Both the position numbers and the translations under genes were made by a program. 64,000 nucleotides of DNA, taken from positions 32,001 to 96,000 of the IMG/VR virus record IMGVR_UViG_3300022555_000024; one strand, written 5' to 3'. This DNA is from a virus. The first letter of the stretch is position 1, and the number at the start of each line of letters is the position of its first letter. This document shows positions 1 to 64,000 of the stretch, in pieces. The notes beneath the pieces were generated by a model. That model was not told the origin of the DNA and searched no databases. It worked only from the letters and a program-made list of their open reading frames with translations.

Positions 1-1099
1 GTCAACTCAAGATAATACAGAAAGGATAAAAAAAGATAAACTAGAGATTAAAAAGACTAAGGAAATTATATCAAAAGAATTAGAAGCAATAAAGATTCTA
101 AAAGAAGATCTAGACTCTAGAGATGAAGTCTCTTTAAAAAAATCTCTATCTAATATACAGAAGAAAACACAAGAACTTAATAGACTAGAACAACAAATAG
201 ATATTAAGATACAAAATCTTGAGACGGATATACATTTCTTTGGGGAAAATGATAAATGCCCAACTTGTAAACAGGAGATGAAGGAAAGCTGGAAAAAAGA
301 TATTATAATAGAAAAAAAGAATAAGATAATAGAAACAAGAAAGGGTGTAGAACTTCTTACAGAGAAGACTACAGAACTTGATATAAACAAAGTAGATACT
401 CTTACAAAGATTTCTGAAATTGATGATATAAGAAAAAGGATAAATGCTCATAAGAATACAATATTCTCCTATGAAAAATTTATAGAAAAATTGCAATCTG
501 ATATAGATGATTTGATTTCTAATAAACACTCTATAAAAACAAAGGATATAAAAATACAGGAAAATACTCTCGCAAATAAGATATCAGATAAAGATAAATT
601 ATTAGAATTACGCGATATTTATAATATTGCATCTGTTCTTCTGAAAGATAATGGAATTAAGGCTAATGTAATCAAACAATATATCCCCATTATAAATTCA
701 TCGATAAATAAGTATCTTTCTTATATGGATTTCTTTGTCAAGTTTAATTTAGACGAAAATTTTGAGGAGACTATAAAATCGCGACACTTAGATAATTTTA
801 AATATTATAATTTTTCAGAAGGGGAAAAACAGAGAATAAATCTATCGATTTTATTTGCTTGGAGAGATGTTTCAAAGAAAAAAAATTCTATGAGTACAAA
901 TCTTCTCATTTTAGATGAAATTTTTGATAGTGCAATGGATATAGATGGCTCAGATGCCTTTATTAAAATTATAAAATCTTTAACAAATCAAAATGTGTTT
1001 ATAATCACACATAAACAAGAAATTGCAGATAAATTAGAATCTGATAAAAATAGAATTATAAAATTTGAAAAAATTAAAAACTTTTCACAAATAATATGA
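1..1099 (+). CDS. gp46: gp46-like recombination endonuclease ATPase subunit (Rad50/SbcC family), 5'-truncated by window edge
   Basis: Frame open from nt 2. Coiled coil with CPTC zinc hook (~257), signature FSEGEKQR, Walker B LLILDEIFD and H-loop IITH. Confidence 0.93.
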   Translation, partial: STQDNTERIKKDKLEIKKTKEIISKELEAIKILKEDLDSRDEVSLKKSLSNIQKKTQELNRLEQQIDIKIQNLETDIHFFGENDKCPTCKQEMKESWKKDIIIEKKNKIIETRKGVELLTEKTTELDINKVDTLTKISEIDDIRKRINAHKNTIFSYEKFIEKLQSDIDDLISNKHSIKTKDIKIQENTLANKISDKDKLLELRDIYNIASVLLKDNGIKANVIKQYIPIINSSINKYLSYMDFFVKFNLDENFEETIKSRHLDNFKYYNFSEGEKQRINLSILFAWRDVSKKKNSMSTNLLILDEIFDSAMDIDGSDAFIKIIKSLTNQNVFIITHKQEIADKLESDKNRIIKFEKIKNFSQII

Positions 1100-1314
1100 A
1101 AACATTTAGATCTAGAGTACCAGGATATGTTGATGCAGATCCAATTTTTATAAAATACGATACTATAGATGAACTGTTAACACATAATTTCTTCGATAAC
1201 AGAAGAATACATGGAGGAATTTTCTATGTAAATTCAATAGGAGATTTGCTTATGTGTAGATATGAAAATGGAGAAAGATTTGTAGTTGGATATCTAAATT
1301 CTAAAGTATAGCAT

Positions 1315-1644
1315 ATGAAAATTGTAAATAGAAAAACATTCCTTGAATTACCTAATAATATATTATTTTGCGAATTTGATCCAAATATTTTTGGAGATTT
1401 TTGTATAAAAACAAGAACATTAGAAAATGATTTTTGTTACATTTCACTAATGGACTTTAATGATGACGGTTCTAGTAAATATGGCTGTTATGATATTTTC
1501 GATGCTTCTTTGGAAAAAGGTGTTATAGTACCTTTAGATTTGGATATAGAAAATAGAGATGGATGCTTTGATGACAATCAATTGTTTGCTGTGTTTGATG
1601 CAAATGATATAAATTCATTAATTAATAAATTAAAAACTTTATAA
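1315..1644 (+). CDS. hypothetical phage protein
   Basis: 109-aa ORF in operon context; no motif recognised. Confidence 0.6.
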   Translation: MKIVNRKTFLELPNNILFCEFDPNIFGDFCIKTRTLENDFCYISLMDFNDDGSSKYGCYDIFDASLEKGVIVPLDLDIENRDGCFDDNQLFAVFDANDINSLINKLKTL

Positions 1645-1853
1645 AATGAGTACTAAACAAATAGTAACAGATGCATATCATAAGGTAATAACAAATGCCG
1701 ATGGATCTGTCGAGATAAAATTGATAATTTTGAAAAAAATTCTGTAGGATCTTGGTATACAGAATATGAATTACCTTTTTTAAAAATAAGTGCAGACTCA
1801 TTAGAAAGACTATCCAAACAAGGCCCAGAAGAACATAAAATAATAGAAATACT

Positions 1854-2456
1854 ATGAAACTTGTAGAACCATCATTTGAAATATTAAATATTTCTGGAGA
1901 TTTAAAAACTATAGAACAAGCAGCAAGAACCTGTTACAAGTCAGAAGATAAAATTACAGAAGGATCTTCAGAAAAGCTTGTTCAAAATTTAATAAGTAGA
2001 GGACATGGAGCAATGTTAGAATTTGTTTCAGTTTCTGTTAGAATAATTACAGATCGTGGAGTTTCGCATGAATTAGTAAGACATAGAATTGCATCGTTTG
2101 CGCAGGAAAGTACGCGTTACGTTAATTATAAAGGAGGCGTCGAATTTATAGAACCATTATCTATTATTGAAGGTCCTAAAGATTGCCAACAAACATTTAG
2201 AAAGACATGTAGTGATATAGAGAAAGCTTACGTATACTTTATAGCAAACGGACTAAAACCACAAGATGCTAGATCAATACTCCCATGCTGTACAAAAACT
2301 GAAATAGTTATTATGATGAATGTTCGGGAATGGAGACATTTCTTTAGTTTACGTTGTTCTAAGGCTGCACATCCAGAAATGCGGCGCATAACCATTCCTA
2401 TGCTAGCAGAATTTCAAAAAAGAATCCCAATAGTTTTTGAAAATCTTTCACTTTGA
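1854..2456 (+). CDS. thyX: flavin-dependent thymidylate synthase
   Basis: ThyX signature ELVRHRIASFAQESTRY, GHGAMLE, and LRCSKAAHPEMR. Confidence 0.95.
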   Translation: MKLVEPSFEILNISGDLKTIEQAARTCYKSEDKITEGSSEKLVQNLISRGHGAMLEFVSVSVRIITDRGVSHELVRHRIASFAQESTRYVNYKGGVEFIEPLSIIEGPKDCQQTFRKTCSDIEKAYVYFIANGLKPQDARSILPCCTKTEIVIMMNVREWRHFFSLRCSKAAHPEMRRITIPMLAEFQKRIPIVFENLSL

Positions 2457-2507
2457 TTAAATTTTATTTTATATTATCTTAGTATAATTATAAAATAATT
2501 TTCTATT

Positions 2508-3548
2508 ATGTTATTAAGTAGAGAAAAATTTAGAGAAGAAGTTTTTAGTAGAGATAACAACCAGTGTGTTGTCTGTGGAAGGAAAATCTCTGATGGTATA
2601 TCACTCGATGCTCATCATATCATAGAAAGAAGACTATGGAATGATGGGGGTTACTACGTCGATAATGGCGCAACTTTGTGTGATGATGGTAAAAACGGTT
2701 GTCACTACAAAGCAGAAACAACTGAGTTGAGTGTTGAAGATATCAGAATTGCAGCGAAAATAGAATCGATATGTCTTCCTGATGATATGTATTCAGACCA
2801 TATTTACGATAAATGGGGAAATATAATACTGGGAAATGGTAATCGAACTAAAGGACCATTATTTAACGATGAATCTGTGCAAAGGGTTATTGAGTCAAGA
2901 TTATACCTATTCACCGATTATGTAAAATATCCAAGAACATACCATTTACCTTGGTCACCAGGAATAACAGATGATGATAGGGTTATGGCAGATACATCTG
3001 TGTTTGAAGGTAAAAGGGTTATCGTTACCAGGAAAATGGACGGAGAAAACTTTTCTGGGTATACAGATTATTGCCACGCCAGGTCGGTCGATGGTCGTTC
3101 ACATTATACAAGAGACTGGGCAAAAAATTTCTGGATGCAGAGGTCATACCAACTACCTAAGGGATGGAGAGTTTGTGCTGAGAATATGTACGCCGAACAT
3201 TCTTTGTCTTATAATGACTTGGAAGGATATCTTCTTGGTTTTTCTATATGGAACGACAAGAACGAATGTCTTTCATGGGATGATACTGTAGAGTGGTTCC
3301 AACTTCTGGCGTTTCCTATGGTTCCAATACTTTATGATGGTATTTGGGATGAAGATATTATAAGGCAACTGTATAATGAAAAAACAGACAGAGATGTACA
3401 TGAAGGTTATGTTGTAAGAACTGCGTCAAAATTCTCTTATATCGAGTTTAGGAAGAGTATAGCAAAATATGTTAGACCGAACCATGTAGCAACACAGAAG
3501 CATTGGTTCTACGGTTCGTCTAATCACAAAATCAATAAATTATGTTGA
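2508..3548 (+). CDS. HNH-domain / ATP-dependent RNA ligase fusion
   Basis: N-terminal CVVC...DAHHI...NGATLC...CH. C-terminal KYPRTYHLPWS, motif I KMDGEN, EGYVVR and AKYVR. Confidence 0.8.
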   Translation: MLLSREKFREEVFSRDNNQCVVCGRKISDGISLDAHHIIERRLWNDGGYYVDNGATLCDDGKNGCHYKAETTELSVEDIRIAAKIESICLPDDMYSDHIYDKWGNIILGNGNRTKGPLFNDESVQRVIESRLYLFTDYVKYPRTYHLPWSPGITDDDRVMADTSVFEGKRVIVTRKMDGENFSGYTDYCHARSVDGRSHYTRDWAKNFWMQRSYQLPKGWRVCAENMYAEHSLSYNDLEGYLLGFSIWNDKNECLSWDDTVEWFQLLAFPMVPILYDGIWDEDIIRQLYNEKTDRDVHEGYVVRTASKFSYIEFRKSIAKYVRPNHVATQKHWFYGSSNHKINKLC

Positions 3549-3558
3549 ATTAAATATT

Positions 3559-4374
3559 ATGAAATTTAAAACTTTAGGTGATTGGTGTAAATGGTTGGAA
3601 CGTAATTTTTCAACAGAAGTGATGATTCCAACTCTTCCCGTTATAATCAGATTAGATGGTAATAATTTTCATTCTTGGACAAAGGGACTTAATAGACCAT
3701 TCGATGAAAATTTGAACAACTTAATGATTGATACTACTAAGTTTTTAGTAGAAGAAACTAATGCTGTTATTGGTTATACACAAAGCGATGAGATTACTCT
3801 TATTCTTTACAGTGATGATAAAAAGTCATCATTATATAACGACGGAAAAAAACAAAAAATTCTTTCTAAGCTAACTGCTAAATGTGTAAATCATTTCAAT
3901 TCTGTTAGGGAATCATATTTACCAGAACATAATAAAATAGCTACATTTGATTGTCGAATATACCAGACTCCGACTTTACATGATGCGTGTGTTCAATTAC
4001 TATGGATAGAAAACGATGCTACAAAAAATAGCATTTCCAGCGTTGCACAAAGTTTATTTTCACATAAAGAGTTGCAGGGTCTTAGTGGTTCTGAAATGCA
4101 GGATAAGATGATGTTAGAAAAATCTGTAAATTGGAATGATTTACCTACAAAAAATAAAAGAGGTTCATATGTAAAACGCGTCAAAGTTTTTAATGAATTC
4201 ACAGAAGATGAATTAAAAGATCTACCAGTAAAACATAGAGCACATAAAGATCCTCAGATGTCATTTGAACGTCATATAATCAAATCTATAGAATATCCTA
4301 TTTTTCATAAAATCACGAATAAAGTTGATGTTATTTTTAATAATGCAGAACCGATAGTAACAATTTGTAAATAA
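3559..4374 (+). CDS. Thg1-like tRNA(His) guanylyltransferase / 3'-5' RNA polymerase
   Basis: IRLDGNNFH, YTQSDEITL and FDCR motifs. Confidence 0.9.
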   Translation: MKFKTLGDWCKWLERNFSTEVMIPTLPVIIRLDGNNFHSWTKGLNRPFDENLNNLMIDTTKFLVEETNAVIGYTQSDEITLILYSDDKKSSLYNDGKKQKILSKLTAKCVNHFNSVRESYLPEHNKIATFDCRIYQTPTLHDACVQLLWIENDATKNSISSVAQSLFSHKELQGLSGSEMQDKMMLEKSVNWNDLPTKNKRGSYVKRVKVFNEFTEDELKDLPVKHRAHKDPQMSFERHIIKSIEYPIFHKITNKVDVIFNNAEPIVTICK

Positions 4375-4813
4375 AATTTCTTTTTTGTTGCATTTTGTTG
4401 TATATTATACTATAAGAAAAATAACTAAATATTATATATCATGATGATAGCAACCGTTATTCATAAAGCATTCGAAAAAGAAGAAAAAATTGTAGCAATG
4501 ATTGCTGTTGATGCTGAAGTAGTAACTGATGCGCTGGAATATGTTTATGAAAAGACTCAGAATCTTTATGACGCGTGGACAGAAAATGAAGACATTGCAG
4601 TTTTTAATTTAAAAGATTCACATCGTAGCACTTCTGTTGGAGATATTATAGTATTGGATGGTACTTCTTTTGAAGTGGAAGCAATGGGTTTTTCAATTAT
4701 AATGTAATATTCAAACAGAATTTGCTACAGTAGAAACTTTCAGAAAATAAAATTTCTTTTTTGTTGCATTTTGTTGTATATTATATTATAAGAAAAATAA
4801 CTAAATATTATAT
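4369..4813 (+). repeat. ~69-bp near-perfect direct repeat (4369-4437, 4745-4813), promoter/leader cassette
   Basis: aaataaaatttcttttttgttgcattttgttgtatattata(c/t)tataagaaaaataactaaatattatat occurs twice, each copy directly before an ATG (4441, 4815). Confidence 0.85.
4441..4707 (+). CDS. small phage protein with RSTSVGD motif (YodL-like)
   Basis: HRSTSVGDIIV; follows the repeated promoter. Confidence 0.6.
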   Translation: MMIATVIHKAFEKEEKIVAMIAVDAEVVTDALEYVYEKTQNLYDAWTENEDIAVFNLKDSHRSTSVGDIIVLDGTSFEVEAMGFSIIM

Positions 4814-4814
4814 T

Positions 4815-5249
4815 ATGAAAGATGCACTTGTAACATTTGATACAGAAATTCTTGCTAAAAATGCAGGATTTGATGTTCCTACTGCACCTGTTTATTATCT
4901 TCCTGATACAGAAAAGTTAGAAGGAACAGAACTAGGTGTAATTCCACAGAATCATAATTTTTATAAGCCTCGGGTTTCTGTTCCTACTCAAAATTTACTT
5001 CAAAAATGGTTAAGGGAAAATCATGATATTCACCTTGTAATTTCAAGACAATACGAATGGCACCTTGAACCATCACCAATATTTGAAGGGTGGAATGTTC
5101 ATATTGACGTGCCAATTGGTCATAACGAACTCTCCAATACCGTTAATAAATATTATTTTTATGCTATTTTTGATACTTACGAAGATGCTATAGAAGCTGG
5201 GTTGCTGCAAGCATTAAGATATATTGTGAATTGTTGGATCATAAAATAA
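4815..5249 (+). CDS. hypothetical phage protein
   Basis: ATG at 4815 after the second promoter copy; PTQNLLQKWLRE and TYEDAIEAGL motifs typical of phage accessory proteins. Confidence 0.6.
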   Translation: MKDALVTFDTEILAKNAGFDVPTAPVYYLPDTEKLEGTELGVIPQNHNFYKPRVSVPTQNLLQKWLRENHDIHLVISRQYEWHLEPSPIFEGWNVHIDVPIGHNELSNTVNKYYFYAIFDTYEDAIEAGLLQALRYIVNCWIIK

Positions 5250-5680
5250 AATTCAAATAATACAAATGAAAAAAGGATATTTAAAAAGAGTTGCTAAGAA
5301 ATTCTTTTCTACTATAGGTATACTAATTTTACTAATTCTATGTTTAGTATTATTTTTTGGAAGTTTGTCATATTTAACAATTATACTAGCAACTTTGATT
5401 GGTAAGGAATTAGCATTAATTTCTGTCATAATATTGTTCATTTGCATTTTACTTTTAATTGCATGTATTAAAGAAGTTAATTTTGAAGATAAGGAAAAAC
5501 AATAATGGATATAAAGGTAAATTTTAAAGAAGAAGATTCTTTAATGTCATTTACATGCATAGTAGATGTTCCAGACGCATTCGAACATTTAGATAGCAAA
5601 GAAAAAGAAGAACATCTTATTAATATATTGTTTGAAAACTTTCATCAGAAATATACTATAACAGCATTTGAAGAAGAAGT

Positions 5681-6187
5681 ATGAGGGTTATTAATTTTTT
5701 CGGCGGCCCTGGCTCTGGTAAATCAACAGCTGCTGCAGGGCTTTTCTATTTAATGAAAAAGAAAAAGTTTAACGTAGAACTCGTTACAGAATTTGCTAAG
5801 GATTTAGTATACGAGGGATCTAATCATGCACTTTCTCAACAGAATTATGTATTCGCAAATCAAGAATACCGCATAGCAAGACTCATCGATAAAGTGGATA
5901 TTGCGATAACAGATTCACCACTTATTTTATCTACATTTTATGCAAAAGACAGTTATCCTAAAAGTTTTACACAACTTTGCATTGATTTGTTTAATGGATA
6001 TGATAACGTGAATTATTTTATAAAAAGAAATTTTGAATATTCACCTCTAGGTAGAAATCAAACGATAGAAGAAGCGATATTAATTGATAAAAAAATTATT
6101 TCTTTTCTTATTACAGAAGGATTTCATTTTGAAATAATAACTGCAGGTGATGATATTCCAGAATTAATTTATAACAAACTTTACTGA
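5681..6187 (+). CDS. P-loop kinase / NadR-like AAA protein
   Basis: GGPGSGKST Walker A; ITDSPL. Confidence 0.75.
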   Translation: MRVINFFGGPGSGKSTAAAGLFYLMKKKKFNVELVTEFAKDLVYEGSNHALSQQNYVFANQEYRIARLIDKVDIAITDSPLILSTFYAKDSYPKSFTQLCIDLFNGYDNVNYFIKRNFEYSPLGRNQTIEEAILIDKKIISFLITEGFHFEIITAGDDIPELIYNKLY

Positions 6188-7599
6188 TACTATGAAAAAA
6201 TTATTACTCTCCTTGATGTTAGTATCTTCAATTTGGTATAACCTTGACGATAATACATCTTATATGCAGGTGCCTGGTGGATGGATTTATAGATATATTT
6301 CTGTTACTAATATAAGTACCGGTCCAGTATCTATGGTATTTGTTCCATATGCAAAAACTCCAGATCACACCGAATATTACATTAAAACTACGCCAACTAA
6401 GCCACGATAATGAGTGAACAGCAATATATAGATTTTGACGACAAGATTGAAACAATCATATCTGATATTTTATCAGAGGCATTTGGAGAGTCAAAGAGAT
6501 ACCGTACAACCGAAGGTATGATAAGGTGGGGGATACGTACAAGAAGATATTAAAAATAAAATAAGTGATTTACATAAATCAGAAATTCTTGATGTTAGAA
6601 GAATGATTGGAGATCAACTTCTATTATCAAATATTGAAAATCGGGTAAAGTCTAATAGAATTAAAGATTTAGAAAAACTATTTAAATTTAATCAAAGAAT
6701 TGCATTTATTACAGATGAACAATTGTTAGTATTGAATGAGAGGTATGGTTACTTTGAACATGGAGATGCACAAGGAGATATTAGTAGAGCTTTTGCTGAT
6801 GATGTTTCACAATTCGGTTATTCAAATACGATTGCACAAACTGAATTGGATTTTGAACAAGCTAAAACAAATGCGGAAATAAATGCAATTCTTTTGAATG
6901 ATGCTTATAAAAGAATTGAAATACTAAAAGCATTTACCGATGAACAGATGAGCGATGAACTAAATTCGTAAAAACATTTATTTTTTTTAAACAACATGAT
7001 TTTCCAAAAACTAAGTGTTCCTGATTTGTCTAGAAACATCTTTGTAGAAGAATTAAAGAGGATTAAAGGGATATTTAAGGGTTCAGATGATGCAGATGTA
7101 ATTGAACATGTTGTTAGTCAATTATATAAAGTGCATCAAGATGTAATATGCGAGAAGGATAAGATTATAGAAGAATTAACTGAAAGTTTAAGAGCGCCTG
7201 TTGTGTTTCATTATTGTACAGAAGGAAAAATAAGATCGTATCCTTCTCAATTTTGTTCATTATGCACAAAATGAAATGATTTTAATCCTATAGATAAGAT
7301 TAAAGAACTTCAAAATAAAATAAAAGTGTAAATTATGATAGTCTATAAAATATACAATGAGAATAGTGCACTCTGGATGAAAGAGGGAGGAGATTGGGTC
7401 GAAAAAGAAGAACTAGGAAAGGTATGGAAAAAGAAAAATCATGCAACTAGTGCATTAACAAATGCTTTTCCTAAACCAGATTTATATCTTAAAAAGGCAA
7501 ATCCTGGTCAATATGCATTACAAGCAGCACAAAGAGTAGCAAAAAATAAAGGAATAAAAATTGTAACTTATAAATTGAGTGAAGTTGGGAGAATTGATT

Positions 7600-8691
7600 A
7601 TGTCTGAGAGAAAATTAGCAACAGTAAGAAGAATTTTAGAAATCAATCCCATCGAAGGTGCAGATTCTATTGAGGTCGTTACCGTCGATGGATGGAAGGT
7701 CGTCTCGCAAAAAGGATTATACCAGCCAGGCGATCTTGTAATTTATTTAGAGGTAGATTCCTGGGTTCCCACAGAGATAGCATCTTTTCTTTCAAAGGGA
7801 AAAGAACCGCGTGAATATAATGGTGTTAAAGGAGAAAGACTAAGAACAATTAAATTGAGAGGACAAATTTCTCAGGGTCTTTTGCTTCCACTTACATGCA
7901 TTAAAAATTATTCTCTTGATGTATTACATGGACCGTATCCTGTTCTTGATTTATTGGATGATTTAATTGCAGTATTAGGTAAAACACAAGGAGAAGAAGA
8001 AATAACAAAATTAGATTTTACTGATCTTTTGGGTATTCTTAAATATGAAGCACCTATTCCAGCATGTCTAGCAGGTGAGGTTATTGGTATGTTTCCTTCT
8101 TTTATTCCACGGACAGACGAAGAAAGATGTCAAAATCTTACTAATGAATGGGATAATCTGAAGAAATTATCATATATTGTTACGGAAAAGCTCGACGGCA
8201 CATCTTGTACCATCTATAAAAACAATGACTATTTTGGTGTATGTTCAAGAAATCTTGACTTGAAGGAAATAGAAGGTAATACTCTTTGGTCTATTGCTAG
8301 AAGATATTCTTTAGAAGAAAAATTTAAGAATATTGGAAGAAATATAGCCATTCAGGGTGAAGTGATTGGTGAAGGTATTCAAAAAAATCCATACAAAATT
8401 AAAGGTCAAGATATTTATATATTTAATGGATATGATATTGATAAACAAAAATATCTTTCTGTGAATGAATTGGATGATATATGTCAAATTTTTGAACTTA
8501 AACAAGTACCGTTCATAGATATGTTGAATAGTATTGAATTACTTACAATAGAAAATATTTTATCTTTAGCTGATGGTAAATCTATATTGAACTCCAATAT
8601 AAATCGTGAAGGTATTATTTTTAAGACTTTAAAGAGAGAGAAGTCATTCAAGGCAATCTCAAACATCTTTCTTGTTAAGGAGAAAGATTAA
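7600..8691 (+). CDS. RNA ligase (Rnl2 / DRB0094-like family)
   Basis: N-terminal RKLATVRRI...EGADSIE, motif I TEKLDGTS, QGEVIG, REGIIFK and SFKAISN. Confidence 0.9.
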   Translation: MSERKLATVRRILEINPIEGADSIEVVTVDGWKVVSQKGLYQPGDLVIYLEVDSWVPTEIASFLSKGKEPREYNGVKGERLRTIKLRGQISQGLLLPLTCIKNYSLDVLHGPYPVLDLLDDLIAVLGKTQGEEEITKLDFTDLLGILKYEAPIPACLAGEVIGMFPSFIPRTDEERCQNLTNEWDNLKKLSYIVTEKLDGTSCTIYKNNDYFGVCSRNLDLKEIEGNTLWSIARRYSLEEKFKNIGRNIAIQGEVIGEGIQKNPYKIKGQDIYIFNGYDIDKQKYLSVNELDDICQIFELKQVPFIDMLNSIELLTIENILSLADGKSILNSNINREGIIFKTLKREKSFKAISNIFLVKEKD

Positions 8692-8816
8692 CGAATATAA
8701 AAAGAGAAAATTCTTTTTAGAAATTTTTGTTTAGTATGATGTACTATAAATATACAATAATATTTCTATATTAATACTATGTTTATTTTTACATCATATT
8801 TAAACCATAAAATAGA

Positions 8817-9812
8817 ATGTCAAGTGAAAAAGAATTTAAAGTATTTGATCCAACAGTTGAAAATCAAGAACCTCAAAGAACATCAGCTGAACAACAGGAA
8901 GCCCAATTAAAATCCCAAAAAGAATATTTAGATTTATTGTCATTAAGACTTAAAGGTAAGTCTTTGATGGTTGCGACTCCGATGTTTGGGGGTCAATGTC
9001 TAGGCTCTTATACAAAGTCATGTATAGATCTTGCAATGATTTGTATGAAAATAGGATTGCCTATAAAATTTAAATATCTCTTCAATGAATCACTGATACA
9101 AAGAGCAAGAAATTATCTTGTTGACGAATTTTATCGTTCGGATTCTACACATCTTCTTTTCATAGATGCAGATATCACTTTCGATGCTAGGGATGCTATT
9201 GCATTACTATCTCTATGTGGTATTCAAGAACCAGGAAAACCTAAATATGATATTATAGGTGCTCCATATCCAAAAAAATCTATAGCATGGGAAAAGGTTT
9301 ATGATGCAGCCAAATCGGGTATAGTAGATGGGAATCCGATGGAACTTGGAAACTTTGTTGGCGATTTTGTATTTAATCCAATAACTTCAGAGAATAGCTC
9401 TTTCAAATTAAATGAACCTTTAGAAGTTATGGAAACGGGTACTGGTTTCATGTGTATTTCTAAAGAAGCTATAGAGACATTTAGGAAGAAATATCCAAAA
9501 CAGAAGTACATACCAGACCATGCAAGAACCGCTAATTTTGATGGTTCAAGACCTGTTTATGCAATATTTGATTGTGGAATAGATCCAGAAACAGGTCGGT
9601 ATTTGAGTGAAGATTATCAATTTTGTAAGATGTCTAGGAAAATCGGCTTACATATATGGATTACACCATGGATTTCATTAGGTCATACAGGGACGTATAC
9701 TTTTGGAGGGTCAATTGCTCATCATGCACAATTAGGTAAGCCTATAAATCCTTCAGGAATCGATCCAAGTCATAACGATTCTGTAAAAGCCCATATGAAT
9801 AAAGGAAAGTGA
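8817..9812 (+). CDS. GT-A fold glycosyltransferase-like protein
   Basis: VATPMFGG, FNESLIQRARN, DxD (FIDADI), GTGFM and YLSEDYQFC; TATAAATA at 8745. Confidence 0.75.
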   Translation: MSSEKEFKVFDPTVENQEPQRTSAEQQEAQLKSQKEYLDLLSLRLKGKSLMVATPMFGGQCLGSYTKSCIDLAMICMKIGLPIKFKYLFNESLIQRARNYLVDEFYRSDSTHLLFIDADITFDARDAIALLSLCGIQEPGKPKYDIIGAPYPKKSIAWEKVYDAAKSGIVDGNPMELGNFVGDFVFNPITSENSSFKLNEPLEVMETGTGFMCISKEAIETFRKKYPKQKYIPDHARTANFDGSRPVYAIFDCGIDPETGRYLSEDYQFCKMSRKIGLHIWITPWISLGHTGTYTFGGSIAHHAQLGKPINPSGIDPSHNDSVKAHMNKGK

Positions 9813-9869
9813 ATTATTTTATAAAAGTCAAATATTTTGCTATATTTATTATAAACAGTTAATGATACT

Positions 9870-10538
9870 ATGAAGATTTCAAAACAAACACTTGATATTT
9901 TAAAAAACTTCTCTATTATTAATCAGTCTATGTTAATTAGACCTGGTAATACTCAAAGAACAATACGAATCCCTCAAAGAAATGTTTTAGCAGAAGCTTT
10001 TTTATCAGAAGAATTTCCTGTAGAATGCGGAATATACGAATTACCAAAATTTCTGGCTGCAATAACTCTTTTTGAAGAACCTGAATTAGAATTTGGTTCA
10101 TGTTATGTAGATATAAATGATACTAATTCAGAAAATAAAATAAGATATTATTATGCAGCAGCTAATCTTTTTAAAGATACCCAACCACCAGACAAAAGAT
10201 TTGTTTTAGATGAAGTAATGGATGAATTTACTTTAGACAATTCATCCCTTACAAAATTAAACAAAGCTGCTATGATTATGTCTATACCAGATTTTGTTAT
10301 TAATAGAAAAGATAATAAGAGAACAATTTCAGTGTGTAATATTAAAAGTAAAAGTTCCAATACATTTACAGTAACTCAAAAGTCAGATATTAAGGGTGAT
10401 TATAATGTGATTCTTAATAATGATAATCTGAAATGTATACCTGATTCTTATGCTGTTACAGTTGGAATAAGAAAAGGAATAACTATATGTCAATTTTCGA
10501 GTAACAATATTACTTATTGGTTCGGTCCTGAAATTTAA
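9870..10538 (+). CDS. gp45: sliding clamp
   Basis: MKISKQTLDILKNFSIINQS N-terminus; position upstream of gp44/gp62. Confidence 0.9.
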   Translation: MKISKQTLDILKNFSIINQSMLIRPGNTQRTIRIPQRNVLAEAFLSEEFPVECGIYELPKFLAAITLFEEPELEFGSCYVDINDTNSENKIRYYYAAANLFKDTQPPDKRFVLDEVMDEFTLDNSSLTKLNKAAMIMSIPDFVINRKDNKRTISVCNIKSKSSNTFTVTQKSDIKGDYNVILNNDNLKCIPDSYAVTVGIRKGITICQFSSNNITYWFGPEI

Positions 10539-10788
10539 AATTATATATTATGAAATTTTTTGAATATTTTGGAAACCCAGAACAATACCCAATGGGTTTG
10601 AAAGCAATATTGAATGTTTATGACGATAGACACGCTGCAGATGACTAAAAATATGATAGAGTTAATACCTCTCTGAACAAAATAACAAAATTTACTCGAC
10701 ATCCTCAAATTTTGTGTTATTAGAACCTTTTGGTGAAATGGCTAAGAATAATGTTTTATAATTAAAAATAAATAAAGGTTATTAAATC

Positions 10789-11730
10789 ATGGAAGAATTC
10801 TTGTGGGTAGAAAAATATAGACCCAAGTTAGTAAAAGATATCATATTACCTACTTCTATAAAATCTCAATTCGAATCGTTTATAGAAGTAGGTAATATTC
10901 CTACACTTTTGTTAGCAGGACCTTCTGGTTGTGGAAAAACTACAGCAGCTCGTGCTATGTTAGAAGAACTTGGAAACGATTACATTGTAATTAATGGTTC
11001 TATGGATGCTAATATTCAAAATCTACGAGGAGATATAAGAGACTTTGCTAGTAGTATGAGTTTTAATGGAGGTAGAAAATATGTTTTGTTAGATGAGGCT
11101 GATCAATTGTTAAGTACAGGAGTCTCTCCAGTGCAACAAGCTCTTAGAAATTTTACAGAAGAATATTCTTCTAATTGTGGTTTTATTCTTACCTGTAATT
11201 TCCCAGAAAAAATAATCGATGCTCTTCATTCTAGATGTACTAGAATAGATTTTAAGATATCAAAATCAGAATCGGCTAAATTGGCAGGACAGTTTTTATC
11301 TAGAGTAAAGATGATTTTAGACGCCGAAAATGTTACTTATGATGTTAAGGTTTTGGTGGAATATATAACATTATATTTTCCAGATTGGAGAAAAATCCTT
11401 AATGAACTTCAGGGATATGGAATGTCAGGTAGGATAGATACTGGAATTCTTGCAACAGTTTCTGATGCAGAAATAAAAAATTTAGTTTCGCTCTTAAAAC
11501 AAAAAAATTTTAAAGGAATGAGAACTTGGGTCGCTAAAAGTGACATAAATCATTCTTTATTATGCAGAAGACTCTTTGATTTATCGTATGAATTTATTTT
11601 ACCAGAATCTATTCCTCCTTTGGTAATCATTTTAGCAGACTATTCTTACAAAAATTGTTTCTCTATAGATGAAGAAATAAATACTGTTGCGATGTTAACA
11701 TCTATAATGGCAGAGATTAATTTTATTTAG
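10789..11730 (+). CDS. gp44: clamp loader large subunit
   Basis: LWVEKYRP, GPSGCGKT, LLDEAD and SRC motifs. Confidence 0.95.
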   Translation: MEEFLWVEKYRPKLVKDIILPTSIKSQFESFIEVGNIPTLLLAGPSGCGKTTAARAMLEELGNDYIVINGSMDANIQNLRGDIRDFASSMSFNGGRKYVLLDEADQLLSTGVSPVQQALRNFTEEYSSNCGFILTCNFPEKIIDALHSRCTRIDFKISKSESAKLAGQFLSRVKMILDAENVTYDVKVLVEYITLYFPDWRKILNELQGYGMSGRIDTGILATVSDAEIKNLVSLLKQKNFKGMRTWVAKSDINHSLLCRRLFDLSYEFILPESIPPLVIILADYSYKNCFSIDEEINTVAMLTSIMAEINFI

Positions 11731-11763
11731 AATTCGAATAACTATAAATAATTATACTAGATA

Positions 11764-12159
11764 ATGATAAGCCCATTTGATTTCTTAAATGAAATAAATT
11801 ATGGAAAACATAATATTATGCGAGGTACTACAAATACCGATGCTATAGAAAAAATGTATTCCCCTTTTATTGCAAATAAAACCCTAAGCTATTTCGCTGA
11901 TACTATTCTCTTTGCAAATGAGATGAATATTAGAGTTATTGATAACAGTATGCAATTTGCATATTTATTGAATGTTGTTAGGCAAAAGAAAAGATACACA
12001 AAATGGGAAAAACGTGAAAAATCGGATAAAATATCACTCATACAAAAGCATTATAAATATTCTTATAAGAAGGCTAAAGATGTTGTGAAACTTTTATCGG
12101 ATGATCAATTTAAACTAATTTCAAACCTGTATTACGAGGGCGGACAAAATGGACATTGA
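11764..12159 (+). CDS. gp62: clamp loader small subunit
   Basis: SPFDFLNEIN, YSPFIANKTLSY and ANEMN; synteny. Confidence 0.9.
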   Translation: MISPFDFLNEINYGKHNIMRGTTNTDAIEKMYSPFIANKTLSYFADTILFANEMNIRVIDNSMQFAYLLNVVRQKKRYTKWEKREKSDKISLIQKHYKYSYKKAKDVVKLLSDDQFKLISNLYYEGGQNGH

Positions 12160-12583
12160 AGAAATTATAGAAAATTTGGTAGAGGTAGAATTGATTTTAC
12201 CCGACAATTTTCTAAAAATTAAGGAATCTTTAACACGTATTGGCGTATCGTCGAAGCACAAAAAAACTCTTTACCAAAGCTGTCATATTTTGCATAAACG
12301 TGGTAAATATTACATCGTAAACTTTAAAGAGTTATTTAAATTAGATGGAAAACCATCTAATATTGATGAAACGGATATTAGACGTAGAAATACTATAGTT
12401 AGACTTCTTTCTGATTGGAAATTATTATCGGTAGTTAGACCAGATCAAATACAAGATCAATTGCCAATGAATCAAATTAAAGTATTAAGTTTTAAAGAAA
12501 AAGGAGAATGGGAACTTATAGAAAAATATTCTATTGGGAAATTTCATTCTAATAAGGAAGAAGATAACTGGAATAAAATTTAA
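12149..12583 (+). CDS. regA: translational repressor RegA
   Basis: FLKIKESLTRIG and LYQSCHILHKRGKYYIVNFKELF. Confidence 0.95.
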   Translation: MDIEEIIENLVEVELILPDNFLKIKESLTRIGVSSKHKKTLYQSCHILHKRGKYYIVNFKELFKLDGKPSNIDETDIRRRNTIVRLLSDWKLLSVVRPDQIQDQLPMNQIKVLSFKEKGEWELIEKYSIGKFHSNKEEDNWNKI

Positions 12584-12587
12584 AAAT

Positions 12588-13178
12588 ATGAAAATTAACA
12601 TTATTAAAGCAGGAATGAGAATAGATCCTTATACGTTTCAACCAGCTTTTCATGCGGAATTTGAGTGGCCTTTAGAACTTGTTCAAAAATTAGATGGACC
12701 TTCAAAGGGAACAGACGAATATTATATTATAATTGGTAAATCTATTATGGATGCAATCGATTCCTACGAAGCACCTATTCTTACTTGGAAAATTCCTTTT
12801 ACAGAAAAAGAATTAAAAGATGAGTTGGAATTAAATGGAATTAAAGTTTGGGATAACATGACAGAGCCAGTTACTTTTCCTCATTTTAATGGAGTTATTT
12901 ATGATATGTTAGATCCAATTATTGCACATACAATAAAAATAGATAATGGTTCGTCTCTATCTGATATTGTTGAAACTATCAAATCTTCTGGAAAAAACTT
13001 TTCACTTTATAAACTATTAATTCCTCATTATCATAAGAAAAGTAAAAATTATATATGCGTTTCTGATGAAGAATATGATGCTATGCAAGATTTATCAAAT
13101 AATACAATTGGTAATTTTTATAATCAGCAAATACATGATTATGATTTATTTGGAAAAATTAGATTTTCTTCTTGGTAA
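12588..13178 (+). CDS. hypothetical protein
   Basis: Open ORF after regA; start uncertain. Confidence 0.55.
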   Translation: MKINIIKAGMRIDPYTFQPAFHAEFEWPLELVQKLDGPSKGTDEYYIIIGKSIMDAIDSYEAPILTWKIPFTEKELKDELELNGIKVWDNMTEPVTFPHFNGVIYDMLDPIIAHTIKIDNGSSLSDIVETIKSSGKNFSLYKLLIPHYHKKSKNYICVSDEEYDAMQDLSNNTIGNFYNQQIHDYDLFGKIRFSSW

Positions 13179-13183
13179 TTTTA

Positions 13184-13300
13184 TATAAATATATTTTAGA
13201 TACACGGAGTGCTGCTTGCAGACTCCGAATTAACAAACAACAGGAATCGCCTTATAGGGATTCTATATTTACAAACTCTAGCCTAAAAGGGGAGAGACTT
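13184..13300 (+). promoter_or_regulatory. late promoter TATAAATA plus three-hairpin ROSE-like 5' UTR of hsp20
   Basis: TATAAATA at 13184-13191. Hairpins at 13205-13227, 13243-13264 and 13276-13296, each with a bulged G; the last pairs with the SD (GGGGAG). Confidence 0.65.
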
Positions 13301-13855
13301 ATGACACGCATCTCAGAACGAACACTCACAACATTCGAAGAATTGGACAGACTAAATAAAGCATTCAGTCCGTTTTCAATTGGATTATTCGATAACCTTA
13401 TCAACAAATCATCAAATCGATTCATTGAATTTCAGAAACCTATTGGTTTTCCACCATATAATATACTGAAAAAAGATGATGTTTACAATATTGTTATTGC
13501 TATAGCCGGTTTTACAAAGGAAGCAATAGAAATAGAGTATTTTGATAAGACGTTGACAGTTAAAGGTAATTCAGAACAGGAACATAATGACGATGTTGAA
13601 GTAGTCTACAATGGTATTGCTAATCGAGCATTTACAAGAACATTTACATTAGCAGATAATATCGAAGTAACAGGAGCTGATCTAAAAAATGGGCTTTTAA
13701 CTATAACATGTCGTCAATGGATACCAGAGAGACTTCAAAAAAGACAAATTCTTATCAATCAAACCAACACAGATCCTGTCACTGGAGGTGATTTAGCGGG
13801 ATCTAAAACAGATTCAATAAAAGGTGACTCGAAACAGTTATTATGTGAATCTTAA
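13301..13855 (+). CDS. small heat shock protein (Hsp20/IbpA family)
   Basis: FPPYNI, IAIAGF, GIANRAFTRTFTL and ADLKNGLL; SD-led ATG at 13301. Confidence 0.92.
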   Translation: MTRISERTLTTFEELDRLNKAFSPFSIGLFDNLINKSSNRFIEFQKPIGFPPYNILKKDDVYNIVIAIAGFTKEAIEIEYFDKTLTVKGNSEQEHNDDVEVVYNGIANRAFTRTFTLADNIEVTGADLKNGLLTITCRQWIPERLQKRQILINQTNTDPVTGGDLAGSKTDSIKGDSKQLLCES

Positions 13856-13865
13856 ACATATCTAG

Positions 13866-13940
13866 TGGGAAGAGACAAGAGGAAAATTGCTGATTCGACA
13901 CGGATCATACGCAGTTTTACTCCTCTTCCCATTTTTATTT
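13866..13940 (+). terminator. long bulged hairpin with U-tract between hsp20 and gp43A
   Basis: tgggaagag/ctcttccca, aaaattgc/gcagtttt and tgattc/ggatca stems, followed by ttttt. Confidence 0.6.
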
Positions 13941-13989
13941 TACAACTTCATTGCTATATTATTAACATAATGAAAATTAAGAATTACTA

Positions 13990-15462
13990 ATGGGTTTCTT
14001 TTATACAAATTCACAATATCATAGAGGTTCTATTTATGTTCGTGGTTACGACACAAATGGAAAATATGTTTCTAAAAAAGTTGATTACCAGCCAACAATA
14101 TTTGTACCTACAAATAAAATAGAAGAATCAGATGGTTGGAGAACTATTTACGGAGATCCAGTAAAGCCCGTAAAAATGCGTTCTGTATTTGATATGAAAG
14201 AATATGTGAATGGATTAGATAATATTTGTGGACTTATAGATACTCGTGATCAAAAATATGCATTTATCAACGACATCATCCCTGGTGAAGTTGAACATAA
14301 AATGGATCTCATAAAGACTTTAATATTTGATATAGAAATAGAAACAGAAGGTGGTCATGAGGATATTAAAAAATTAGTTTGGGGAAATCCTCATCAGAAA
14401 ATAAATGCAATCTGTGTGTGGATAAATAATATAGAATATGTTTCTTGGGGACTCGGTAAGTTTGAAGCAGAAAGAGAAGATCATGAATATAGAGAATTTA
14501 CCGATGAATTAGAAATGTTGCATGACTTTTTTAAGTTTGTTCAACACGAAAAACCGGATATCATATCGGGATGGAATATTAATGGATTTGATATTCCATA
14601 TTTATTCAATAGAGTTTCATTTTTAGGTAAAAGAGAATATGCAAATTTAATGTCTCCTTGGAGACATGCACCAGAATTAGTAGGAAATGAAATTCAACAG
14701 TATACTATTCCAGGAATTGCTATTTTAGATTATATGGAGACATATAAGAAATTTAATATGACGCCTAGAGAATCATATTCTCTTAATAATATTTGTTATG
14801 AAGAACTTGGAGAGAAAAAACTAGACTATTCCGAATTCGATTCTCTCATGGACCTTTATAAAAAAGATTGGAAAACTTTTATTAGATACAATTTACGTGA
14901 TACAGAATTGGTTAAAAAACTAGATGATAAACTTAAATATTTTGATTTAGTAGTTACATATGCATACCTCGGAAAAGTAAATTACGAGGATGTATTTGGC
15001 ACTGTGAAATATTGGGATATTAAGATATATAATCATCTTTACAAAAAGAAAATAGCAATTCCACCAAAACCTAAAGATACAAGAAAAGAAGAATATCCAG
15101 GTGGTTTTGTAAAAGATCCAATCGTAGGTATGCATAAATGGGTATCAACGTTTGATTTGAATTCGCTATATCCATCTGTACTTATTCAGTGGAACATTTC
15201 TCCAGAAACTTTAATTAATGGAAAACATTCTCAGGTTACTGTAGATTCTATATTAAATAAAGAGTATGATAATTCAGAATTGCTTAAAGAAGATATTACT
15301 TTAGCAGCAAACGGGGTATATTTTTCTAAGAAAAAACAAGGGTTTATTCCAGAAATTCTAGAAGAACTTTACGAGACTAGAACAAAATATAAAAAGAAGA
15401 TGCTTGCAGGTGAAGCTAAATTGCAGAAAGTACTAGAAGAAATAAAAAGAAGAAAATTATAA
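13990..15462 (+). CDS. gp43A: family B DNA polymerase, N-terminal part (exonuclease and part of palm)
   Basis: FDIEIE, GWNINGFDIPY, YNLRD and FDLNSLYPS motifs; ends in the fingers region. Confidence 0.92.
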   Translation: MGFFYTNSQYHRGSIYVRGYDTNGKYVSKKVDYQPTIFVPTNKIEESDGWRTIYGDPVKPVKMRSVFDMKEYVNGLDNICGLIDTRDQKYAFINDIIPGEVEHKMDLIKTLIFDIEIETEGGHEDIKKLVWGNPHQKINAICVWINNIEYVSWGLGKFEAEREDHEYREFTDELEMLHDFFKFVQHEKPDIISGWNINGFDIPYLFNRVSFLGKREYANLMSPWRHAPELVGNEIQQYTIPGIAILDYMETYKKFNMTPRESYSLNNICYEELGEKKLDYSEFDSLMDLYKKDWKTFIRYNLRDTELVKKLDDKLKYFDLVVTYAYLGKVNYEDVFGTVKYWDIKIYNHLYKKKIAIPPKPKDTRKEEYPGGFVKDPIVGMHKWVSTFDLNSLYPSVLIQWNISPETLINGKHSQVTVDSILNKEYDNSELLKEDITLAANGVYFSKKKQGFIPEILEELYETRTKYKKKMLAGEAKLQKVLEEIKRRKL

Positions 15463-16559
15463 TGAAAGCAATAGAGGAGATGAGTGATGAGGAACTTATT
15501 TCATATAAAAAGAATTTGGAAGATGAAATAGGAGCTAATAATTCTACTCAAAATGCGTTAAAGGTAGCTTTGAATATGTTATACGGAGCCCTAGCTAATA
15601 GATATTTTAGGTATTTTGATGTAAGAATGGCTTCTGCAGTAACTTTAACAGGTCAGAGTGTTGTTAAATGGTGCGAAAAGTCTACCAATGAATATATGAA
15701 TAAGGTTTTAAAGACAGATAAAGACTATATTATTGCCATTGATACTGATTCAGTGTTTATAACAATGGAGGATATGATTAATAAATATTTTCCAGATGTA
15801 AATGATACTTCTACTGTTATATCAACAATGCAAAAAATAACAGAAAAGAAAATACTTCCTAATATGGCAAAATCATTTGCCGAGCTTTATGAATATTTGA
15901 ATTGTTATAAACCAAGAATGGTTATCAAATCAGAATCTTTGGCAAGTGCAGGTATATTTTTATGTAGAAAGAAATATGCTCTTATGGTTCATTCTAACGA
16001 AGGAATTGTTTATGCAAAACCAAAAATGAAAGTTAAAGGAATAGAGATAATAAGATCATCTACTCCCGAAATATGTAGATCTTCTCTTAAAGAAGCCGTT
16101 CAAATAATATTTGATTCTGGTGAAAAAGCTGTTCAAGAACATATTAAACAATTTAAGAATAAATTTATATCTAGCGGAGTTAATTCTACATCTTTTCCTA
16201 GAGGAATTAACGAACTTAAAAAATGGATAGATATAAATGGAAATCTTAACAAAGGATGCCCAATACATGTAAGAGGAGCTTTAAACTTCAATAGATATGT
16301 AGATAAATTAGGATTAGATAAGAAGTATGAGCATATTCATGAAGGCGATAAAATAAGATTTACATATCTTAAGATGCCTAATCCTTTAAATTCAAATGTA
16401 ATAGGGTTTGTTTCTTTAATGCCAAAAGAATTTGAGTTAGAGGAGTATATAGATTATGAATTGCAGTTTCAAAAGGCGTTTGTTGCACCTATTTCTAATA
16501 TTCTTGATGCAGTAGGATGGCAAGTAAAACCAAGTGTGAATTTGATAGATTTATTTTAA
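15462..16559 (+). CDS. gp43B: family B DNA polymerase, C-terminal part
   Basis: KVALNMLYG, IDTDS, KKYAL and KGIEIIRSSTP; TAATG overlap with gp43A. Confidence 0.92.
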   Translation: MKAIEEMSDEELISYKKNLEDEIGANNSTQNALKVALNMLYGALANRYFRYFDVRMASAVTLTGQSVVKWCEKSTNEYMNKVLKTDKDYIIAIDTDSVFITMEDMINKYFPDVNDTSTVISTMQKITEKKILPNMAKSFAELYEYLNCYKPRMVIKSESLASAGIFLCRKKYALMVHSNEGIVYAKPKMKVKGIEIIRSSTPEICRSSLKEAVQIIFDSGEKAVQEHIKQFKNKFISSGVNSTSFPRGINELKKWIDINGNLNKGCPIHVRGALNFNRYVDKLGLDKKYEHIHEGDKIRFTYLKMPNPLNSNVIGFVSLMPKEFELEEYIDYELQFQKAFVAPISNILDAVGWQVKPSVNLIDLF

Positions 16560-16578
16560 TTAAAAACGAGGAAAAACA

Positions 16579-16815
16579 ATGGCAATAGTAGAAAAGACAT
16601 CTTATGAGGTAACAGTAAGGATCCCGAACACCAATAGCGAGAAAGGTGTAGAAGTTTTGCCTAATTCTTTAGGCATTGTTTCTGGAAATTTATCTGAATA
16701 TAAGTGGGAAACTTATTTAGTAGTTGGAAGCAGTATTGTCAAAATACTTAAGCATTTTGGCGAAGACAACATAGAAAATATTTCTGTTAGAGGAAAAGGA
16801 ATCTATATTTCATAA
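16579..16815 (+). CDS. hypothetical protein
   Basis: Strong SD (cgaggaaaaacaATG). Confidence 0.65.
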   Translation: MAIVEKTSYEVTVRIPNTNSEKGVEVLPNSLGIVSGNLSEYKWETYLVVGSSIVKILKHFGEDNIENISVRGKGIYIS

Positions 16816-16841
16816 ATAAATAATTAAACCGAGGAAAAACA

Positions 16842-17030
16842 ATGGCAATAACAATTGAACAAGTAGAATCGAGACTAAAGGAAATTCAAAATGAGGTTGC
16901 AAAAGAGAATCAGACGATCAACAATTTGTCTACAGAGTTTCAACAGTTGCTGGGCTATAAGCAAGCATTGATAGATAATTCAACCGTAGCAGAAGAAAAC
17001 TCATCTGATAAAACTCTTTTAACTGAGTAA
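16842..17030 (+). CDS. small coiled-coil protein
   Basis: Same leader cgaggaaaaacaATGGCAATA as the previous ORF; heptad-like sequence. Confidence 0.65.
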   Translation: MAITIEQVESRLKEIQNEVAKENQTINNLSTEFQQLLGYKQALIDNSTVAEENSSDKTLLTE

Positions 17031-17044
17031 CTAGTTGTAATAAT

Positions 17045-17410
17045 GGGGGTGACGGGATTTTGCCAGTCAAATAGTTAAATAGGAGTGCAGTTCGAGTTTC
17101 AGCATGGATGGACTCGTTAAAGAAGTCTATGTAAACAATAAATGCAGACACTTTCGAGTATCGCATGGCTGCTTGATCTTAACAGACAAACACCAAATTT
17201 GATAACTATATAGACGCTGAGTAGTTATCATCTAAAAATATTAGCAGTCGTCTTTGGTCCGAAGTTTCATCTCACCAATGTACTAAATTTGAAACTAGGT
17301 ATATCTCTTCCTGTTTGTGGGAAGTCAATTACCGAACAATAACACAAACATGACTGTAACACTTTTATTTTTCGTTTGGTTGTACGAGGGTTCGACTCCC
17401 TCCACTTCCA
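17045..17410 (+). ncRNA. ssrA: tmRNA (tag ADTFEYRMAA*)
   Basis: Acceptor GGGGGTG/CACTTCC-A with G3:U. T arm gaggg-ttcgact-ccctc. PK1 (cgagtt/gactcg; catggat/gtctatg). Resume context aaacaataaat-GCA, with tag ORF 17144-17176 ending AA-stop. Confidence 0.93.
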
Positions 17411-17416
17411 CAAAAT

Positions 17417-17561
17417 GGGGTAACACAGGTTAGAAATAATTAGCGAAAAACAGAACTGGTTATAACTCTACAATGATCGCAACATTGGAGGACTTGATGA
17501 ACAGAGAATGTTCTTTAGTAATACCGTGATTATTTATTGGGTTCGAACCCCATTTACTCCA
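17417..17561 (+). ncRNA. second, miniature tmRNA-like RNA (tRNA-like domain with ~85-nt insert)
   Basis: Acceptor GGGGTAA/TTACTCC-A (G3:U), stemless D-loop, P2-like helix aaataatta/tgattattt, and T arm tggg-ttcgaac-ccca. Confidence 0.75.
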
Positions 17562-17606
17562 CAAATTAATATATAACATCCTTCCTAATAATACAAATAC
17601 TACACA

Positions 17607-18722
17607 ATGGCAAAAGCAGAAGTAACAAAAAATAGCAAAGCATATGATATCCTAAAAAGAATGAAGAAGACGTCTTCTGTTGAAGAATCGTCAGTTTTTT
17701 CAGATTCTGATCTTTATATGATAAAGGAATCCATCCCAACTCCTATCCCAGTAATAAATTTAGCACTATCTGGTAAATTTTTTGAAGGAGGAATAACACG
17801 AGGTTTAACTGTATTTGCGGGACTGTCAAAAACCTTTAAGACTAACATTTGCCTTCTTTGTTTAAAGGCATATATGGACGCACATGAAGACGCGATAGGA
17901 ATGCTTTATGATTCAGAGTTCTCATTTACCCCAGAGTATTTAGCTTCATTTGGGATAGATATTAACAGAATATTCATAACACCTATAGTTGATATAGACA
18001 AACTTAAGAACGATATTATAAGTCAGGTAGATTCCATTAATAATGGAGAACACATCTTCATTTTAATAGATAGTATTGGAAATTTGGCATCTCTTAAAGA
18101 AGTATCTGATGCACAGGATGGAAAATCAACTCAAGATATGTCCCGCGCAAAAATGTTAAAAAGCTTTTTTAGAATGATAACGCCAAGAGTAAATCTGAAA
18201 AATATTCCACTTTTTGTTGTTAATCACATTTATATGACTCAGGAAATCTATAGCAAAGCAGTAATAAGTGGTGGAACAGGAGTACTCCTATCTGCAAATT
18301 CTGCACTCATCATGTCTCGTCGTAAGAATGATAATAAGGAAGAAGCTGGGTTCGATTTTATGATTAAAGCAGAGAAATCTAGATTTATAAAAGAAGGAAT
18401 TAAATTTCCAATTACAATACCTGAAGGTGGACAGATTAAGAAATATTCAGGCCTGTTTGATCTTGCATTAGAGACTGGCTTTTTAATGAAAGAAGGAATG
18501 ATGTATGCTGTCCCTGAATTACCAGAATTTAAAAAGGCATGGAAAAAAGATATAGAGGATTCTGAAGAATTCTGGACAAATATTTTTGAGAATACTACAT
18601 TTGTTAAAACTATAGAGGAAGGACTTAAAGTATCTGTAGATCAATCAGAATTATTTAAAATAGGTGCTAATGTTAGTGATATCTCCAATACAGTTGAAGA
18701 TTTCAAAGAGTTTGAAGAATAA
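17607..18722 (+). CDS. uvsX: RecA-like recombinase
   Basis: INLALSG, GLSKTFKT, YDSEF, IDSIGNLAS, DMSRAK and SGGTG. Confidence 0.93.
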   Translation: MAKAEVTKNSKAYDILKRMKKTSSVEESSVFSDSDLYMIKESIPTPIPVINLALSGKFFEGGITRGLTVFAGLSKTFKTNICLLCLKAYMDAHEDAIGMLYDSEFSFTPEYLASFGIDINRIFITPIVDIDKLKNDIISQVDSINNGEHIFILIDSIGNLASLKEVSDAQDGKSTQDMSRAKMLKSFFRMITPRVNLKNIPLFVVNHIYMTQEIYSKAVISGGTGVLLSANSALIMSRRKNDNKEEAGFDFMIKAEKSRFIKEGIKFPITIPEGGQIKKYSGLFDLALETGFLMKEGMMYAVPELPEFKKAWKKDIEDSEEFWTNIFENTTFVKTIEEGLKVSVDQSELFKIGANVSDISNTVEDFKEFEE

Positions 18723-18782
18723 AATGTGAAAATTGTTGTTATATATTATTTTATACTATCAAATAAAGGATTAAACAAAAAA

Positions 18783-20186
18783 ATGAATCGAATTGAAATA
18801 ATTATACTTTCCGGATTAATTACACAAGCAGAATTTTCTAGAAAAGTTCTCCCATTTATAAAAACAGAATATTTTGCTTCTTTGGAGGAACGTTATCTCT
18901 TTGACACAATACACAAATATATAACAACATATGGACAATTACCATCTATTTCAGCTTTATCGATAGAGATAGAAAATATCGTAGATATTAATGAAAGTGC
19001 TTTCAAATCGTTGAAAGAACTTCTTATTACAGTCGGGGATTCTACTGTAGATAATAAAGAGTTAGAATGGCTGTTAATAAATACAGAGAAATTTTGTCAG
19101 GATAAAGCACTCTATAATGCAATTATGGAGTCTATAGAGATCATGAATGCAGACAAAAATTCTACAACACACAAAAACCTTTCTAAAACTTCCATTCCAT
19201 CAGTTCTCACAAAGGCTCTAGCTGTTACTTTTGATAGTAAGGTAGGTCATGATTACATAGGTGATTCTGATTCTAGATATGAACATTATCATGAGAAAGA
19301 TGAGAAGATCCCATTTGACATAGAACTACTCAATACCATAACTAATGGTGGACTTCCAAAGAAAGCACTTTCTATTATTCTTGGTGGAACTGGAACTGGA
19401 AAGTCTATGGTAATGTGTCATTTTGCTGCTAACAATCTAATGGATGGTAATAACGTTCTCTATATAACTTTAGAAATGTCTGAGTTAGAGACAGCAAAAA
19501 GAATAGATGCAAATGTCTTTGACGTTGACATTAAAGATATATCTTCTATGTCTAAAACTGAATATCATAATCATGTAGATGATATAAAAAGAAAAACTAT
19601 GGGTAGACTTATTATTAAGGAATACCCAACTGCATCAGCACATGCCGGTCATTTTAGATTTCTCTTAGATGAATTGAAATTAAAAGAGAAGTTTATACCA
19701 GATATTATCTATATAGATTATATAAACATATGTCTAAGTATGAGAATGAAAATGGATGGAAATTCTTATTCATACATAAAATCTATAGCAGAAGAAATAA
19801 GAGGAATGGCAGTAGAATTCAATGTACCAATAGTTTCTGCTACTCAAACTAATAGAAATGCGCAAAATTCATCTGATGTAGATCTTACCAACGTTTCAGA
19901 ATCGACAGGCCTCTCTTCAACGTGTGATCTTATGCTCGCAATCATATCTTCAGAGCAATTGTCAGAACTTGGACAGCTTCAGTTCAAACAACTTAAAAAT
20001 AGATATAATGATGTTAATTCACCAACAAGGTTTTTAGTTGGTGTCAACAAATCAAAGATGAAACTTTTTGATTTAGAAACAAGTGTTCAAAACACTATCA
20101 TTCAATCAGGGCAAAGTCAAGTAACAAAACCAGCTGGAGGATTTTTTGGTACATCTAAAAACAAATTTTCTTCTATAAACGTCTAA
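18783..20186 (+). CDS. gp41: replicative DnaB-like helicase
   Basis: TEKFCQDKALYNAI, GGTGTGKS, YITLEMSE, IKEYPT and SATQTNR. Confidence 0.95.
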   Translation: MNRIEIIILSGLITQAEFSRKVLPFIKTEYFASLEERYLFDTIHKYITTYGQLPSISALSIEIENIVDINESAFKSLKELLITVGDSTVDNKELEWLLINTEKFCQDKALYNAIMESIEIMNADKNSTTHKNLSKTSIPSVLTKALAVTFDSKVGHDYIGDSDSRYEHYHEKDEKIPFDIELLNTITNGGLPKKALSIILGGTGTGKSMVMCHFAANNLMDGNNVLYITLEMSELETAKRIDANVFDVDIKDISSMSKTEYHNHVDDIKRKTMGRLIIKEYPTASAHAGHFRFLLDELKLKEKFIPDIIYIDYINICLSMRMKMDGNSYSYIKSIAEEIRGMAVEFNVPIVSATQTNRNAQNSSDVDLTNVSESTGLSSTCDLMLAIISSEQLSELGQLQFKQLKNRYNDVNSPTRFLVGVNKSKMKLFDLETSVQNTIIQSGQSQVTKPAGGFFGTSKNKFSSINV

Positions 20187-20249
20187 TTGGTATAAATATT
20201 TTTTTAATTTTGGGAAAAAGATTATATTTAATAAGTAATAAAATAAGCA

Positions 20250-20525
20250 ATGCTAAGTACAAAACATTTCGAATATCAAAAAAATCCTCCAACTCTTTTC
20301 GCTTATAAATCAGATTTGAGCAACGTAGATAAAGGATTTATAACATCTGTTAATAAGAATTTTGAAAAAGGATTATTAATCCAAAGTCACGTTACGGGAA
20401 AAAAGATGCACTTCTTACTTCATGAATTTGAATTTGAAGAAGGTACTAATAAAATTCAATCGTGGATTCTTAATTCTAGGTCAAAAGATAATAAGCTTAT
20501 AACAATAATTATATACAACAAATGA
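20250..20525 (+). CDS. hypothetical protein (resembles 51889-52137)
   Basis: Shared FxY...L.A..S.L...I.S..T.K...F pattern. Confidence 0.55.
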   Translation: MLSTKHFEYQKNPPTLFAYKSDLSNVDKGFITSVNKNFEKGLLIQSHVTGKKMHFLLHEFEFEEGTNKIQSWILNSRSKDNKLITIIIYNK

Positions 20526-20800
20526 CAAATAAACAAAAGGAAGCAGTAGAACATCCTGCACATTATGCCGAGGGTAGATCGTATGAACCAATTGATGTTA
20601 TTAGAGATTGGGATCTCAATTTTAACCTTGGAAGTTCTTTAAAATATATTGCTCGTATGGGAAGAAAAGATGATGCAGTTCAGGATTTAAAAAAAGCTGT
20701 ATATTATATTCAACATGAAATAAAATCAATAGAAAAAATAAAAAATGAAACAAGTGAAACGAAAAAAATTACAAGCTCCACACAGCAGGAAACTTACTGA
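20522..20800 (+). CDS. DUF3310-like protein
   Basis: VEHPAHY, EPIDVI, LKYIARMGRK and DLKKAVYY. Confidence 0.85.
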   Translation: MTNKQKEAVEHPAHYAEGRSYEPIDVIRDWDLNFNLGSSLKYIARMGRKDDAVQDLKKAVYYIQHEIKSIEKIKNETSETKKITSSTQQETY

Positions 20801-21173
20801 CCCTGATCATTACCCACAAGTAGATTCTCCATTTTTATTAGATAGAATACCAGAGAAGAAGACAAAGTATATACCAATTCCAGCAGATCAAAGAAAATTT
20901 GTTAATTATAAGCATCCCGGTAATAATGAAAATTCTAAAAAACCTGTTTACGAAGATGTAGATAAATTTTTTGAATGTCCTCATTGTGGTAGTACTATAG
21001 ACAATTATACTTGGAGATGTTATATGTGTAGATATGAAGCTTCAGTTTATAATGAACCAATAGATGGAGTTATTGATTATAGACATTGGACAAACATCGA
21101 AGAAACGAAGGAATTGAGAAAAAATTTAATTCGTGTTAATCCTTGGACTGGAGAAAAGTGGAATGGAAAATAA
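20745..21173 (+). CDS. zinc-ribbon protein
   Basis: CPHCG...CYMC. Confidence 0.55.
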   Translation: MKQVKRKKLQAPHSRKLTDPDHYPQVDSPFLLDRIPEKKTKYIPIPADQRKFVNYKHPGNNENSKKPVYEDVDKFFECPHCGSTIDNYTWRCYMCRYEASVYNEPIDGVIDYRHWTNIEETKELRKNLIRVNPWTGEKWNGK

Positions 21174-21549
21174 AGAAATTATAAATAATACAGAACCTTT
21201 AGAATGGTGGCAAACATTTCAAGGTATACTTGATAAAATGCAAGAAATAAAAGACGAAAATGATTTTATAAAGGCAGAAAATGCAAAATTAATGGAGGAT
21301 TTAGTTGAAAAGAAATCAGTTCGAAGAAGTAATGGAAGATCTAAGAAAATTTGATCCTCTTAGTGCAAATTGTATAGAATCTAGTATAGAAGGTATTATT
21401 CTAGCAATAGAAAGAGATCTTACAGAAGATGAAAAGATGATAGCATACAGTATGTTTTTATCTGGACTTATATTCGAAAAATTTAATCAAGTACAAGAAT
21501 CATTAACGTTTTCTAAGATATCATTAAATTAAATTTGTCAACACTGTAA

Positions 21550-21590
21550 AATGGCCCTGGTGAATTCACCAGGGCCATTGTTGTTTATTA
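21550..21590 (+). terminator. perfect 30-bp palindrome, probable terminator
   Basis: aatggccctggtgaattcaccagggccatt is its own reverse complement; followed by gttgtttatt. Confidence 0.7.
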
Positions 21591-21636
21591 AATAAGTCTC
21601 CGATATATCATAAATAAGTTTATAAACCTCTCTTTT

Positions 21637-21644
21637 TATAAATA
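21637..21644 (+). promoter_or_regulatory. T4-type late promoter
   Basis: TATAAATA 13 nt upstream of ATG 21657. Other copies at 8745, 11743, 13184, 20191, 52446 and on the minus strand at 30880-30887. Confidence 0.75.
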
Positions 21645-21656
21645 TTCTTATGATAA

Positions 21657-22049
21657 ATGACAATCGAATTATTAAACGAAGATAATTTTGAACCATATGC
21701 TATGCGAAATTATCGAAATGACTTTTGTTTTGATTTAACAGAATTTCACGATGATCTTAGAAGTATACGGTACATTAAAATTTTAATTAATCGCTACAAA
21801 AATACAGGATCTTTACAAGAAAGATTAATCTTGAATCATCTTATAACTATGAGTAACGTGTTTACTGTTGATGCTGTGGTAAAAATGTTATTTTATAAAT
21901 TAGATGAAATGGATTATCCTATTCTAAAATCATTTCTATCGTACCTTAATTATATGCCTGATATAATATATGGCATTAGAGGTCATAATATATGGAGTTC
22001 AGAAATTAAAGAAGATACATTAATTACACAAAGACTAAAACAATTATGA
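21657..22049 (+). CDS. conserved T4-like phage late protein
   Basis: LNEDNF..YAM..Y and ERLILNHLI motifs; late promoter. Confidence 0.7.
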   Translation: MTIELLNEDNFEPYAMRNYRNDFCFDLTEFHDDLRSIRYIKILINRYKNTGSLQERLILNHLITMSNVFTVDAVVKMLFYKLDEMDYPILKSFLSYLNYMPDIIYGIRGHNIWSSEIKEDTLITQRLKQL

Positions 22050-23197
22050 CAATAAATTTCAAAAATGTCTGGGAAACTATAGACAAAAAGGCATCTGAAC
22101 CTTTACAAGAACTTTTTATAAGACCAGATGGAGATTTGGAACAGGGAGCAGCAGAAGTTGCATCAGATATAGCAGTTCTTTTTGTAAGAACAATAAGTCC
22201 TTACATCTCTAATTTAATGACGAAGAGAAGAGTTAAAAGAGAAGAAATACAGAAAGCTCATACAATATTAACAGGAGCAGAGGAACAAATAGCTACCATT
22301 ATAAACAAAAGTGTTCAAGATAGATATCAACATCAGTGCGATGTGTGGGAAACTGAACTAGAAAAACTCGAAAGAAATTTAAAAGAAAGTAAAGATGTAG
22401 ATACCCTTATTGGTAATATTACAGAATCTTTAAAAAAGGGATCTGAATATAGAACATTCTTTAAGAATGCGCTAAAAAAATTCGGTGTTGAATCACAAGA
22501 TGAATTAACAGGAGATAAAAAGAAAAAATTCTTTGATTATGTTGATTCTAATTGGGAATCTGATGACGAAATCGAAGAATCGATTTCAGAGGAATCGTTA
22601 GATGAATTATTTATGACTCCCGAAAACAAGAAAGAAGAATTAGTTGCAGATGCTGCTATATTTTTAGTTAGAGTTGTTGGACCATATATTAGTAAATTGA
22701 TTAAAGAATTTAATGAAAGACGTTGTGTTGAAAAGAAAGAATTGATTACTGCTACTAGATATCTTAATAAAGCAGAACATGAAATAGAACTGATTAAAGA
22801 ACCCGCTACACAACTCGTTTTTAAGAAAATTCTATCTAAATGGTGGTCTCAAATCAAAAAATTCAAAAATTGTGGAATTAACGAAGAATCTGGCACAGCA
22901 TCTAAAGAATTTGTTGACTCAGAGGTCGAAGGACTTACAGGCGGTGCAAAAAAGGCATACGATATGGGCTTAAACCATGGTATGAATAATAGAAAACCAT
23001 TAGATAGTCCTGACGCTTCATTTGGTAGATTTGGCGATCACTATACGTATGGTTATAATGTTGGTAAGAATCATAGAAAAATAGATTCTGATGGTGTAGA
23101 ATGGCACAATAAGCAGAAAGGTAGAGTAAACTCATCTTATAGACCACTTCAACATGAGAGTGTTGATATTATAAAATCAAAGAAGAATTCTAACTAA
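22046..23197 (+). CDS. putative head internal polyprotein with internal duplication
   Basis: Duplicated L.ELF...F.VR...PYIS.L domain, FFKNALKKFGV...KKKFFDYVD module, and multiple (I/L)xE sites. Confidence 0.55.
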   Translation: MTINFKNVWETIDKKASEPLQELFIRPDGDLEQGAAEVASDIAVLFVRTISPYISNLMTKRRVKREEIQKAHTILTGAEEQIATIINKSVQDRYQHQCDVWETELEKLERNLKESKDVDTLIGNITESLKKGSEYRTFFKNALKKFGVESQDELTGDKKKKFFDYVDSNWESDDEIEESISEESLDELFMTPENKKEELVADAAIFLVRVVGPYISKLIKEFNERRCVEKKELITATRYLNKAEHEIELIKEPATQLVFKKILSKWWSQIKKFKNCGINEESGTASKEFVDSEVEGLTGGAKKAYDMGLNHGMNNRKPLDSPDASFGRFGDHYTYGYNVGKNHRKIDSDGVEWHNKQKGRVNSSYRPLQHESVDIIKSKKNSN

Positions 23198-24033
23198 TGA
23201 CTCAGTTTTTATTTGAAGGGAAATACTGGGATTTGCTATATGCATATCAATTTATTAAACGTCTTGTTATTCCATTTGATAAAACAGACGCATTTAAACT
23301 TGGTATTATAGATAAATATGGCAATAATTTAATTCCTAGAAAAGATTTCACAACAGATGAGCAAAAAAATGCATATACCTATTTTACAGTGATGGTATTT
23401 AACTTAAAGAAACTTTTAGGTAAACTTCCTGCGGGCAAAACGATGATGGCTTCTTTAATTGCAGCATTGCTTTTACTTAAAGAGGAAAAGAATAGAACTT
23501 TTCATATAGAACAAGAAAATGATGAAAAACTTCTTATAGAAAAATATAAACAAATATACGATAAAGTTCATTCATCTAATACAAATTTCATACCAATATT
23601 AACAGAGATTCATTGTCTCATTAAAGAAGATAAAATGATAAATGAAGAAGTAACTGGAGATCTGCCTACGTTACAAATACCAACTTCAACTGTTGGTGCA
23701 TTAAGAAGAAAACAGAAAAAGGATGCTATGATTAGAAGAGCTCCAGTTGTTTATGCAATACCAGAAGGCAATGGAGTCGAATCACATGGTGATTTTAAAG
23801 TTTTCACTGTTGATACCCCAACATTTATAGAAGCAAAGTCTGCAAAGAATAGATATAACAAATATGATAAATATGTAGGAAGAGCTGAGTTGGGAGAACA
23901 AATTAGATCATATGCAATTAGTAACCCAAACATGCCAGTTATCTTGAAGTGTGAGACTACAGGTCAAATATGTTTTTTAAAATATGGTAAAGTATCATTA
24001 GATTCTATAACAGAATTTAAAAATAAAAAATGA
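23197..24033 (+). CDS. conserved T4-like phage protein (late cluster upstream of primase)
   Basis: YQFIKRLVIPFDKTDAFKLGIID motif. Confidence 0.65.
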   Translation: MTQFLFEGKYWDLLYAYQFIKRLVIPFDKTDAFKLGIIDKYGNNLIPRKDFTTDEQKNAYTYFTVMVFNLKKLLGKLPAGKTMMASLIAALLLLKEEKNRTFHIEQENDEKLLIEKYKQIYDKVHSSNTNFIPILTEIHCLIKEDKMINEEVTGDLPTLQIPTSTVGALRRKQKKDAMIRRAPVVYAIPEGNGVESHGDFKVFTVDTPTFIEAKSAKNRYNKYDKYVGRAELGEQIRSYAISNPNMPVILKCETTGQICFLKYGKVSLDSITEFKNKK

Positions 24034-25166
24034 AATCATTTAAGACATACATAACAGAGAAGAAGGACCACCTGATAGATAAGCTAGCGATTACCGATCA
24101 CCAAAAGAAGGAACTTAAGGATTTTTTTGCAAAGAAACCAAACCTAGAGAACAAGATTGACTGGCAAAAGAAGGGTCTTGCCTTTAAGGATTTTGCGGAT
24201 GTCATGGCCACGACGAAGACCGAAAGAACCAGGATGGTAAAGAAGCAGGGCATCGCCGGGCTCAAAGATGGCAAGGATTATCTTGAACTAAAGGTACCTG
24301 CAGATTTTCCATTCCAGGCCTACATCCCACTTACCTGGGAAGCTAGCAAACTAATCGCATCAAACAAGATAGGTAAAGGTACTGCCAAGTGGTGCACTGC
24401 CCATCATAGCTTATATAAACATTGGTATGAATATGCAGATAATCTAGATGTTCTCATTTATCTCATAGGAAAAGATACCAAAATAGCAATGGTACTAGAT
24501 GGTAATTATATAGATGATGTTTATGATATAGAAGACAATACTATTGAGATTGAAGCCGAATATCGTATTCTAGTGGATATCAACAAATCTTTAATAAATA
24601 AAGCCAGAGGTATTATAGAGAAAGGTTTAAAGGACAGAGTTTGGGATGGAGGCACGTGGCTAGGCGGCACTTGGACTGGTAGATTATGGAAAGGCGGAAA
24701 CTGGAAAGATGGCAACTGGAAAGATGGAACATGGGAAGCCGGCAGTTGGGACCATGGAACATGGGAAGGTGGAATTTGGGAAGGCGGACTTTGGAGAAAC
24801 GGCACCTGGGAAAAGGGTATTTGGCAAAACGGAATTTGGAAAGATGGCAACTGGAAAGGCGGCACTTGGAAAAACGGTGTCTGGGAAGGCGGAACCTGGC
24901 AATACGGGCTTTGGCGAAATGGCATCTGGAAAGGAGGTGATTGGTGGGACGGCACTTGGTGGAACGGCACTTGGGAAGCAGGCACCTGGCAAGGCGGTAC
25001 TTGGCAAGCAGGCACCTGGCAAGGCGGTACCTGGGAAGCCGGCCTCTGGGAACGCGGAGATTGGTTGGGTGGAACTTGGAAAGGCGGAGATTGGTGGGGT
25101 GGTTATGATATAAATGGCAATTATCATGAAATGGGTGATTCACCAGATAAATGGAAACTAAAATGA
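24030..25166 (+). CDS. capsid-targeted protein: WCT domain plus 31 W-x-x-G-x repeats
   Basis: N-terminal MKSFKTYITE, AKWCTA, pentapeptide repeats and a GDSPDKW cap. Confidence 0.8.
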   Translation: MKSFKTYITEKKDHLIDKLAITDHQKKELKDFFAKKPNLENKIDWQKKGLAFKDFADVMATTKTERTRMVKKQGIAGLKDGKDYLELKVPADFPFQAYIPLTWEASKLIASNKIGKGTAKWCTAHHSLYKHWYEYADNLDVLIYLIGKDTKIAMVLDGNYIDDVYDIEDNTIEIEAEYRILVDINKSLINKARGIIEKGLKDRVWDGGTWLGGTWTGRLWKGGNWKDGNWKDGTWEAGSWDHGTWEGGIWEGGLWRNGTWEKGIWQNGIWKDGNWKGGTWKNGVWEGGTWQYGLWRNGIWKGGDWWDGTWWNGTWEAGTWQGGTWQAGTWQGGTWEAGLWERGDWLGGTWKGGDWWGGYDINGNYHEMGDSPDKWKLK

Positions 25167-25735
25167 AATCATTCAAGACATTTATAATAGAATCAAAAAT
25201 AAGAAAAAGTTACTTCGATTCATCCATTCCAGTTGTCATTCTTTATAAAACAGACGAGGAATATAACATTTGGGAACCGCGTTTTAAGAAATATGGATGG
25301 GCAATAGGTATCCTAGATAAGAAAATTATTATAGAAGATGGCGAGATTATAAAAAATTTAACAAAAACACAAATCTTATTTGTAGAATCTCATGAATGTT
25401 CTCATTTTATACTTGGGGAAAAAGCTACAGAAGTAGAATGTGATTGGCTTGCTATAGCAAATCTTTGGAAAAAAGGATTTAAAAACGCAGCAAAATTAGG
25501 AATAGACACCTTTGAGGAAAGAAATAATGTACTATTTGATACTTCAGATCTTCCGGGTTATGATTCTTGGATAAAAAGAAATAAACATTTGGGCGAATGC
25601 TTTATTTTAGAATGCAAAGAAAAAAATATAGAGATATTAAAAGCTTTAAAGAATTCACAAAAATTTAATATTTACCCATCAAAAAGCACTTTAGAAAGTG
25701 CTTGGGAAATATACACAGAATCTATTATACATTAA
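25163..25735 (+). CDS. capsid-targeted putative zinc metallopeptidase
   Basis: MKSFKTFIIE; HECSH followed by EVECD. Confidence 0.65.
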   Translation: MKSFKTFIIESKIRKSYFDSSIPVVILYKTDEEYNIWEPRFKKYGWAIGILDKKIIIEDGEIIKNLTKTQILFVESHECSHFILGEKATEVECDWLAIANLWKKGFKNAAKLGIDTFEERNNVLFDTSDLPGYDSWIKRNKHLGECFILECKEKNIEILKALKNSQKFNIYPSKSTLESAWEIYTESIIH

Positions 25736-25770
25736 AATTTTAAATTTATAATACTTTAATTATATTAAAA

Positions 25771-26661
25771 ATGAAAACGTATAAACATTTATTAGAAGAA
25801 ATATCAATGTTTGAAAATAATGGTGAAGGTGGTGGAACTTGGAAAGATGGTATTTGGAGAGGTGGCACTTGGTTAGGCGGCACCTGGAAATACGGAATTT
25901 GGAAAGATGGAATTTGGAAAGACGGAATTTGGAAAGACGGAATTTGGAAAGATGGAACATGGAAACGCGGAGTATGGAGTGGCGGTACTTGGAAAGATGG
26001 AACTTGGATTAGTGGCACTTGGAAAGGCGGAAATTGGTGGGACGGTACTTGGAAAGGTGGCATCTGGGAAAATGGTACTTGGAATAAAGGAACTTGGATT
26101 AGTGGCACTTGGAAAGGTGGAACATGGTTTGACGGTATCTGGAACGGCGGAACATGGGAAAAGGGTATTTGGAAAGGTGGAACATTGGAACGCGGTGATT
26201 GGTGGGACGGTACTTGGCAAGGTGGTACTTGGAAAGATGGCACTTGGAAAGGCGGAACCTGGCAATACGGGCTTTGGCGAAATGGCAAATGGAATGGTGG
26301 CAAATGGAATGGTGGAACCTGGGAAGGCGGAACCTGGGAAGGCGGTACCTGGGAAGGCGGAACCTGGGAAAAGGGTATTTGGAAAGGTGGAACATGGGAA
26401 CGCGGTGATTGGTGGGACGGTACTTGGCAAGGTGGCACTTGGAAAGGCGGCATCTGGAAAGGTGGAACATGGGAACGCGGTGATTGGTGGGACGGTATCT
26501 GGAAAGGCGGCACTTGGGAACGCGGCATCTGGAAAGGAGGTGATTGGTGGGACGGTACTTGGGAAGGCGGAGATTGGTGGGGTGGTTATGATAAATACGG
26601 CCGTTATCATGCAGCAGGCGATTCACCGGATAAATGGAAACTAAAAAACAAACTAAAATGA
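25771..26661 (+). CDS. capsid-targeted protein consisting almost entirely of ~50 W-x-x-G-x repeats
   Basis: MKTYKHLLEE, repeats, then GGYD...GDSPDKW. Confidence 0.8.
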   Translation: MKTYKHLLEEISMFENNGEGGGTWKDGIWRGGTWLGGTWKYGIWKDGIWKDGIWKDGIWKDGTWKRGVWSGGTWKDGTWISGTWKGGNWWDGTWKGGIWENGTWNKGTWISGTWKGGTWFDGIWNGGTWEKGIWKGGTLERGDWWDGTWQGGTWKDGTWKGGTWQYGLWRNGKWNGGKWNGGTWEGGTWEGGTWEGGTWEKGIWKGGTWERGDWWDGTWQGGTWKGGIWKGGTWERGDWWDGIWKGGTWERGIWKGGDWWDGTWEGGDWWGGYDKYGRYHAAGDSPDKWKLKNKLK

Positions 26662-26936
26662 AAACGTATAAAGAATTTCGTACAGAAATAGGGTCTAAAA
26701 CTTGGGACGATATTGCTGAAAATCCTAAATTAGTAGGACATATTCCTAGTAATATAAATAAAGAAATTTTAGATGATCCTAAAGATAGAAAATATTTGAA
26801 GTCTATTGGAAAAGCAAGGTTAAAGAAAGCAGAAGATCAATGGAAAAAGATTATAGATGATCCAGAAGAAGTAGGTAGTATTCCAAGTAACTATCCTGGG
26901 AAATTTAAAGGTGGTAATTTTGCAAACACAATTTGA
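26658..26936 (+). CDS. small capsid-targeted protein
   Basis: MKTYKEFRTE; internal duplication W..I..(N/D)P..VG.IPSN. Confidence 0.65.
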   Translation: MKTYKEFRTEIGSKTWDDIAENPKLVGHIPSNINKEILDDPKDRKYLKSIGKARLKKAEDQWKKIIDDPEEVGSIPSNYPGKFKGGNFANTI

Positions 26937-28057
26937 TGAAATCATTCAAGACATACATAACGGAGAAGAAGGACCATCTTATAGATAAGCTAGCGATTAC
27001 CGATCACCAGAAGAAGGAATTGAAGTCGTTTTTTGCAAAGAAGCCAAACCTAGAGAACAAGATTGACTGGCAAAAGAAGGGCCTGGCATTTGCCGATTTT
27101 GCAGATGTCATGGCCACGACGAAGACCGAAAGAACTAGGATGGTAAAGAAGCAGGGTATTGCCGGGCTCAAAGATGGCAAGGATTATCTTGAATTGAAGT
27201 CACCTGCAGATTTTCCATTCCATGCCTACATCCCACTTACCTGGGAAGCTAGCAAACTAATCGCATCAAACAAGATAGGTAACGGAACAGCCAAGTGGTG
27301 CACAGCACACCACAGCTTATATAAACATTGGTATGAATATGCCGAGAATTTTCGTGTTCTCATTTATCTCATAGGAAAAGATACCAAAATAGCAATGGTA
27401 CTAGATGGTAATTATATAGATGATGTTTATGATATAGAAGACAATATCACCACGGTTAAACCAGAATACCATACCCTAGTGGATATCAACAAATCTTTAA
27501 TAAATAAAGCCAGGGGTATTATAGAGAAAGGTTTAAAGGACAGAGTTTGGGATGGAGGCACGTGGCTAGGCGGCACTTGGACTGGTAGATTATGGAAAGA
27601 TGGAACATGGTATCGCGGAACCTGGGAAGCCGGAATTTGGAAAGATGGAATTTGGAAAGACGGAATTTGGAAAGACGGAATTTGGAAAGATGGAACATGG
27701 GAAGCCGGCCTCTGGGAACGCGGAGATTGGTTGGGTGGAACTTGGAAAGGCGGAGTCTGGGAAGATGGTGTTTGGGCCAGAGGTAGATGGGAAAGTGGTA
27801 TTTGGCGAGGCGGCACTTGGGAAGACGGTCATTGGTATAGTGGCACTTGGATTAGTGGCACTTGGTTGGACGGCACTTGGGACGGCGGAACCTGGCGAAA
27901 TGGCAACTGGAAAGGAGGTGATTGGTGGGACGGCACTTGGGAACGCGGTACCTGGAGAGGTGGCACTTGGTTAGGCGGCACCTGGTATGGTGGTTATGAC
28001 ATAGATGGCAATTATCATGTAGCGGGCGATTCACCAGATAAATGGAAACTAAAATGA
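26936..28057 (+). CDS. paralog of 24030-25166 with 30 W-x-x-G-x repeats
   Basis: Near-identical N-terminal ~200 aa; different repeat order. Confidence 0.8.
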   Translation: MKSFKTYITEKKDHLIDKLAITDHQKKELKSFFAKKPNLENKIDWQKKGLAFADFADVMATTKTERTRMVKKQGIAGLKDGKDYLELKSPADFPFHAYIPLTWEASKLIASNKIGNGTAKWCTAHHSLYKHWYEYAENFRVLIYLIGKDTKIAMVLDGNYIDDVYDIEDNITTVKPEYHTLVDINKSLINKARGIIEKGLKDRVWDGGTWLGGTWTGRLWKDGTWYRGTWEAGIWKDGIWKDGIWKDGIWKDGTWEAGLWERGDWLGGTWKGGVWEDGVWARGRWESGIWRGGTWEDGHWYSGTWISGTWLDGTWDGGTWRNGNWKGGDWWDGTWERGTWRGGTWLGGTWYGGYDIDGNYHVAGDSPDKWKLK

Positions 28058-28742
28058 AATCATTCAAGACGTGCATAACGGAGAAGAAGGATCACCTGAT
28101 AGATAAATTGAAAATGACTGATTTTGAAAAAGCACAATTAAAAGACTTTTTCAAAAGGAAACCAAACCTAGAAAACAAGATTGACTGGCAAAAGAAAGAT
28201 CTGGCCTTTAAGGATTTTGCGGATGTCATGTCCACAACGAAGACCGAAAGAACCAGGGCAGTCAGGAAGTCTGGCATCACAGGTCTCAAGAAAGGCATAG
28301 ACTATCTAGAGGTCAAAACTCCAGCAGATTCGCCGTTCCAGGCCTACATCCCACTTACCTGGAAGCTAGCAAACTAATTGCATCCAACAAGATAGGACCC
28401 TGTACAGGTGAATGGTGCATATCTCATCATAGTGAAAACAATGATTGGAATGTATATACAAAAGAAGGAGATGTATTTATTATGCTTATAGGACAAAGAA
28501 CAAAATTAGCAATAAAAATAAATAAAAAAGATGTATTTCATGTCTGGGATAGTGATGATAATCACTTAATTAAACATAATAGAGTTTGGGACTCAAACAT
28601 ATTTGGTGATAGTGCTGGTCATCATTTAGATATAGATAAATTAATATCGGATAATAAGAATATTATAGATAATGCAAGAAAAATTGTAACACCTCAGATT
28701 AGAACAACTCCGATAAGAATTACACCTTATTTTGAGATATAA
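28054..28742 (+). pseudogene. third WC(T/I)-domain paralog lacking repeats; frameshift near 28361
   Basis: ctggaagct versus ctgggaagct in the paralogs. The alternative frame continues ASKLIASNKIG..WCISHH into ORF 28482-28742. Confidence 0.75.
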
Positions 28743-29031
28743 CGAAGATAGTACTATCAATGAAGTAGATTATCCACGTGCAATAGAAGAATGTATAGAT
28801 CTCGGCTTGGGTTGGAGATTACCTACATATGATGAACTTAATAAATTGCGTTTGATATATCAAAATACCGATATTGTTGATAATTTTGATTTGCATCCAT
28901 ATGGTTTGTATTGGTCTTCGTCTTATGATAATAAAAGACAATCTGTTAGATGTATTATAATGCGGGGTGTAGTTGAATGGTCTAATATAACAATGGGTTT
29001 AGCTAGAGTAAGAGCAGTAAGAAGTGTCTAA
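28732..29031 (+). CDS. DUF1566/Lcl-like protein
   Basis: GWRLPTYDEL, YWSSS and VRAVR. Confidence 0.7.
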   Translation: MRYNEDSTINEVDYPRAIEECIDLGLGWRLPTYDELNKLRLIYQNTDIVDNFDLHPYGLYWSSSYDNKRQSVRCIIMRGVVEWSNITMGLARVRAVRSV

Positions 29032-29059
29032 ATCACTAATTTTTTGTTATATTTTTATT

Positions 29060-30103
29060 ATGAATTACATTGATCAAAAATTTATTTCTACTCTATCTTC
29101 ACGTTTAGAAGGATTTCATAGAGTTGGCGCGAATGTGAATTTTCGATGTCCAGTATGTGGGGACTCAAAGGAAAATAAATCAAAACGAAGAGGTTGGCTT
29201 CTAGCAGGAAAATCTCATCCCGTATTTTTCTGTCATAATTGCCCAGTATCTATGTCTTTTAGCAACTTTATAAAATTTATAGATCCAACTCTTTATAGGG
29301 AATATATTTTTGAGCTTATGCAGGAGAAAAATCAATCTTCTCCAGAAAAAACAGTACAAAAAGTAAAGGTAGAAATAGAAGAAATACCAGAAGTAAATGA
29401 TTATATAAAAGATTTTTTAGATGCATTTACACCAATTTTATCTTTACAAGAAGATCATCCAGCAAGAACGTATCTTCTTGATAGAAAAATACCAGAAGAT
29501 AAACTAAAATATTTATATTTTGCAGAAAATATGCAAGATGTACATAAGATTGATAAATTAGGGAAGTATAAAAAAAGAATCTTAGATAAAGATTCTAGAA
29601 TTATTCTTCCAATATGGGGTAAAAATTCTCTTATAGGAATATCATGTAGATCATTAGATCCTTGTTCTTCAAAAAGATATCTAATCTATAAGTTTGAGGA
29701 AGAAATGCCTCTTGTTTTCGGACTTTATGATATTAATGGGAACTTGATAATAGATCCAAAGAAACCTATTATTGTAGTGGAAGGAGCTATAGATTCTCTT
29801 TTTCTAGACAATGGTATTTCTGTAAATGGGGCGGACTTAAAGAGAGTTATGAAAATGCTTTCGGGTTTGCAATTAATTTTTAGTCCAGATAATGAACCCC
29901 GCAATAAACAAATTTGTAAAGTGTATAAGCAAATAATTCAATCTAATAACAATATTGTCATTTTTCCAGATTTTATAGAACAGAAGGACATTAATGATAT
30001 GGTAAAGAATATGGGACTTGATAAAGTAAAAGAATTGATAAATAGTAGTATATATAAAGGACCTGCAAGTATGTTAAGGTTCAATTCATGGAAGAAATGT
30101 TAA
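29060..30103 (+). CDS. gp61: DNA primase
   Basis: RCPVCGDS...CHNC zinc domain, VVEGAIDSLF, DNEPRN and KDINDM. Confidence 0.95.
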   Translation: MNYIDQKFISTLSSRLEGFHRVGANVNFRCPVCGDSKENKSKRRGWLLAGKSHPVFFCHNCPVSMSFSNFIKFIDPTLYREYIFELMQEKNQSSPEKTVQKVKVEIEEIPEVNDYIKDFLDAFTPILSLQEDHPARTYLLDRKIPEDKLKYLYFAENMQDVHKIDKLGKYKKRILDKDSRIILPIWGKNSLIGISCRSLDPCSSKRYLIYKFEEEMPLVFGLYDINGNLIIDPKKPIIVVEGAIDSLFLDNGISVNGADLKRVMKMLSGLQLIFSPDNEPRNKQICKVYKQIIQSNNNIVIFPDFIEQKDINDMVKNMGLDKVKELINSSIYKGPASMLRFNSWKKC

Positions 30104-30113
30104 TAACATAAAA

Positions 30114-30332
30114 ATGTCAATAATAACACCACCCGAAGAACAACAAATTAGGATGCAGATTTGTAAAACCTGTTCTAATTTTAATCCAATAGGCAAGCGA
30201 TGTAAACTTTGCGGATGTATAATGCCAGTAAAAAGTAGATTGGCTTCAGCTACATGCAAAATAGGTCTTTGGAAAAATCCTGAAGTAGTAGAAAATGCGA
30301 AGGAAAGTATAAAAAGAGATTATATGGGTTAA
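30114..30332 (+). CDS. small Cys-rich zinc-binding protein (DUF6171-like)
   Basis: R..IC..C...RC..CGC...K......C...W. Confidence 0.65.
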   Translation: MSIITPPEEQQIRMQICKTCSNFNPIGKRCKLCGCIMPVKSRLASATCKIGLWKNPEVVENAKESIKRDYMG

Positions 30333-30859
30333 GTACATCTTGCTATAAAGAATGCATCTATCAAATCAGAGTAAGGAGACTTCCCGATTTTATTTTCTTT
30401 GGGAACTAATTTAATTTTAGTTTGTTCTTCAAATGCCGTATTCATAATGATTTTGTTAGCGTTTCCTTTACCAGAAGCAAATTTTTTTATAGTGCCAGGT
30501 GATAGTATATTATATTCTATATGATTTTTATGTAACAAATACTTTAAGATTCCAGTATGTTCTGCTATAGTGAAAACTCTACCAGATGCAGCAAACGCAT
30601 ACCCTTCTAAATTTACACTTTTAATATTATATTCAATCAGTTTATTAATAAAAAACATAGCAATAGTTTCAAATCTTGTTATATCTGTTTCATAATCTAT
30701 TGGAAGTTCCTCTACAGTTATATTTGAAAATGTTCTAAGATGATCAGAATCTTTTGATTCCTTTGTCATAGTAAAGAGTTTACATTCTTCAAAAGAACCA
30801 TTACCAATACATAATGCCGGTCCACTTATTGAATAATCAATTCCTGCAGAAATATACAT
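30329..30859 (-). CDS. RuvC-like nuclease/resolvase
   Basis: GIDYS, LEGYAF, IKKFASGKGNANK and DLIDAFF; minus-strand TATAAATA at 30880-30887. Confidence 0.8.
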   Translation of the reverse strand: MYISAGIDYSISGPALCIGNGSFEECKLFTMTKESKDSDHLRTFSNITVEELPIDYETDITRFETIAMFFINKLIEYNIKSVNLEGYAFAASGRVFTIAEHTGILKYLLHKNHIEYNILSPGTIKKFASGKGNANKIIMNTAFEEQTKIKLVPKENKIGKSPYSDLIDAFFIARCT

Positions 30860-30902
30860 AAATATTTTTAATTTTTTATTATTTATAACAAAAATCAATA
30901 TT

Positions 30903-31313
30903 ATGTTCGAAGAACCAGCAAAATTTAAACTAGTATATGAAGTTCCCAGTGTAGAAAGCATATATTCATTTATAGTTAAAACTTCTTCTTATAATGTATA
31001 TTTCAAACATATAGGGAATAATGTATATACTTCTAATTTTTTATTATATAGTCATAATGGTGAAATATTGATTACTATGGATAAGATAGATGTCGGCTTA
31101 GATGTTTCTATAGTTGTGTTTATAACATTCATAAATATAATGAAAGATTTTGCTTCTAGAATAAACCCTAGCGCAATAGAATTTAGAGCAAATGATGCAG
31201 ATAGTGAGAAACGAGCGTCTTTATATAAAACATTAACAAAGAAATTTATACCAGATGAGTATGAATTTTCTACAGTTTACATAATAACACCAAAAAATAA
31301 AATACATGAATAA
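30903..31313 (+). CDS. hypothetical protein
   Basis: C-terminal F.A...RASLY motif, shared with 32268-32531. Confidence 0.5.
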   Translation: MFEEPAKFKLVYEVPSVESIYSFIVKTSSYNVYFKHIGNNVYTSNFLLYSHNGEILITMDKIDVGLDVSIVVFITFINIMKDFASRINPSAIEFRANDADSEKRASLYKTLTKKFIPDEYEFSTVYIITPKNKIHE

Positions 31314-32271
31314 GTTATCAAAAAATGAAGTCAATGCAACAGCAAGAGGCGGTTCTGAGTTACAAGCAGAGTATTTACAAAAATATGTTGCAAAAGAACT
31401 TCTAGATCAATTTCAAATAATAATAACAAGAGTTAGAGAACTCGAAGACAAACCACGTTTACTCTGGTGTAAGGAAGTTGTTTCTGAACCAGAATCTCAG
31501 AGGTTAAAAGAACCTGCATTCCGTGATAATTTTAGATATATCATACACAATTCTGATTATCAGAGAAATCAGTTTAGAGATTATCTTGGAGTTCCATTTG
31601 AAAAATCACACGTCTTGAAAAATGCAATAGAACCATCGAATATAGACATTTCTAAAAAATTTTTTCCAGAGAAGGTAAAACTTATTTATTCTTCTACTCC
31701 ACAAAGGGGCCTTAATATTTTATATTCTGTTTTTGACGAGCTTTATAAGGATGACAAAAACATAGAACTAAATGTGTATTCTTCTTTTGATATCTATGGT
31801 CATCATGAAAGAAATAAACCATTTTTGCCACTGTTTGATCAATGTAAATCTCATCCAGGGATAAATTATTATGGTTCAGTTTCTCATGAAGAATTGAAAG
31901 ATGCTACAAAAGAAAATCACATTTTAGCATACCCTTCAATCTGGGAAGAAAGTAGTTGCACTACTATCATGGAAAACATGAGTGCAGGAAATCTTATAGT
32001 GACTAATAACTTAGGAGCATTGCCCGAAACCAGTGCAGGTTTCTCCTTAATGTATGATTATCAATCTAACCTTAATCTACACGCACAGAATTTCTATAAT
32101 ACGTTAAAAGAAGGTATTGACAGTATAAGGGGCAACGGGATAGGAAAAAAAATAAATGGAATGAGTATTACTAGCCTTTTAGAAGAACAAAAAAAATACG
32201 CAGACATTTTCTATAATTGGGAATTCAGAGGGCAACAATGGACAGAATTCTTAACTAAATTGTTAAAATGA
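31306..32271 (+). CDS. GT-B glycosyltransferase (GT1/GT4-like)
   Basis: GGSE, YSSTPQRGL, YPSIWEESSC...ENMSAG and GALPET. Confidence 0.85.
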   Translation: MNKLSKNEVNATARGGSELQAEYLQKYVAKELLDQFQIIITRVRELEDKPRLLWCKEVVSEPESQRLKEPAFRDNFRYIIHNSDYQRNQFRDYLGVPFEKSHVLKNAIEPSNIDISKKFFPEKVKLIYSSTPQRGLNILYSVFDELYKDDKNIELNVYSSFDIYGHHERNKPFLPLFDQCKSHPGINYYGSVSHEELKDATKENHILAYPSIWEESSCTTIMENMSAGNLIVTNNLGALPETSAGFSLMYDYQSNLNLHAQNFYNTLKEGIDSIRGNGIGKKINGMSITSLLEEQKKYADIFYNWEFRGQQWTEFLTKLLK

Positions 32272-32490
32272 AAATATACAGCACACTTATAACGGAACTT
32301 TATAATACACCCAGCCAGTTACAATATACATATAAATCAGAAAAGGCTGTTAGTACAAAAGATACACACCCCGACTCTAGAACATCTTTGTATATAAAAA
32401 TGGCAAAAAGTTTACCCCTGATAACTATGAACTTAGTATCGAAGATGAGGGTTGGAGAAGTATATTTATTTTTACAAGAGTTAAAAAATA

Positions 32491-32528
32491 GTTTCATAGT
32501 TAGTAGAAAATGTTTATATTATTCTATC
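32491..32528 (+). promoter_or_regulatory. repeated early-type promoter motif GTTTCATAGTTA-N11/12-TATATT
   Basis: Copies at 32491, 45044, 51812 and 54852, each upstream of an ORF. Confidence 0.7.
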
Positions 32529-32868
32529 TGAAAAACTAAACAAAAGGAACTACACATTGAAAAACACCACATTTGCAGGATTTTACAATTATCAGCAGAA
32601 CGATCTTCCTATGACAAAGATGATCTCCAATGAGGAAAATTTCAAAGATGTCGTCTCTGCACTTCAGGAACACTCCTATGAGCATCAAAAACAGTTTTCT
32701 AATTATCACATATCGGAATATGTTGATATGCCTAATGGTAGCCGTGAGAAAGTAAAACAGTTTGATCTTGGTTCTTACAGGTTCTGATAAAATAATTAAA
32801 AATATTTTTTTTGTTAATGAAAAATAATTATATTGTATTATCTGAATAACTAAAATTATATTTATATC

Positions 32869-34032
32869 ATGGAAATACAGGCATTTGAACAGCAATTGAT
32901 TGAGAAATTTGGCGGCGAAACAGTAACTAACAAAATGCTTCGTGAAGCATTTGGAAAAACGAACAAAAATTGGTATAATTATTTGCGTGCATATCGGCCA
33001 GAAACTGTTGTTGCGCGTGGATCATTTAGTATTCCAATGGAATTTGATATGGTTATTCCAACAACCCGTCAGAAAAAGGTTACTGTAACAAAAACAAAGC
33101 CAACCGCAAATTTATCACCAGAGATCTGTAGTACTGATGTTGCAGAAACTACATTCGGAGTCATTCCTGATATAGATCCTCTTTATGTACCATTCGGGTT
33201 TCACGCCTCTCTCAAAAAAATATTGAAGAAAAACTTTTTTTATCCAATATTTATCACCGGGCTTTCAGGAAACGGTAAAACAAAAAGTGTAGAGCAAGCT
33301 TGTGCAGAAATCTCAAGAAAACTGTATCGTGTTAATATTACAGTTGAGACAGATGAAGATGATCTTATTGGTGGATTTAGACTTTTTGACGGAAATACCG
33401 TGTTTGAGCATGGACCTGTTATTAATGCAATGAAAGATGGAGCAGTGTTGCTGCTAGACGAATGTGATCTGGCTAGTTCTAAAATTATGTGTCTGCAGTC
33501 TATTCTTGAAGGAGGTTCGTATTATATTAAGAAAACAGGTGAAACTGTGAAGCCAGCACAGGGATTCACCATTGTAGCTACCGCAAATACCAAAGGACGC
33601 GGTTCTGAAGATGGTCGATTTGTTGGAACAAACATACTTAACGAAGCTTTCTTGGAGAGGTTTGTTATTACAGTTGAACAGGAATATCCTTCATCTATTG
33701 TAGAGAAGAATATTTTGACAAAACTCTTTACGAAATATGATATTGATGACGATGATTTTGCAGACAAACTTACGAAGTGGGCAAAATGCATTCGTGATAG
33801 TTTCCTCAATGGATCAATGGATGAAATTATTACTACACGTCGTTTAGTACATATCGCAAAAACTTATAGCATTTTTTCGAATAAATTGGAATCTATTAAA
33901 CTATGTCTTGCTAGATTCGATGAACAGTCTAAAATAGCATTTTTAGACGCTTATACAAAAATTGATGCTACTGTAACAGAAGAAGAACCTGCGACAGAGA
34001 AATGTGAAGAAACAATCGAAACGCCTTTCTAA
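32869..34032 (+). CDS. CobS/MoxR-like AAA+ ATPase
   Basis: GLSGNGKT, ETDEDDLIGG, LLLDECD, ATANTKG and NEAFLERF. Confidence 0.9.
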   Translation: MEIQAFEQQLIEKFGGETVTNKMLREAFGKTNKNWYNYLRAYRPETVVARGSFSIPMEFDMVIPTTRQKKVTVTKTKPTANLSPEICSTDVAETTFGVIPDIDPLYVPFGFHASLKKILKKNFFYPIFITGLSGNGKTKSVEQACAEISRKLYRVNITVETDEDDLIGGFRLFDGNTVFEHGPVINAMKDGAVLLLDECDLASSKIMCLQSILEGGSYYIKKTGETVKPAQGFTIVATANTKGRGSEDGRFVGTNILNEAFLERFVITVEQEYPSSIVEKNILTKLFTKYDIDDDDFADKLTKWAKCIRDSFLNGSMDEIITTRRLVHIAKTYSIFSNKLESIKLCLARFDEQSKIAFLDAYTKIDATVTEEEPATEKCEETIETPF

Positions 34033-34067
34033 TAATATCTATACATACTATATAGAAAAGGGTTCGT

Positions 34068-34130
34068 TTTCTTGTGGCGTAATTGGTTAACGCTTTTGTA
34101 AATATGCAGGTTCGAATCCTGCCAAGAAAA
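34068..34130 (+). ncRNA. tRNA-like RNA lacking the anticodon arm
   Basis: Acceptor tttcttg/caagaaa, D arm gcgt-aattggtta-acgc, 12-nt unstructured linker, and T arm gcagg-ttcgaat-cctgc. Confidence 0.75.
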
Positions 34131-34239
34131 CAAAAATATTTTAAATGATATAATTGAAAAGGCATTTTTGCAAAGTCTTTATAATATATAGGCGCGAAAC
34201 ATACGCCTAGGTTTAAGTATTAAGTATAAAACTTCATAC

Positions 34240-34491
34240 ATGACAAATTCTGTTATAATAGAACAAGATTTTATAGTAACAAATCCTACTATTAATAGAA
34301 AATATCATATATCATGGGCTTCTAGAAAAGGTATGGTATGGATATTATTAGGATTTAATGATGAAAGAGCATATTTAATGACTCCTAAAACAAAAAAGTC
34401 TATAAGTTGTAGATTGAACGAATTAAGAGAAATTAATTATTATGCTCAAATAAACGCGAGTAAAAGAGAAAAGAATACTTCCAACAAATAA
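34240..34491 (+). CDS. hypothetical protein
   Basis: 83-aa ORF between the tRNA-like genes. Confidence 0.5.
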   Translation: MTNSVIIEQDFIVTNPTINRKYHISWASRKGMVWILLGFNDERAYLMTPKTKKSISCRLNELREINYYAQINASKREKNTSNK

Positions 34492-34696
34492 TTTTATAAA
34501 CTAGTAAAAAGATAAAGTTATTCCATATGAATTGTAGTTATAATAAAATTCAAGATCCGGTTTTTAAAATAGGGGATAAAGTTATTCTTATTAGTAATGA
34601 ATATGAATATGAGATAATAAATATTACTTATGATTGGCAAGGATACAGATACATTTTATTGGGTGGTTTGCATGTATATGAATCTCATTTAAAAAA

Positions 34697-34769
34697 GGCC
34701 TTATAGCTCAACTGGTTAGAGCAGTAGACTGTCGATCTACAGGTTTGGAGTTCGATTCTCCTAAGGTCG
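34697..34769 (+). tRNA. tRNA-Asp(GTC)
   Basis: ggcctta/taaggtc-G, D arm gctc/gagc, anticodon arm gtaga-ctGTCga-tctac. T stem only 4 bp; CCA not encoded. Confidence 0.8.
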
Positions 34770-34924
34770 CTAATAAATCCCTCCATCAAACATCTCAATT
34801 ATCGAGAGAGTTAATGTTATTCAAAATTTTATAATTTCAAGTTTATTCAAGTAATAAAATTATTTTTACTTTTAAAGAAAAATGGTTATATTATACTATA
34901 TGAATAACTAAACAATATTATATT

Positions 34925-37183
34925 ATGTCTATAGCACTTAGAGAAACAAAATCACTATTGGCTAAACTTTTGGCTGGTGAGAATATTTCTATTGAACATC
35001 GTAAAGTTCGTACTGCAGCATTTGATGTTAAAAACCGCGTATTGATTCTTCCCATTTACAAAAAAGATATTGAACCATCAGTGTATGATGTGTTTGTTGC
35101 ACATGAAGTTGGTCATGCTCTTTTCACTCCTTTAGACGAGAATATAGTAAAAAATAGAGCGCTATTTCAGTATGTTAATATGGTAGAAGACATCAGAATA
35201 GAAAAACTTATGAAAAATAAGTACGAAGGTCTTACTAAAGCGTTTTTTAAAGGATATTCGTACTTGGCCGCAGATGATTTTTTTGGTATAGCCAACGAAG
35301 ATATTTCAACATTGAGTCTTTTTGATAGACTCAATCTTCATTCGAAAATTTCTACACCTGGTTATTTTAATGAAATAGAACAGGGTTTTGCTGATCGTTC
35401 TAAAAAACTTCTTACTTTTTCTGAAGTTGTTCAATTAGCAAAGGAAATTAAGGAATATGATAATAGACCAGACGAAAAAGAATCAGATGATTCTGAGTCA
35501 GAGGTTACTGAAGTAGAAAATGGAGAAGATGGCGAAAATACTAATGGTTCTAAGGATAAAAACAAAGATAAGAAGAAATCTGACAAAAAGGAAAAGTCCG
35601 AAGAAGGAGACAGTGAAGGTGAAGGAGACAGTGAAGGTGAAGGAGACAGTGAAGGAGACGACGAAGGCGATAGCGAAGGCGATAGCGAAGGTGACGACGA
35701 AGGAGACGACGAAGGCGATAGCGAAGGAGACGACGACGATTCTGGAAAAACATCAAATAGAAAACCACGAAATAGAGAAAGAGTTACTGCAGACAATGCA
35801 AAGAATAAATTGAACGATTTTATTGATAACAATGCTACAGAATTAAAATATGTAAAAATTTCGAATTTTAATATAACTTCATTCATAGACAGTCATGATG
35901 AAATTCTAAATGAACTGAATAAAGTTTTTGAAGAAACTCCTCTTAATATAGATAATTTTGCTCTGTTTAAAACGCAAAATCAGAATGTAGTTAATTATCT
36001 TCATAAAGAATTTGAAATGAAGAAAAATGCAGAACAGTATAAGAGAGAACAATTTGCTACATCAGGTTCTATTGACTGTAATTTGGTGCATAAATATAAA
36101 TATGATGATAATATATTCAAAAGAATAGCAACAGTTCCTAATGGAAAATCTCACGGTCTTGTTATGCTATTGGATTTTTCTGGATCTATGTCTCATATAA
36201 TCTCAGATACCATAAAACAAATCATCACTTTGGTATTATTTTGTAAGAGAGCTGGAATTGCATTCGAGGTATACGCATTTAGAGATAGTAGCGATACCCT
36301 AAACGAATTTGATAAATATCAAAATCTTAAGGAAAATGAAGTTGTTTTGTGCTCAGGGTTTAAACTTTTAAATTTTATTTCAAGTAAACAAAGTGGACTA
36401 AAATTTACACAAGCACTTGCTAATCTATGGAGAATTGGATTAATTGTAGGAAGAGAAGCTTGGGCTTGGCAGCAAGATAATTTTAAAAGTAAAGTTAGAA
36501 TTTCTGGAAAATATACTCTTTCTGGAACACCTTTAAACTCTGCTTTAATAGCAAGCCCGAAATTGATAGAAAAATTTCGTCATGATCATAAATCACAGGT
36601 TGTTCATTTGGTAGTTCTTACAGATGGTCAAGCTACAGATGATATGAGAGTTGTGAAAGGATTACCCGGCAGTTATTATGGTTCAAAGTATACAACGTCA
36701 TACATTTCAAACGCTATTATTAAACATGGGCATAAAAACTATCCTACATTAATAGAAATGCCGCATGGTAATAGAGACAGTAGAGACTCTATTACTAATG
36801 CCTTAATATTATACGTAAAAGAAATTTCTAATGTTAGAGTTGTTGGTTTTTCTCTAATATCAAGATTGAGTGAATTTTCCAGCGTTCATTCATATTCTAA
36901 AATAGAAAGTAGCAATAACTATTACGAAGAGCATCAGAAATTGTCTAAAGATGGAAGTATAGCACTTACGGGATGCGCGTATAATGAATTATATGTTATT
37001 AGAACTGATAAAAGTAATTTTAGTTTTGATACTGAAAGCCCAAATTTTACACCAAATAACATGAAAGATGCAATTAAAGATGTAAAAGGAATGTTTTCGA
37101 GACAAGCGAATTCAATAAAGAAGCAGAGAGTTGTTTTAAATAAATTTATTACAATGATCTCCAATCCTATTCTAAACTTTTAA
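34925..37183 (+). CDS. CobT-like metallopeptidase-vWA protein with acidic linker
   Basis: HEVGH, NMVEDIRIE, MIDAS DFSGSM, GTPL and LTDG. Confidence 0.88.
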   Translation: MSIALRETKSLLAKLLAGENISIEHRKVRTAAFDVKNRVLILPIYKKDIEPSVYDVFVAHEVGHALFTPLDENIVKNRALFQYVNMVEDIRIEKLMKNKYEGLTKAFFKGYSYLAADDFFGIANEDISTLSLFDRLNLHSKISTPGYFNEIEQGFADRSKKLLTFSEVVQLAKEIKEYDNRPDEKESDDSESEVTEVENGEDGENTNGSKDKNKDKKKSDKKEKSEEGDSEGEGDSEGEGDSEGDDEGDSEGDSEGDDEGDDEGDSEGDDDDSGKTSNRKPRNRERVTADNAKNKLNDFIDNNATELKYVKISNFNITSFIDSHDEILNELNKVFEETPLNIDNFALFKTQNQNVVNYLHKEFEMKKNAEQYKREQFATSGSIDCNLVHKYKYDDNIFKRIATVPNGKSHGLVMLLDFSGSMSHIISDTIKQIITLVLFCKRAGIAFEVYAFRDSSDTLNEFDKYQNLKENEVVLCSGFKLLNFISSKQSGLKFTQALANLWRIGLIVGREAWAWQQDNFKSKVRISGKYTLSGTPLNSALIASPKLIEKFRHDHKSQVVHLVVLTDGQATDDMRVVKGLPGSYYGSKYTTSYISNAIIKHGHKNYPTLIEMPHGNRDSRDSITNALILYVKEISNVRVVGFSLISRLSEFSSVHSYSKIESSNNYYEEHQKLSKDGSIALTGCAYNELYVIRTDKSNFSFDTESPNFTPNNMKDAIKDVKGMFSRQANSIKKQRVVLNKFITMISNPILNF
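35603..35740 (+). repeat. tandem EGDSEG / EGDD coding repeats
   Basis: gaaggagacagtgaaggt units followed by gaaggcgatagc / gaaggagacgac units. Confidence 0.8.
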
Positions 37184-37909
37184 AAAAGGAGTATGTGATA
37201 AATCCATTTTACGAATTCACCTTAACAACTACAGGTGCCCCTCTCTTTATAGATGTAACTCAGATAGGGGCATTTTATCGTTATATTCCATCTCAAATCC
37301 CTGAGGATGAAGATGATGTAGAAACTACAATAGTAAGGATAGATGAAGAATGTTCATGGTCTATAGTAGAATCTCCAAAATACATAAACGATTGTATTAA
37401 TGAATTAATAACAGCAAACAATTACGGTTTTAAAAACGATTAAAAACAAATAAAACAAAATGGTATCATTATTTTATAATCAGGATTATAAGGTTACGTG
37501 GTGGTCTACAACTCCGCTAGGTGAATTTAGACTCGTTTGTTGGAGTGGAATATGGAATATATTCTTAAATAAAGTTTTTTTTGATGATGCTTACTCTTTT
37601 AATGAGGGTTTGGCTAAAATAGAAGCCCACATTAAAGAAAATTGTCCCAGAGAAAATGTTGAACAATGACATTATCAGAATGCAAACATGGCCAATGGTA
37701 TGAAATTGTAGATGGATTAGGTTTTATAAAAAATGAAACTACCATCTTATATGAATATTTACGAGAAGATAATACTCATTTTGTTGTAGGGGAAAGCCCC
37801 TATGATGAAATGGGAATTGTTGTTTCTATGGAAAACGCAAAGAAAATAATCGTTTCAGAACTCTTCTTTTAAAGTCACGCTTTTATTTTTGATTTATTTT
37901 TCTATATTA

Positions 37910-38350
37910 ATGTATATGGAAAATAAATCAAAAGTTGGAAAAATTGGTGAACTCTTGTGGATTAGAGAATTTGGTGGAAAGCAATTAGATGATGCTTTTG
38001 ATCAAGAATGTGATGTTTTTTTGGATGACAAAAAAATAGAAATTAAAACACAAGTTAGATTTTACAAAGAAAATGCCTTCACTGTAGATAAAAATCAACT
38101 TCAAAAATGCCTAGGCTGGCCAAATCTTAAAAAGGGATTCGGTGCTCAGTTTCTACATTTCGTTGAATACGATTTGTGCACTCCTATTATTACATTTTGG
38201 GAATGTTCAGATAGATTCGATTATAGGGAATTAAGTAATGGGAGAATAGCTTGGGATATTAGTAAAATGACAAAAATCAAGGAAATACAAGATGTCGAAT
38301 CATCAATGCAGTTGCAACAAAACACGAGCTCAAGATATAGAGCAAACTGA
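37910..38350 (+). CDS. putative PD-(D/E)XK nuclease
   Basis: GKIGE...CDVFL...IEIKTQ. Confidence 0.55.
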   Translation: MYMENKSKVGKIGELLWIREFGGKQLDDAFDQECDVFLDDKKIEIKTQVRFYKENAFTVDKNQLQKCLGWPNLKKGFGAQFLHFVEYDLCTPIITFWECSDRFDYRELSNGRIAWDISKMTKIKEIQDVESSMQLQQNTSSRYRAN

Positions 38351-38678
38351 ATCTATTAAAGTACTTTTAGAAGCTTTAGATATTCAGCGTAAAAAATCTA
38401 CAGATTATCAAAATCCAAATTCTAGTATACATCAAGCAGATTATTATCCCAGAGGAGTATCTTCCATATTAGATATAATTCAAGGTAAAGCACTTCGCAT
38501 CAGATCTGTTATAGAAGCTATGGAAAATGATGTTAATTATACTCCAAATTTCGAGTCTATAGAAGATTCATGTATAGATTTAATAAATTATGCATCTTTT
38601 GCGGTATCTTATTGTAGAGGAAAAATGGATGGTCAGAAAGCTGACAAAGATTTTTTGAATAGAAAAATAAAAAAATAA
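38292..38678 (+). CDS. nucleotide-modification-associated domain protein (DUF1599/NMAD1-like)
   Basis: KKSTDY, K..R and ESIEDSCIDLINYASF. Confidence 0.75.
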   Translation: MSNHQCSCNKTRAQDIEQTESIKVLLEALDIQRKKSTDYQNPNSSIHQADYYPRGVSSILDIIQGKALRIRSVIEAMENDVNYTPNFESIEDSCIDLINYASFAVSYCRGKMDGQKADKDFLNRKIKK

Positions 38679-38682
38679 AAAA

Positions 38683-39333
38683 ATGATTTCTACAATAGAT
38701 AAAATACGCGATGAGTTTCGTATTAAATTATTATCTGGAACATTTGTTATAGACAAAACCGGGGTAAAAACAGTAGATATTATAGGTGCAAAATTTTTAG
38801 CTAATGAACCGTTTATTTTTGGTACACCAAATCAAGATTATATAAGAAGAGAATTAGCATGGTATGAATCTCAGAGCAGAAATGTTTATGATATTGAAGA
38901 ACCAGTACCATTAATTTGGAAAAAATGTGCAAGCCCGGAAGGTCTTATTAATTCTAACTATGGTTGGTGTATTTATTCTAAAGAAAATGGATCACAATAT
39001 GATAACGTTTTAAAGGAACTTCGGCAAAATTCTGAATCTAGACGGGGCCAGATGATATATACGAGACCCAGTATGCATTCCGATTTTAATACAGATGGAA
39101 TGTCTGATTTTATGTGTTGTAGCAACACAACTCATTTTATAAGATCGGGAGAATTAGAAACAACTGTAAATTTTAGAAGTCAGGATGCTGTATTCGGTTA
39201 TAATAATGACTATGCATTTATGAAATATGTTCACGATAAATTGGCTAATGATTTAAATATAAGACCTGGAAATATTCATTGGTTTGCATCTTCACTCCAC
39301 ATTTATGAACGACACTTTAAATTTATAAAATGA
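38683..39333 (+). CDS. dCMP hydroxymethylase (T4 gp42-like, thymidylate synthase fold)
   Basis: NSNYGW, MIYTRPSM, DFMC, RSQDAVFGYNNDYAF (cytosine-specifying Asp) and SLHIYERHF. Confidence 0.85.
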   Translation: MISTIDKIRDEFRIKLLSGTFVIDKTGVKTVDIIGAKFLANEPFIFGTPNQDYIRRELAWYESQSRNVYDIEEPVPLIWKKCASPEGLINSNYGWCIYSKENGSQYDNVLKELRQNSESRRGQMIYTRPSMHSDFNTDGMSDFMCCSNTTHFIRSGELETTVNFRSQDAVFGYNNDYAFMKYVHDKLANDLNIRPGNIHWFASSLHIYERHFKFIK

Positions 39334-39779
39334 CAGAAAAAGAACTTTATTGGGCAAAAAGATACTTAGGAATAGCTAAAGAAGTGTCAACGTGGTCAAA
39401 GGATCCATCAACAAAAGTTGGTGCTGTTGCTGTTGGTTCAAAGGGCCAAATATTATCTCAGGGTTTTAATGGTTTTGCTCGGGGTATTAAAGATACCACC
39501 GAAAGATTAAATAACAGAGAAATGAAATATTCTCTGATGGTTCATGCAGAAATGAATACTATTTATAATGCAACTTATAATGGAGTATCTCTCGATGGAG
39601 CTTCTCTATACGTTTATGGTCTTCCTGTATGTAGTGAATGTGCAAAGGGAATTATACAGGTTGGGATACGTTCTGTTTATATGAACATAGAATCAGAATG
39701 GCCTGAAAAATGGAAAGATTCTTGGGAATTTACCAAGACAGTATTTACAGAATGTGGTGTTAAATTTTATTTAATATGA
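39330..39779 (+). CDS. dCMP deaminase
   Basis: SKDPSTKVG, HAEMN and PVCSEC. Confidence 0.92.
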   Translation: MTEKELYWAKRYLGIAKEVSTWSKDPSTKVGAVAVGSKGQILSQGFNGFARGIKDTTERLNNREMKYSLMVHAEMNTIYNATYNGVSLDGASLYVYGLPVCSECAKGIIQVGIRSVYMNIESEWPEKWKDSWEFTKTVFTECGVKFYLI

Positions 39780-40879
39780 AAATAGCTGTTATTAAGTTAG
39801 GGGCACGGTTAGTATTTGGCGATAAGGTTGGTTCTAGTGGCGGCAGTGGTGAAGCTCAATCATTGGTAAATATGTTATCAGAAGCTGGAGCAGAAGTTCA
39901 TTGTTTTACAAAGATACTTAAGGATGATTATATACCAAATGATATTAATATACATCAAATAGAAGAAGAATATTCAACAGTGAACACTTATGATATACTT
40001 ATTGTTATAAACGGAACTGTGAACTTTTTTGGAGGTGTTGCTGATAATTCACAGATTTTAAATTATCATATGATAAACAATTTTTCTAAGAAAGTTATAT
40101 ACATTCATTGTGATCCCAATCTTCCTTTGAAACAACTTTGGCCTTCTATAAAGAATAGAACATGGGCTTCTGATTGGAAAGAATCTGATATAGTTATTGT
40201 TAAGAAAATAGATGTAGTTACTCAATCAACAAACATAACAAAAGTACTGACAGCATTTAAGGACATACATATAGATAAGATTTTTCAATACGATTTCCAG
40301 AAATTTCCTATGATGTTTGTAAAACCACAAATATCAGAAGAAAGAATTTATACATCTGACTTATCTTATGGCGGAACATTTAGAGCAGGCCGCAGAGAAA
40401 AGAAATTAATAGAATTTTACTTTGGGTATCCCGAAGATTTAAAAGTAGAATTGTTTGGGAAAATTAAAGAAGAAAAATTTAACCCCCAAAAAGTAGGAAC
40501 TCTTAGATCTCCAAACTTTTCTGGCCCAGTTGATTACAATAAAATGCTTCATAAAATGTCAGAATCCAAAGCACATGTTGCTATAGGGGATGGACATTAC
40601 CCAGAGTTTGGGATGATTTCTCAGAGAGTATATGAGTCAATCATGTCTGATTGCGTTACGTTTATAGATATAGATTTTGATAGAAATAAAAGAGTTTTTG
40701 GAGACACTGAATTAGGTAAATTTCTTTATGTAACAAATAGAGATCAAGTTTATAAAAGGTTAAAAATGTTAACTAATTCTGAGCTAAATACTATAATAAA
40801 ATTACAACATAAAATAGTAGATTTTAATAGAGATACATATTGCTCCGATTTTTATAAACTAATTCAAAATTTAGCATGA
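39776..40879 (+). CDS. DNA beta-glucosyltransferase-like protein (T4 Bgt family)
   Basis: MKIAVIKLG start, YGGTFRAGRREKKLIEF (cf. T4 Bgt YGGSFRSGQRE), IGD..Y, RVYE and FID..FD. Confidence 0.85.
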   Translation: MKIAVIKLGARLVFGDKVGSSGGSGEAQSLVNMLSEAGAEVHCFTKILKDDYIPNDINIHQIEEEYSTVNTYDILIVINGTVNFFGGVADNSQILNYHMINNFSKKVIYIHCDPNLPLKQLWPSIKNRTWASDWKESDIVIVKKIDVVTQSTNITKVLTAFKDIHIDKIFQYDFQKFPMMFVKPQISEERIYTSDLSYGGTFRAGRREKKLIEFYFGYPEDLKVELFGKIKEEKFNPQKVGTLRSPNFSGPVDYNKMLHKMSESKAHVAIGDGHYPEFGMISQRVYESIMSDCVTFIDIDFDRNKRVFGDTELGKFLYVTNRDQVYKRLKMLTNSELNTIIKLQHKIVDFNRDTYCSDFYKLIQNLA

Positions 40880-41682
40880 CACAAATAAAAGATACATTCG
40901 ATGATTCATCATCCATGTTTTTTAATAATAATTATTTTGGGAATGCAAAGTTTTCCAACGGGTGGCACATGTCGTTTGCCTTTAGATATACTACAACATG
41001 TACAGAAATTTTAAGAGTAAAGAGAGAAAATCAACAAGACTCACTAAAAATATTAGATATTGGGTGTGGTAACAAGACATTTTACAGATTTTGGATGTGC
41101 AATTTTGACTCCCATTGTAGACCTAGAATTAATTATGTCGGTTTAGAGTACCTTAAGGATGTTGTGGAAGAAGCAAATAAGACCTCCAGCGAGACTTTTG
41201 CCAATTCAAATGAAGTAATTCAATATGATTTGAATACACAATCACTGCATGACATAGGAAAATTTGAAAAATATGATGTTATACTTTTACAGGAAATTCT
41301 AGAACATGTTACAGAAGAAACTGGTAAATCTCTTTTAAAAGAAGCAAAAGAAATTTTATCAGATCGAGGTTTCATAATTGTTTCGTCTCCTAATCCAAAA
41401 AAATCTCAAGGACAAGAATTTGTCTGGCCGGAAAATCATATTCAGGAGTTTACTTTAGACGAAATGAAAGCTATGATTCAGGAAGCAGGATTTTCTATTA
41501 AACGTGTGAATGGTTGGTTGGGTAAAGCTAAATATTTTAAGAAATTGCTAGATAAAGAAACTTTAGATTTGTATAATAATGTTAAAGATGTATCTCAAGG
41601 TTTAGCTGCTAGTATTATAGCATTCATGAAACCAGAGATAGCTGAATGCTATATTATAGTTGCCGAAAACAATAAAAAATAA
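40876..41682 (+). CDS. class I SAM-dependent methyltransferase
   Basis: ILDIGCG, EILEHV, SSPN and HIQEF. Confidence 0.85.
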   Translation: MTQIKDTFDDSSSMFFNNNYFGNAKFSNGWHMSFAFRYTTTCTEILRVKRENQQDSLKILDIGCGNKTFYRFWMCNFDSHCRPRINYVGLEYLKDVVEEANKTSSETFANSNEVIQYDLNTQSLHDIGKFEKYDVILLQEILEHVTEETGKSLLKEAKEILSDRGFIIVSSPNPKKSQGQEFVWPENHIQEFTLDEMKAMIQEAGFSIKRVNGWLGKAKYFKKLLDKETLDLYNNVKDVSQGLAASIIAFMKPEIAECYIIVAENNKK

Positions 41683-41686
41683 TAGT

Positions 41687-42092
41687 ATGCAAAAATACGT
41701 TTTGGGTTTTATATTTGATACTGGATTGGAACACGTAGTATTAATAGAAAAAAAACAGACCTGATTGGCAAAAAGGAAAACTCAACGGAATAGGAGGTAA
41801 GATAGAATATAATGAATCTCCTTTAGATGCTATGATAAGAGAAGCACATGAAGAAACAAACGTAACGTCGGATCTTTGGCTTTACGTTGCTACTTTATAT
41901 TTTACAGAATGCGAATTGCATGTATTTGCTGTAAGTGGATTGGAGTATTATCAAGCAATTTCGATGACCGATGAAAAAATCCAAAAGTTAAGAATAAAAG
42001 ATCTTGGTATTACTACTATTAAACCAATAGAAAATGTTCCATCATTGATAACTTTAGCTAAACAATCTTTAATAACAGAATTTTATACATAA
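41687..42092 (+). pseudogene. Nudix hydrolase, frameshifted in an A-run (~41750)
   Basis: MQKYVLGF...IEKK then, after the shift, RPDWQKGKLNGIGGKIEYNESPLDAMIREAHEET (Nudix box). Confidence 0.8.
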
Positions 42093-42095
42093 AAT

Positions 42096-43877
42096 ATGAA
42101 AATTGTAATATTCTCTGGTGGCACCGGATCTGTTGGTTTACAACGAGGACTTTATAAAGTTTTTGGTCCTGATTGTTTAGATTATTCTGTTATAATTAAT
42201 TGTTATGATAATGGAAAAAGTACTGGTACTTGCCGCCAAGTTTTTGACGGAAAAATATTAGGACCATCAGACTTAAGAAAAAATCAACTTCTTAGACACG
42301 AATTATCTCATGGTAATAATAAGCTTTTAGAATTTTTAGAACAACGTCTTACTTTTTCTTATTCTGATATAGAAGATGCGATAACTGATCAGTTGGTAGA
42401 TTTATTAGACAAAAATGATGAGCATGAACTCGATTTGTATTCTATTTGTATGGAAGGAACCCAACTTTTTTTTAACTCAGAAAATGCTACTAATGTAGAG
42501 TATAAAGACTTTTCTGTAGCTAATATAATATATTCGGGTTTAGCATCAAAGTATGGTATGAACGGAGCAGCGAAACAAATGTCTAGAGTTCTTGGAATAT
42601 ATCCGGACGATGTTATTTGCAACGATGATACCTCACTCTTTTTACAAGCCAAAACCAAATCGGGTCATATAATATCAGATGAAGGAGATTTGGTAGAATG
42701 GAATAATGCGGAAGATAAAATAACAGAATGTTTTTTGTTAGATGTAGATGGAAATCAAGCAACACCAATCTTAACAACTGAATGTAAAGATTTAATAGAC
42801 AATGCAGATGTTTTAATATTTTCATCAGGAACTCAATGGTCTTCTCTTATCCCAACTTATATGTCTATAGGATTTACAGAAGCTATATCTAAGAGTAAAG
42901 CTAAGAAATATGTAGTTTTAAATACGTCTCAGGATAAAGATATTAAAGGCCTGTCTGGTTTAGAACTTCTTGATCTAATAACAACTCATCTTAAAGTTGA
43001 TACCAAGACACTTATCCCAGTTATTTCTAGTAATGCATCTGATGATATTTTAATAACACCCGATCAAGTAGAACAAGTAAAACAAAAATTTGCAGATGTT
43101 GTTTATTCCGAAATGAGTGAAGGGAATAAACACAATCCAAATAAACTAGTTCTTTCTATATTTGGGAATTATTTTGGAATTAAAACTATTTTAGATAGAA
43201 ATAATTTAGTCTTTGATTTAGATGACACTGTAATAGCAAGAAATCTAAATTTTGAGTGGATTTCGAGAGAAAATTGTGCAATGTTTGACTTTATTAACAG
43301 ATCAAACAAACTTTCTTTGTTTATCTGTACAGGAAACGATGTTAGCAAATTGAAAGGACATTTCGAAACATCTATAAACACCTTTGCGGATGGCGGCGTT
43401 AATGAATATCTAGTATCTAAAGAAAACATAACATTTATAAAGCATTTAGATAATGATATGCTTATCGAAAAATCCACAATGGAAACTCTTATAGAACTCT
43501 TAGATGTTCATGGAATACCAAAGCGTATGATACAGAATAGAAACAATTCTATTTTATCTATTAGACCTATATTACCTGAATATAGATATTCAATTTTTAA
43601 TTTAATTTTCTATATTCTAATAATAAATAATTTGAATGATAGGATAGAAGTAAAAATGACAGGAAATAGTACGGTAGAATTGTCTACCATATCGTTATCT
43701 AAAACTGTTATTATGAACACTATATTTAAGGATAAGGAAATTTCTTACGTTGGGGACGAGCCTATTGGAAACGATAAGGATATGTTTTCTAATCCAAAAA
43801 TTCATGGAATAAAAGTTAAGGGAGCTTTTGACACAAATATGTTATTAAAAATATTATGCATTCACTCATTATCGTAG
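42096..43877 (+). CDS. CofD/YvcK-family transferase fused to a HAD-family phosphatase/mutase
   Basis: FSGGTG, YDNGKSTG, GPSDLRK and SSGTQWSSLIP; C-terminal FDLDDT, CTGN and VGDE..GND. Confidence 0.8.
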   Translation: MKIVIFSGGTGSVGLQRGLYKVFGPDCLDYSVIINCYDNGKSTGTCRQVFDGKILGPSDLRKNQLLRHELSHGNNKLLEFLEQRLTFSYSDIEDAITDQLVDLLDKNDEHELDLYSICMEGTQLFFNSENATNVEYKDFSVANIIYSGLASKYGMNGAAKQMSRVLGIYPDDVICNDDTSLFLQAKTKSGHIISDEGDLVEWNNAEDKITECFLLDVDGNQATPILTTECKDLIDNADVLIFSSGTQWSSLIPTYMSIGFTEAISKSKAKKYVVLNTSQDKDIKGLSGLELLDLITTHLKVDTKTLIPVISSNASDDILITPDQVEQVKQKFADVVYSEMSEGNKHNPNKLVLSIFGNYFGIKTILDRNNLVFDLDDTVIARNLNFEWISRENCAMFDFINRSNKLSLFICTGNDVSKLKGHFETSINTFADGGVNEYLVSKENITFIKHLDNDMLIEKSTMETLIELLDVHGIPKRMIQNRNNSILSIRPILPEYRYSIFNLIFYILIINNLNDRIEVKMTGNSTVELSTISLSKTVIMNTIFKDKEISYVGDEPIGNDKDMFSNPKIHGIKVKGAFDTNMLLKILCIHSLS

Positions 43878-44593
43878 CAGCTGGAAATGGTAGTAGGATG
43901 GGCAGTATTCCCATTCCTAAGGCTTTATTTCCAATTAATGGAAAACCAAATATAGAATGGATTATAGAAAGTGCTAGAGGTTATTTTGATGATATTATTA
44001 TTGTAGCAAGAAATGGGTTTGGATTTCATTTTAACTATTTAAAAAATTCAAAAGAAACTCCAATAAGTATTCTAGAAATAAGTTCAGGATTAGGTGACGG
44101 CCATGCAGTTCTTTCTACTCTTCAAATTCTAAAGGATCAAGGGAAATTGGATGAAAGAATAATAACAATAATATGGGGAGATTTATATTGTCCTACTTCT
44201 ATACTTTTTGTCGAATTAAAATCTCACATTTCAAATATATCTAGACAGCCAATAATAGTTCCTGTAGCATACGAGAAAGATCCATATGTACATTTTTCTA
44301 TAGATCCTGATGGAAAAATACGAGCAGCAAATTTTAGTAAATTTGGAGAAATTATAACAGAAGGTCTTCATGATCAATCAGTATTTATGGGCAGTGCGAG
44401 AGTGTTTCTTAAATTTTTAACAGATTTGCATAATTCTTTATGGAAAGATGGCAAATATGTATCAAATTCGGGTGAACTCAACATGCTTCATATCTTCCAT
44501 CTTATGTATAACGTAGGTTCTCCAGCCATAGTTCATATAACAGAAAATATTTTATCATCCTATAACTCGGTCAAGGAGGCCGAAAAAATATGA
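43856..44593 (+). CDS. sugar-phosphate nucleotidyltransferase (NTP_transferase / MobA-like)
   Basis: IVAAGNGSRMG..PKAL, GLGDGHAV and WGD. Confidence 0.85.
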   Translation: MHSLIIVAAGNGSRMGSIPIPKALFPINGKPNIEWIIESARGYFDDIIIVARNGFGFHFNYLKNSKETPISILEISSGLGDGHAVLSTLQILKDQGKLDERIITIIWGDLYCPTSILFVELKSHISNISRQPIIVPVAYEKDPYVHFSIDPDGKIRAANFSKFGEIITEGLHDQSVFMGSARVFLKFLTDLHNSLWKDGKYVSNSGELNMLHIFHLMYNVGSPAIVHITENILSSYNSVKEAEKI

Positions 44594-45042
44594 CACCTCA
44601 ATTGAAATTTTGTAAAGTAGCAGATGTAAAATCACCAACAAGAGCACATAGTACAGATGCGGGAATTGATTTTTTTGTACCAAATGATTTTATAGAAACC
44701 TTATTAAAACCTGGTTGTTCTATTCTTATTCCATCTGGAATTAAGGTCGATGTACCTATTGGGTGGGCTTTAGTATTCTTTAATAAATCTGGTGTTGCCG
44801 TTAAGAAGAATCTTTTGGTAGGAGCGGAAGTTGTAGATTCTGGATATGAGGGTCAAGTACACATACATCTTATCAACGTGGGTACAGGAATTACTACAAT
44901 ATCATCAGGAGAAAAGATAATTCAAGGTATTATGTTACCTATAGGTTCTCACTTTCCCATTGAAACTTTAGAAGAAGATATGTGGAAGGATTCTAAATCT
45001 GATAGAGCAGAAGGCGGTTTTGGTTCTTCTGGTGTAAAATAA
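44590..45042 (+). CDS. dut: dUTPase
   Basis: AGIDF, KSG, VVDSGYEG, Q and RAEGGFGSSG. Confidence 0.95.
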   Translation: MTPQLKFCKVADVKSPTRAHSTDAGIDFFVPNDFIETLLKPGCSILIPSGIKVDVPIGWALVFFNKSGVAVKKNLLVGAEVVDSGYEGQVHIHLINVGTGITTISSGEKIIQGIMLPIGSHFPIETLEEDMWKDSKSDRAEGGFGSSGVK

Positions 45043-45105
45043 AGTTTCATAGTTAATGGAAAATGATTATATTGTACTATAAGAAAAATAAACGATGAAA
45101 AATAG

Positions 45106-46077
45106 ATGAATAAAATCATTATCCCTATTAGTATTTCTGGCTCAGGTAAATCTACTTGGGCTAAGAATTATGTAAAAAATTCTGAAGATAAATCCGTGAT
45201 AGTTTCTAGAGATGCTATCCGTATGTCTCTTTTTGGTCTTACTGACGTAACATACGACGAGTATTATGCGCAACCACAAGAAGTTATACGTAAGCGCGAG
45301 GAAATAGTAACAAATTTTTCTACACAGCAAATTTGGTATGCACTTCAAAATGGGTTTAATGTAATAGCAGACAACACTCATCTTCGTAAATGCTACATTA
45401 ATATGTATAAAGTATTTGGTGTAGAACTTGAACTTATTTTTGATACAAATCTTAATGAATGTAAAATTTGCCAAGGGAATAGACAAAGACATACCAGTGA
45501 AGAAGTAATTCTTGCGCAGAATAAATCATTAAAATCTCTTCTAGATACAAATATTATTAATGAAATTGATGAATATAATAAATTCGTAAATGATATACAG
45601 ATAAATTTTAGAAAAGAACCATATTCTGTATCTAAGCAAGATGCTGTGGTTGTTGATATAGATGGTACTGTTGCTTTGAAGGGAGATAGAGGAATCCATG
45701 ATCTTAGTAAAGTAAAACTAGATACACCAAACAAAGGTATCACAGAAATTGTTAAAGTATTGCATGAAGGCACAACTAATATTATCTTTTGTTCTGGTCG
45801 GGAAGATAATTGTCGTGAAGAAACTCTTGCATGGTTAAATGATCCTAAAAATGGAATAGTTAGTTCTGCTTTTCCTGAGGATCAATTCAGGAACTTTCAT
45901 CTTAGAATGAGGAAAGCAGGTGATAATAGAAAAGATTGGAAAATTAAAGCAGAACTCTGGAATAACATTCAACAGGATTTTAATATCGTTGCAATGATCG
46001 ACGACAGAGATCAAGTAGTTCATATTGGTCGTCGTCTTGGTTATACGATGATTCAAGTAAATTACGGAGACTTTTGA
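45106..46077 (+). CDS. pseT: polynucleotide kinase / 3'-phosphatase
   Basis: SGSGKST, SRDAIR, DIDGT, SGR and DDRDQVV. Confidence 0.9.
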   Translation: MNKIIIPISISGSGKSTWAKNYVKNSEDKSVIVSRDAIRMSLFGLTDVTYDEYYAQPQEVIRKREEIVTNFSTQQIWYALQNGFNVIADNTHLRKCYINMYKVFGVELELIFDTNLNECKICQGNRQRHTSEEVILAQNKSLKSLLDTNIINEIDEYNKFVNDIQINFRKEPYSVSKQDAVVVDIDGTVALKGDRGIHDLSKVKLDTPNKGITEIVKVLHEGTTNIIFCSGREDNCREETLAWLNDPKNGIVSSAFPEDQFRNFHLRMRKAGDNRKDWKIKAELWNNIQQDFNIVAMIDDRDQVVHIGRRLGYTMIQVNYGDF

Positions 46078-48111
46078 TGTTATATAAAATAAATGAGATT
46101 GATATATTTACACATTGGGGTTTAAGCTGTACTGATATAATTCCATTAATTCCACCGGAAATCAGTGATGATCTGCATAGTTTTGTTTATATCATGTATA
46201 TAGAATTGCGATATTCGTTATTATCATTAATAAGAATTGATGAATATGAAAATTTTGAAATAGAATGAAACATTACAATTTAAATTTTGTAGTTGGAATA
46301 CCAACGATTCCAAGTTTTTTCCCTATTTTTGAAATAGAAAATAAGAGTAAAATGTGGTATATTACTAAAAATATTCTAGTAAAAATTAATTCAACTTATA
46401 TTAATATTATATTATGAATAAGAAAATTAAAGAACTTTTAGAAAAATCTCGATATCGGTGTGAAACATCATCTGGAGATGCTGTAATAATTCCGTATGAT
46501 AATATAGAAAAATTTGCAAATCTTATTATATTAGAATGTATAAAGGAAGCAAAAGATGATATCTTGCTATGGTCAGAAAGAGATCAATGTCTTGTTGGTC
46601 AAGTATTGGATAGAATTATAAAACATTTTGGACTCATTGAAGCAACATTAGATGTGTATGAAAAAGAGATTTGAAAGGGTTTTAAATATGCTATTTGCGC
46701 ATTTTGAAATGTTGTGTTTTACTGAAAATACTTTGCCTTGGTATATGTTAGTATACAAATGGTGTTTATATGTATTTTTTGCATTATATCAACGTATTTT
46801 CTTATAATTTGAAAAAATGCAATCTAAAAGCGGGATAAATTATATCAATGATAACTAAAAAGGATTGGAAGGAATTTCTTACATTTGCAACAAAATTACA
46901 GGAATATGGTTCTTTATCTTTTGATTGTGAAGTTATAGCATCGATAAAAAATGATGCAATGTATGGAATATTAAAAAGAAAAACTGTTTTTGATGAACCA
47001 ACAATATTCATTTTAAAACATCCAGATAGTTTCGTTGACGGTAAAATAACAAAGAAAAGATTATACGAAAGAATTAAATTTGAAACTGACCTTTCTACAA
47101 TAAAACAACTTTTAAGCAATGAAAAATAGTATATACAAAGAATTAGCAGTAAAAGCAGGATTTTATTTAGAAAAATCCGGAGAAATATATTCTCCTATTA
47201 TTGAGGATGAGGATATTTCTAGTTATTTGGAAAAATTTGCAGAATTAGTTAGAAACCACACCGCGGAAAATTGTGCAGAACTTGTCGGAGAGTTTGAGAA
47301 CAATAGAACATTTCAATATGCAGGAGTTTTATTAGAGATTATTACGGAATAAATGAAACTGTATAACATAAGAAATATTTCTAACAGATTCCGGGTATGG
47401 GAATTTGACGGTCATTTAAATCGTCTTAATTTAAGTTGGTTATTTGCTACTGATTATACATGTCTTGAAGGGACTTTTGAACCTGTCTATAATAAAATGA
47501 ATTTCATTAAAATATTAGCATGAATAAACAAATAGAAGAATATAAGAAAGCACAATATCTAATAGAATTAGAGAGGAAACAGTTGAATAATGAACCTTTA
47601 TCTTATTGTAATTGCTGTGGAGCACCTTATTTCTATCAAAAAGATATTGATCATGATCCAGAATGTATTTATTATAATTAAAAACTTATATCAATCAAAC
47701 ATTTAAAATTATGAATAATAAAGTAAATTTGGGAATAATACAATTAATTGTAGCAACAATGCTATTTAGTACCCTATTTATAATTCACGATATATGGTTA
47801 CTTTGTATAAATGTAATACTTGGAATAATTAACTTTTTATATGGTATATATAATTTAATAAAAAATCAAGACTAAACGTAAATGTTTTCAGTAGAACAAA
47901 AAAAGAACAATATCAAGCGAAATTCAGAGAATACTTAGGGCAACAAATCACCCAGAATTACCTATAGGCGAAATTCAATTTAAACTTCACGTTGACAGTG
48001 TAGAAGATTGGTCATTCGCGGATATTATTAATAATGGATCGTGTCCGAATCCGGGAGTAAATCTTTATAATGAAATGGTTGCAATAAAAATGAAATCTAA
48101 GAGGAGAAAAA

Positions 48112-48318
48112 ATGAGCAGTAGTAAAAATAATAGTTCGAGTATAGGATTCTTTGGACTCCTAGCAATTGTATTTATAACTCTAAAACTGATCGGTTATAT
48201 AACTTGGTCATGGTGGTGGGTTCTTGGTCCACTATGGATGCCACTGGCAGTAGTTATATCATGTGGCATTATTTATCTAATTGTTTATGTTTTATTCCAC
48301 TTATTCACAGACAAATGA
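48112..48318 (+). CDS. small membrane protein
   Basis: Hydrophobic LAIVFITLKL..ITWSWWWV..P.W; SD aggag. Confidence 0.7.
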   Translation: MSSSKNNSSSIGFFGLLAIVFITLKLIGYITWSWWWVLGPLWMPLAVVISCGIIYLIVYVLFHLFTDK

Positions 48319-48543
48319 TTAATATAGAAGAAATAAAAGAAACGGGAATTAGACAGTCTCTACAAGAAAAGAGAGATCAACTTTTTTGGAAAATTAAGAA
48401 AGGTACTGATCGAGGTACCGGTAAGTTCTCTTTAACATCTCTTAACAATATTCTCGATGAAATGGATGTTACTATTGTAGACATTAGACATCTTATCGAA
48501 GAGGAAACAAAATTTTATCAATCATTAAATTAAAAAGGTAAAT

Positions 48544-49020
48544 ATGGCAAAGATAGATGTATTGAGCACTACAGAATATAAAAATGGAAGCATTTCAGTA
48601 GAATTGGAACTAGATGATGATGCTAAGAAACTTCTTTTAGAAGCAGGATTTAATTCTATTTTATTAGATTCTCTAAAGAATTTTCAGACAGATGTAGAGA
48701 CAAAGATAGAAGACAAAGTTTCTACTGCTTTTTATATAGGAAATTTACTTATATACGGAGAAAATTTGTCTAGTGTATATACTCCAGAAGAAGCAATAGC
48801 AGAATGTGATAAATTAGGGAAAGGTTGGAGATTGCCAACCTTGGATGAAATGATTATTTTATTCAAAAATAAAAAGGAAATTGGAAATTTAAAAGAACTA
48901 AGTTTTTGGACGAGTGACATTTTTTCGGGTACAATGTTTTTTACGGGAGATGGAACTGTTTGGGTTAACACAACTCCACAATCAACGTATTATTTTGTGC
49001 GTCCAGTAAAAAGCATTTAA
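48544..49020 (+). CDS. DUF1566/Lcl-like domain protein
   Basis: GWRLPTLDEM, FWTS and VRPVK. Confidence 0.65.
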   Translation: MAKIDVLSTTEYKNGSISVELELDDDAKKLLLEAGFNSILLDSLKNFQTDVETKIEDKVSTAFYIGNLLIYGENLSSVYTPEEAIAECDKLGKGWRLPTLDEMIILFKNKKEIGNLKELSFWTSDIFSGTMFFTGDGTVWVNTTPQSTYYFVRPVKSI

Positions 49021-50355
49021 TAGTTATTTTTCGTTAAATTAAAAATGAAAATATGGGAGAATTAAAAACAACAGGAAACAGCAAAATAGATAATGCATTG
49101 GAAATCGCATTAAATTATGCAGGATTTGATGGAGAACACCGTAAAAGTTGGTGTATAGATCAAATGGTTATTGCATTATATGGTGGGGAAGATAGTGATG
49201 CATATAAGGAGTTTGTTTACGTTTATGAAAACCCCGAAGAAGACAATACAGAAGAAACATTAAATTCAGAAGAAGATGAAGATGAGTTTGGTTATGATGC
49301 TGGGTATTCGATATACGAATGGGACAAAGGAATTGCTCCTTGATAAAACAGCATCACTTTCTGTTTGTTATAATTGCATACAATTTCTGAAACCCATAGT
49401 TCCAGGCACAAATTCTAGATGTAATGAATTTGGACATGAAATAACGGTTAATAATGAAGCAAGTGCCGAAAACTGCAAGTTGTATTGGAACAAATATATT
49501 AATGTAGAAAACATATTAAATTGGATAAAAAAATGACGCAAGTAATTGATTATGGTCAATATGAACAAAGTGACCATAGAAGAACATCTATCAATTTTCA
49601 TAACAATAAATCTATTACTGGAGTGTTTAGAAAAATTGCAGATGCACCTAAGCCATGTTTAGATCCCGCTCATAATCCGCCTGCTCATATTGCTTTGGAA
49701 CCTGGAGCAATTTATAAATATATTTGTCCTAGTTGTGGCAGTAAAAGTGTTATTAGCTCTCCTATAATTCTTTGATTTTATTTTTTAAAAATCAAATAAA
49801 GCAAAGAAAAATTTTAGCATTTAAATACAGTAGGAGAATATAGATTGAATAATTGGGAAATAGAAGCAGATAAGATATCATCAAATTCATGTGAAACGAT
49901 AAATCTTAATGTTACATATAAAGCTACTTTTAATTCGATAGAGATACTTTCTTCTATACCTAGTTTATACGTTAAAAGTTTCTTTGTAACAAATTATATA
50001 GACACTCCTACTATAAGAACAAATTATATAGAAATTGGAGGAAAATCATTTGACCCAGAAATGTACGTTAAACGTGATGAGTATCATGATTTGTTAGAAC
50101 GTGTAAAAAATTTAGAAAATGAATTAAAACTACTAAAAACATGAAATTTACAGTTCTTAATGTAACGTCTGCAACTGAACCTTATTTTCTTAATCATATA
50201 AGAAATATATCATTAGAATATCAAGTTGATGAAAAAACGCAGTTCGAAACAATTAAGAAGAAGAAAATAACAACTCAAGATGAATATGATCTGGAAGTTG
50301 GCCGGGCATTTAGAATTGCAATGACAGAATTTTTGAAAACAAAAAAATAAAAACA

Positions 50356-51150
50356 ATGAAAAAATTACTAATTATTCTTGGGATACTTTTAACATCTGCA
50401 ACTGCTTATTCTAAACCTATTATAATTGATGGCTCAACAACAGTAGGTCCAATAGCAAAATCTTTTGCATCAGAATTCCAAAAGAATGGAATTGAGGTTT
50501 CAGTGTCAGAATCTGGCTCTGGAAACGGTGTAAAGTCACTACTCAATGGAACTTGTGACGTTGCAACTTCTTCAAGACATTTAAAACAAGAAGAAATTAC
50601 CGCAGCAAGTACGAAGGGAGTGCATCCTGTTCTAACAATAGTAGCTCTTGATGGATTGTCAGTTATAGTTCATCCAAGTAATCCAATAAAGAATCTTACT
50701 ATTCAACAAGTAAGTGATATCTATACCGGAAAAATAACAAATTGGAATCAAGTAGGTGGTCCATTTGCTATTATTAATGTTATTCAACGAGAATCTAATT
50801 CTGGTACACAGGAAGCGTTCCACGAGTTGGTTATCGGAAAGGATAATCATACTAAACAAGGTGCAGAAACTCAATCATCATCTGGTGCTGTTAAGAATAG
50901 AGTAGCATCAACACCTTCTGCGATTGGTTATGATGGTCTTGGATTTGTTGATAAATCTGTTAAAGCATTAACAATAAATGGAATCAAGGCATCCTCTATA
51001 ACAGTTAAAAGTAATCAATATAAGATATCTAGGCCTTTATATTTTATAACAAATGGTGCACCAGTAGGAAATGTTAAATTGTTTGTTGATTATGCAAAAA
51101 GTGTTTCAGGAAAAAAAATAATTACCGAACTAGGATTCATAGTAAAATAA
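50356..51150 (+). CDS. pstS: phosphate ABC transporter substrate-binding protein
   Basis: Signal peptide; DGSTTV, SGSGNG, SSR, VALDGL, RESNSGT and ISRPLY. Confidence 0.92.
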   Translation: MKKLLIILGILLTSATAYSKPIIIDGSTTVGPIAKSFASEFQKNGIEVSVSESGSGNGVKSLLNGTCDVATSSRHLKQEEITAASTKGVHPVLTIVALDGLSVIVHPSNPIKNLTIQQVSDIYTGKITNWNQVGGPFAIINVIQRESNSGTQEAFHELVIGKDNHTKQGAETQSSSGAVKNRVASTPSAIGYDGLGFVDKSVKALTINGIKASSITVKSNQYKISRPLYFITNGAPVGNVKLFVDYAKSVSGKKIITELGFIVK

Positions 51151-51181
51151 ATTTATTTCTTTCTTAACCAAACATTATAAC

Positions 51182-51808
51182 ATGAGTACTAATTCAACTA
51201 TTTCTATTGAAAATCAAGATGGTTCAATAAAATCTATTTATTGTCATTGGGATGGTTATACAGAACATAATGGTAAAATTCTCCAAAAGAATTATACTAC
51301 TAGTGAAAAAATTGAGGAATTGCTTAATCTTGGGTCATTGAGTTTTCTTGGAGAAAGTACAGAGAAACCTGTGGGTCATACCTTTGATAATCCCGTAAAA
51401 GGATATTGCATTGCATATGGTCGTGATAGAGGCACTGATGGTTATGATGCTGTTACTTACAAAACAATAAAAGAAATGATTGAGAAAGCTGGGCAGTCCT
51501 ATAATTATCTTTTTAAGAATGATTGTTGGTTTGTTCAGAGTGGATATGGTAGTTTTACTATGATAGAAGAAATTTTACAACTAGAAGAGGAAAATAAAAA
51601 AATGATTGAAAGAGATACGCTGATACTAGGTGTTCGTTGGTTTGCAGGCAAAATTGGAATTGCAAAATTAGACGTTCCATACGAAGGAATAAAGTATTTT
51701 ATAGCAATTGTTCCAGGTTACAACGAGGAATCAGATAAACAACATATTGCAGATTGGGGTAACACCTTCCCAAGTGATGTTGGAGATTTATTATTTAAGA
51801 ATCACTAA
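51182..51808 (+). CDS. conserved phage protein (YCHWDGY family)
   Basis: MST.STI...IYCHWDGY and AYGRDRG. Confidence 0.7.
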   Translation: MSTNSTISIENQDGSIKSIYCHWDGYTEHNGKILQKNYTTSEKIEELLNLGSLSFLGESTEKPVGHTFDNPVKGYCIAYGRDRGTDGYDAVTYKTIKEMIEKAGQSYNYLFKNDCWFVQSGYGSFTMIEEILQLEEENKKMIERDTLILGVRWFAGKIGIAKLDVPYEGIKYFIAIVPGYNEESDKQHIADWGNTFPSDVGDLLFKNH

Positions 51809-52576
51809 AAAGTTTCATAGTTAGTAAAAATTGTTTATATTATACTAGTTGAATAATTAAACTAATATCATAAATTTTAATTTTTGCTATGTTAACACTT
51901 AATAGTAAAAGATTCAGGTATCACCCAGAGTCAAAAACTCTCTCTGCAGAAATTTCTGAATTAAATGTTGGTGCATTTCCAACTGTGTTTCAGATAAAGA
52001 GTGAAAAAACTCTAAAAATAGCAAAATTTGGTTATATAAAGGGTACATATGATAAATGGGGTGACCTATTATATTATACATATACGTCGAAAGATACTAT
52101 TGCTTATGGAGTTAAAGTGAAAATTTTTAATGACTGATGTTAATAGTTGCAGAAACTACTAATTTTATGTTGATAATAACTTTTTAAAGGAGTGTAATAT
52201 GGAAGAACAAATTTTAGAATTAACAAATGAGATAAGGTACAACATCGCAACACTCTATGGAGCTATTTCTCTTTCAATTGGTTTTTCTGAGAATGAATTG
52301 AAAGATGGTATATTGCATATTGAACAACTTTTAGAATCTTTAGTAGAATTACTCGATACCGAAGAAAATAAAGAATATATGCGTGAAGGTCAAGAATCTT
52401 TAGTAGAGGTTCTTATTAATTTTGATAGATTAAAAGAAACTTTATTATAAATAATTATGACTATAATTGATATTTGAGATCTTCTAGCAGAACCAATTTC
52501 CTGTCTAATCTTCAGATTTCTTATTTCCAAAGTAATTATTTTACTACTAGAATAAAAAGTAACAAAAAAGGAGTTG

Positions 52577-53575
52577 ATGAAAACTTTCGTAGAATATTTT
52601 AACGAAAAAATAATAAAAAATTCATTTGGTTTAGAATCCGAAAAGCAAACTTTTGCTATAAAAGAATTGAATAAAAGGTCTGAGAAGATAGATGAAATGT
52701 TCTCAGATCATGATGCATTTTGTATTATGGAAGATTCTATGCTTTTAGAAAAGTTAATGACGTTTGGTGGAAAAGCATATCCAAAATTTGGTAATGTTGT
52801 TATAATGTGTGGAGGTACTGGAAGTGGAAAAGGATTTACTATAAAAAATCTTTTAGGTATAGAAGGAAAAATATTTGATGTTGATAAACTCAAATCTCTA
52901 TCTATAAATTCTACCAATCTTGCTGCAAAGATATTAAAAGAGACTGGATATGATATTAAGACGTTTGATTTAAGGAAATCAGAAGAGGTTTCAAAGTTAC
53001 ATTTAATCATAAAAAACATTTATCATTTCCAAGATAAGAACGAACGACAGTTTTTTAATAGTTTAGTTACTATTATGTTTTCTAAAGAAGAGATGAAACC
53101 AAATATTATTTTTGATGTTACTTTAAATTCTGTTAAAAAACTTCATGAAATATCAGTAAAAGTAGTTGATATGGGTTATAAAAAGGAAAATATTCATATC
53201 GTATGGGTTTTAACTGACATAGAAGTAGCAATTGAGCAAAATGCTAAAAGAAAAAGAGTTGTAGATAATGATATACTTCTACAGAATCATCAAGGAGTTT
53301 CTATTACAATGAAGAAACTATTGAGTAATTCTGAGTCCTTAAGAAAATGGATTGATGGAGATTTTTATATAAGTGCTAGTGTTACTGGAGATGATATAGA
53401 GAGTAAAAGCTCCAATAATGGAGGACATTTTATATCGAAAGCTTCGTATTTTAAGATAAAGAAGCAAGGCGAAGAACCAAAATCTATAAAGCAACTATCT
53501 AAAATAATCATTGGAAAAACAAATCTTTTAAATAAGATAAAATCTTACACTCCTAAAATTGATACTTGGGAGTAA
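52577..53575 (+). CDS. capsid-targeted P-loop kinase (zeta-toxin-like fold)
   Basis: MKTFVEYFNE, LLEKL, GGTGSGKG, IIFDVT and NAKRKRVV; TATAAATA at 52446. Confidence 0.65.
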   Translation: MKTFVEYFNEKIIKNSFGLESEKQTFAIKELNKRSEKIDEMFSDHDAFCIMEDSMLLEKLMTFGGKAYPKFGNVVIMCGGTGSGKGFTIKNLLGIEGKIFDVDKLKSLSINSTNLAAKILKETGYDIKTFDLRKSEEVSKLHLIIKNIYHFQDKNERQFFNSLVTIMFSKEEMKPNIIFDVTLNSVKKLHEISVKVVDMGYKKENIHIVWVLTDIEVAIEQNAKRKRVVDNDILLQNHQGVSITMKKLLSNSESLRKWIDGDFYISASVTGDDIESKSSNNGGHFISKASYFKIKKQGEEPKSIKQLSKIIIGKTNLLNKIKSYTPKIDTWE

Positions 53576-53590
53576 TATTATATAAAAATT

Positions 53591-54085
53591 ATGAATGTTC
53601 TATTATTAAATGTAGATTACACTCCCCTAGACACTATAAGTGTTGAAAGGGCTCTTATTCTATACTTCACAGAAAAGGTAGAAATTGTTCATGCTAAAGT
53701 TGATCAATTTATTCATACTATTACAAAGACGTTTCCTTTTCCTGAGGTTGTTCGTTTAAAACATTACATTTATCTTCGTAAAAAACAGATGAGTCCTACC
53801 AAAAGGAATATTTTTGAAAGAGATATGCATATGTGTCAGTATTGTGGATCTACAAAGCATCTTACACTAGATCATATTATCCCCGTTTCTAAGGGAGGTC
53901 AAAACACTTGGAAAAATCTTACTACTGCATGTTTTAAATGTAATAATAAAAAGGGTGATAGAACAGCAGAAGAAGCAAAAATGGTACTAAAAAGAGAACC
54001 CGCATTGCCTACTCATATTCATATAATTAAAAAGTATTCAGATGATAATAAACTGAAGACTTGGGAACCTTATATTTTTATGTAG
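53591..54085 (+). CDS. HNH endonuclease
   Basis: RD...CQYCG, TLDHIIP.SKGG and NLTTACFKCNNKKG. Confidence 0.92.
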   Translation: MNVLLLNVDYTPLDTISVERALILYFTEKVEIVHAKVDQFIHTITKTFPFPEVVRLKHYIYLRKKQMSPTKRNIFERDMHMCQYCGSTKHLTLDHIIPVSKGGQNTWKNLTTACFKCNNKKGDRTAEEAKMVLKREPALPTHIHIIKKYSDDNKLKTWEPYIFM

Positions 54086-54098
54086 GTGCAATTTTTTA

Positions 54099-54148
54099 TA
54101 TCGCAGTTCTATTCTTGTTAGTTTACAATGATTAATAGAACTGCGATA
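54099..54148. repeat. 15-bp perfect inverted repeat with 20-nt loop
   Basis: tatcgcagttctatt ... aatagaactgcgata. Confidence 0.7.
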
Positions 54149-54908
54149 GTTTATAACAATAATTTATAAATGAAATATAACACACAAACAATAGATATTT
54201 TTTCGGTGGAAACAATCGTTTATACTGGAGAAAAGATCTTGAACTTGAAAACGTAAACTGGGAATATAGAATTCGTTTTCATGAATATATGCAGCCATCT
54301 TTGCTTAAATTTAATCCCTTAAAAGTTACTGCAATTGACATATAGTATAGAAAAAATCTCAATAAAAATAAGAATTAAAGAATACCAATTTCAACTAATA
54401 GAAATAGGTTATAGTCCTAGAATTTTGGAGATAAATGATATTACACTGAGAAGACTAAAATTTATGATAAATTGTAAAGTAAAAGAAGATGAAATATAAT
54501 ACCAGTGATGTTTGTGGGTATATAAGTTACAGACATTATAATATATTACAGGTAGTTAGTTTAGATACATCGAAATCCCTTTCTAAATATATAAAAGATA
54601 TAGGAGGACTTATAATACTACAAAAGCTCTTTTTAGATCCAATGTAGTTTTATCTTATATTTTTCGAATCTCAAAAAAATAATTTAACACAATATTATTA
54701 TGTATATTTTAACATTAGCATTTGGTATAATTATAGGATATGTTTTAACTTCGTATGGAATTCTACCAGATCTTAAGAAATTTTTAAAATCTCTAGCACC
54801 CCAAAAAATCATTAAGGAAGTTGAAAAGGTTGAAATAATTATTAAAAAATAGTTTCATAGTTAGTGTAAAATGTTATATTGGTTAAATGATTAAACAAAA
54901 AATTTGTT

Positions 54909-55503
54909 ATGGGAATAAATGATATCCTCATCGAATTAGCATCAGAACCCTCTTCTAACGCTAAAATAAATATTTTAGAAAAACATAAGGACAATGAAAT
55001 TCTTCAGTCTGTGTTGAAATACACTTATTCCCCTTTTATTAATTATTGGGTAAAAGACTACGCAGAATCAAAACCGGAAAAACCGGCACCTGGAAATTAT
55101 ACTTTATCCGATGCATTGATAGATCTCGATAAAATCATCGGAAGAATTGTGACAGGAAATTCTGCAAGAGCCTTTTTAGAACAAATAGATTCTTCATTGT
55201 ATAACGGTGATAGAAAAGTTTTAAGAAAAATAATTAGTAGAGATCTTTCTTGTGGATTTGGTATAGAAAGTATTAATAAAGTTTGGCCGGGTTTGGTGCC
55301 AACAGTTCCTTATATTGTAAAGCAATCAGATTAAAAGAAGGATTTGACTTTAACACGTATAGCGGAAGTATTATTACAACAATCTTCAATTAATAACAAC
55401 AAAAGGTAGATACATTTATTCATTATTTTTACCAAGATTGCCTGAAATCTGTGAAGATAAAGACGTAGCAGATATGCTTGGATACATAAGACTATTTTCA
55501 TGA
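54909..55503 (+). pseudogene. ATP-dependent DNA ligase (gp30-like) with catalytic domain deleted
   Basis: Intact N-terminal DNA-binding domain ending INKVWPGLVP; out-of-frame C-terminal remnant YSLFLPRLPEICEDKDVAD at ~55405-55470. Confidence 0.75.
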
Positions 55504-55528
55504 CACTCAATCTAAAGGAGACGTAATT

Positions 55529-55864
55529 ATGACAAGCACCCCAGATAAATGGATAATTCTTAAGTTTTCTGAACCTGGAAATGTGACATATAAACTATTA
55601 GCTGGTTGGAATGAAACGTATTTAGGTTCTGCTAGTTGGCGATTAAATTCCGGTATTACCAGCGTAGTAGAAGCAGGTGATTATATCCACGTATTTGGTT
55701 TTTCTGGTAATAGTTATTATTGTCATAAAAAGTCATATGGTTGGACGTCGTTGACATCAGAAATTTATAAAACGTTCCAAGATGCTATTGCTACAGATGC
55801 AAAAGTTTCTATGGATATCATTCCAGAAGAAACTGATTTTTTAAAAATACAATATACCTTATAA
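55529..55864 (+). CDS. conserved phage hypothetical protein
   Basis: TPDKW..L, SWRLNSGI and G.SG..Y.C motifs. Confidence 0.65.
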   Translation: MTSTPDKWIILKFSEPGNVTYKLLAGWNETYLGSASWRLNSGITSVVEAGDYIHVFGFSGNSYYCHKKSYGWTSLTSEIYKTFQDAIATDAKVSMDIIPEETDFLKIQYTL

Positions 55865-56621
55865 TGCTACAAGCACATAATAATACTGTAAAAGAATTAT
55901 CAAATAGAATTCTTTTACTTATTCCAGATCATTTGGAAATTTTAGAAATGAGTGATCCGCAGCTTTTGTTAAAAATTGAAGGATTTTCTAAGAAGGGAAT
56001 TAATCATACTTATTTTATAACTGCATATGCTCTTTCTAAAGCAAAAGAGCTTTATAAATCTCAAAAAAATGAAACTGAATAATATTACTCAAATAGTTGA
56101 ATTTCCCCCTTTAATTTATATTTTTTATTATAGTAATTAAATGTTATATTAATTATAATGAATTCACTTTTATTTAATGAATAAAGGAGAAAAAATGGAA
56201 TGTAAAATTTGTTATGGTTGCGGTAAAAGATGTAGAGTAACAGTAAAAGCATCTCCTATTATTACAGGTACCCAGATATCAATTTGTTTACTTACAGAAA
56301 AAGAAATTCTAAAGACGATGATAGAATACATGAATTATTCAATTTATTTTTAATGAACAATCTTTTTGATTTTATAGTTTTCTTTCTTATTGGGCCAATA
56401 CTTCTTACATTAAGTATAACTTTTTGTTTTCAATTGTTTTATCTTTTGACATTCGAACGAATTCAAAAGAAAAAAGATAGAAACTTTACGGAAAGGGTTA
56501 GTGGGTATCATAAAAAAGAGTAAGATAAAGCCGACCAATTTAATGAACAGTTATACTTATTTCCGTCGCAGTACACAAGTCAAGATTGGTAATATTGCAA
56601 ATGCTTAATTGAAGTAAAAAT

Positions 56622-57416
56622 ATGAAATTTAGAGTAGCCAGTGATTTACATTTAGAATTTAGATCATCATATCTTGATGATGTTCTGTTTTTACCAGATC
56701 TTCAAGATGATAAAGAAACTTGTTTAATTCTTGCTGGAGATATAGGACTTCTATATGACCCAAGAACATATGCAAAATTTATGAAACATAGTTCTGAACA
56801 ATTTAAAAATATTTTTTGGATTGGAGGTAATCACGAATGGTATCATAGCAATATAGATAAAATTAATATCAAAATGGCTATAGATGATCTTGCTTTATCA
56901 AATATTTATACAGAACGTTTAGTTTTGGAAGAAGAACGCATTTTTATAATTGGATATACTTTATGGACTAATTTTGATAATGAAGATCAAGATTCTATGC
57001 TTATTGCGCAAAGATATATGAGTGATTTTCATATTATCGAAACAAGCAACGATATTGACTCCAAAACTAGTATATTAAAGCCACGAGAAACCTTGGTATT
57101 TCATAGAGAGCAGCTAGAAAGTATATTTTATGGAGTAGATCATTATTCTAAATTGGGATATAAGTGCATTGTGGTTTCGCATCATCAACCATCTTTAAAT
57201 GGTATACAAAAAGAATTTCAAGGGGATCGAATGAATGGAGCATTTGCTTCTGATTTAGATGAAAAAATAAAAAAACATAACATAGAATATTGGATAGCAG
57301 GCCATACTCATTCTATGCAAAAATATATGATAGGTAACACGAAGGTTATTACAAATCCACTTGGATATCCTTCAGAAGATACCGGATTTGATCCAACTTT
57401 AACGTTTGAATTATGA
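56622..57416 (+). CDS. calcineurin-like metallophosphoesterase
   Basis: SDLHLE, AGD, GNHE, HH and GHTH. Confidence 0.9.
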   Translation: MKFRVASDLHLEFRSSYLDDVLFLPDLQDDKETCLILAGDIGLLYDPRTYAKFMKHSSEQFKNIFWIGGNHEWYHSNIDKINIKMAIDDLALSNIYTERLVLEEERIFIIGYTLWTNFDNEDQDSMLIAQRYMSDFHIIETSNDIDSKTSILKPRETLVFHREQLESIFYGVDHYSKLGYKCIVVSHHQPSLNGIQKEFQGDRMNGAFASDLDEKIKKHNIEYWIAGHTHSMQKYMIGNTKVITNPLGYPSEDTGFDPTLTFEL

Positions 57417-57989
57417 TATACTTTTTCTTGGGTACGCTTGTTGGGCTTGCAACTATTTATATGACTATAACATCATATAAAGAAGGGTTGGATAACTATT
57501 TTAAACATATTAAAGAATTCCCAAATCGACCTTAATAATTATAAAATGAGAAGAAATATAAAATTTAGAGTTTGGGATAAAGAACTACAAGGTATGCTTT
57601 TTTGGGATAAATGCATATAATTGAAAAGGGATATGCCTATGATGAACCCTCAAGCATTTTTTTTTACATAGTAACATATAGAATAGAAACTAATTCAGAG
57701 TATAAGGAAAGAATAGAAGAGTTGCAAAGAATAGATGAAAAGAAGAGCGAAAGAGAGAAACAAAGAGAGAAAGAAAAAAAGACACGAGAATACAATCAAT
57801 ACTTGATACTTAAAGAAAAATACGAATGATTATTACCACAGGAGTAAGGAATGTAACATTGATGTTACCAATATTTGTATTGGTGTTAGAATGTGCATAT
57901 CCAGTTTTAACAAAAACATTTTCTTATACAATGGACAGGATAATTCTGTTTACAGCAATTATTGGAATTATTATTTTACTTTTTATTAA

Positions 57990-58553
57990 ATGAGAATTTT
58001 TTATGATACAGAATTTTTAGAAGATGGTAAAACCATTGAATTAATTTCTATTGGTCTTATTAGAGAAGATGGTAAGGAACTCTATCTTATAAACAAAGAA
58101 ATGGAAATAGATAGAATCTTTAGAGACGATTGGGTTCGCGAAAACGTTCTTCACGATATTTTTCATGACATGTTAATTGGTTATACAGAAGCAGGCGGCG
58201 ACATAACAAATTTTTATTTTAGGAAACTTGATTTTTGGTATCTTCTTCAGGAATATGGAAATACTAAAAATGAAATCTGTGAAGAAATATTAAAATTTGT
58301 AGGAAAGAACCCTATTTTTTATGCAGATACGTGTGCTTATGATCACGTTGTCTTATGTCAGTTATTCGGGAAGATGATAGATATTCCAAAGGGGTGGAGA
58401 TATTATACCCGAGACATTAGACAAACTATAGATGAACTTAAATTTGATACATCTAAAGTTCATAATTTAAATGAGCACAATGCATTATCTGATGCTAAGA
58501 ATTGTTTTGAGATATGGAAAGAGTTGGAAAAAATTAAAAATATAAAAATATAA
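57990..58553 (+). CDS. DEDD 3'-5' exoribonuclease (Rv2179c/DUF5051-like)
   Basis: YDTEF, LISIG, AYD and HNALSDA. Confidence 0.85.
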   Translation: MRIFYDTEFLEDGKTIELISIGLIREDGKELYLINKEMEIDRIFRDDWVRENVLHDIFHDMLIGYTEAGGDITNFYFRKLDFWYLLQEYGNTKNEICEEILKFVGKNPIFYADTCAYDHVVLCQLFGKMIDIPKGWRYYTRDIRQTIDELKFDTSKVHNLNEHNALSDAKNCFEIWKELEKIKNIKI

Positions 58554-58819
58554 AAATATGGCAAACAAAGATTGGGAATTAATTTCCTACAATCAGTCTG
58601 TAGAATTCAACAAAAACGTTAATGGAATAGAGGAAGAGAGGTTTTTAACACGAGAAGAAGGAGATAGCATTGATAGATTCCTTTCGGTACTCGCTTCTTA
58701 TTATATGGTACTTGCAGCAGGTAAAACGGTAGAAGAAATATCTGTATTTGCTAAAGTACCAAAGAAAACAGCAGAAGCAATTTTAGGCTTTGTTGATATT
58801 CTAAATGAAATTGTTGTAG

Positions 58820-59623
58820 ATGTACAATAATCAATTTGTAGTTCAATCGAATTTGATTGATATTGAAAAACAAAAATGTCTAGCACAAGCTGTTATTGAT
58901 AGCGGTTTTAAATTGTTTGAAATTCAGGTGATTCCATTTACAACAGATGTTGTTTTTCCTTTTAAAGAACCAGATCATCAATTTCCAATAATTCCTATCG
59001 GTTCAACTAAGTTGATAAAGATATCAAGGGATAATAATTGGTCTGGTCTTTTCTATAATGAAAATTTCAAAATGAGTGTTTTCAATGCTAATAGAAAAGA
59101 TATGTTAAATCAGGATGCTGTATTTGTTTCTGTTAAAACAATGAAAGAAACTACAAATATTAATGACTATAAGAAAGAAGAAAATGTGTTTGTTAAACCA
59201 GACGAAGACCTGAAGGAATTTTCTGGTGTAGTTACGACATGTGAAGAACTCTTTGATTGGCAAAATAGTAAAGATAATAACAATCCAGATCTTAATGAGA
59301 ATACTATTATTGCGGTAGCAGAACCTAAAAATATTCATTATGAATGGAGATGTTTTGTTGTTGACGGTGAGGTCATAACTGCTACAAAGTATAAGGATCA
59401 TATCAACAAGGGACATGGTACTGTCATCGGCGATGTTGAATTTGATTTGTCGCGGTTTCAAACCTTAGCAGACGTCTGGTTACCTCATAAATGTTGTGTA
59501 ATGGATATTGCTCAAGTAAAGGAAGGACTTAAAGTGATAGAATTCAACTGCTTAAACGGTGCTGGATTTTATAATAAAAACGATATTTTGCCTGTAATTA
59601 AATCAATAAATCAATACTTTTGA
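58820..59623 (+). CDS. ATP-grasp protein (DUF4343-like)
   Basis: FVKP...K.FSG, EWRCFVV, MDIA and VIEFN...AGFY. Confidence 0.8.
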   Translation: MYNNQFVVQSNLIDIEKQKCLAQAVIDSGFKLFEIQVIPFTTDVVFPFKEPDHQFPIIPIGSTKLIKISRDNNWSGLFYNENFKMSVFNANRKDMLNQDAVFVSVKTMKETTNINDYKKEENVFVKPDEDLKEFSGVVTTCEELFDWQNSKDNNNPDLNENTIIAVAEPKNIHYEWRCFVVDGEVITATKYKDHINKGHGTVIGDVEFDLSRFQTLADVWLPHKCCVMDIAQVKEGLKVIEFNCLNGAGFYNKNDILPVIKSINQYF

Positions 59624-59673
59624 TTACTTCTTTTTTGCATTCATAGAATTTTTTAATATTTAATGGAGATATA

Positions 59674-60558
59674 ATGATAATAATGAAGTTGAATTTAGAT
59701 TCTGATTTTAATCCATCTGTAAATCTTGATATTGGGAATGCTCAAGATACGATTACTGCCGATTTATTTCAATTTTCTGGTGGAGAGTGGCACATAAAGG
59801 TTAATAAATTTCGTCACTATAAAGACTATAAGGTCGTTATAACAAACAGATTCAAGGATGGTAATGATTTATTGAAAGTTTTTATTGCTAAAGATGCACT
59901 TGAAAGAATGGGTGTTAAGCATTTTGAGCTTATTATGCCATATATTCCATATGCAAGGCAGGATAGGCAATGCGCAGAAAGAGAATCTTTTAGTCTCAAA
60001 GTTTTTGCTAATCTTTTGAATACTGCTAAATTTGATAAGGTTACAGTATACGATGCTCATTCTGATGTTGCGCCAGCAATTATAGAAAATTGTGTTAATA
60101 TTTCCAATACTCGTTTTGTGAGACAAATAATACCTGAATTAAAACTCGATAAATTTTTATATCTAGTTTCGCCTGACTCTGGTGCTAATAAGAAAATGAA
60201 TATTTTATATTCGAAGATGATAACACATTTTGGTATTAATTATCCTATAGGATTAATAAAATGTGATAAAAGAAGAAACACACAAGATGGTACTATTGAT
60301 GGATTTGAAGTATTCTGTGATGATATCAAGGGAGCAAATTGTTTGATTGTAGATGACATCATAGATGGCGGAGCAACATTTATTGGAATTGCTAAAGAAC
60401 TAAAGAAAAAGAATGCTGGTAATATTTATTTGTTCTGTACTCATGGAATTTTTTCAAAGGGATTTGATCAATTAAGAATTAGTGGAATACAACATATTTT
60501 TTCAACTAATTCTTTTAGTGATAGTAAAGATGAAATTTTAACTAGATTTTCTATTTAA
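59674..60558 (+). CDS. ribose-phosphate pyrophosphokinase-like protein (probable Adps of NARP1)
   Basis: FSGGE, PYIPYARQDR, DAHS, SPDSGA, VDDIIDGGATF and THG. Confidence 0.88.
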   Translation: MIIMKLNLDSDFNPSVNLDIGNAQDTITADLFQFSGGEWHIKVNKFRHYKDYKVVITNRFKDGNDLLKVFIAKDALERMGVKHFELIMPYIPYARQDRQCAERESFSLKVFANLLNTAKFDKVTVYDAHSDVAPAIIENCVNISNTRFVRQIIPELKLDKFLYLVSPDSGANKKMNILYSKMITHFGINYPIGLIKCDKRRNTQDGTIDGFEVFCDDIKGANCLIVDDIIDGGATFIGIAKELKKKNAGNIYLFCTHGIFSKGFDQLRISGIQHIFSTNSFSDSKDEILTRFSI

Positions 60559-61283
60559 CTCATGGTATATTTTCAAACAAATTTGAGGATTTAGCGAAGT
60601 ATTTTGAGTTAATTTTTACTACAAACTCAATGAAAGATATTAGCAATAATCTTGTTGTTCAATACAAAATCTAAAAGACATGAACTTAAAAGAAGCAATT
60701 GAAAGTTATAATGATTCAATCGAATATATTAGAACGTATATCGATGATAATCCTCTTCAAATAGAGGAAGCTAAAAACATTATATAGATAGACATAATTT
60801 TCTTCATCCAGATTCGGTATTGAGTGGTACGTTTCCATGGTTCCATAAAATAGATGGTGATTTGATTGTATTCCATCAGGTTAATGGAGAACATGATGAG
60901 TATCTTCATATTGATTTTGTTTATCTATTTGACGAAGAATATAAACGGAAATCACATGACGAGCTTATTGAAATAATAAAATGTATAAAATAATGCTAAC
61001 AGCAACAGAAGCAGCGGAACTAACTATCGAAGTCAAAGGGTTTACGTAAAAAGGGAAATGGAGGAGATATTAGAGGAAATAAAAGTGCTTGCAAAATATG
61101 GTAATCATGTTTATAGATCTAGTATAATATCTAGTTATGCAATTATAGAATTGAAGAAATTAGGATTTAAAGTTTCAGCTCGTGGAGAGTCTTATAATGA
61201 AATGCTTTCTGTTTCTTGGGATCATTTGATATCTACCGACTTAAATATCATAGACACAATTAAATTTAAATAATAATAATAAA

Positions 61284-61568
61284 ATGCCATTTTTTAAAAA
61301 GAAGCTAGTAATAATAGAAGCAGTTCAATTTAAAACTTTAGATAGTATTCATGAACTACAGCATTTTATGGGAGATGCATTAATCAATTGGGGGATAGAC
61401 GATAATTCTGTTGGATGGGTTGAAATTGGTACTCTTGAGGATGGTGAAGGAGATCACCAGGTTAAACATATTGCTACGGAAGGCGATTTTATTATAAAAG
61501 GTGTGGAAGGTGAATTTTATGCCTGTAAATCAGATATTTTTGAAAAAACTTATATAAATTTATATTGA
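61284..61568 (+). CDS. PGDYG-like small phage protein
   Basis: KK.V.IEAVQF, TLE and GDFIIKGVEGEFYACKSDIFEKTY. Confidence 0.7.
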   Translation: MPFFKKKLVIIEAVQFKTLDSIHELQHFMGDALINWGIDDNSVGWVEIGTLEDGEGDHQVKHIATEGDFIIKGVEGEFYACKSDIFEKTYINLY

Positions 61569-61809
61569 TAGAGAAGATTAGTAAATTCCTACACGAAGAG
61601 TGTTGGATGGTATATGCCAATAGATTGATAAAAAACATCAGAACCAATCGAGGAAACAAAAAAGAGGTGGCAAAAGGATTGCATCATGCCCTATGAGGAT
61701 TTATCAGAAGTTGAAAAGGAAAAGGATCGTCAGTTCGCAAGAAAATTACTCGAATTATTGGATAAACATAAGGAAGACACGAGAACTTTAAATTAATTAA
61801 CAACACAAA

Positions 61810-62321
61810 ATGATCATGAAATATTATTTCTTTTGGGCCGGTGAATTTAGCAATTGGAGCTATTCTCCTTTTAAATGTGATTCCATCACATTTAATTGTG
61901 GTGAACAGTATATGATGTGGGCTAAAGCGATGGTCTGTGGTGACGTTCTTACAGCGGGAAAAATTATGGAAGAGCAGCAGCCTATTAATCAGAAAAAGCT
62001 TGGAAGACAGATTCAAAATTATGATGAAGCTGCATGGAGTGCTAACCGATATCATCTCGTGAAGAAGGGCTTAGAGAAAAGTTCTTACAGAATTCAAAAC
62101 ACATGGATGCATTAAAAAATCATAATGATAAGATAATCGTAGAGGCTTCTCCGAATGATAGGATTTGGGGAATCGGTTATAGTGAAAAATACGCCATAGA
62201 AAATATTGATAATTGGGGAGAGAATTTGCTTGGAAAGATAATTACAGAGCTTGCCTCTGAGTTGACTAAAGCTACTCCATTACCTTTAGATTGGAAAGAT
62301 CGTCCTGAACTTTGTAAATAA
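61810..62321 (+). pseudogene. NADAR (YbiA-like) protein, frameshifted near 62078
   Basis: FSNW, EQYMMWAKA and KKLGR in one frame; VEASPNDRIWGIG...WGENLLG in the next. Confidence 0.85.
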
Positions 62322-62343
62322 TATCATTTAAATTGAATAAATT

Positions 62344-63951
62344 ATGAAAATAAGACCATTACACCTGATAGACGGGTACAAAGTTGGTCACCGTGATCAA
62401 TACCCAGATGGAACAAACTATGTTTACTCAAATTTGACTTTCAGAAAAAGCCGTGTGAAAGATGTTAACTATGTTGTGGCATTTGGATTCCAATACCTCA
62501 AGAAAGAGTATTTAATAGATCTTTGGAACAAAGAATTCTTCTTTCAACCAAAAGCAAAGGTTGTATCAGAATACAAGCGTATACTTGCAAATTATCTTGG
62601 AAATCCTAATATTCGAGTAGATCATGTAGAAGCATTACATGACCTAGGTTATTTGCCAATAAAGATTAAAGCTATCAAGGAAGGAACTCTAGTACCAATT
62701 GGTGTTCCATTGTTTACTATTGTTAACACTCATCCAGATTTTTTCTGGTTAACTAACTACCTTGAGACTCTCCTGAGTAATATTCTCTGGAAGCCGATTA
62801 CTTCCGCCACGACTGCATTCGAATACAGGAAGAGATTTGAGCAGTATGTGTCTCTTACCGGCTATGCAAAAGAGTTTGTTATTTGGCAGGGACATGATTT
62901 TAGCTTTCGGGGTATGTCAGGCATTGAAGATGCTGTAATGAGTGGTGCAGGACATTTATTGTCGTTCTCAGGAACAGATACCATCCCGGCCATCGACTTC
63001 ATAGAAGATTATTATGGCGCTAATTCTGATGAAGAGCTTATAGGTGGTTCAGTCAACGCAACAGAGCATTCTGTGATGTGTTTGGGTATGAAAGATGGTG
63101 AGATAGGAACAATTAAGCGTTTGATTGATATTGTTTATCCTTCTGGAATTGTTTCTATTGTTTCTGATACATGGGATTTATGGAAAGTTTTGACTGAATA
63201 TTTGCCTACTCTTAAAAACGACATTCTTGCACGCGACGGTCGTGTTGTTGTTCGTCCAGACTCTGGTGATCCTACAGAGATAATATGTGGTGTAAACATA
63301 AAGCATTTTGATAATATGAGCGGCGCAGAATTCTTTTTTTCCAATAACATGAATGGATGTCGTTTATTCTCTATTAATGGAGTTAATGGAGTTTATGAGG
63401 TTCAGTCTCATACAGGAACCGATTTTGTTGTTAAGGAAGTTGAATTGTCACCAGCAGAGAAGGGTGCATATCAGCTTCTCTGGGAAACTTTTAGTGGAAC
63501 AATCAATGATAAAGGTTACAAAGAGTTGAATGGTAAGGTTGGTTTGATCTACGGAGATTCCATCACTTTGGATAGACAGAAGATGATTCTTGAAAAGTTA
63601 GAAGCAAAAGGATTCTCTGCGAGTAACTTAGTTCTTGGAATTGGTAGCTTCACGTACGAATATGTTACCAGAGACACTTTTGGAGGCGCTATGAAGGCTA
63701 CATGGGGTGTTGTCAATGGAGAAGAAAGGGAAATTTTCAAAGACCCCATCACAGATTCAGGTTTCAAGAAGTCGGCTAAAGGTCTTCTGAAGGTTTACAA
63801 AGATGAATTTGGTACATTGAAATTTAAGGATCAGTGTACTAAAGAAGAAGAAAATGAAGGAGAGTTACAAGTTATTTTTGAGGATAGTGTTTTATATAAT
63901 GACACAACTTTTAAAGAAGTCAGAGAAACACTTTTAGGAAACTTAAAATAA
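62344..63951 (+). CDS. nicotinamide phosphoribosyltransferase-like protein (probable Namat of NARP1)
   Basis: DGYKVGH, HDFSFRG, ATEHSVM, VSDTWD, RPDSGDP, YGDSIT and KDPITD..KKSAKG. Confidence 0.92.
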   Translation: MKIRPLHLIDGYKVGHRDQYPDGTNYVYSNLTFRKSRVKDVNYVVAFGFQYLKKEYLIDLWNKEFFFQPKAKVVSEYKRILANYLGNPNIRVDHVEALHDLGYLPIKIKAIKEGTLVPIGVPLFTIVNTHPDFFWLTNYLETLLSNILWKPITSATTAFEYRKRFEQYVSLTGYAKEFVIWQGHDFSFRGMSGIEDAVMSGAGHLLSFSGTDTIPAIDFIEDYYGANSDEELIGGSVNATEHSVMCLGMKDGEIGTIKRLIDIVYPSGIVSIVSDTWDLWKVLTEYLPTLKNDILARDGRVVVRPDSGDPTEIICGVNIKHFDNMSGAEFFFSNNMNGCRLFSINGVNGVYEVQSHTGTDFVVKEVELSPAEKGAYQLLWETFSGTINDKGYKELNGKVGLIYGDSITLDRQKMILEKLEAKGFSASNLVLGIGSFTYEYVTRDTFGGAMKATWGVVNGEEREIFKDPITDSGFKKSAKGLLKVYKDEFGTLKFKDQCTKEEENEGELQVIFEDSVLYNDTTFKEVRETLLGNLK

Positions 63952-64000
63952 TTTGAGGTAGCAGCAAAGAACAAAAACTAAAACGTAGTAACTATAATCA

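Follow-up and report, generated by a model that had tools for sequence, protein, structure and literature searches.

A 145-nt tRNA-like RNA gene with alanine identity marks and a tmRNA-type layout behind the full-length tmRNA of an uncultured T4-like phage

Two RNA genes between polymerase and uvsX

The DNA analysed here, which we refer to as the window, is a stretch of 64,000 nt (positions 32,001 to 96,000 of IMGVR_UViG_3300022555_000024) taken from a 112-kb IMG/VR virus record with a CheckV completeness of 62%. The phage is uncultured and T4-like, and the window carries a T4-like replication module consisting of a split family-B DNA polymerase (13990-16559), UvsX (17607-18722) and a DnaB-type helicase (18726-20186). 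Its UvsX is less than 48% identical to those of the nearest cultured phages; a UvsX identical to it is recorded on 117 contigs, and relatives at 76-79% also exist. Between the polymerase and uvsX lie two RNA elements, a tmRNA and, directly behind it, the 145-nt RNA that is the subject of this report. Consensus scans of the stretch from the tmRNA to uvsX found neither a promoter nor a terminator.

The first element (17045-17410, plus strand) is a full-length, one-piece phage tmRNA that is recognized both by ARAGORN, which assigns it the tag ADTFEYRMAA, and by RF00023, on which it scores 104.8 bits. Its 3' end reads CACTTCC followed by the discriminator A17410 and CAAAAT, such that CCA is not encoded and the discriminator runs instead into CAA. 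These last six nucleotides (17411-17416) form the entire spacer between the discriminator of the tmRNA and G1 of the 145-nt RNA, and a spacing of 6 nt is typical of co-processed RNA arrays.

The second element occupies 17417-17561 on the same strand. Its acceptor stem is formed by GGGGTAA (17417-17423, with G3 at 17419) and TTACTCC, the latter followed by discriminator A17561 (17554-17561 together, with U70 at 17558); all seven pairs are present, and the G3:U70 pair corresponds to G17419:T17558. There follows a stemless D-loop analogue, CACAGGTTAG (17424-17433), of the N4-GGUUAG type, and a P2-like helix in which AAATAATTA (17434-17442) pairs with TGATTATTT (17527-17535) at 9 of 9 positions, including one U-G pair; in a constrained fold the helix grows by two pairs beyond a 1-nt bulge. 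This helix encloses an 84-nt insert (17443-17526). A single A links it to the T arm, TTGGG-TTCGAAC-CCCAT (17537-17553), which was also returned by a T-arm scan and has a canonical T loop on a stem of four pairs with a U.U at its base. The gene is trailed by CAA (17562-17564) where CCA would be expected. Several of the features by which a tmRNA is recognized, namely an acceptor with G3:U70 and discriminator A, a T arm, a stemless D loop with GG and a P2, are found in the 145-nt RNA. This agrees closely with a preliminary description of the locus, which had proposed a second tRNA-like gene 6 nt behind the tmRNA with this same acceptor, discriminator, stemless D loop and P2-like helix, two hairpins within an insert of ~85 nt, and an A-CAA end in both RNAs; the T arm that it listed is likewise present, although slightly weaker than was implied. 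The sequence supports its overall picture, in which a gene resembling a tRNA, with the identity marks of alanine and the layout of a tmRNA TLD, is set directly behind a real phage tmRNA.

The succession of discriminator A and CAA is not confined to these two genes. We found it at four non-canonical RNAs of the phage, the others being a 63-nt tRNA-like gene without an anticodon arm (34068-34130) and a 117-nt tRNA-like gene just beyond the end of the window (G000:96024-96140), and it is absent from the ordinary tRNA-Asp of the window. Precursors of tRNAs that lack CCA mature by a 5' cut by RNase P, 3' trimming and addition of CCA, and by analogy the recurrence of A-CAA at four phage RNAs suggests that they share a common maturation route.

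The arrangement at 17417-17561 is non-random. A strict descriptor combined a T arm and discriminator A with a 7/7 acceptor of the form GGG...TCC containing G3:U70, and called for a P2 of 7 bp or more directly against the T arm. Its sole match in the window was 17417-17561, and it matched nothing in 150 random 64-kb sequences. A loose descriptor, in which a T arm needed only some 7/7 acceptor partner no more than 420 nt away, gave 0.77 matches per random 64 kb. The GC content of the 145-nt RNA (37%) and of its insert (38%) is close to that of the tmRNA (39%), in a window of 31%. Along with the exact 6-nt spacing and the recurring A-CAA, this speaks for a genuine RNA that undergoes processing.

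Standard callers are silent at this gene. ARAGORN did not call the 145-nt RNA at default settings, found nothing there in tmRNA mode (-m) down to ps50, and with low thresholds or intron modes produced only poor, mismatched and spurious solutions. The Rfam models for tmRNA, tRNA and mitochondrial tmRNA had no match in a slice of 171 nt (17405-17575) even with E ≤ 10, and RF00023 run over the whole record reported the full tmRNA only. RF00023 and ARAGORN had been named in the preliminary description as checks on the proposal, and neither returned the RNA. We regard this silence as a real weakness but not a decisive one, since some clearly TLD-like phage RNAs are missed as well: L067, L371, L378 and L396 also went unreported by RF00023 at the thresholds used. 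Standard callers for tRNA and tmRNA, as this case illustrates, overlook the class of TLD-type mini RNAs.

Relatives of the tmRNA and of the 145-nt RNA

Searches for the 145-nt RNA itself returned no relatives. Megablast and blastn against the phage collection gave no homologue, and the exact pattern of its 3' end had no match in the viral contigs. R1, a covariance model built from this single sequence, found no homologue in 43 viral records, whilst blastn-short of the RNA against 2.7 Mb of loci recovered T loops only. A pattern spanning the anticodon loop to the T arm gave 119 matches, none of which had both stem and acceptor, and a pattern for tandem genes (T arm...TCCA, then GGGG-N7-GGTT) returned permuted two-piece tmRNAs and no tandems. 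Upstream of uvsX, ARAGORN found no tRNA or tmRNA at any of 64 UvsX-linked IMG/VR loci.

For the full-length tmRNA one orthologue was identified, in the record L002, which was the only match of RF00023 across 38 related records. A search for the tag-coding pattern returned the contig of L002 alone from the viral contigs, and from metagenome contigs one chance match within a protein gene. L002 is the closest relative with an orthologous tmRNA, and its UvsX is 72% identical to that of the window. The tmRNA (1612-1978) specifies the identical tag ADTFEYRMAA and scores 91.2 bits on RF00023; it encodes CCA, whereas the tmRNA of the window has CAA. Downstream of it there is no second RNA, the order being a short hairpin, a 305-aa ORF of no known family and uvsX. 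The 145-nt RNA is an orphan outlier, with no relatives found in these searches, and is probably lineage-specific.

Using a pattern of GGGG-N7-GGTTAG...T loop...TCCA, with the type of D loop taken from the 145-nt RNA, we retrieved 32 viral loci, against ~0.14 expected by chance as estimated from the specificity of the pattern. These reduce to 20 distinct RNAs of 72-80 nt, 19 of which were aligned (alignment A4), the remaining one being omitted for a mismatched acceptor. G3:U70 and A73 are present in all 19, and P2 begins directly after GGUUAG. Across the three helices of the family 89% of cells are paired, as opposed to 67% in shuffles, and the covariation score is 0.524, against 0.132 for shuffles and 0.08-0.18 for slid controls. 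Three of five members tested on RF00023 scored 44-55 bits, and TLD-only and reduced phage forms together range from 22 to 79 bits. The 145-nt RNA has the same layout of N4-GGUUAG followed by P2, with G3:U70 and A73, although part of the likeness in the D loop follows from the search itself, which used a motif of this RNA to retrieve the family.

Expanded and paired forms also exist. A pattern allowing a longer gap identified L396 (105 nt) and L397 (116 nt); in the latter the linker before the T arm again lacks AC, and a second TLD-like RNA of 84 nt lies directly behind. L081 holds a tandem pair of TLDs (75 + 67 nt). Additionally, L085, L067/L077 and L074 carry tmRNA-like RNAs that are reduced to 130-136 nt and have a canonical TLD, L085 scoring 79 bits on RF00023. 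Inserts within P2 and head-to-tail arrays of TLDs are recurring themes in phages, and the 145-nt RNA fits the large end of the size range of expanded TLDs. R2, a model of the GGUUAG family, saw no more of it than two separate halves, one scoring 12.5 bits over 17417-17470 and the other 8.4 bits over 17487-17561; other forms with large inserts were split by R2 as well, their 3' parts scoring 20-27 bits. No sequence homology between the 145-nt RNA and the expanded or tandem TLD RNAs was detected with R1 or blastn-short, and among the viral contigs examined we found no other full tmRNA directly followed by a TLD-type RNA.

The 84-nt insert

The insert stands where full tmRNAs carry the ring of pseudoknots and message. 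In a constrained fold, made with a tool that is blind to pseudoknots, it forms two small hairpins only, and its stability is not unusual relative to shuffles (z = +0.28). The first hairpin, CAATG-ATCGCAA-CATTG, has a 5-bp core at 17471-17487, which can be extended by 3 bp (17467-17469 with 17489-17491), and resembles an anticodon arm with U33, a CGC anticodon (Ala) and A37. It is unique to the 145-nt RNA among the mini RNAs compared. Among shuffled inserts, 0.32% contain a hairpin with an alanine anticodon and 5.6% one that resembles an anticodon arm of any kind; the resemblance was noticed post hoc. The second hairpin, GAACA-GAGAA-TGTTC (17499-17513), has 5 bp and is kept in the constrained minimum.

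Just upstream of the CGC hairpin stands AACTGGTTA (17454-17462), a sequence that also forms the D loop of the window's tRNA-Asp.

The 145-nt RNA has no D stem. A tRNA-Ala cloverleaf that is hidden or interrupted was rejected, as ARAGORN called none of 77 splice variants made in silico and RF00005 gave no match; the intron-containing tRNA that the preliminary description had named as an outcome that would speak against it did not emerge, the solutions of the intron modes being spurious.

The same description had also read the insert as a template for a peptide tag. The frame that it quoted is real: an open frame encoding AKNRTGYNSTMIATLEDLMNRECSLVIP extends over 17443-17529, giving 28 codons from an alanine codon (GCG) directly after P2 to a TGA. 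The reading of this frame as a tag is unsupported, because 31% of shuffled inserts are likewise open across their whole length and because the stop codon sits within the 3' strand of P2. Furthermore, the putative resume region partly overlaps P2, and by eye no pseudoknot was seen upstream of the resume codon, a kind of structure that the ViennaRNA fold does not predict. The C terminus of the proposed tag (...VIP) is unlike a degron, and the usual C-terminal Ala-Ala is absent.

With respect to origin, local alignment of the insert with either tmRNA gave a score of 17, compared with 16.6 ± 2.3 in shuffles. The acceptors of the 145-nt RNA and of the neighbouring tmRNA differ at pairs 5-7 on both strands, yet that of the 145-nt RNA is still 7/7 paired. 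Taken together, the lack of an alignment and an acceptor that is changed but paired make a recent decayed duplicate unlikely, and a decayed copy of the tmRNA was rejected as a candidate; such a duplicate had been foreseen in the preliminary description as a possible refutation, and similarity of this kind is not detectable by alignment. The insert was no more complementary to the tmRNA or to the uvsX leader than shuffles were.

Likeness to known systems and possible roles

The preliminary description knew of no described two-component tmRNA system of this kind. To hold that nothing similar is described would be too strong in view of the tandem TLD RNAs above and of mycobacteriophage DS6A, for which a TLD-only ('CDS-less') tmRNA is on record (Hudson, Lau & Williams 2014, PMC4131195; PMC11915505). 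A molecule of the TLD-only type is stated there to be a strong inhibitor of tmRNA, which may act through titration of SmpB (PMC4131195, citing Mao et al. 2009; PMC11915505). Like the DS6A type, the 145-nt RNA is encoded by a phage, has G3:U70 and A73, a stemless D loop, P2 and a T arm, and is without a pseudoknot ring or a validated tag frame. Unlike it, the RNA measures 145 nt with an 84-nt insert rather than ~65-80 nt, has a single A as linker in place of a 2-3-nt NAC, follows a full tmRNA, bears the Ala-anticodon-like hairpin, has no match to RF00023 and is very weak on R2. With canonical tmRNA (RF00023) it shares the TLD layout, G3:U70 and the A-CAA 3' context of its neighbour, but it is less than half as long and lacks pseudoknots, a credible tag frame and a match by covariance model or ARAGORN. 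L396, L397, L081 and L085/L067/L074 resemble it in having an insert inside P2 or a head-to-tail pairing of TLDs, whereas the partner in these expanded or tandem viral RNAs is never a full-length tmRNA.

A further comparison is offered by the end of the T4 tRNA cluster (AF158101, 70908-71171), where rnaD (119 nt) is followed after a 6-nt spacer by rnaC (species 1 RNA, 139 nt). Like the 145-nt RNA, rnaC is ~140 nt long, ends in a T arm and an acceptor-like structure and lies 6 nt behind another stable RNA; CAAAC directly follows the gene, where the 145-nt RNA has CAA. Unlike our RNA, rnaC has neither an acceptor with G3:U70 nor a TLD-type D loop with P2, and R1 matched only its T-arm part, at 19.9 bits, which is the level of ordinary T4 tRNAs.

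Our preferred reading, to which we assign a rough probability of 0.45 and which is accordingly tentative, is that the 145-nt RNA is a real RNA gene co-processed with the tmRNA, a divergent and expanded relative of the TLD-only mini-tmRNAs that, carrying no message, competes in trans-translation or modulates it. We infer its transcription, processing, charging and partner binding, with structure as the only guide to function. Co-transcription with the upstream tmRNA on the transcript of the replication module is suggested by the lack of promoter and terminator consensus between the tmRNA and uvsX. A cut by RNase P at G17417 would then free the 145-nt RNA and leave the tmRNA with a 6-nt trailer, and the 3' ends of both RNAs (A-CAA) would be trimmed and given CCA by host enzymes. 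A G3:U70 pair in an acceptor helix suffices for AlaRS, and for this reason the RNA would probably be charged with alanine by that enzyme. Given its TLD layout, it may engage SmpB and EF-Tu in this role alongside the tmRNA of the phage. A search with PF01668 of the 112-kb, 62%-complete record gave no match for smpB, so host SmpB would have to serve both the full tmRNA and the 145-nt RNA. Counting against this preferred reading, it is not evident why a phage would place an inhibitor of tmRNA next to a tmRNA that it encodes itself.

It is also conceivable, if rather unlikely, that the RNA has nothing to do with trans-translation and is a tRNA-like stable RNA or 'punctuation' element of the rnaC kind, or a decoy for tRNA-directed enzymes. 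As punctuation, it would draw RNase P and 3' processing enzymes and so make the 3' end of the tmRNA and the 5' end of the uvsX mRNA, the alanine marks being inherited and unused. The organization in T4, with rnaC and its T arm 6 nt behind rnaD at the end of the tRNA cluster, provides a precedent, and the two further aberrant tRNA-like genes of the phage with the same A-CAA end, the lack of terminator or promoter consensus ahead of uvsX and the weak scores on tmRNA-type models all accord with it. So does the comparison with L002, in which the tmRNA encodes CCA and no RNA lies downstream, whilst the tmRNA of the window has lost CCA and is followed by the RNA. What speaks against punctuation is that a processing signal would not call for features as specific as G3:U70, A73, a stemless D loop of TLD type and P2, and that homology to T4 rnaC is lacking except in the T arm.

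A functionless, decaying relic appears doubtful, whether such a pseudogene arose by an old duplication of the ends of the tmRNA or began as a tRNA-Ala(CGC) gene that gained insertions. The RNA is an orphan that is missing from L002, its T stem has a U.U, its linker motif is absent and its insert is not unusually stable; moreover, the anticodon-like hairpin could be a remnant of tRNA-Ala, and the phage has other malformed tRNA-like genes. In disagreement with decay, however, are an acceptor and a P2 that are still perfect (7/7 and 9/9) in a sequence far from that of the tmRNA, a 3' context in common with the functional tmRNA, the elevated GC content and the exact array spacing.

More ambitious is the idea of a two-RNA module, in which a tmRNA supplying the tag works with an alanine-charged TLD RNA whose tRNA-Ala(CGC)-like arm is nested in P2, in tagless rescue or in tuning SmpB, AlaRS or an anticodon-directed host enzyme. 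If true, this would be a tRNA-Ala/tmRNA hybrid of a sort so far undescribed, but we consider it a long shot.

That the RNA is a true second miniature tmRNA, its insert translated from GCG (17443) or GGT (17458) into a non-degron tag ending in ...SLVIP, is very unlikely. The 28-codon frame from the alanine codon after P2 to TGA would permit this, and viral contigs do contain shortened tmRNA-like RNAs, 130-136 nt long, in which the TLD is canonical, L085 reaching 79 bits on RF00023. Against it are the equally open frames in 31% of shuffled inserts, the stop codon inside the 3' strand of P2 and a resume region lying partly in P2, as well as a tag without C-terminal Ala-Ala, the empty tmRNA mode of ARAGORN even at low thresholds and the absence of an upstream pseudoknot as judged by eye (ViennaRNA does not predict pseudoknots). 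Finally, a tRNA-Ala(CGC) interrupted by an intron and spliced to a normal tRNA is barely credible, for although the U33-CGC-A37 hairpin and the identity of AACTGGTTA (17454-17462) with the D loop of tRNA-Asp would suit it, the D stem is absent, the intron modes of ARAGORN gave poor and mismatched solutions with none of 77 splice variants called, RF00005 had no match, and two separate insertions would need removal, for which we know of no bacterial mechanism.

Phage mini-tmRNAs of the TLD type are already known; what would be new here is the oversize, the Ala-anticodon-like hairpin and the position behind a full tmRNA. Together with the two aberrant tRNA-like genes, the 145-nt RNA recalls the stable RNAs of T4 (species 1 and 2). 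Message-less mimics of tmRNA, which are thought to disturb ribosome rescue and protein tagging in the host, have been described for one phage (DS6A) and appear to be widespread and unannotated. Such a mimic, set head to tail with a complete tmRNA in one phage, would point to a role beyond plain inhibition of trans-translation, and the locus is a compact system in which both RNAs can be set against each other.

Tandem, reduced and permuted tmRNA-like RNAs in phages

In the relative L002 we identified an orthologous phage tmRNA (positions 1612-1978, plus strand; 91.2 bits on RF00023) for which ARAGORN made no call. Its tag, ADTFEYRMAA, is identical to that of the window tmRNA, and relative to the window copy it carries numerous compensatory changes; CCA is encoded in the L002 gene, whilst the window copy lacks an encoded CCA.

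Head-to-tail pairs of RNAs of the type of the tmRNA tRNA-like domain (TLD) were found in two viral contigs that are not related to each other, at 4449-4523 and 4534-4600 of L081 and at 4110-4225 and 4229-4312 of L397. Additionally, a family of TLD-only RNAs of 72-80 nt (contig loci L365-L395; alignment A4, 19 aligned) is marked by the D loop N4-GGUUAG and by a G3:U70 pair that does not vary; its acceptor, P2 and T arm covary strongly. In many of its members an A-rich stretch is followed by a small inner hairpin, CCC-N5-GGG, and several lie at the ends of tRNA arrays.

Three further RNAs of 130-136 nt (L085 6591-6720; L067 8395-8528, the same as in L077; L074 272-407) possess canonical TLD motifs, but the pseudoknot ring is replaced by no more than ∼50-75 nt. 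The L085 RNA reached 79 bits on RF00023, and ARAGORN called none of the three; they may represent strongly shortened tmRNAs, whether or not they encode a short tag. Using a pattern consisting of a T arm followed by TCCA, a short spacer and GGGG-N7-GGTT, we retrieved permuted genes for two-piece tmRNAs, at least 120 of them, from viral contigs (L121-L200), showing how common such genes are in (mostly aquatic) phages.

A split polymerase and aberrant tRNA-like genes

The window also encodes a split family-B DNA polymerase (13990-16559, plus strand) as two adjacent ORFs of 490 and 365 aa, the stop of one overlapping the start of the other at 15462. At 34068-34130 (plus strand) lies a 63-nt tRNA-like gene (RF00005, 49.8 bits; no ARAGORN call) that has an acceptor, D arm and T arm, the place of the anticodon arm being taken by just ∼12 nt. 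Another, of 117 nt (RF00005, 33.1 bits), starts ∼24 nt beyond the window end, on the plus strand (G000:C1:96024-96140 of the whole record; equal to L243 1501-1617). The 63 nt separating its D and T arms contain an anticodon-like hairpin with the loop UUGCCCA, two more hairpins and a second T-loop-like motif.

A shared 3' end

The phage has four non-canonical RNAs, and each shows A followed by CAA(A/T) at its 3' end: the tmRNA (17410-17414), the 145-nt RNA (17561-17565), the 63-nt gene, in which CAA likewise follows the discriminator A (34130-34134), and the 117-nt gene (L243 1617-1621). The normal tRNA-Asp (34697-34770) instead has G followed by CTAAT. In T4, CAAAC likewise follows rnaC (species 1 RNA). 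The common end is possibly a signal for 3' processing or CCA addition.

Follow-up and report, generated by a model that had tools for sequence, protein, structure and literature searches.

A gene array with putative T4-type capsid-targeting leaders and predicted tryptophan-core β-solenoids in a T4-related phage

The window analysed here is a stretch of 64,000 nucleotides from an uncultured relative of T4 (positions 32,001 to 96,000 of the IMG/VR virus record IMGVR_UViG_3300022555_000024), in which six consecutive + strand open reading frames between positions 24030 and 28742 start with MK(S/T)(F/Y)K...E and three of them carry strict tryptophan pentapeptide repeats (Table 1). This leader-bearing array, first noticed in a first-pass annotation of the sequence, is confirmed. 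We lean towards the view that the array represents internal head proteins of the T4 type, expanded in number and evolving fast, in which a leader is joined to exchangeable cargo, and that the repeat proteins are probably delivered into the host with the phage DNA. The T4 internal proteins are the classic example of proteins injected together with phage DNA to disarm the host and, to our knowledge, the diversity of such proteins outside the T-even phages has hardly been charted.

Table 1 Features of the array and of the region upstream of it (window positions)
Feature	Position	Strand	Length	Content
Terminator-like hairpin	21553..21576	+		G+C stem of 10 bp, AATT loop, then a T-rich run; closes the preceding unit
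Late-promoter box	21637..21644	+		TATAAATA, consensus of T4 late promoters, lying 20 nt ahead of 21657, the first gene of the packed cluster running into the array
Gene 1	24030..25166	+	378 aa	Leader MKSFKTYITE, N-domain, 31 units, cap
Gene 1, leader	24030..24059	+
Gene 1, N-domain	about 24060..24635	+		Conserved, 'KKDH...KWC'
Gene 1, repeats	24636..25100	+		31 G-x-W-x-x units
Gene 1, cap	25101..25163	+		GYD..GDSPDKWKLK
Gene 2	25163..25735	+	190 aa	Leader MKSFKTFIIE; the remainder is an unrelated domain carrying a HECSH (HExxH) motif
Gene 3	25771..26661	+	296 aa	Leader MKTYKHLLEE, short linker, 50 units, cap ending KWKLKNKLK
Gene 3, repeats	25834..26583	+		50 G-x-W-x-x units
Gene 4	26658..26936	+	92 aa	Small basic protein (pI 9.1) behind the leader MKTYKEFRTE
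Gene 5	26936..28057	+	373 aa	Gene 1 paralogue with identical leader (MKSFKTYITE), 30 units, cap
Gene 5, repeats	27542..27991	+		30 units
Gene 6	28054..28742	+		Leader MKSFKTCITE and KWC N-domain, without repeats; split ORFs 28054..28377 (107 aa) and 28482..28742

The genes were described as mostly translationally coupled, and so they are: four of the starts (24030, 25163, 26658 and 28054) lie in ATGA overlaps and that of gene 5 in a TGATG, while a 35-nt spacer before gene 3 makes the sole non-overlapping junction of the six. The MK start is more economical than an upstream METKMK... start, because METKMK arises from the K-W codons of the preceding cap and is absent where no cap precedes. The N-domain of gene 5 is 92% identical to that of gene 1, and gene 6 is a further N-domain paralogue, disrupted by a 1-nt deletion (one G lost from a GGG run near 28360; copy spacing 1118 vs 1117). 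The pairing of genes 3 and 4, i.e., a repeat gene ending in NKLK followed by a MKTYKEFR start, is seen again in the head module. The gene 2 product is a candidate small metallopeptidase cargo; its match to Peptidase_M48 in Pfam is weak and sub-threshold (E 0.032), and PHROG, NCBIfam and PDB sequences yielded no match. A megablast search with 12 kb against 50,697 phage records likewise gave no match.

The resemblance of the N-termini to the T4 capsid-targeting sequence is borne out by the T4 record, which gives MKTYQEFIAE for ipII and ipIII and MKTFKEFTST for ipI. The window leaders retain M1, K2, an aromatic residue at position 4, an aromatic residue or Leu at 7, I/L at 8 and E10, and thus have the makings of a leader of about ten residues of the MKTYQEFIAE type (hydrophobic or aromatic at 4 and 7, I/L at 8, Glu at 10). 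One of the six (MKTYKEFRTE) has Arg at position 8, which counts against an internal-head-protein reading. Mutational work on IPIII links positions 4 and 7 to targeting and positions 8 and 10 to processing (PMC9026906). Glu10 is invariant among 30 homologues (29-94% identity), and residues 1-9 are modelled as disordered by AF2 (pLDDT <50). Leaders of one type precede quite unrelated cargoes, among them the KWC domain, the HExxH and repeat-only proteins and the 92-aa product, with further examples outside the window; neighbouring genes in other phages have common, lineage-specific leaders ending in L/I-x-E. At the level of sequence, the capsid-targeting reading of these leaders appears well supported. 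A footprint of gp21 exposure, sought as depletion of [LI]-x-E in the mature regions, was not found (38 observed vs 28.5 expected; controls 74 vs 63), which counts against the internal-head-protein reading as well.

The same starts could be explained at the DNA level, as a recombination and translational-coupling cassette in front of host-takeover or accessory proteins that act in the cytoplasm and do not enter the capsid. A junction, ...GATAAATGGAAACTAAAATGAAATCATT..., does recur at several gene boundaries, and both repeat arrays and pairs of genes bear clear marks of duplication and shuffling. However, the leader is retained despite differing upstream DNA (24030, 25771, 26936), it persists at the protein level in distant phages and in T4, and Glu10 is invariant even in homologues with only 29-50% identity, so we regard such a cassette as an unlikely account of the array.

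The machinery that an internal head protein would need is encoded on the same contig, where both a gp21-type prohead protease (Peptidase_S77, PF03420, E 3.7e-36; E 3.3e-38 in a separate search) and a gp22-type scaffold core protein (T4 scaffold family PF25623, E 5.4e-62) are present. Between gp21 and gp22 lie one repeat gene (contig positions C1:20075-20731) and several leader-bearing genes; the repeat protein of this head module is without a MK-type leader, which again counts against the internal-head-protein reading. A second array is located outside the window, at the right contig end (C1:107708-112339), with a hairpin upstream of it equivalent to that in Table 1, and the contig as a whole (112 kb) harbors six repeat proteins and at least 14 leader-bearing ORFs. 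Copies of the late-promoter box TATAAATA stand upstream of gp21 (12 nt from its ORF), of gp22 (62 nt) and of the opening gene of the second array (43 nt); such boxes are not enriched in the AT-rich window (21 found vs 17 expected), a further point against the internal-head-protein reading.

The repeats themselves were counted at 31, 50 and 30 units in genes 1, 3 and 5, in agreement with the annotation (31, about 50 and 30), the tract of gene 3 being composed of 23 units, one unit in which Leu replaces Trp, and 26 further units. Within the unit G-x-W-x-x, Gly occupies position 0 in 28-29 of the 30-31 units and Trp occupies position 2 in all units of the three proteins except one, with a consensus of G-[TIV]-W-x-[GDN] and a period of strictly 5. 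All three proteins end in the shared cap that had been claimed for them, GGYD..G.YH..GDSPDKWK, and such regularity of repeat and cap cannot be due to chance. Scans of all array proteins against Pfam, PHROGs and NCBIfam placed neither the repeat proteins nor the N-domain nor the 92-aa protein in a family, and a PDB sequence search with the repeat-only protein of gene 3 gave no meaningful match.

A β-helix, for which AlphaFold models had been suggested as a check, is indeed predicted by AF2: the gene 1 model (overall pLDDT 85) has a β-solenoid with pLDDT 93-98 in the repeats and a DSSP period of 15 residues. The repeats are thus predicted to form a right-handed, three-sided β-solenoid, each turn of which takes up three pentapeptides (15 residues). 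Neither the full model nor the N-domain model had a Foldseek match in the PDB at E<=1e-3; VIA-align placed the gene 1 model nearest to Ag43b (7kob_A, Z 15.6, rmsd 2.8 Å over 171 residues) and TibA (4q1q_B, Z 14.3, rmsd 2.8 Å over 174 residues), with lower scores, for the model only, against structures with four repeats per turn (Np275/276 Z 10.9, EfsQnr Z 10.0, AlbG Z 9.7). Composition does not differ between the faces (unit index modulo 3), and no face has a Thr- or charge-ladder; as the three faces are compositionally alike, the sequence itself fixes neither three nor four repeats per turn.

These results bear on the annotation's suggestion that the solenoids are co-injected, MfpA/Qnr-like anti-defence decoys plausibly protecting hypermodified DNA, here taken as DNA mimics or decoys that would block type IV restriction or other nucleases attacking sugar-modified hmC DNA. 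Known DNA mimics are strongly acidic, and the repeat regions here have a net charge of only -4 to 0 over 110-220 residues (whole-protein pI 6.7-8.9), as judged by composition, with no face of distinct charge pattern. Because the repeat regions are near neutral, mimicry is unsupported, even though the proteins are pentapeptide repeats with a predicted rod-like β-helix and T4 IPI* inhibits GmrSD (PMC3012670). The likeness to MfpA and Qnr fared no better, given that no Pfam pentapeptide match was found at E<=0.1, that the model has three and not four repeats per turn, and that Qnr-type structures score Z 9.7-10.9 vs Z 14-15.6 for generic three-sided helices, the model being closer to Ag43 and TibA. 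We consider DNA mimicry very unlikely.

The repeat family is much wider than this phage, comprising at E<=1e-10 the representatives of 1,034 clusters (50% identity), of which nearly all lack annotation, and it has neither a family name nor a solved structure. A complete phage of 140 kb possesses solenoid genes with neither a T4-type leader nor gp21, while an 87%-complete relative with a MKSYKELLIE leader has gp21. Since the family occurs leaderless in a complete phage lacking gp21, bearing a solenoid does not of itself mark a protein as 'injected'. The solenoid family is in fact often without a T4-type leader, and its giant members carry BNR, Laminin_G_3 and LysM domains, which are typical of surface and adhesion proteins and count against the internal-head-protein reading. 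Three sets of tblastn matches were discarded as possible shadow frames, those in Ralstonia phage Sarlave lying on the opposite strand to an annotated gene and those in Simangalove and Elie under no annotated gene. A string search of the literature for the repeat words and the cap found no paper, and a search by keyword for phage solenoids of Trp pentapeptides returned nothing relevant.

Such surface domains would suit external or structural virion parts, e.g., fibres, whiskers, decoration or adhesin stalks, in which the rod is a spacer and the shared N-terminus a family trait and no targeting signal. The best structural matches, adhesin stalks (Ag43, TibA, pertactin, Hap) and phage tailspikes, point the same way, a weak BFVD match (E 0.035) is to an annotated structural protein of phage PA5oct, and late-promoter boxes suit any virion protein. 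On the other hand, the leader is common to small unrelated proteins and matches the T4 capsid-targeting sequence position for position, the genes are distant from tail and fibre genes (they lie among replication genes or between gp21 and gp22), and no fibre, baseplate-attachment or trimerisation domain is seen. At least six hypervariable paralogues with interchangeable cargo would also be unusual for a structural part, and we hold this placement on the virion to be quite unlikely.

The N-domain modelled alone (pLDDT 87.5) had no structural neighbour (best Foldseek E 0.7, best VIA-align Z 4.7). BFVD matches to PcfJ-like proteins were weak (E 0.06-0.3) and had no counterpart in a Pfam PcfJ match, so they are a lead only. 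A Pfam scan of 105 homologues for fused N-domains returned just two weak Amidoligase_2 matches and one zinc ribbon; the 'YHRTS' N-domain may resemble an ADP-ribosyltransferase. Paralogues are 82-92% identical across the N-domain, 85-100% across the cap and 61-79% across the repeats, for which the unit-shuffled baseline is 54%. Given that the rod surface has diverged to near this baseline while N-domain and cap are conserved, we take the rod for a variable scaffold that would serve in binding or as a spacer.

For the array as a set of internal head proteins, we infer the following course. Its genes would be transcribed late, alongside the head genes, each protein starting with a capsid-targeting leader of ten residues (M-K-S/T-F/Y-K-x-aromatic/Leu-I/L-x-E) that would carry it into the gp22 scaffold core of the prohead, where the gp21 protease would cleave after Glu10. 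The mature proteins would remain among the packed DNA and exit via the tail at infection. In three array genes, and six in the contig, the C-terminus of the cargo is predicted to be a Trp-core β-solenoid with x-W-x strands and Gly-rich corners, Trp pointing inward and the variable positions 1, 3 and 4 outward; the conserved C-terminal cap would close a rod some 2 nm wide and 5-8 nm long. As infection begins, such a rod would present the conserved N-domain to host targets or aim it at them. T4 internal proteins counter host defences, IPI by inhibiting GmrSD, and IPIII is required to infect ECOR17 (PMC9391042; PMC3012670); an anti-defence role of the repeat proteins is our guess by analogy with IPI, and any link to the hmC-sugar DNA would likewise be one of analogy. 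Bolder still, and offered as a tentative postulate that may well not hold, the G-x-W-x-x repeat could be an undescribed class of β-solenoid, winding in turns of three pentapeptides about a stacked Trp core, used by phages as a fast-diversifying binding scaffold and here turned into an effector-fused repertoire, loaded by the leader and injected before gene expression against variable host defence proteins.

If so, the injected solenoids would amount to a pre-made, variable counter-defence arsenal. A marine-type relative of T4 would have a much larger and more modular repertoire behind a T4-type leader, and a lineage leader ending in L/I-x-E, in phages carrying gp21, could serve as a rule for finding candidate injected proteins in metagenomes. 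The structure of a Trp-core solenoid could add a new solenoid geometry, useful for protein design, and its partners, once identified, could reveal new counter-defence mechanisms.

Among known repeats, the pentapeptide-repeat proteins (PF00805 clan; MfpA, Qnr, AlbG, Np275/276) share with those of the window the tandem 5-residue units, a large hydrophobic centre with a small residue two positions earlier and, by prediction, a right-handed β-helix. They differ in consensus (A-(D/N)-L-x-x vs G-x-W-x-(G/D/N) here, with no HMM match), in having four units (20 residues) per turn vs three (15 residues) in our model, and in an acidic vs a near-neutral surface. The Ag43 and TibA autotransporter stalks (AIDA-type repeats) superpose best, both being right-handed three-sided β-helices, but the likeness is one of shape only: identity is 16-17%, they have no Trp core, the window proteins have no secretion context, and the coil of Ag43b is longer (~12 turns in 235 residues vs ~11.4 turns in 171 here). 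MORN repeats have G-x-W-x-x-G words as well, with a period of 23 residues. Pseudomonas phage PspYZU05 gp54 is a true relative of the window repeats (44% identity; rmsd 3.5 Å over 114 residues), and its 'phosphatidylinositol 4-phosphate 5-kinase-like' (MORN) label is a misnomer; the window repeats have no MORN Pfam match and a period of 5.

The closest system overall is that of T4 IPI, IPII and IPIII, which agrees in its 10-residue leader of the same pattern, with a Glu cleavage site (here putative), and in the accompanying gp22 scaffold and protease of the gp21 type. As in the ip loci of T4 and the T-even phages, unrelated cargoes stand behind one leader in variable loci with multicopy genes. 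The mature parts here do not resemble IPI-III in sequence (PHROG and Pfam gave no match); because the T4 internal proteins are mutually unrelated, such homology defines individual families and not the class. Unlike the T4 proteins of 8-20 kDa, those of the array are about 40 kDa, their cargo includes a repeat solenoid and a conserved N-domain, and at least 14 leader-bearing ORFs face the three ip genes of T4.

Each of the six consecutive genes of the array begins with a short leader, and at five of the six array junctions the upstream stop is overlapped (ATGA four times, TGATG once), the remaining junction being a 35-nt spacer. Three products, those of genes 1, 3 and 5, carry 31, 50 and 30 G-[T/I/V]-W-x-[G/D/N] units, with Trp in 110 of the 111 units, and share the end GGYD..G.YH..GDSPDKWK. 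The first-pass annotation, which had described six mostly coupled leader ORFs and three Trp-pentapeptide proteins with a shared cap, thus proved exact. Gene 6 holds a copy of the N-terminal domain alone and is split where a GGG run near 28360 is one G short (CCTGGGAA to CCTGGAA), representing either a true pseudogene or a homopolymer assembly error. Gene 2 encodes a leader-bearing 190-aa protein that contains HECSH, an HExxH motif, and matches Peptidase_M48 below threshold (E 0.032); it may be a capsid-delivered metallopeptidase. A 99-aa ORF immediately after the array matches the Lcl C-terminal (DUF1566-like) domain (E 9.4e-6) below cut-off (26.3 bits vs 34.9). An acidic, internally duplicated 383-aa protein (...DIAVLFVRTISPYISNLM... 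and ...DAAIFLVRVVGPYISKLI...) with a weak EAD9 match starts MTINFKNVWE, with Glu at position 10, and this start may be a further leader variant.

Coordinates of the leader genes, repeat proteins and neighboring features (plain coordinates are window positions; C1 is the whole contig, L003 and L004 are stretches of it, and L005 is a region of Pseudomonas phage PspYZU05)
Feature	Coordinates	Strand	N-terminus
Array, six genes	24030-28742	+	
Gene 1, repeat protein		+	MKSFKTYITE
Gene 2, HECSH protein	25163-25735	+	MKSFKTFIIE
Gene 3, repeat protein	25771-26661	+	MKTYKHLLEE
Gene 4	26658-26936	+	MKTYKEFRTE
Gene 5, repeat protein	26936-28057	+	MKSFKTYITE
Gene 6, broken		+	MKSFKTCITE
Single-G deletion in gene 6	28340-28365		
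99-aa ORF	28732-29031		
383-aa protein	22046-23197		MTINFKNVWE
gp43 DNA polymerase, two ORFs	13990-16559		
gp21 frame, 442 aa	C1:15928-17256 (L003:928-2256)		MKTFNEFRKE
KWKLKNKLK/MKTYKEFR pair, head module	L003:5075-7020		
KWKLKNKLK/MKTYKEFR pair, array	25771-26936 (starts 25771/26658)		
Second array, right contig end	C1:107708-112339 (L004:12708-17339)		
PspYZU05 gp54	L005:6773-7384		

The likeness of these N-termini to the T4 capsid-targeting sequence (CTS), proposed at first reading, was borne out by comparison with the T4 ip genes (NC_000866), where ipII and ipIII start MKTYQEFIAE and ipI starts MKTFKEFTST. The first ten residues of IPIII are enough for packaging, positions 4 and 7 serving targeting and 8 and 10 processing (review of Black's work, PMC9026906), and the window leaders keep M1, K2, F/Y4, F/Y/L7 and E10, as well as I/L8 in all but one, which has Arg there. 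One leader type precedes cargoes unrelated to each other, Glu10 and the following KKDH are invariant among 30 homologues (lowest identity 29%), and residues 1-9 are unstructured in the AlphaFold2 (AF2) model. Adjacent genes of related viral contigs have a common lineage-specific leader ending in L/I-x-E (MRxLIE, MKIRFSALLEE, MKSWIKYISE, MKSYKELLIE). Read as a cassette-type feature, the conserved start would mark accessory proteins that are not packaged, which we regard as unlikely. The gp21 gene is present in the one nearly complete relative with a leader of this type; it is absent from a phage with a complete genome of 139,904 bp, none of whose many solenoid genes opens with a leader of this kind. 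The T4 late-promoter box (TATAAATA) lies directly 5' of gp21, gp22 and the first gene of each array, immediately preceded at both arrays by a terminator-like hairpin; the box shows no overall enrichment across the window, and the mature protein parts, when tested for gp21-site avoidance, gave no signal. Based on the leader match, varied cargoes, invariant Glu10, disordered leader, gp21 co-occurrence and late-promoter boxes, we consider packaging via a T4-type CTS to be the best reading and a reasonably probable one; that the repeat proteins are instead external structural parts of the virion seems quite unlikely.

A whole-contig scan recovered at least 14 ORFs starting MK[ST][FY][KQR]. The second array comprises two more repeat proteins (44 and 31 units; 443 and 379 aa) and three other leader-bearing genes. 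Leaders seen in it are MISFKSFITE (353 aa), MKSFKTYMTE and MKYYKEFITE (paralogues of ~147 aa each) and, in a further gene truncated by the contig end, MKSFKTYITE. In the head module, the interval from the gp21 protease gene (PF03420, E 3.7e-36) to that of the gp22 scaffold (PF25623, E 5.4e-62) contains a number of small genes with leaders, a repeat protein of 218 aa (22 units and an array-type cap, without the MK leader) and a protein of 430 aa with the start MKTYKEFRE. One gene pair, a repeat gene ending ...KWKLKNKLK followed by a gene starting MKTYKEFR, occurs both here and in the first array; the DNA upstream of the two pairs is identical (AAACTAAAAAACAAACTAAA), and their downstream proteins have the leader alone in common. 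The gp21 protease domain occupies the end (residues 233-390) of an open frame of 442 aa, the N-terminal 228 residues of which begin with a leader-like sequence, and a second CTS-like start, MKLLTETFIAE, stands just ahead of the protease domain. T4 gp21 has an internal start, and the frame seen here is either a core-protein fusion or two nested products.

The repeat proteins have no match in Pfam, PHROG, NCBIfam or PDB sequences. The AF2 model, computed from an alignment of 30 homologues (pLDDT 85 overall, 93-98 over the repeats), has short x-W-x strands alternating with two-residue Gly corners at a DSSP period of 15 residues, which would place three pentapeptides in each turn. Foldseek against the PDB gave nothing at E<=1e-3, its weak matches being left-handed hexapeptide helices. 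In exhaustive VIA-align comparisons, right-handed three-sided helices ranked first (Ag43b, Z 15.6, rmsd 2.8 Å over 171 residues; TibA, Z 14.3, rmsd 2.8 Å over 174), whereas classical pentapeptide proteins had lower scores (Z 9.7-10.9); the left-handed helices superposed poorly (rmsd ~11 Å). The beta-helix anticipated by the first-pass annotation is a confidently modelled solenoid, and the model is closer to three-sided helices than to classical pentapeptide proteins. Judging from the repeat unit, the Trp side chains should point into the core, because positions 1 (Thr/Ile) and 3 (Lys/Glu) cannot both be buried; the three solenoid faces did not differ in composition, and no ladder face was seen. 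At a rise of 4.8 Å per turn, the 31, 50 and 30 units are estimated to form rods of ~5, 8 and 5 nm, slender enough that they should pass easily through the tail channel. That the Trp solenoids are DNA mimics, as had been suggested after MfpA/Qnr, is very unlikely, given how little charge the repeat regions carry (net -4 to 0; protein pI 6.7-8.9). Paralogues are 82-92% identical in the N-domain, 85-100% in the cap and 61-79% in the repeats, compared with 54% for unit-shuffled arrays; with repeat identity close to the shuffled level while N-domain and cap are kept, the rod surface emerges as the variable part.

Searching 1.84 billion cluster representatives with phmmer returned 2,256 proteins at E<=1e-3 (1,034 at E<=1e-10), and ESM Atlas neighbors were viral without exception. 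The repeat block mostly lies near the C-terminus, after varied N-domains for which Pfam names are almost absent; many members have an N-cap motif (H/P-W-L..A....A.V.I..G.V.W) not seen in the copies of the array phage, and in some of the giant members BNR, Laminin_G_3 or LysM domains accompany degenerate G-x-(W/F)-x-N repeats. The only clear relative in a cultured phage is PspYZU05 gp54 (204 aa, S-G-x-W-x variant), wrongly labelled in GenBank as 'phosphatidylinositol 4-phosphate 5-kinase 5-like protein' owing to its G-x-W-x-x-G words. Other phages fuse the conserved 'KKDH...KWC' N-domain of genes 1, 5 and 6 to C-terminal repeats of other kinds (DUF285, LRR-like, others); modelled alone (pLDDT 87.5), this domain has no structural neighbor. 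Four paralogous genes of IMGVR_UViG_3300037067_016608 have the leader M(K/N/E)IRFSALLEE, then a 'VVAYHRT' domain, and a common C-terminal tail (...ALK.WKGKY); the 'VVAYHRT'-type N-domain is joined to Trp solenoids in metagenome proteins P0049 and P0058. The general architecture, as read from sequence, is a leader, a conserved domain and an exchangeable repeat scaffold.

The 112,339-bp IMG/VR contig (62% complete by CheckV, G+C ~30%), of which the window covers bases 32001-96000, encodes a gp46-like nuclease, RNA ligases, clamp loader, UvsX, gp41, gp61 and a gp43 polymerase split into two ORFs (490 and 365 aa) that abut, as well as CobS/CobT-like genes, beta-glucosyltransferase, Pnk and NAMPT; this gene set, and a major capsid protein sharing ~50% identity with its counterparts in cyanomyoviruses and Pelagibacter phage HTVC008M, designate a T4-like phage. 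We postulate that the proteins would be expressed late, alongside the head genes, carried into the scaffold core by their leader on the model of T4, and cut by gp21 after Glu10; they would then stay amid the packed DNA, be ejected with it, and act early in the host cytoplasm. A counter-defence role is plausible for the repeat proteins, given their hypervariable rod surface and the T4 precedents, where IPI blocks GmrSD and infection of ECOR17 requires IPIII (PMC9391042, PMC3012670). The CTS principle itself is already known; no description of a much-enlarged CTS repertoire with Trp-core pentapeptide solenoids as cargo was found in the searchable literature.

Follow-up and report, generated by a model that had tools for sequence, protein, structure and literature searches.

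A T4-type cytosine hydroxymethylation and glycosylation operon linked to a putative sugar-donor cassette in a viral genome fragment

Introduction

In phage T4, 5-hydroxymethylcytosine (5hmC) in DNA is glucosylated by a GT63 beta-glucosyltransferase (Bgt) that uses host UDP-glucose, and dTMP is supplied by Td. Phage-encoded donor synthesis has a precedent in the UDP-arabinose of RB69 and DLP3: in the arabinosyl-5-hydroxycytosine system of RB69, DLP3 and HY126, a thymidylate synthase homologue makes the hydroxylated base, the NDP-sugar route includes an arabinose-5-phosphate isomerase, a HAD enzyme and a kinase-nucleotidyltransferase fusion, and GT4-like GT-B enzymes act on DNA (PMC13326640). 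A further precedent is SP-15, where an annotated phosphomannomutase (PMM; Glc-6-P to Glc-1-P) and a UDP-glucose pyrophosphorylase have been proposed to feed glycosylation of a uracil-derived DNA base, next to a glycerophosphotransferase (PMC5977210).

The glucofuranan island of Mycoplasma fermentans, whose acceptor is a capsule polymer and not DNA, combines a GT2 synthase (BAH69904), a split CofD-family gene and an NDP nucleotidyltransferase; strain PG18 makes the polymer even though the annotation shows its CofD-family gene as two pseudogene fragments (PMC11658790). YvcK/GlmR (UPF0052) of Firmicutes is a stand-alone protein of ~320 aa and is described, in the accessible part of its literature, as a UDP-sugar-binding regulator with a role in UDP-GlcNAc and cell-envelope homeostasis.

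Here, we analysed a stretch of 64,000 nucleotides (the window; positions 32,001 to 96,000 of IMG/VR record IMGVR_UViG_3300022555_000024). It carries an operon that we read, with a probability of roughly 0.6, as a pathway of the T4 type for cytosine replacement and glycosylation, in which the phage supplies the sugar donor itself through a YvcK-PMM fusion protein and a nucleotidyltransferase (together, the cassette). A literature search found no paper describing this cassette.

Results

Positions 37910-45042 form one tightly packed plus-strand gene run, as judged from the ORF list and Pfam, PHROG and NCBIfam scans (Table 1), with four junctions overlapping by 4 bases and one by 22 bases. Every domain named in the earlier note was recovered, except that its putative nuclease lacks a family match and its Nudix gene is frameshifted. 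The nuclease label on the first ORF, which had no Pfam, PHROG or NCBIfam match in profile scans and no homologue near the cassette in the other loci examined, comes down to a D-x9-E-I-K motif of the D...E-x-K type, spotted by eye. For the NMAD1/DUF1599 protein, comparison with MazG-like dCTPase candidates of related loci gave no convincing similarity (hhalign probability 11%).

Table 1. Genes of the operon and ThyX in the window, with supporting matches.
Feature	Position	Strand	Evidence
ORF, 146 aa	37910..38350	+	no family match; 3' end overlaps next gene
NMAD1/DUF1599 domain protein	38292..38678	+	PF07659 6.9e-6, 26.8 bits (cut-off 25); phrog_1485 3e-12
gp42-type dCMP hydroxymethylase (thymidylate-synthase fold)	38683..39333	+	residues 4-214 align with T4 dCMP hydroxymethylase 1b49, E 3.5e-73
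dCMP deaminase	39330..39779	+	PF00383 3e-17; phrog_174 3e-38
Bgt-like DNA glycosyltransferase, GT63 family	39776..40879	+	PF09198 1e-23; phrog_7922 6e-58
Class I SAM methyltransferase, small-molecule type	40876..41682	+	Methyltransf_23/31/12/11; UbiG 5e-11, below cut-off
Nudix hydrolase gene, frameshifted	41687..42092	+	PF00293 1.4e-7 for 41748-42092
YvcK/GlmR-like + PMM-like two-domain enzyme	42096..43877	+	PF01933 9e-18; HAD C-terminus
GlmU-N-domain-like sugar-phosphate nucleotidyltransferase (MobA-like)	43856..44593	+	PF12804 1.7e-11
dUTPase, trimeric type	44590..45042	+	PF00692 8e-18; phrog_135 2e-35; TIGR00576 93 bits (cut-off 102.6)
ThyX flavin-dependent thymidylate synthase	1854..2456	+	PF02511 2e-52; outside operon

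The thymidylate-synthase-fold enzyme is 57% identical to T4 gp42 and shares its active-site signature: the catalytic Cys is kept with an Asp three residues upstream (L143 position), the Asp of the D169 position is retained, and the N177 position carries Asp instead of Asn. This identity and the Asp at the N177 position bear out the cytosine-directed activity proposed earlier. Among the positions that distinguish 5-hydroxymethyl-dCMP from 5-hydroxy-dCMP synthases (PMC13326640), retention of Asp169 led us to reject the newly described 5-hydroxy type of RB69, DLP3 and HY126 and to assign the enzyme, on sequence grounds, to the T4 gp42-type 5-hydroxymethyl-dCMP synthases, which would convert dCMP to 5-hydroxymethyl-dCMP. 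Genes of this fold were present in 22 of 37 phage loci with the cassette, and all 17 distinct, fully readable homologues carried the 5-hydroxymethyl-dCMP signature. dCMP deaminase is encoded as in T4, and ThyX, which had been noted elsewhere in the window, is indeed there (Table 1); together with dUTPase these enzymes would supply dTMP, in contrast to the Td route of T4. In a further difference from T4, our queries recovered neither a dNMP kinase (gp1-like) nor a MazG-like dCTPase (gp56-like) from the 112-kb fragment, so that full replacement of cytosine is only a possibility.

The Bgt-like protein aligns with T4 Bgt over its full length, and the family profile matched the T4 structure 1bgt at 6.5e-58. 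Identity was 31% to T4 Bgt and 39-58% to cassette-linked homologues, and the invariant columns of the family include T4 E22, D100, R191, R195, R269 and E272. By these alignments, the protein is a Bgt-family inverting glycosyltransferase that retains all T4 catalytic and UDP-binding residues, and belongs to a subfamily travelling with the donor cassette.

Residues 1-~345 of the fusion protein make up a YvcK/GlmR-like domain (CofD superfamily) and residues ~360-593 a HAD domain resembling eukaryote-type phosphomannomutase and alpha-phosphoglucomutase. Its profile matched YvcK-like 2ppv at 4e-23 and PMM 7myv at 1.8e-11, compared to 0.33 for CofD (3c3d). The structure prediction suggested earlier gave an AF2 model (pLDDT 92) whose N-domain is nearest the YvcK fold (Foldseek TM 0.8 to 2o2z, 0.65 to CofD 3c3e) and whose HAD domain matches PMMs (TM ~0.6); alpha-phosphoglucomutase 4bnd is among the PDB relatives of the latter. 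YvcK/GlmR, the best match in both sequence and structure, shares the motifs GGTG, D-x-G-x-S-T-G, S-D-x-R-K-N and G-T-x-W-S-S with the N-domain, but in the cassette this domain is invariably fused to the PMM-like one, with a nucleotidyltransferase and a glycosyltransferase as partners. The HAD motifs DxDxT and GDExxxGND are intact, and both domains contain invariant acidic and basic residues (n=51 sequences).

The nucleotidyltransferase resembles the uridylyltransferase domain of GlmU and has no acetyltransferase domain. Its profile matched GlmU 5vmk at 3e-17 over 197 positions, whereas IspD and TarI matched the N-terminal part only (1e-13 to 1e-12). The motifs AAGxGxRM...PK and WGD are invariant; the uracil-binding Gln of GlmU aligns with Ser, which makes any assignment of base specificity tentative. 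Pfam and NCBIfam scans gave no CofC match.

Between the glycosyltransferase and the cassette lie a methyltransferase and a Nudix gene, likewise tied to the glycosyltransferase in the present lineage and a further difference from T4. The methyltransferase model (AF2, pLDDT 81) matched generic small-molecule methyltransferases best, with the sugar O-methyltransferases RebM and AtmM among them, and no DNA methyltransferase was among its top 50 Foldseek matches; the family has 15 members. The Nudix gene is real but split: a one-base frameshift lies within an A8 run (41748-41755), and the 25 N-terminal codons, which start with the ATG at 41687, use a different frame from the remainder. Other cassette loci contained no Nudix homologue, and we regard both genes, from their distribution, as lineage-specific extras.

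The order Bgt-[methyltransferase]-fusion-nucleotidyltransferase recurred across the 37 phage loci, a set retrieved by sequence motifs with crude ORF calling and including several near-duplicates. In 34 loci, from very different phages, the cassette was preceded on its own strand by a Bgt-like gene, with frames often overlapping or abutting. A nucleotidyltransferase was present in 36 loci, usually adjoining the fusion, and a guanylate-kinase-like gene followed it in 17. One of the loci is that of the cultured Ralstonia phage RsoM2USA. The earlier note had expected co-occurrence with hydroxymethylase and Bgt genes in other phages; because this co-occurrence is strong, the expectation stands up for the CofD-like and nucleotidyltransferase genes, but not for the methyltransferase (5/37 loci only). 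In loci of bacterial metagenome-assembled genomes (MAGs), fusion and nucleotidyltransferase were directly adjacent in 27/27 cases, and Bgt and thymidylate-synthase-fold genes were absent; the neighbours were polysaccharide-cluster genes (GT2, GT8, GT4, Wzx flippase, epimerase, CMP-sugar synthetase). Therefore, the glycosyltransferases and acceptors that the pair serves would differ between loci, which fits a unit that supplies donors. In a quick tree, sequences from phages and bacteria were intermixed, with four or more switches. In one Clostridia MAG, the GT2 adjoining the cassette was 52% identical to the protein cluster containing BAH69904, and from the annotation of the M. fermentans island (PMC11658790), the same accessory pair adjoins its glycosyltransferase, a GT2 instead of a GT63 enzyme.

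Discussion

Of the two routes suggested earlier, synthesis of the phage's own NDP-sugar fits better, given a PMM-like HAD domain, a GlmU-like nucleotidyltransferase and a pair that also serves unrelated glycosyltransferases. The PMM-like domain would turn hexose 6-phosphate into hexose 1-phosphate, perhaps via a 1,6-bisphosphate, the nucleotidyltransferase would make a UDP-hexose, and the Bgt-like enzyme would place the hexose onto 5hmC of DNA in beta linkage; in the present lineage, the methyltransferase may methylate the sugar. The YvcK-like domain may bind or act on a nucleotide-sugar or sugar phosphate in this small-molecule pathway, with bisphosphate primer synthesis, phosphorylation at the anomeric position or a change of the sugar's ring form as options. 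Any role assigned to it is a guess, and it counts against this reading that a plain mutase plus pyrophosphorylase route needs no YvcK-like domain. The overall logic is shared with the RB69, DLP3 and HY126 system, but the donor enzymes belong to families unrelated to those of that system, whose isomerase and kinase-nucleotidyltransferase fusion are absent here, and the glycosyltransferase is of the Bgt and not the GT4-like type. SP-15, with its conventional enzymes, is not reported to have a YvcK-like domain (PMC5977210).

The product could instead be plain T4-like beta-glucosyl-5hmC, the cassette merely boosting or securing UDP-glucose and the YvcK-like domain sensing UDP-sugars, as the accessible literature on YvcK/GlmR would allow; no new chemistry would be involved. 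Conservation of every T4 Bgt donor and catalytic residue and the relationship of the HAD domain to alpha-phosphoglucomutase agree with this, as do the millions of sugar units that a phage of such size requires per burst. It is nevertheless unlikely, since the cassette-linked Bgt group is distinct from the T4 type, a dedicated supply of UDP-glucose would seldom be needed in bacterial polysaccharide loci, the product of the related GT2 is a glucofuranose polymer, and the invariant acidic residues of the YvcK-like domain suggest catalysis over sensing. The earlier conclusion that both routes lead to a modification different from glucosyl-5hmC does not follow, because self-made UDP-glucose would yield just that. 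Far less credible is an auxiliary metabolic module that changes how the host handles its envelope sugars, with Bgt next to it by chance and no part in DNA modification: the envelope role of YvcK/GlmR, as far as described in the accessible literature, and the cassette's occurrence in bacterial surface-polysaccharide loci point that way, but the conserved upstream Bgt-like gene argues against it, and in an isolate-phage collection the cassette is confined to the two records with this Bgt subfamily, both of which contain it.

A CofC/CofD-style route, in which the nucleotidyltransferase makes an NDP-linked phospho-compound and the CofD-like domain moves the phospho-group to a hydroxyl of 5hmC or glycosyl-5hmC, is less likely and in our view rather improbable. 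The N-domain does share the CofD superfamily fold (PF01933), a MobA-clan nucleotidyltransferase always partners it and matches alditol-phosphate cytidylyltransferases of the IspD/TarI type in its N-terminal half, the guanylate-kinase-like gene could recycle released NMP, and SP-15 DNA contains a phospho-linked sugar (PMC5977210). Yet the analogy to F420 synthesis drawn earlier finds no support in the match values, which place the domain far nearer YvcK than CofD, and a CofC match is missing; moreover, no F420 genes are nearby, and the fused mutase-like HAD domain is not needed for phosphodiester addition. It is also hard to reconcile recognition of the final acceptor with the same proteins and invariant residues serving phage DNA and bacterial polysaccharides, and the M. 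fermentans glucofuranan, the only characterised product of a related island, is reported without other substituents (PMC11658790).

The cassette is thus best read, from sequence and gene neighbourhood, as a portable sugar-nucleotide supply unit feeding a DNA glycosyltransferase. Most likely, the conserved fusion and nucleotidyltransferase make the activated sugar themselves, and therefore the sugar on the DNA may differ from the glucose of T4; it may be glucopyranose, glucofuranose or another hexose.

Layout of the operon and its source record

The IMG/VR source record (112 kb, estimated 62% complete), of which the window is bases 32001-96000, is that of a T4-like phage, and the window also encodes a clamp loader, a split family-B polymerase, UvsX, a gp41-type helicase, primase, PNK, PstS and NAMPT. 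The ORF list places ten abutting or overlapping plus-strand genes from 37910 to 45042, referred to here as the operon (see table). Its first ORF had no family match, so the label "putative nuclease" given to it in an earlier note comes solely from a motif seen by eye. NMAD1 was considered as a MazG-like dCTPase and rejected (hhalign probability 11%), and our literature search on DUF1599 returned nothing useful. Megablast of the operon region against isolate phages gave no match, and a promoter/terminator scan yielded a promoter signal no better than that of shuffles. Queries from related loci found neither a dNMP-kinase-like nor a MazG-like (dCTPase) gene in the incomplete 112-kb record.

Operon genes assigned by Pfam, PHROG and NCBIfam scans, and further features of the window
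Feature	Location	Strand	Remark
NMAD1/DUF1599	operon	+
Thymidylate-synthase-fold enzyme	operon, 38683-39333	+
dCMP deaminase	operon	+
T4 Bgt-family transferase	operon, 39776-40879	+
Class I SAM methyltransferase	operon, 40876-41682	+
Nudix hydrolase	operon, 41687-42092	+
CofD-family protein with C-terminal HAD domain	operon, 42096-43877	+
MobA-clan nucleotidyltransferase	operon, 43856-44593	+
dUTPase	operon	+
ThyX	1854-2456		outside operon
RNA-ligase-domain protein	2508-3548		N-terminal HNH motif
RNA-ligase-domain protein	7579-8691
Family-B DNA polymerase	13990-16559		two abutting ORFs, 490 + 365 aa
Second glycosyltransferase (GT-B)	31306-32271		8 kb upstream of operon
PNKP	45106-46077
PstS	50356-51150
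NAMPT-like gene	62344-63951

Judged by sequence, 5hm-dCMP synthesis and a Bgt-type transferase with a UDP-binding site are encoded in the operon, and dTMP is predicted to be supplied through the deaminase, dUTPase and ThyX.

The modified base is predicted to be 5hmC

The thymidylate-synthase-fold enzyme (PF00303, 2e-17) carries the catalytic Cys and is 57% identical to T4 gp42. It aligned with residues 7-224 of T4 dCMP hydroxymethylase (1b49; E 3.5e-73), its Cys falling on T4 Cys148. The motifs SDFMCC and RSQDAVFGYNND are present, with Asp at both the N177 and the L143 positions. By E. coli ThyA numbering, specificity for cytosine is marked by Asp at N177, and a hydroxymethyl rather than a methyl product by an acidic residue at L143 (PMC13326640). 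Some gp42-like enzymes were shown in that 2026 paper to yield 5-hydroxy-dCMP instead; these synthases, of the RB69 gp48 type, have Asn for Asp169 in E. coli ThyA numbering (PMC13326640). The window enzyme keeps Asp169 (RSQD), and a 5-hydroxycytosine/arabinose modification was rejected on this ground. All three Asp residues were found in 17/17 distinct cassette-linked homologues with readable motifs. By these features the window enzyme is classed as a gp42-type dCMP hydroxymethylase, and Asp169 together with Asp at the N177 and L143 positions predicts 5hmC as the base.

A Bgt subfamily accompanies the cassette

A profile of 20 Bgt homologues linked to the cassette matched T4 BGT (1bgt) over its whole length (1-335; 6.5e-58), and T4 BGT residues E22, D100, R191, R195, R269 and E272 all lie on invariant columns of the cassette-linked family. 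In T4 BGT, whose donor is UDP-glucose and whose acceptor is 5hmC in duplex DNA, Asp100 and Glu22 are catalytic and Arg191, Arg195, Arg269 and Glu272 bind UDP. This conservation suggests an inverting DNA glycosyltransferase that uses a UDP-sugar. Homologues beside cassettes share 39-58% mutual identity and only 31% with T4-type Bgt. Within the isolate-phage collection, Ralstonia phage RsoM2USA and LR756500 are the only two records with this Bgt subfamily, and they are also the only two with the two-domain protein described below. The second glycosyltransferase of the window (Glycos_transf_1; phrog_2170, 2e-34) could add a second DNA sugar, as happens in T2/T6 or RB69; other loci lack a conserved copy near the cassette.

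The cassette combines YvcK-like, PMM-like and GlmU-like domains

The cassette consists of the CofD-HAD protein (the fusion) and the adjoining nucleotidyltransferase. In profile searches against the PDB, the fusion N-domain matched YvcK/UPF0052 (2ppv) at 4e-23, versus 0.33 for CofD (3c3d), and the C-domain matched a eukaryote-type PMM (7myv, 1.8e-11) as well as Lactococcus alpha-phosphoglucomutase. Fold comparison of an AlphaFold model (pLDDT 92) gave the same domain assignment: TM was ~0.8 to YvcK-like structures versus 0.62-0.65 to CofD for the N-domain, and PMMs were the top Foldseek matches for the C-domain, above trehalose-6-phosphate phosphatases. The N-domain has the YvcK/GlmR (UPF0052) fold with its conserved loop motifs, and both domains carry invariant charged residues among 51 non-redundant phage and bacterial sequences. 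The C-domain has its HAD catalytic motifs complete, with D374, D376 and T378 (motif I, DxDxT) and GDE..GND (motif IV, GDxxxxGND) invariant. The C-domain is thus assigned to the eukaryote-type PMM/alpha-phosphoglucomutase group (HAD IIB), recognised by these two motifs, a C2B cap and a fold like that of PMM, a class within which sequence cannot separate mutase from bisphosphate phosphatase.

For the nucleotidyltransferase, the best profile match was the GlmU uridylyltransferase domain (5vmk, 3e-17 over ~200 positions); IspD and TarI matched its N-terminal half only. Invariant AAGNGSRMG..PKAL and WGD correspond to the GlmU signature G-x-G-x-R...PK and the metal-binding Asp. The left-handed beta-helix acetyltransferase domain of the GlmU C-terminus is absent, the 245-aa protein matching the N-domain only.

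These results bear on two other identities for the fusion. One is CofD, a 2-phospho-L-lactate transferase; the earlier note had drawn an analogy with CofD and its nucleotidyltransferase partner CofC in F420 synthesis. The nucleotidyltransferase had no CofC-family match in Pfam and NCBIfam scans, and the cassette neighbours are DNA-modification or polysaccharide genes rather than an F420 context. Profile E-values, TM-scores and the missing CofC partner and F420 context led us to reject this identity in favour of YvcK, to which the protein is closer by both sequence and fold. A stand-alone YvcK/GlmR, the kind of protein that binds UDP-sugars and regulates GlmS, was ruled out in turn, nearly all of the best 120 relatives listed having two-domain length (most 560-650 aa).

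Co-occurrence in phage loci

An alignment-based scan of IMG/VR retrieved 34 loci, which with RsoM2USA, LR756500 and the window make 37, a set from motif-based retrieval and simple ORF calling that includes some near-duplicates; scanning viral contigs with the fusion as a single protein, in contrast, retrieved nothing. The nucleotidyltransferase was present in 36/37 phage loci, mostly immediately downstream of the fusion, and a Bgt-like gene in 34/37, upstream on the same strand and usually adjacent. A TS-fold gene lay within 10 kb in 22 of the 37. Other common neighbours were a thymidylate-kinase-like kinase, a guanylate-kinase-like protein, a MazG-like pyrophosphatase and a helicase. Carriers of the cassette comprise hundreds of metagenomic proteins, one cultured jumbo phage (RsoM2USA) and polysaccharide loci of gut bacteria.

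In 17 loci (within L008-L029) the gene next downstream of the nucleotidyltransferase is the guanylate-kinase-like one (PF00625, 2e-17), often with a MazG-like gene after it; the guanylate-kinase-like gene is absent from the window and could elsewhere encode an hm-dCMP kinase or an NMP-recycling enzyme. On one viral contig (L037), the Bgt-like and TS-fold genes are each two ORFs, at 8187-9320 and 13045-13944, which suggests frameshifts or sequencing errors.

The methyltransferase occurred in only 5/37 cassette loci. PDB sequence and fold searches gave generic class I matches only; its model resembles small-molecule methyltransferases, including sugar O-methyltransferases, with no DNA methyltransferase in the top 50 fold matches. 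It may tailor the sugar in the window's lineage. The Nudix gene is found in the window and absent from all other cassette loci. Its presence, as described earlier, was confirmed; an intact gene was not, for an A8 run (41748-41755) with one A too many shifts the frame, so that the first 25 codons are read in a different frame from the Nudix box and the remainder. The gene may be a pseudogene, or the break may reflect slippage or an assembly error. Scanning metagenomes for further copies of the A-run region gave no match, so sequencing error and real frameshift cannot be separated here.

Bacterial cassettes and a glucofuranan lead

Scanning prokaryotes at one genome per species identified 27 loci, all in MAGs and mostly from gut Firmicutes. 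Fusion and nucleotidyltransferase were adjacent in all 27, Bgt and the TS-fold gene were absent, and the neighbours included GT2, GT8 and GT4 glycosyltransferases, a Wzx flippase, a CMP-sugar synthetase, a SIS protein and an epimerase/dehydratase. In a tree from a quick search, with midpoint rooting and some long branches, fusions from phages and from bacteria are intermixed, at least 4 switches being needed, and some of the phage sequences fall with a Clostridia clade (99% SH-aLRT). On a 116-kb Steroidobacteraceae MAG contig (L039), the fusion is nested in the phage clade at 54% identity to phage copies; a guanylate-kinase-like gene is present and Bgt was not found within 8 kb. This is probably a phage contig binned into the MAG.

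Since the fusion adjoins a glycosyltransferase in both phage and bacterial loci and the tree is interleaved, the cassette moves between loci with DNA and with surface-glycan acceptors. Such mobility beside glycosyltransferases is what a donor-supply unit would do. Were a cassette enzyme instead to recognise the final acceptor, moves between DNA and surface-glycan loci would be hard to reconcile with that role.

The capsule of Mycoplasma fermentans is reported to be a beta-(1,6)-glucofuranose without other substituents, made by the GT2 synthase BAH69904, which is encoded in a Clostridia-derived island that also carries a split CofD-family gene and an NDP nucleotidyltransferase (PMC11658790). 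According to the authors, how a glucofuranose donor is made is not known; strain PG18 produces the polymer even though its CofD-family gene is annotated as two pieces of a pseudogene (PMC11658790). In a Clostridia MAG (L050), a GT2 gene lies immediately upstream of the cassette, and its product shares 52% identity (E 5e-141) with the M. fermentans protein cluster containing BAH69904. The link is one of association; among experimentally characterised products, glucofuranan is the sole one connected with the cassette, and this raises the chance of an unusual cassette sugar.

Proposed pathway and its meaning

In the proposed pathway, the PMM-like domain would convert hexose 6-phosphate to hexose 1-phosphate, the nucleotidyltransferase would form an NDP-hexose, and the hexose would be transferred to 5hmC DNA. 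Candidate steps for the YvcK-like domain are anomeric phosphorylation, ring-form conversion, product sensing and the making of a bisphosphate primer, which a HAD-type mutase would need. We consider it possible, at roughly one chance in four, that the cassette supplies an unusual nucleotide sugar, most plausibly UDP-glucofuranose, by a flavin-independent route not described before, with the DNA of this phage then carrying beta-glucofuranosyl-5hmC, here perhaps O-methylated. The PMM-like and YvcK-like domains would then fix the furanose form via a 1,6-bisphosphate.

Compared with T4 hmC glucosylation, the same well-understood pathway is here joined to a conserved three-domain cassette. For base glycosylation, donor synthesis by phage genes is already known in the case of arabinosyl-5hoC (PMC13326640) and has been proposed for SP-15 (PMC5977210), and a phage-made donor is therefore not new as such. 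In the literature searched, we found no paper linking a YvcK-PMM plus nucleotidyltransferase cassette to phage DNA modification, and nothing on CofD with phage, hmC or glucosyltransferase.

DNA hypermodification determines which restriction and CRISPR defences a phage evades, and it is also a source of enzymes for epigenetic sequencing tools. If glucofuranose is indeed the sugar, a new DNA base modification would be present in hundreds of uncultured phages. The role of the YvcK/GlmR superfamily is still under debate; solving the cassette would give this superfamily a catalytic function, might explain the synthesis of a bacterial glucofuranose polymer, and could reveal a new phage DNA sugar.
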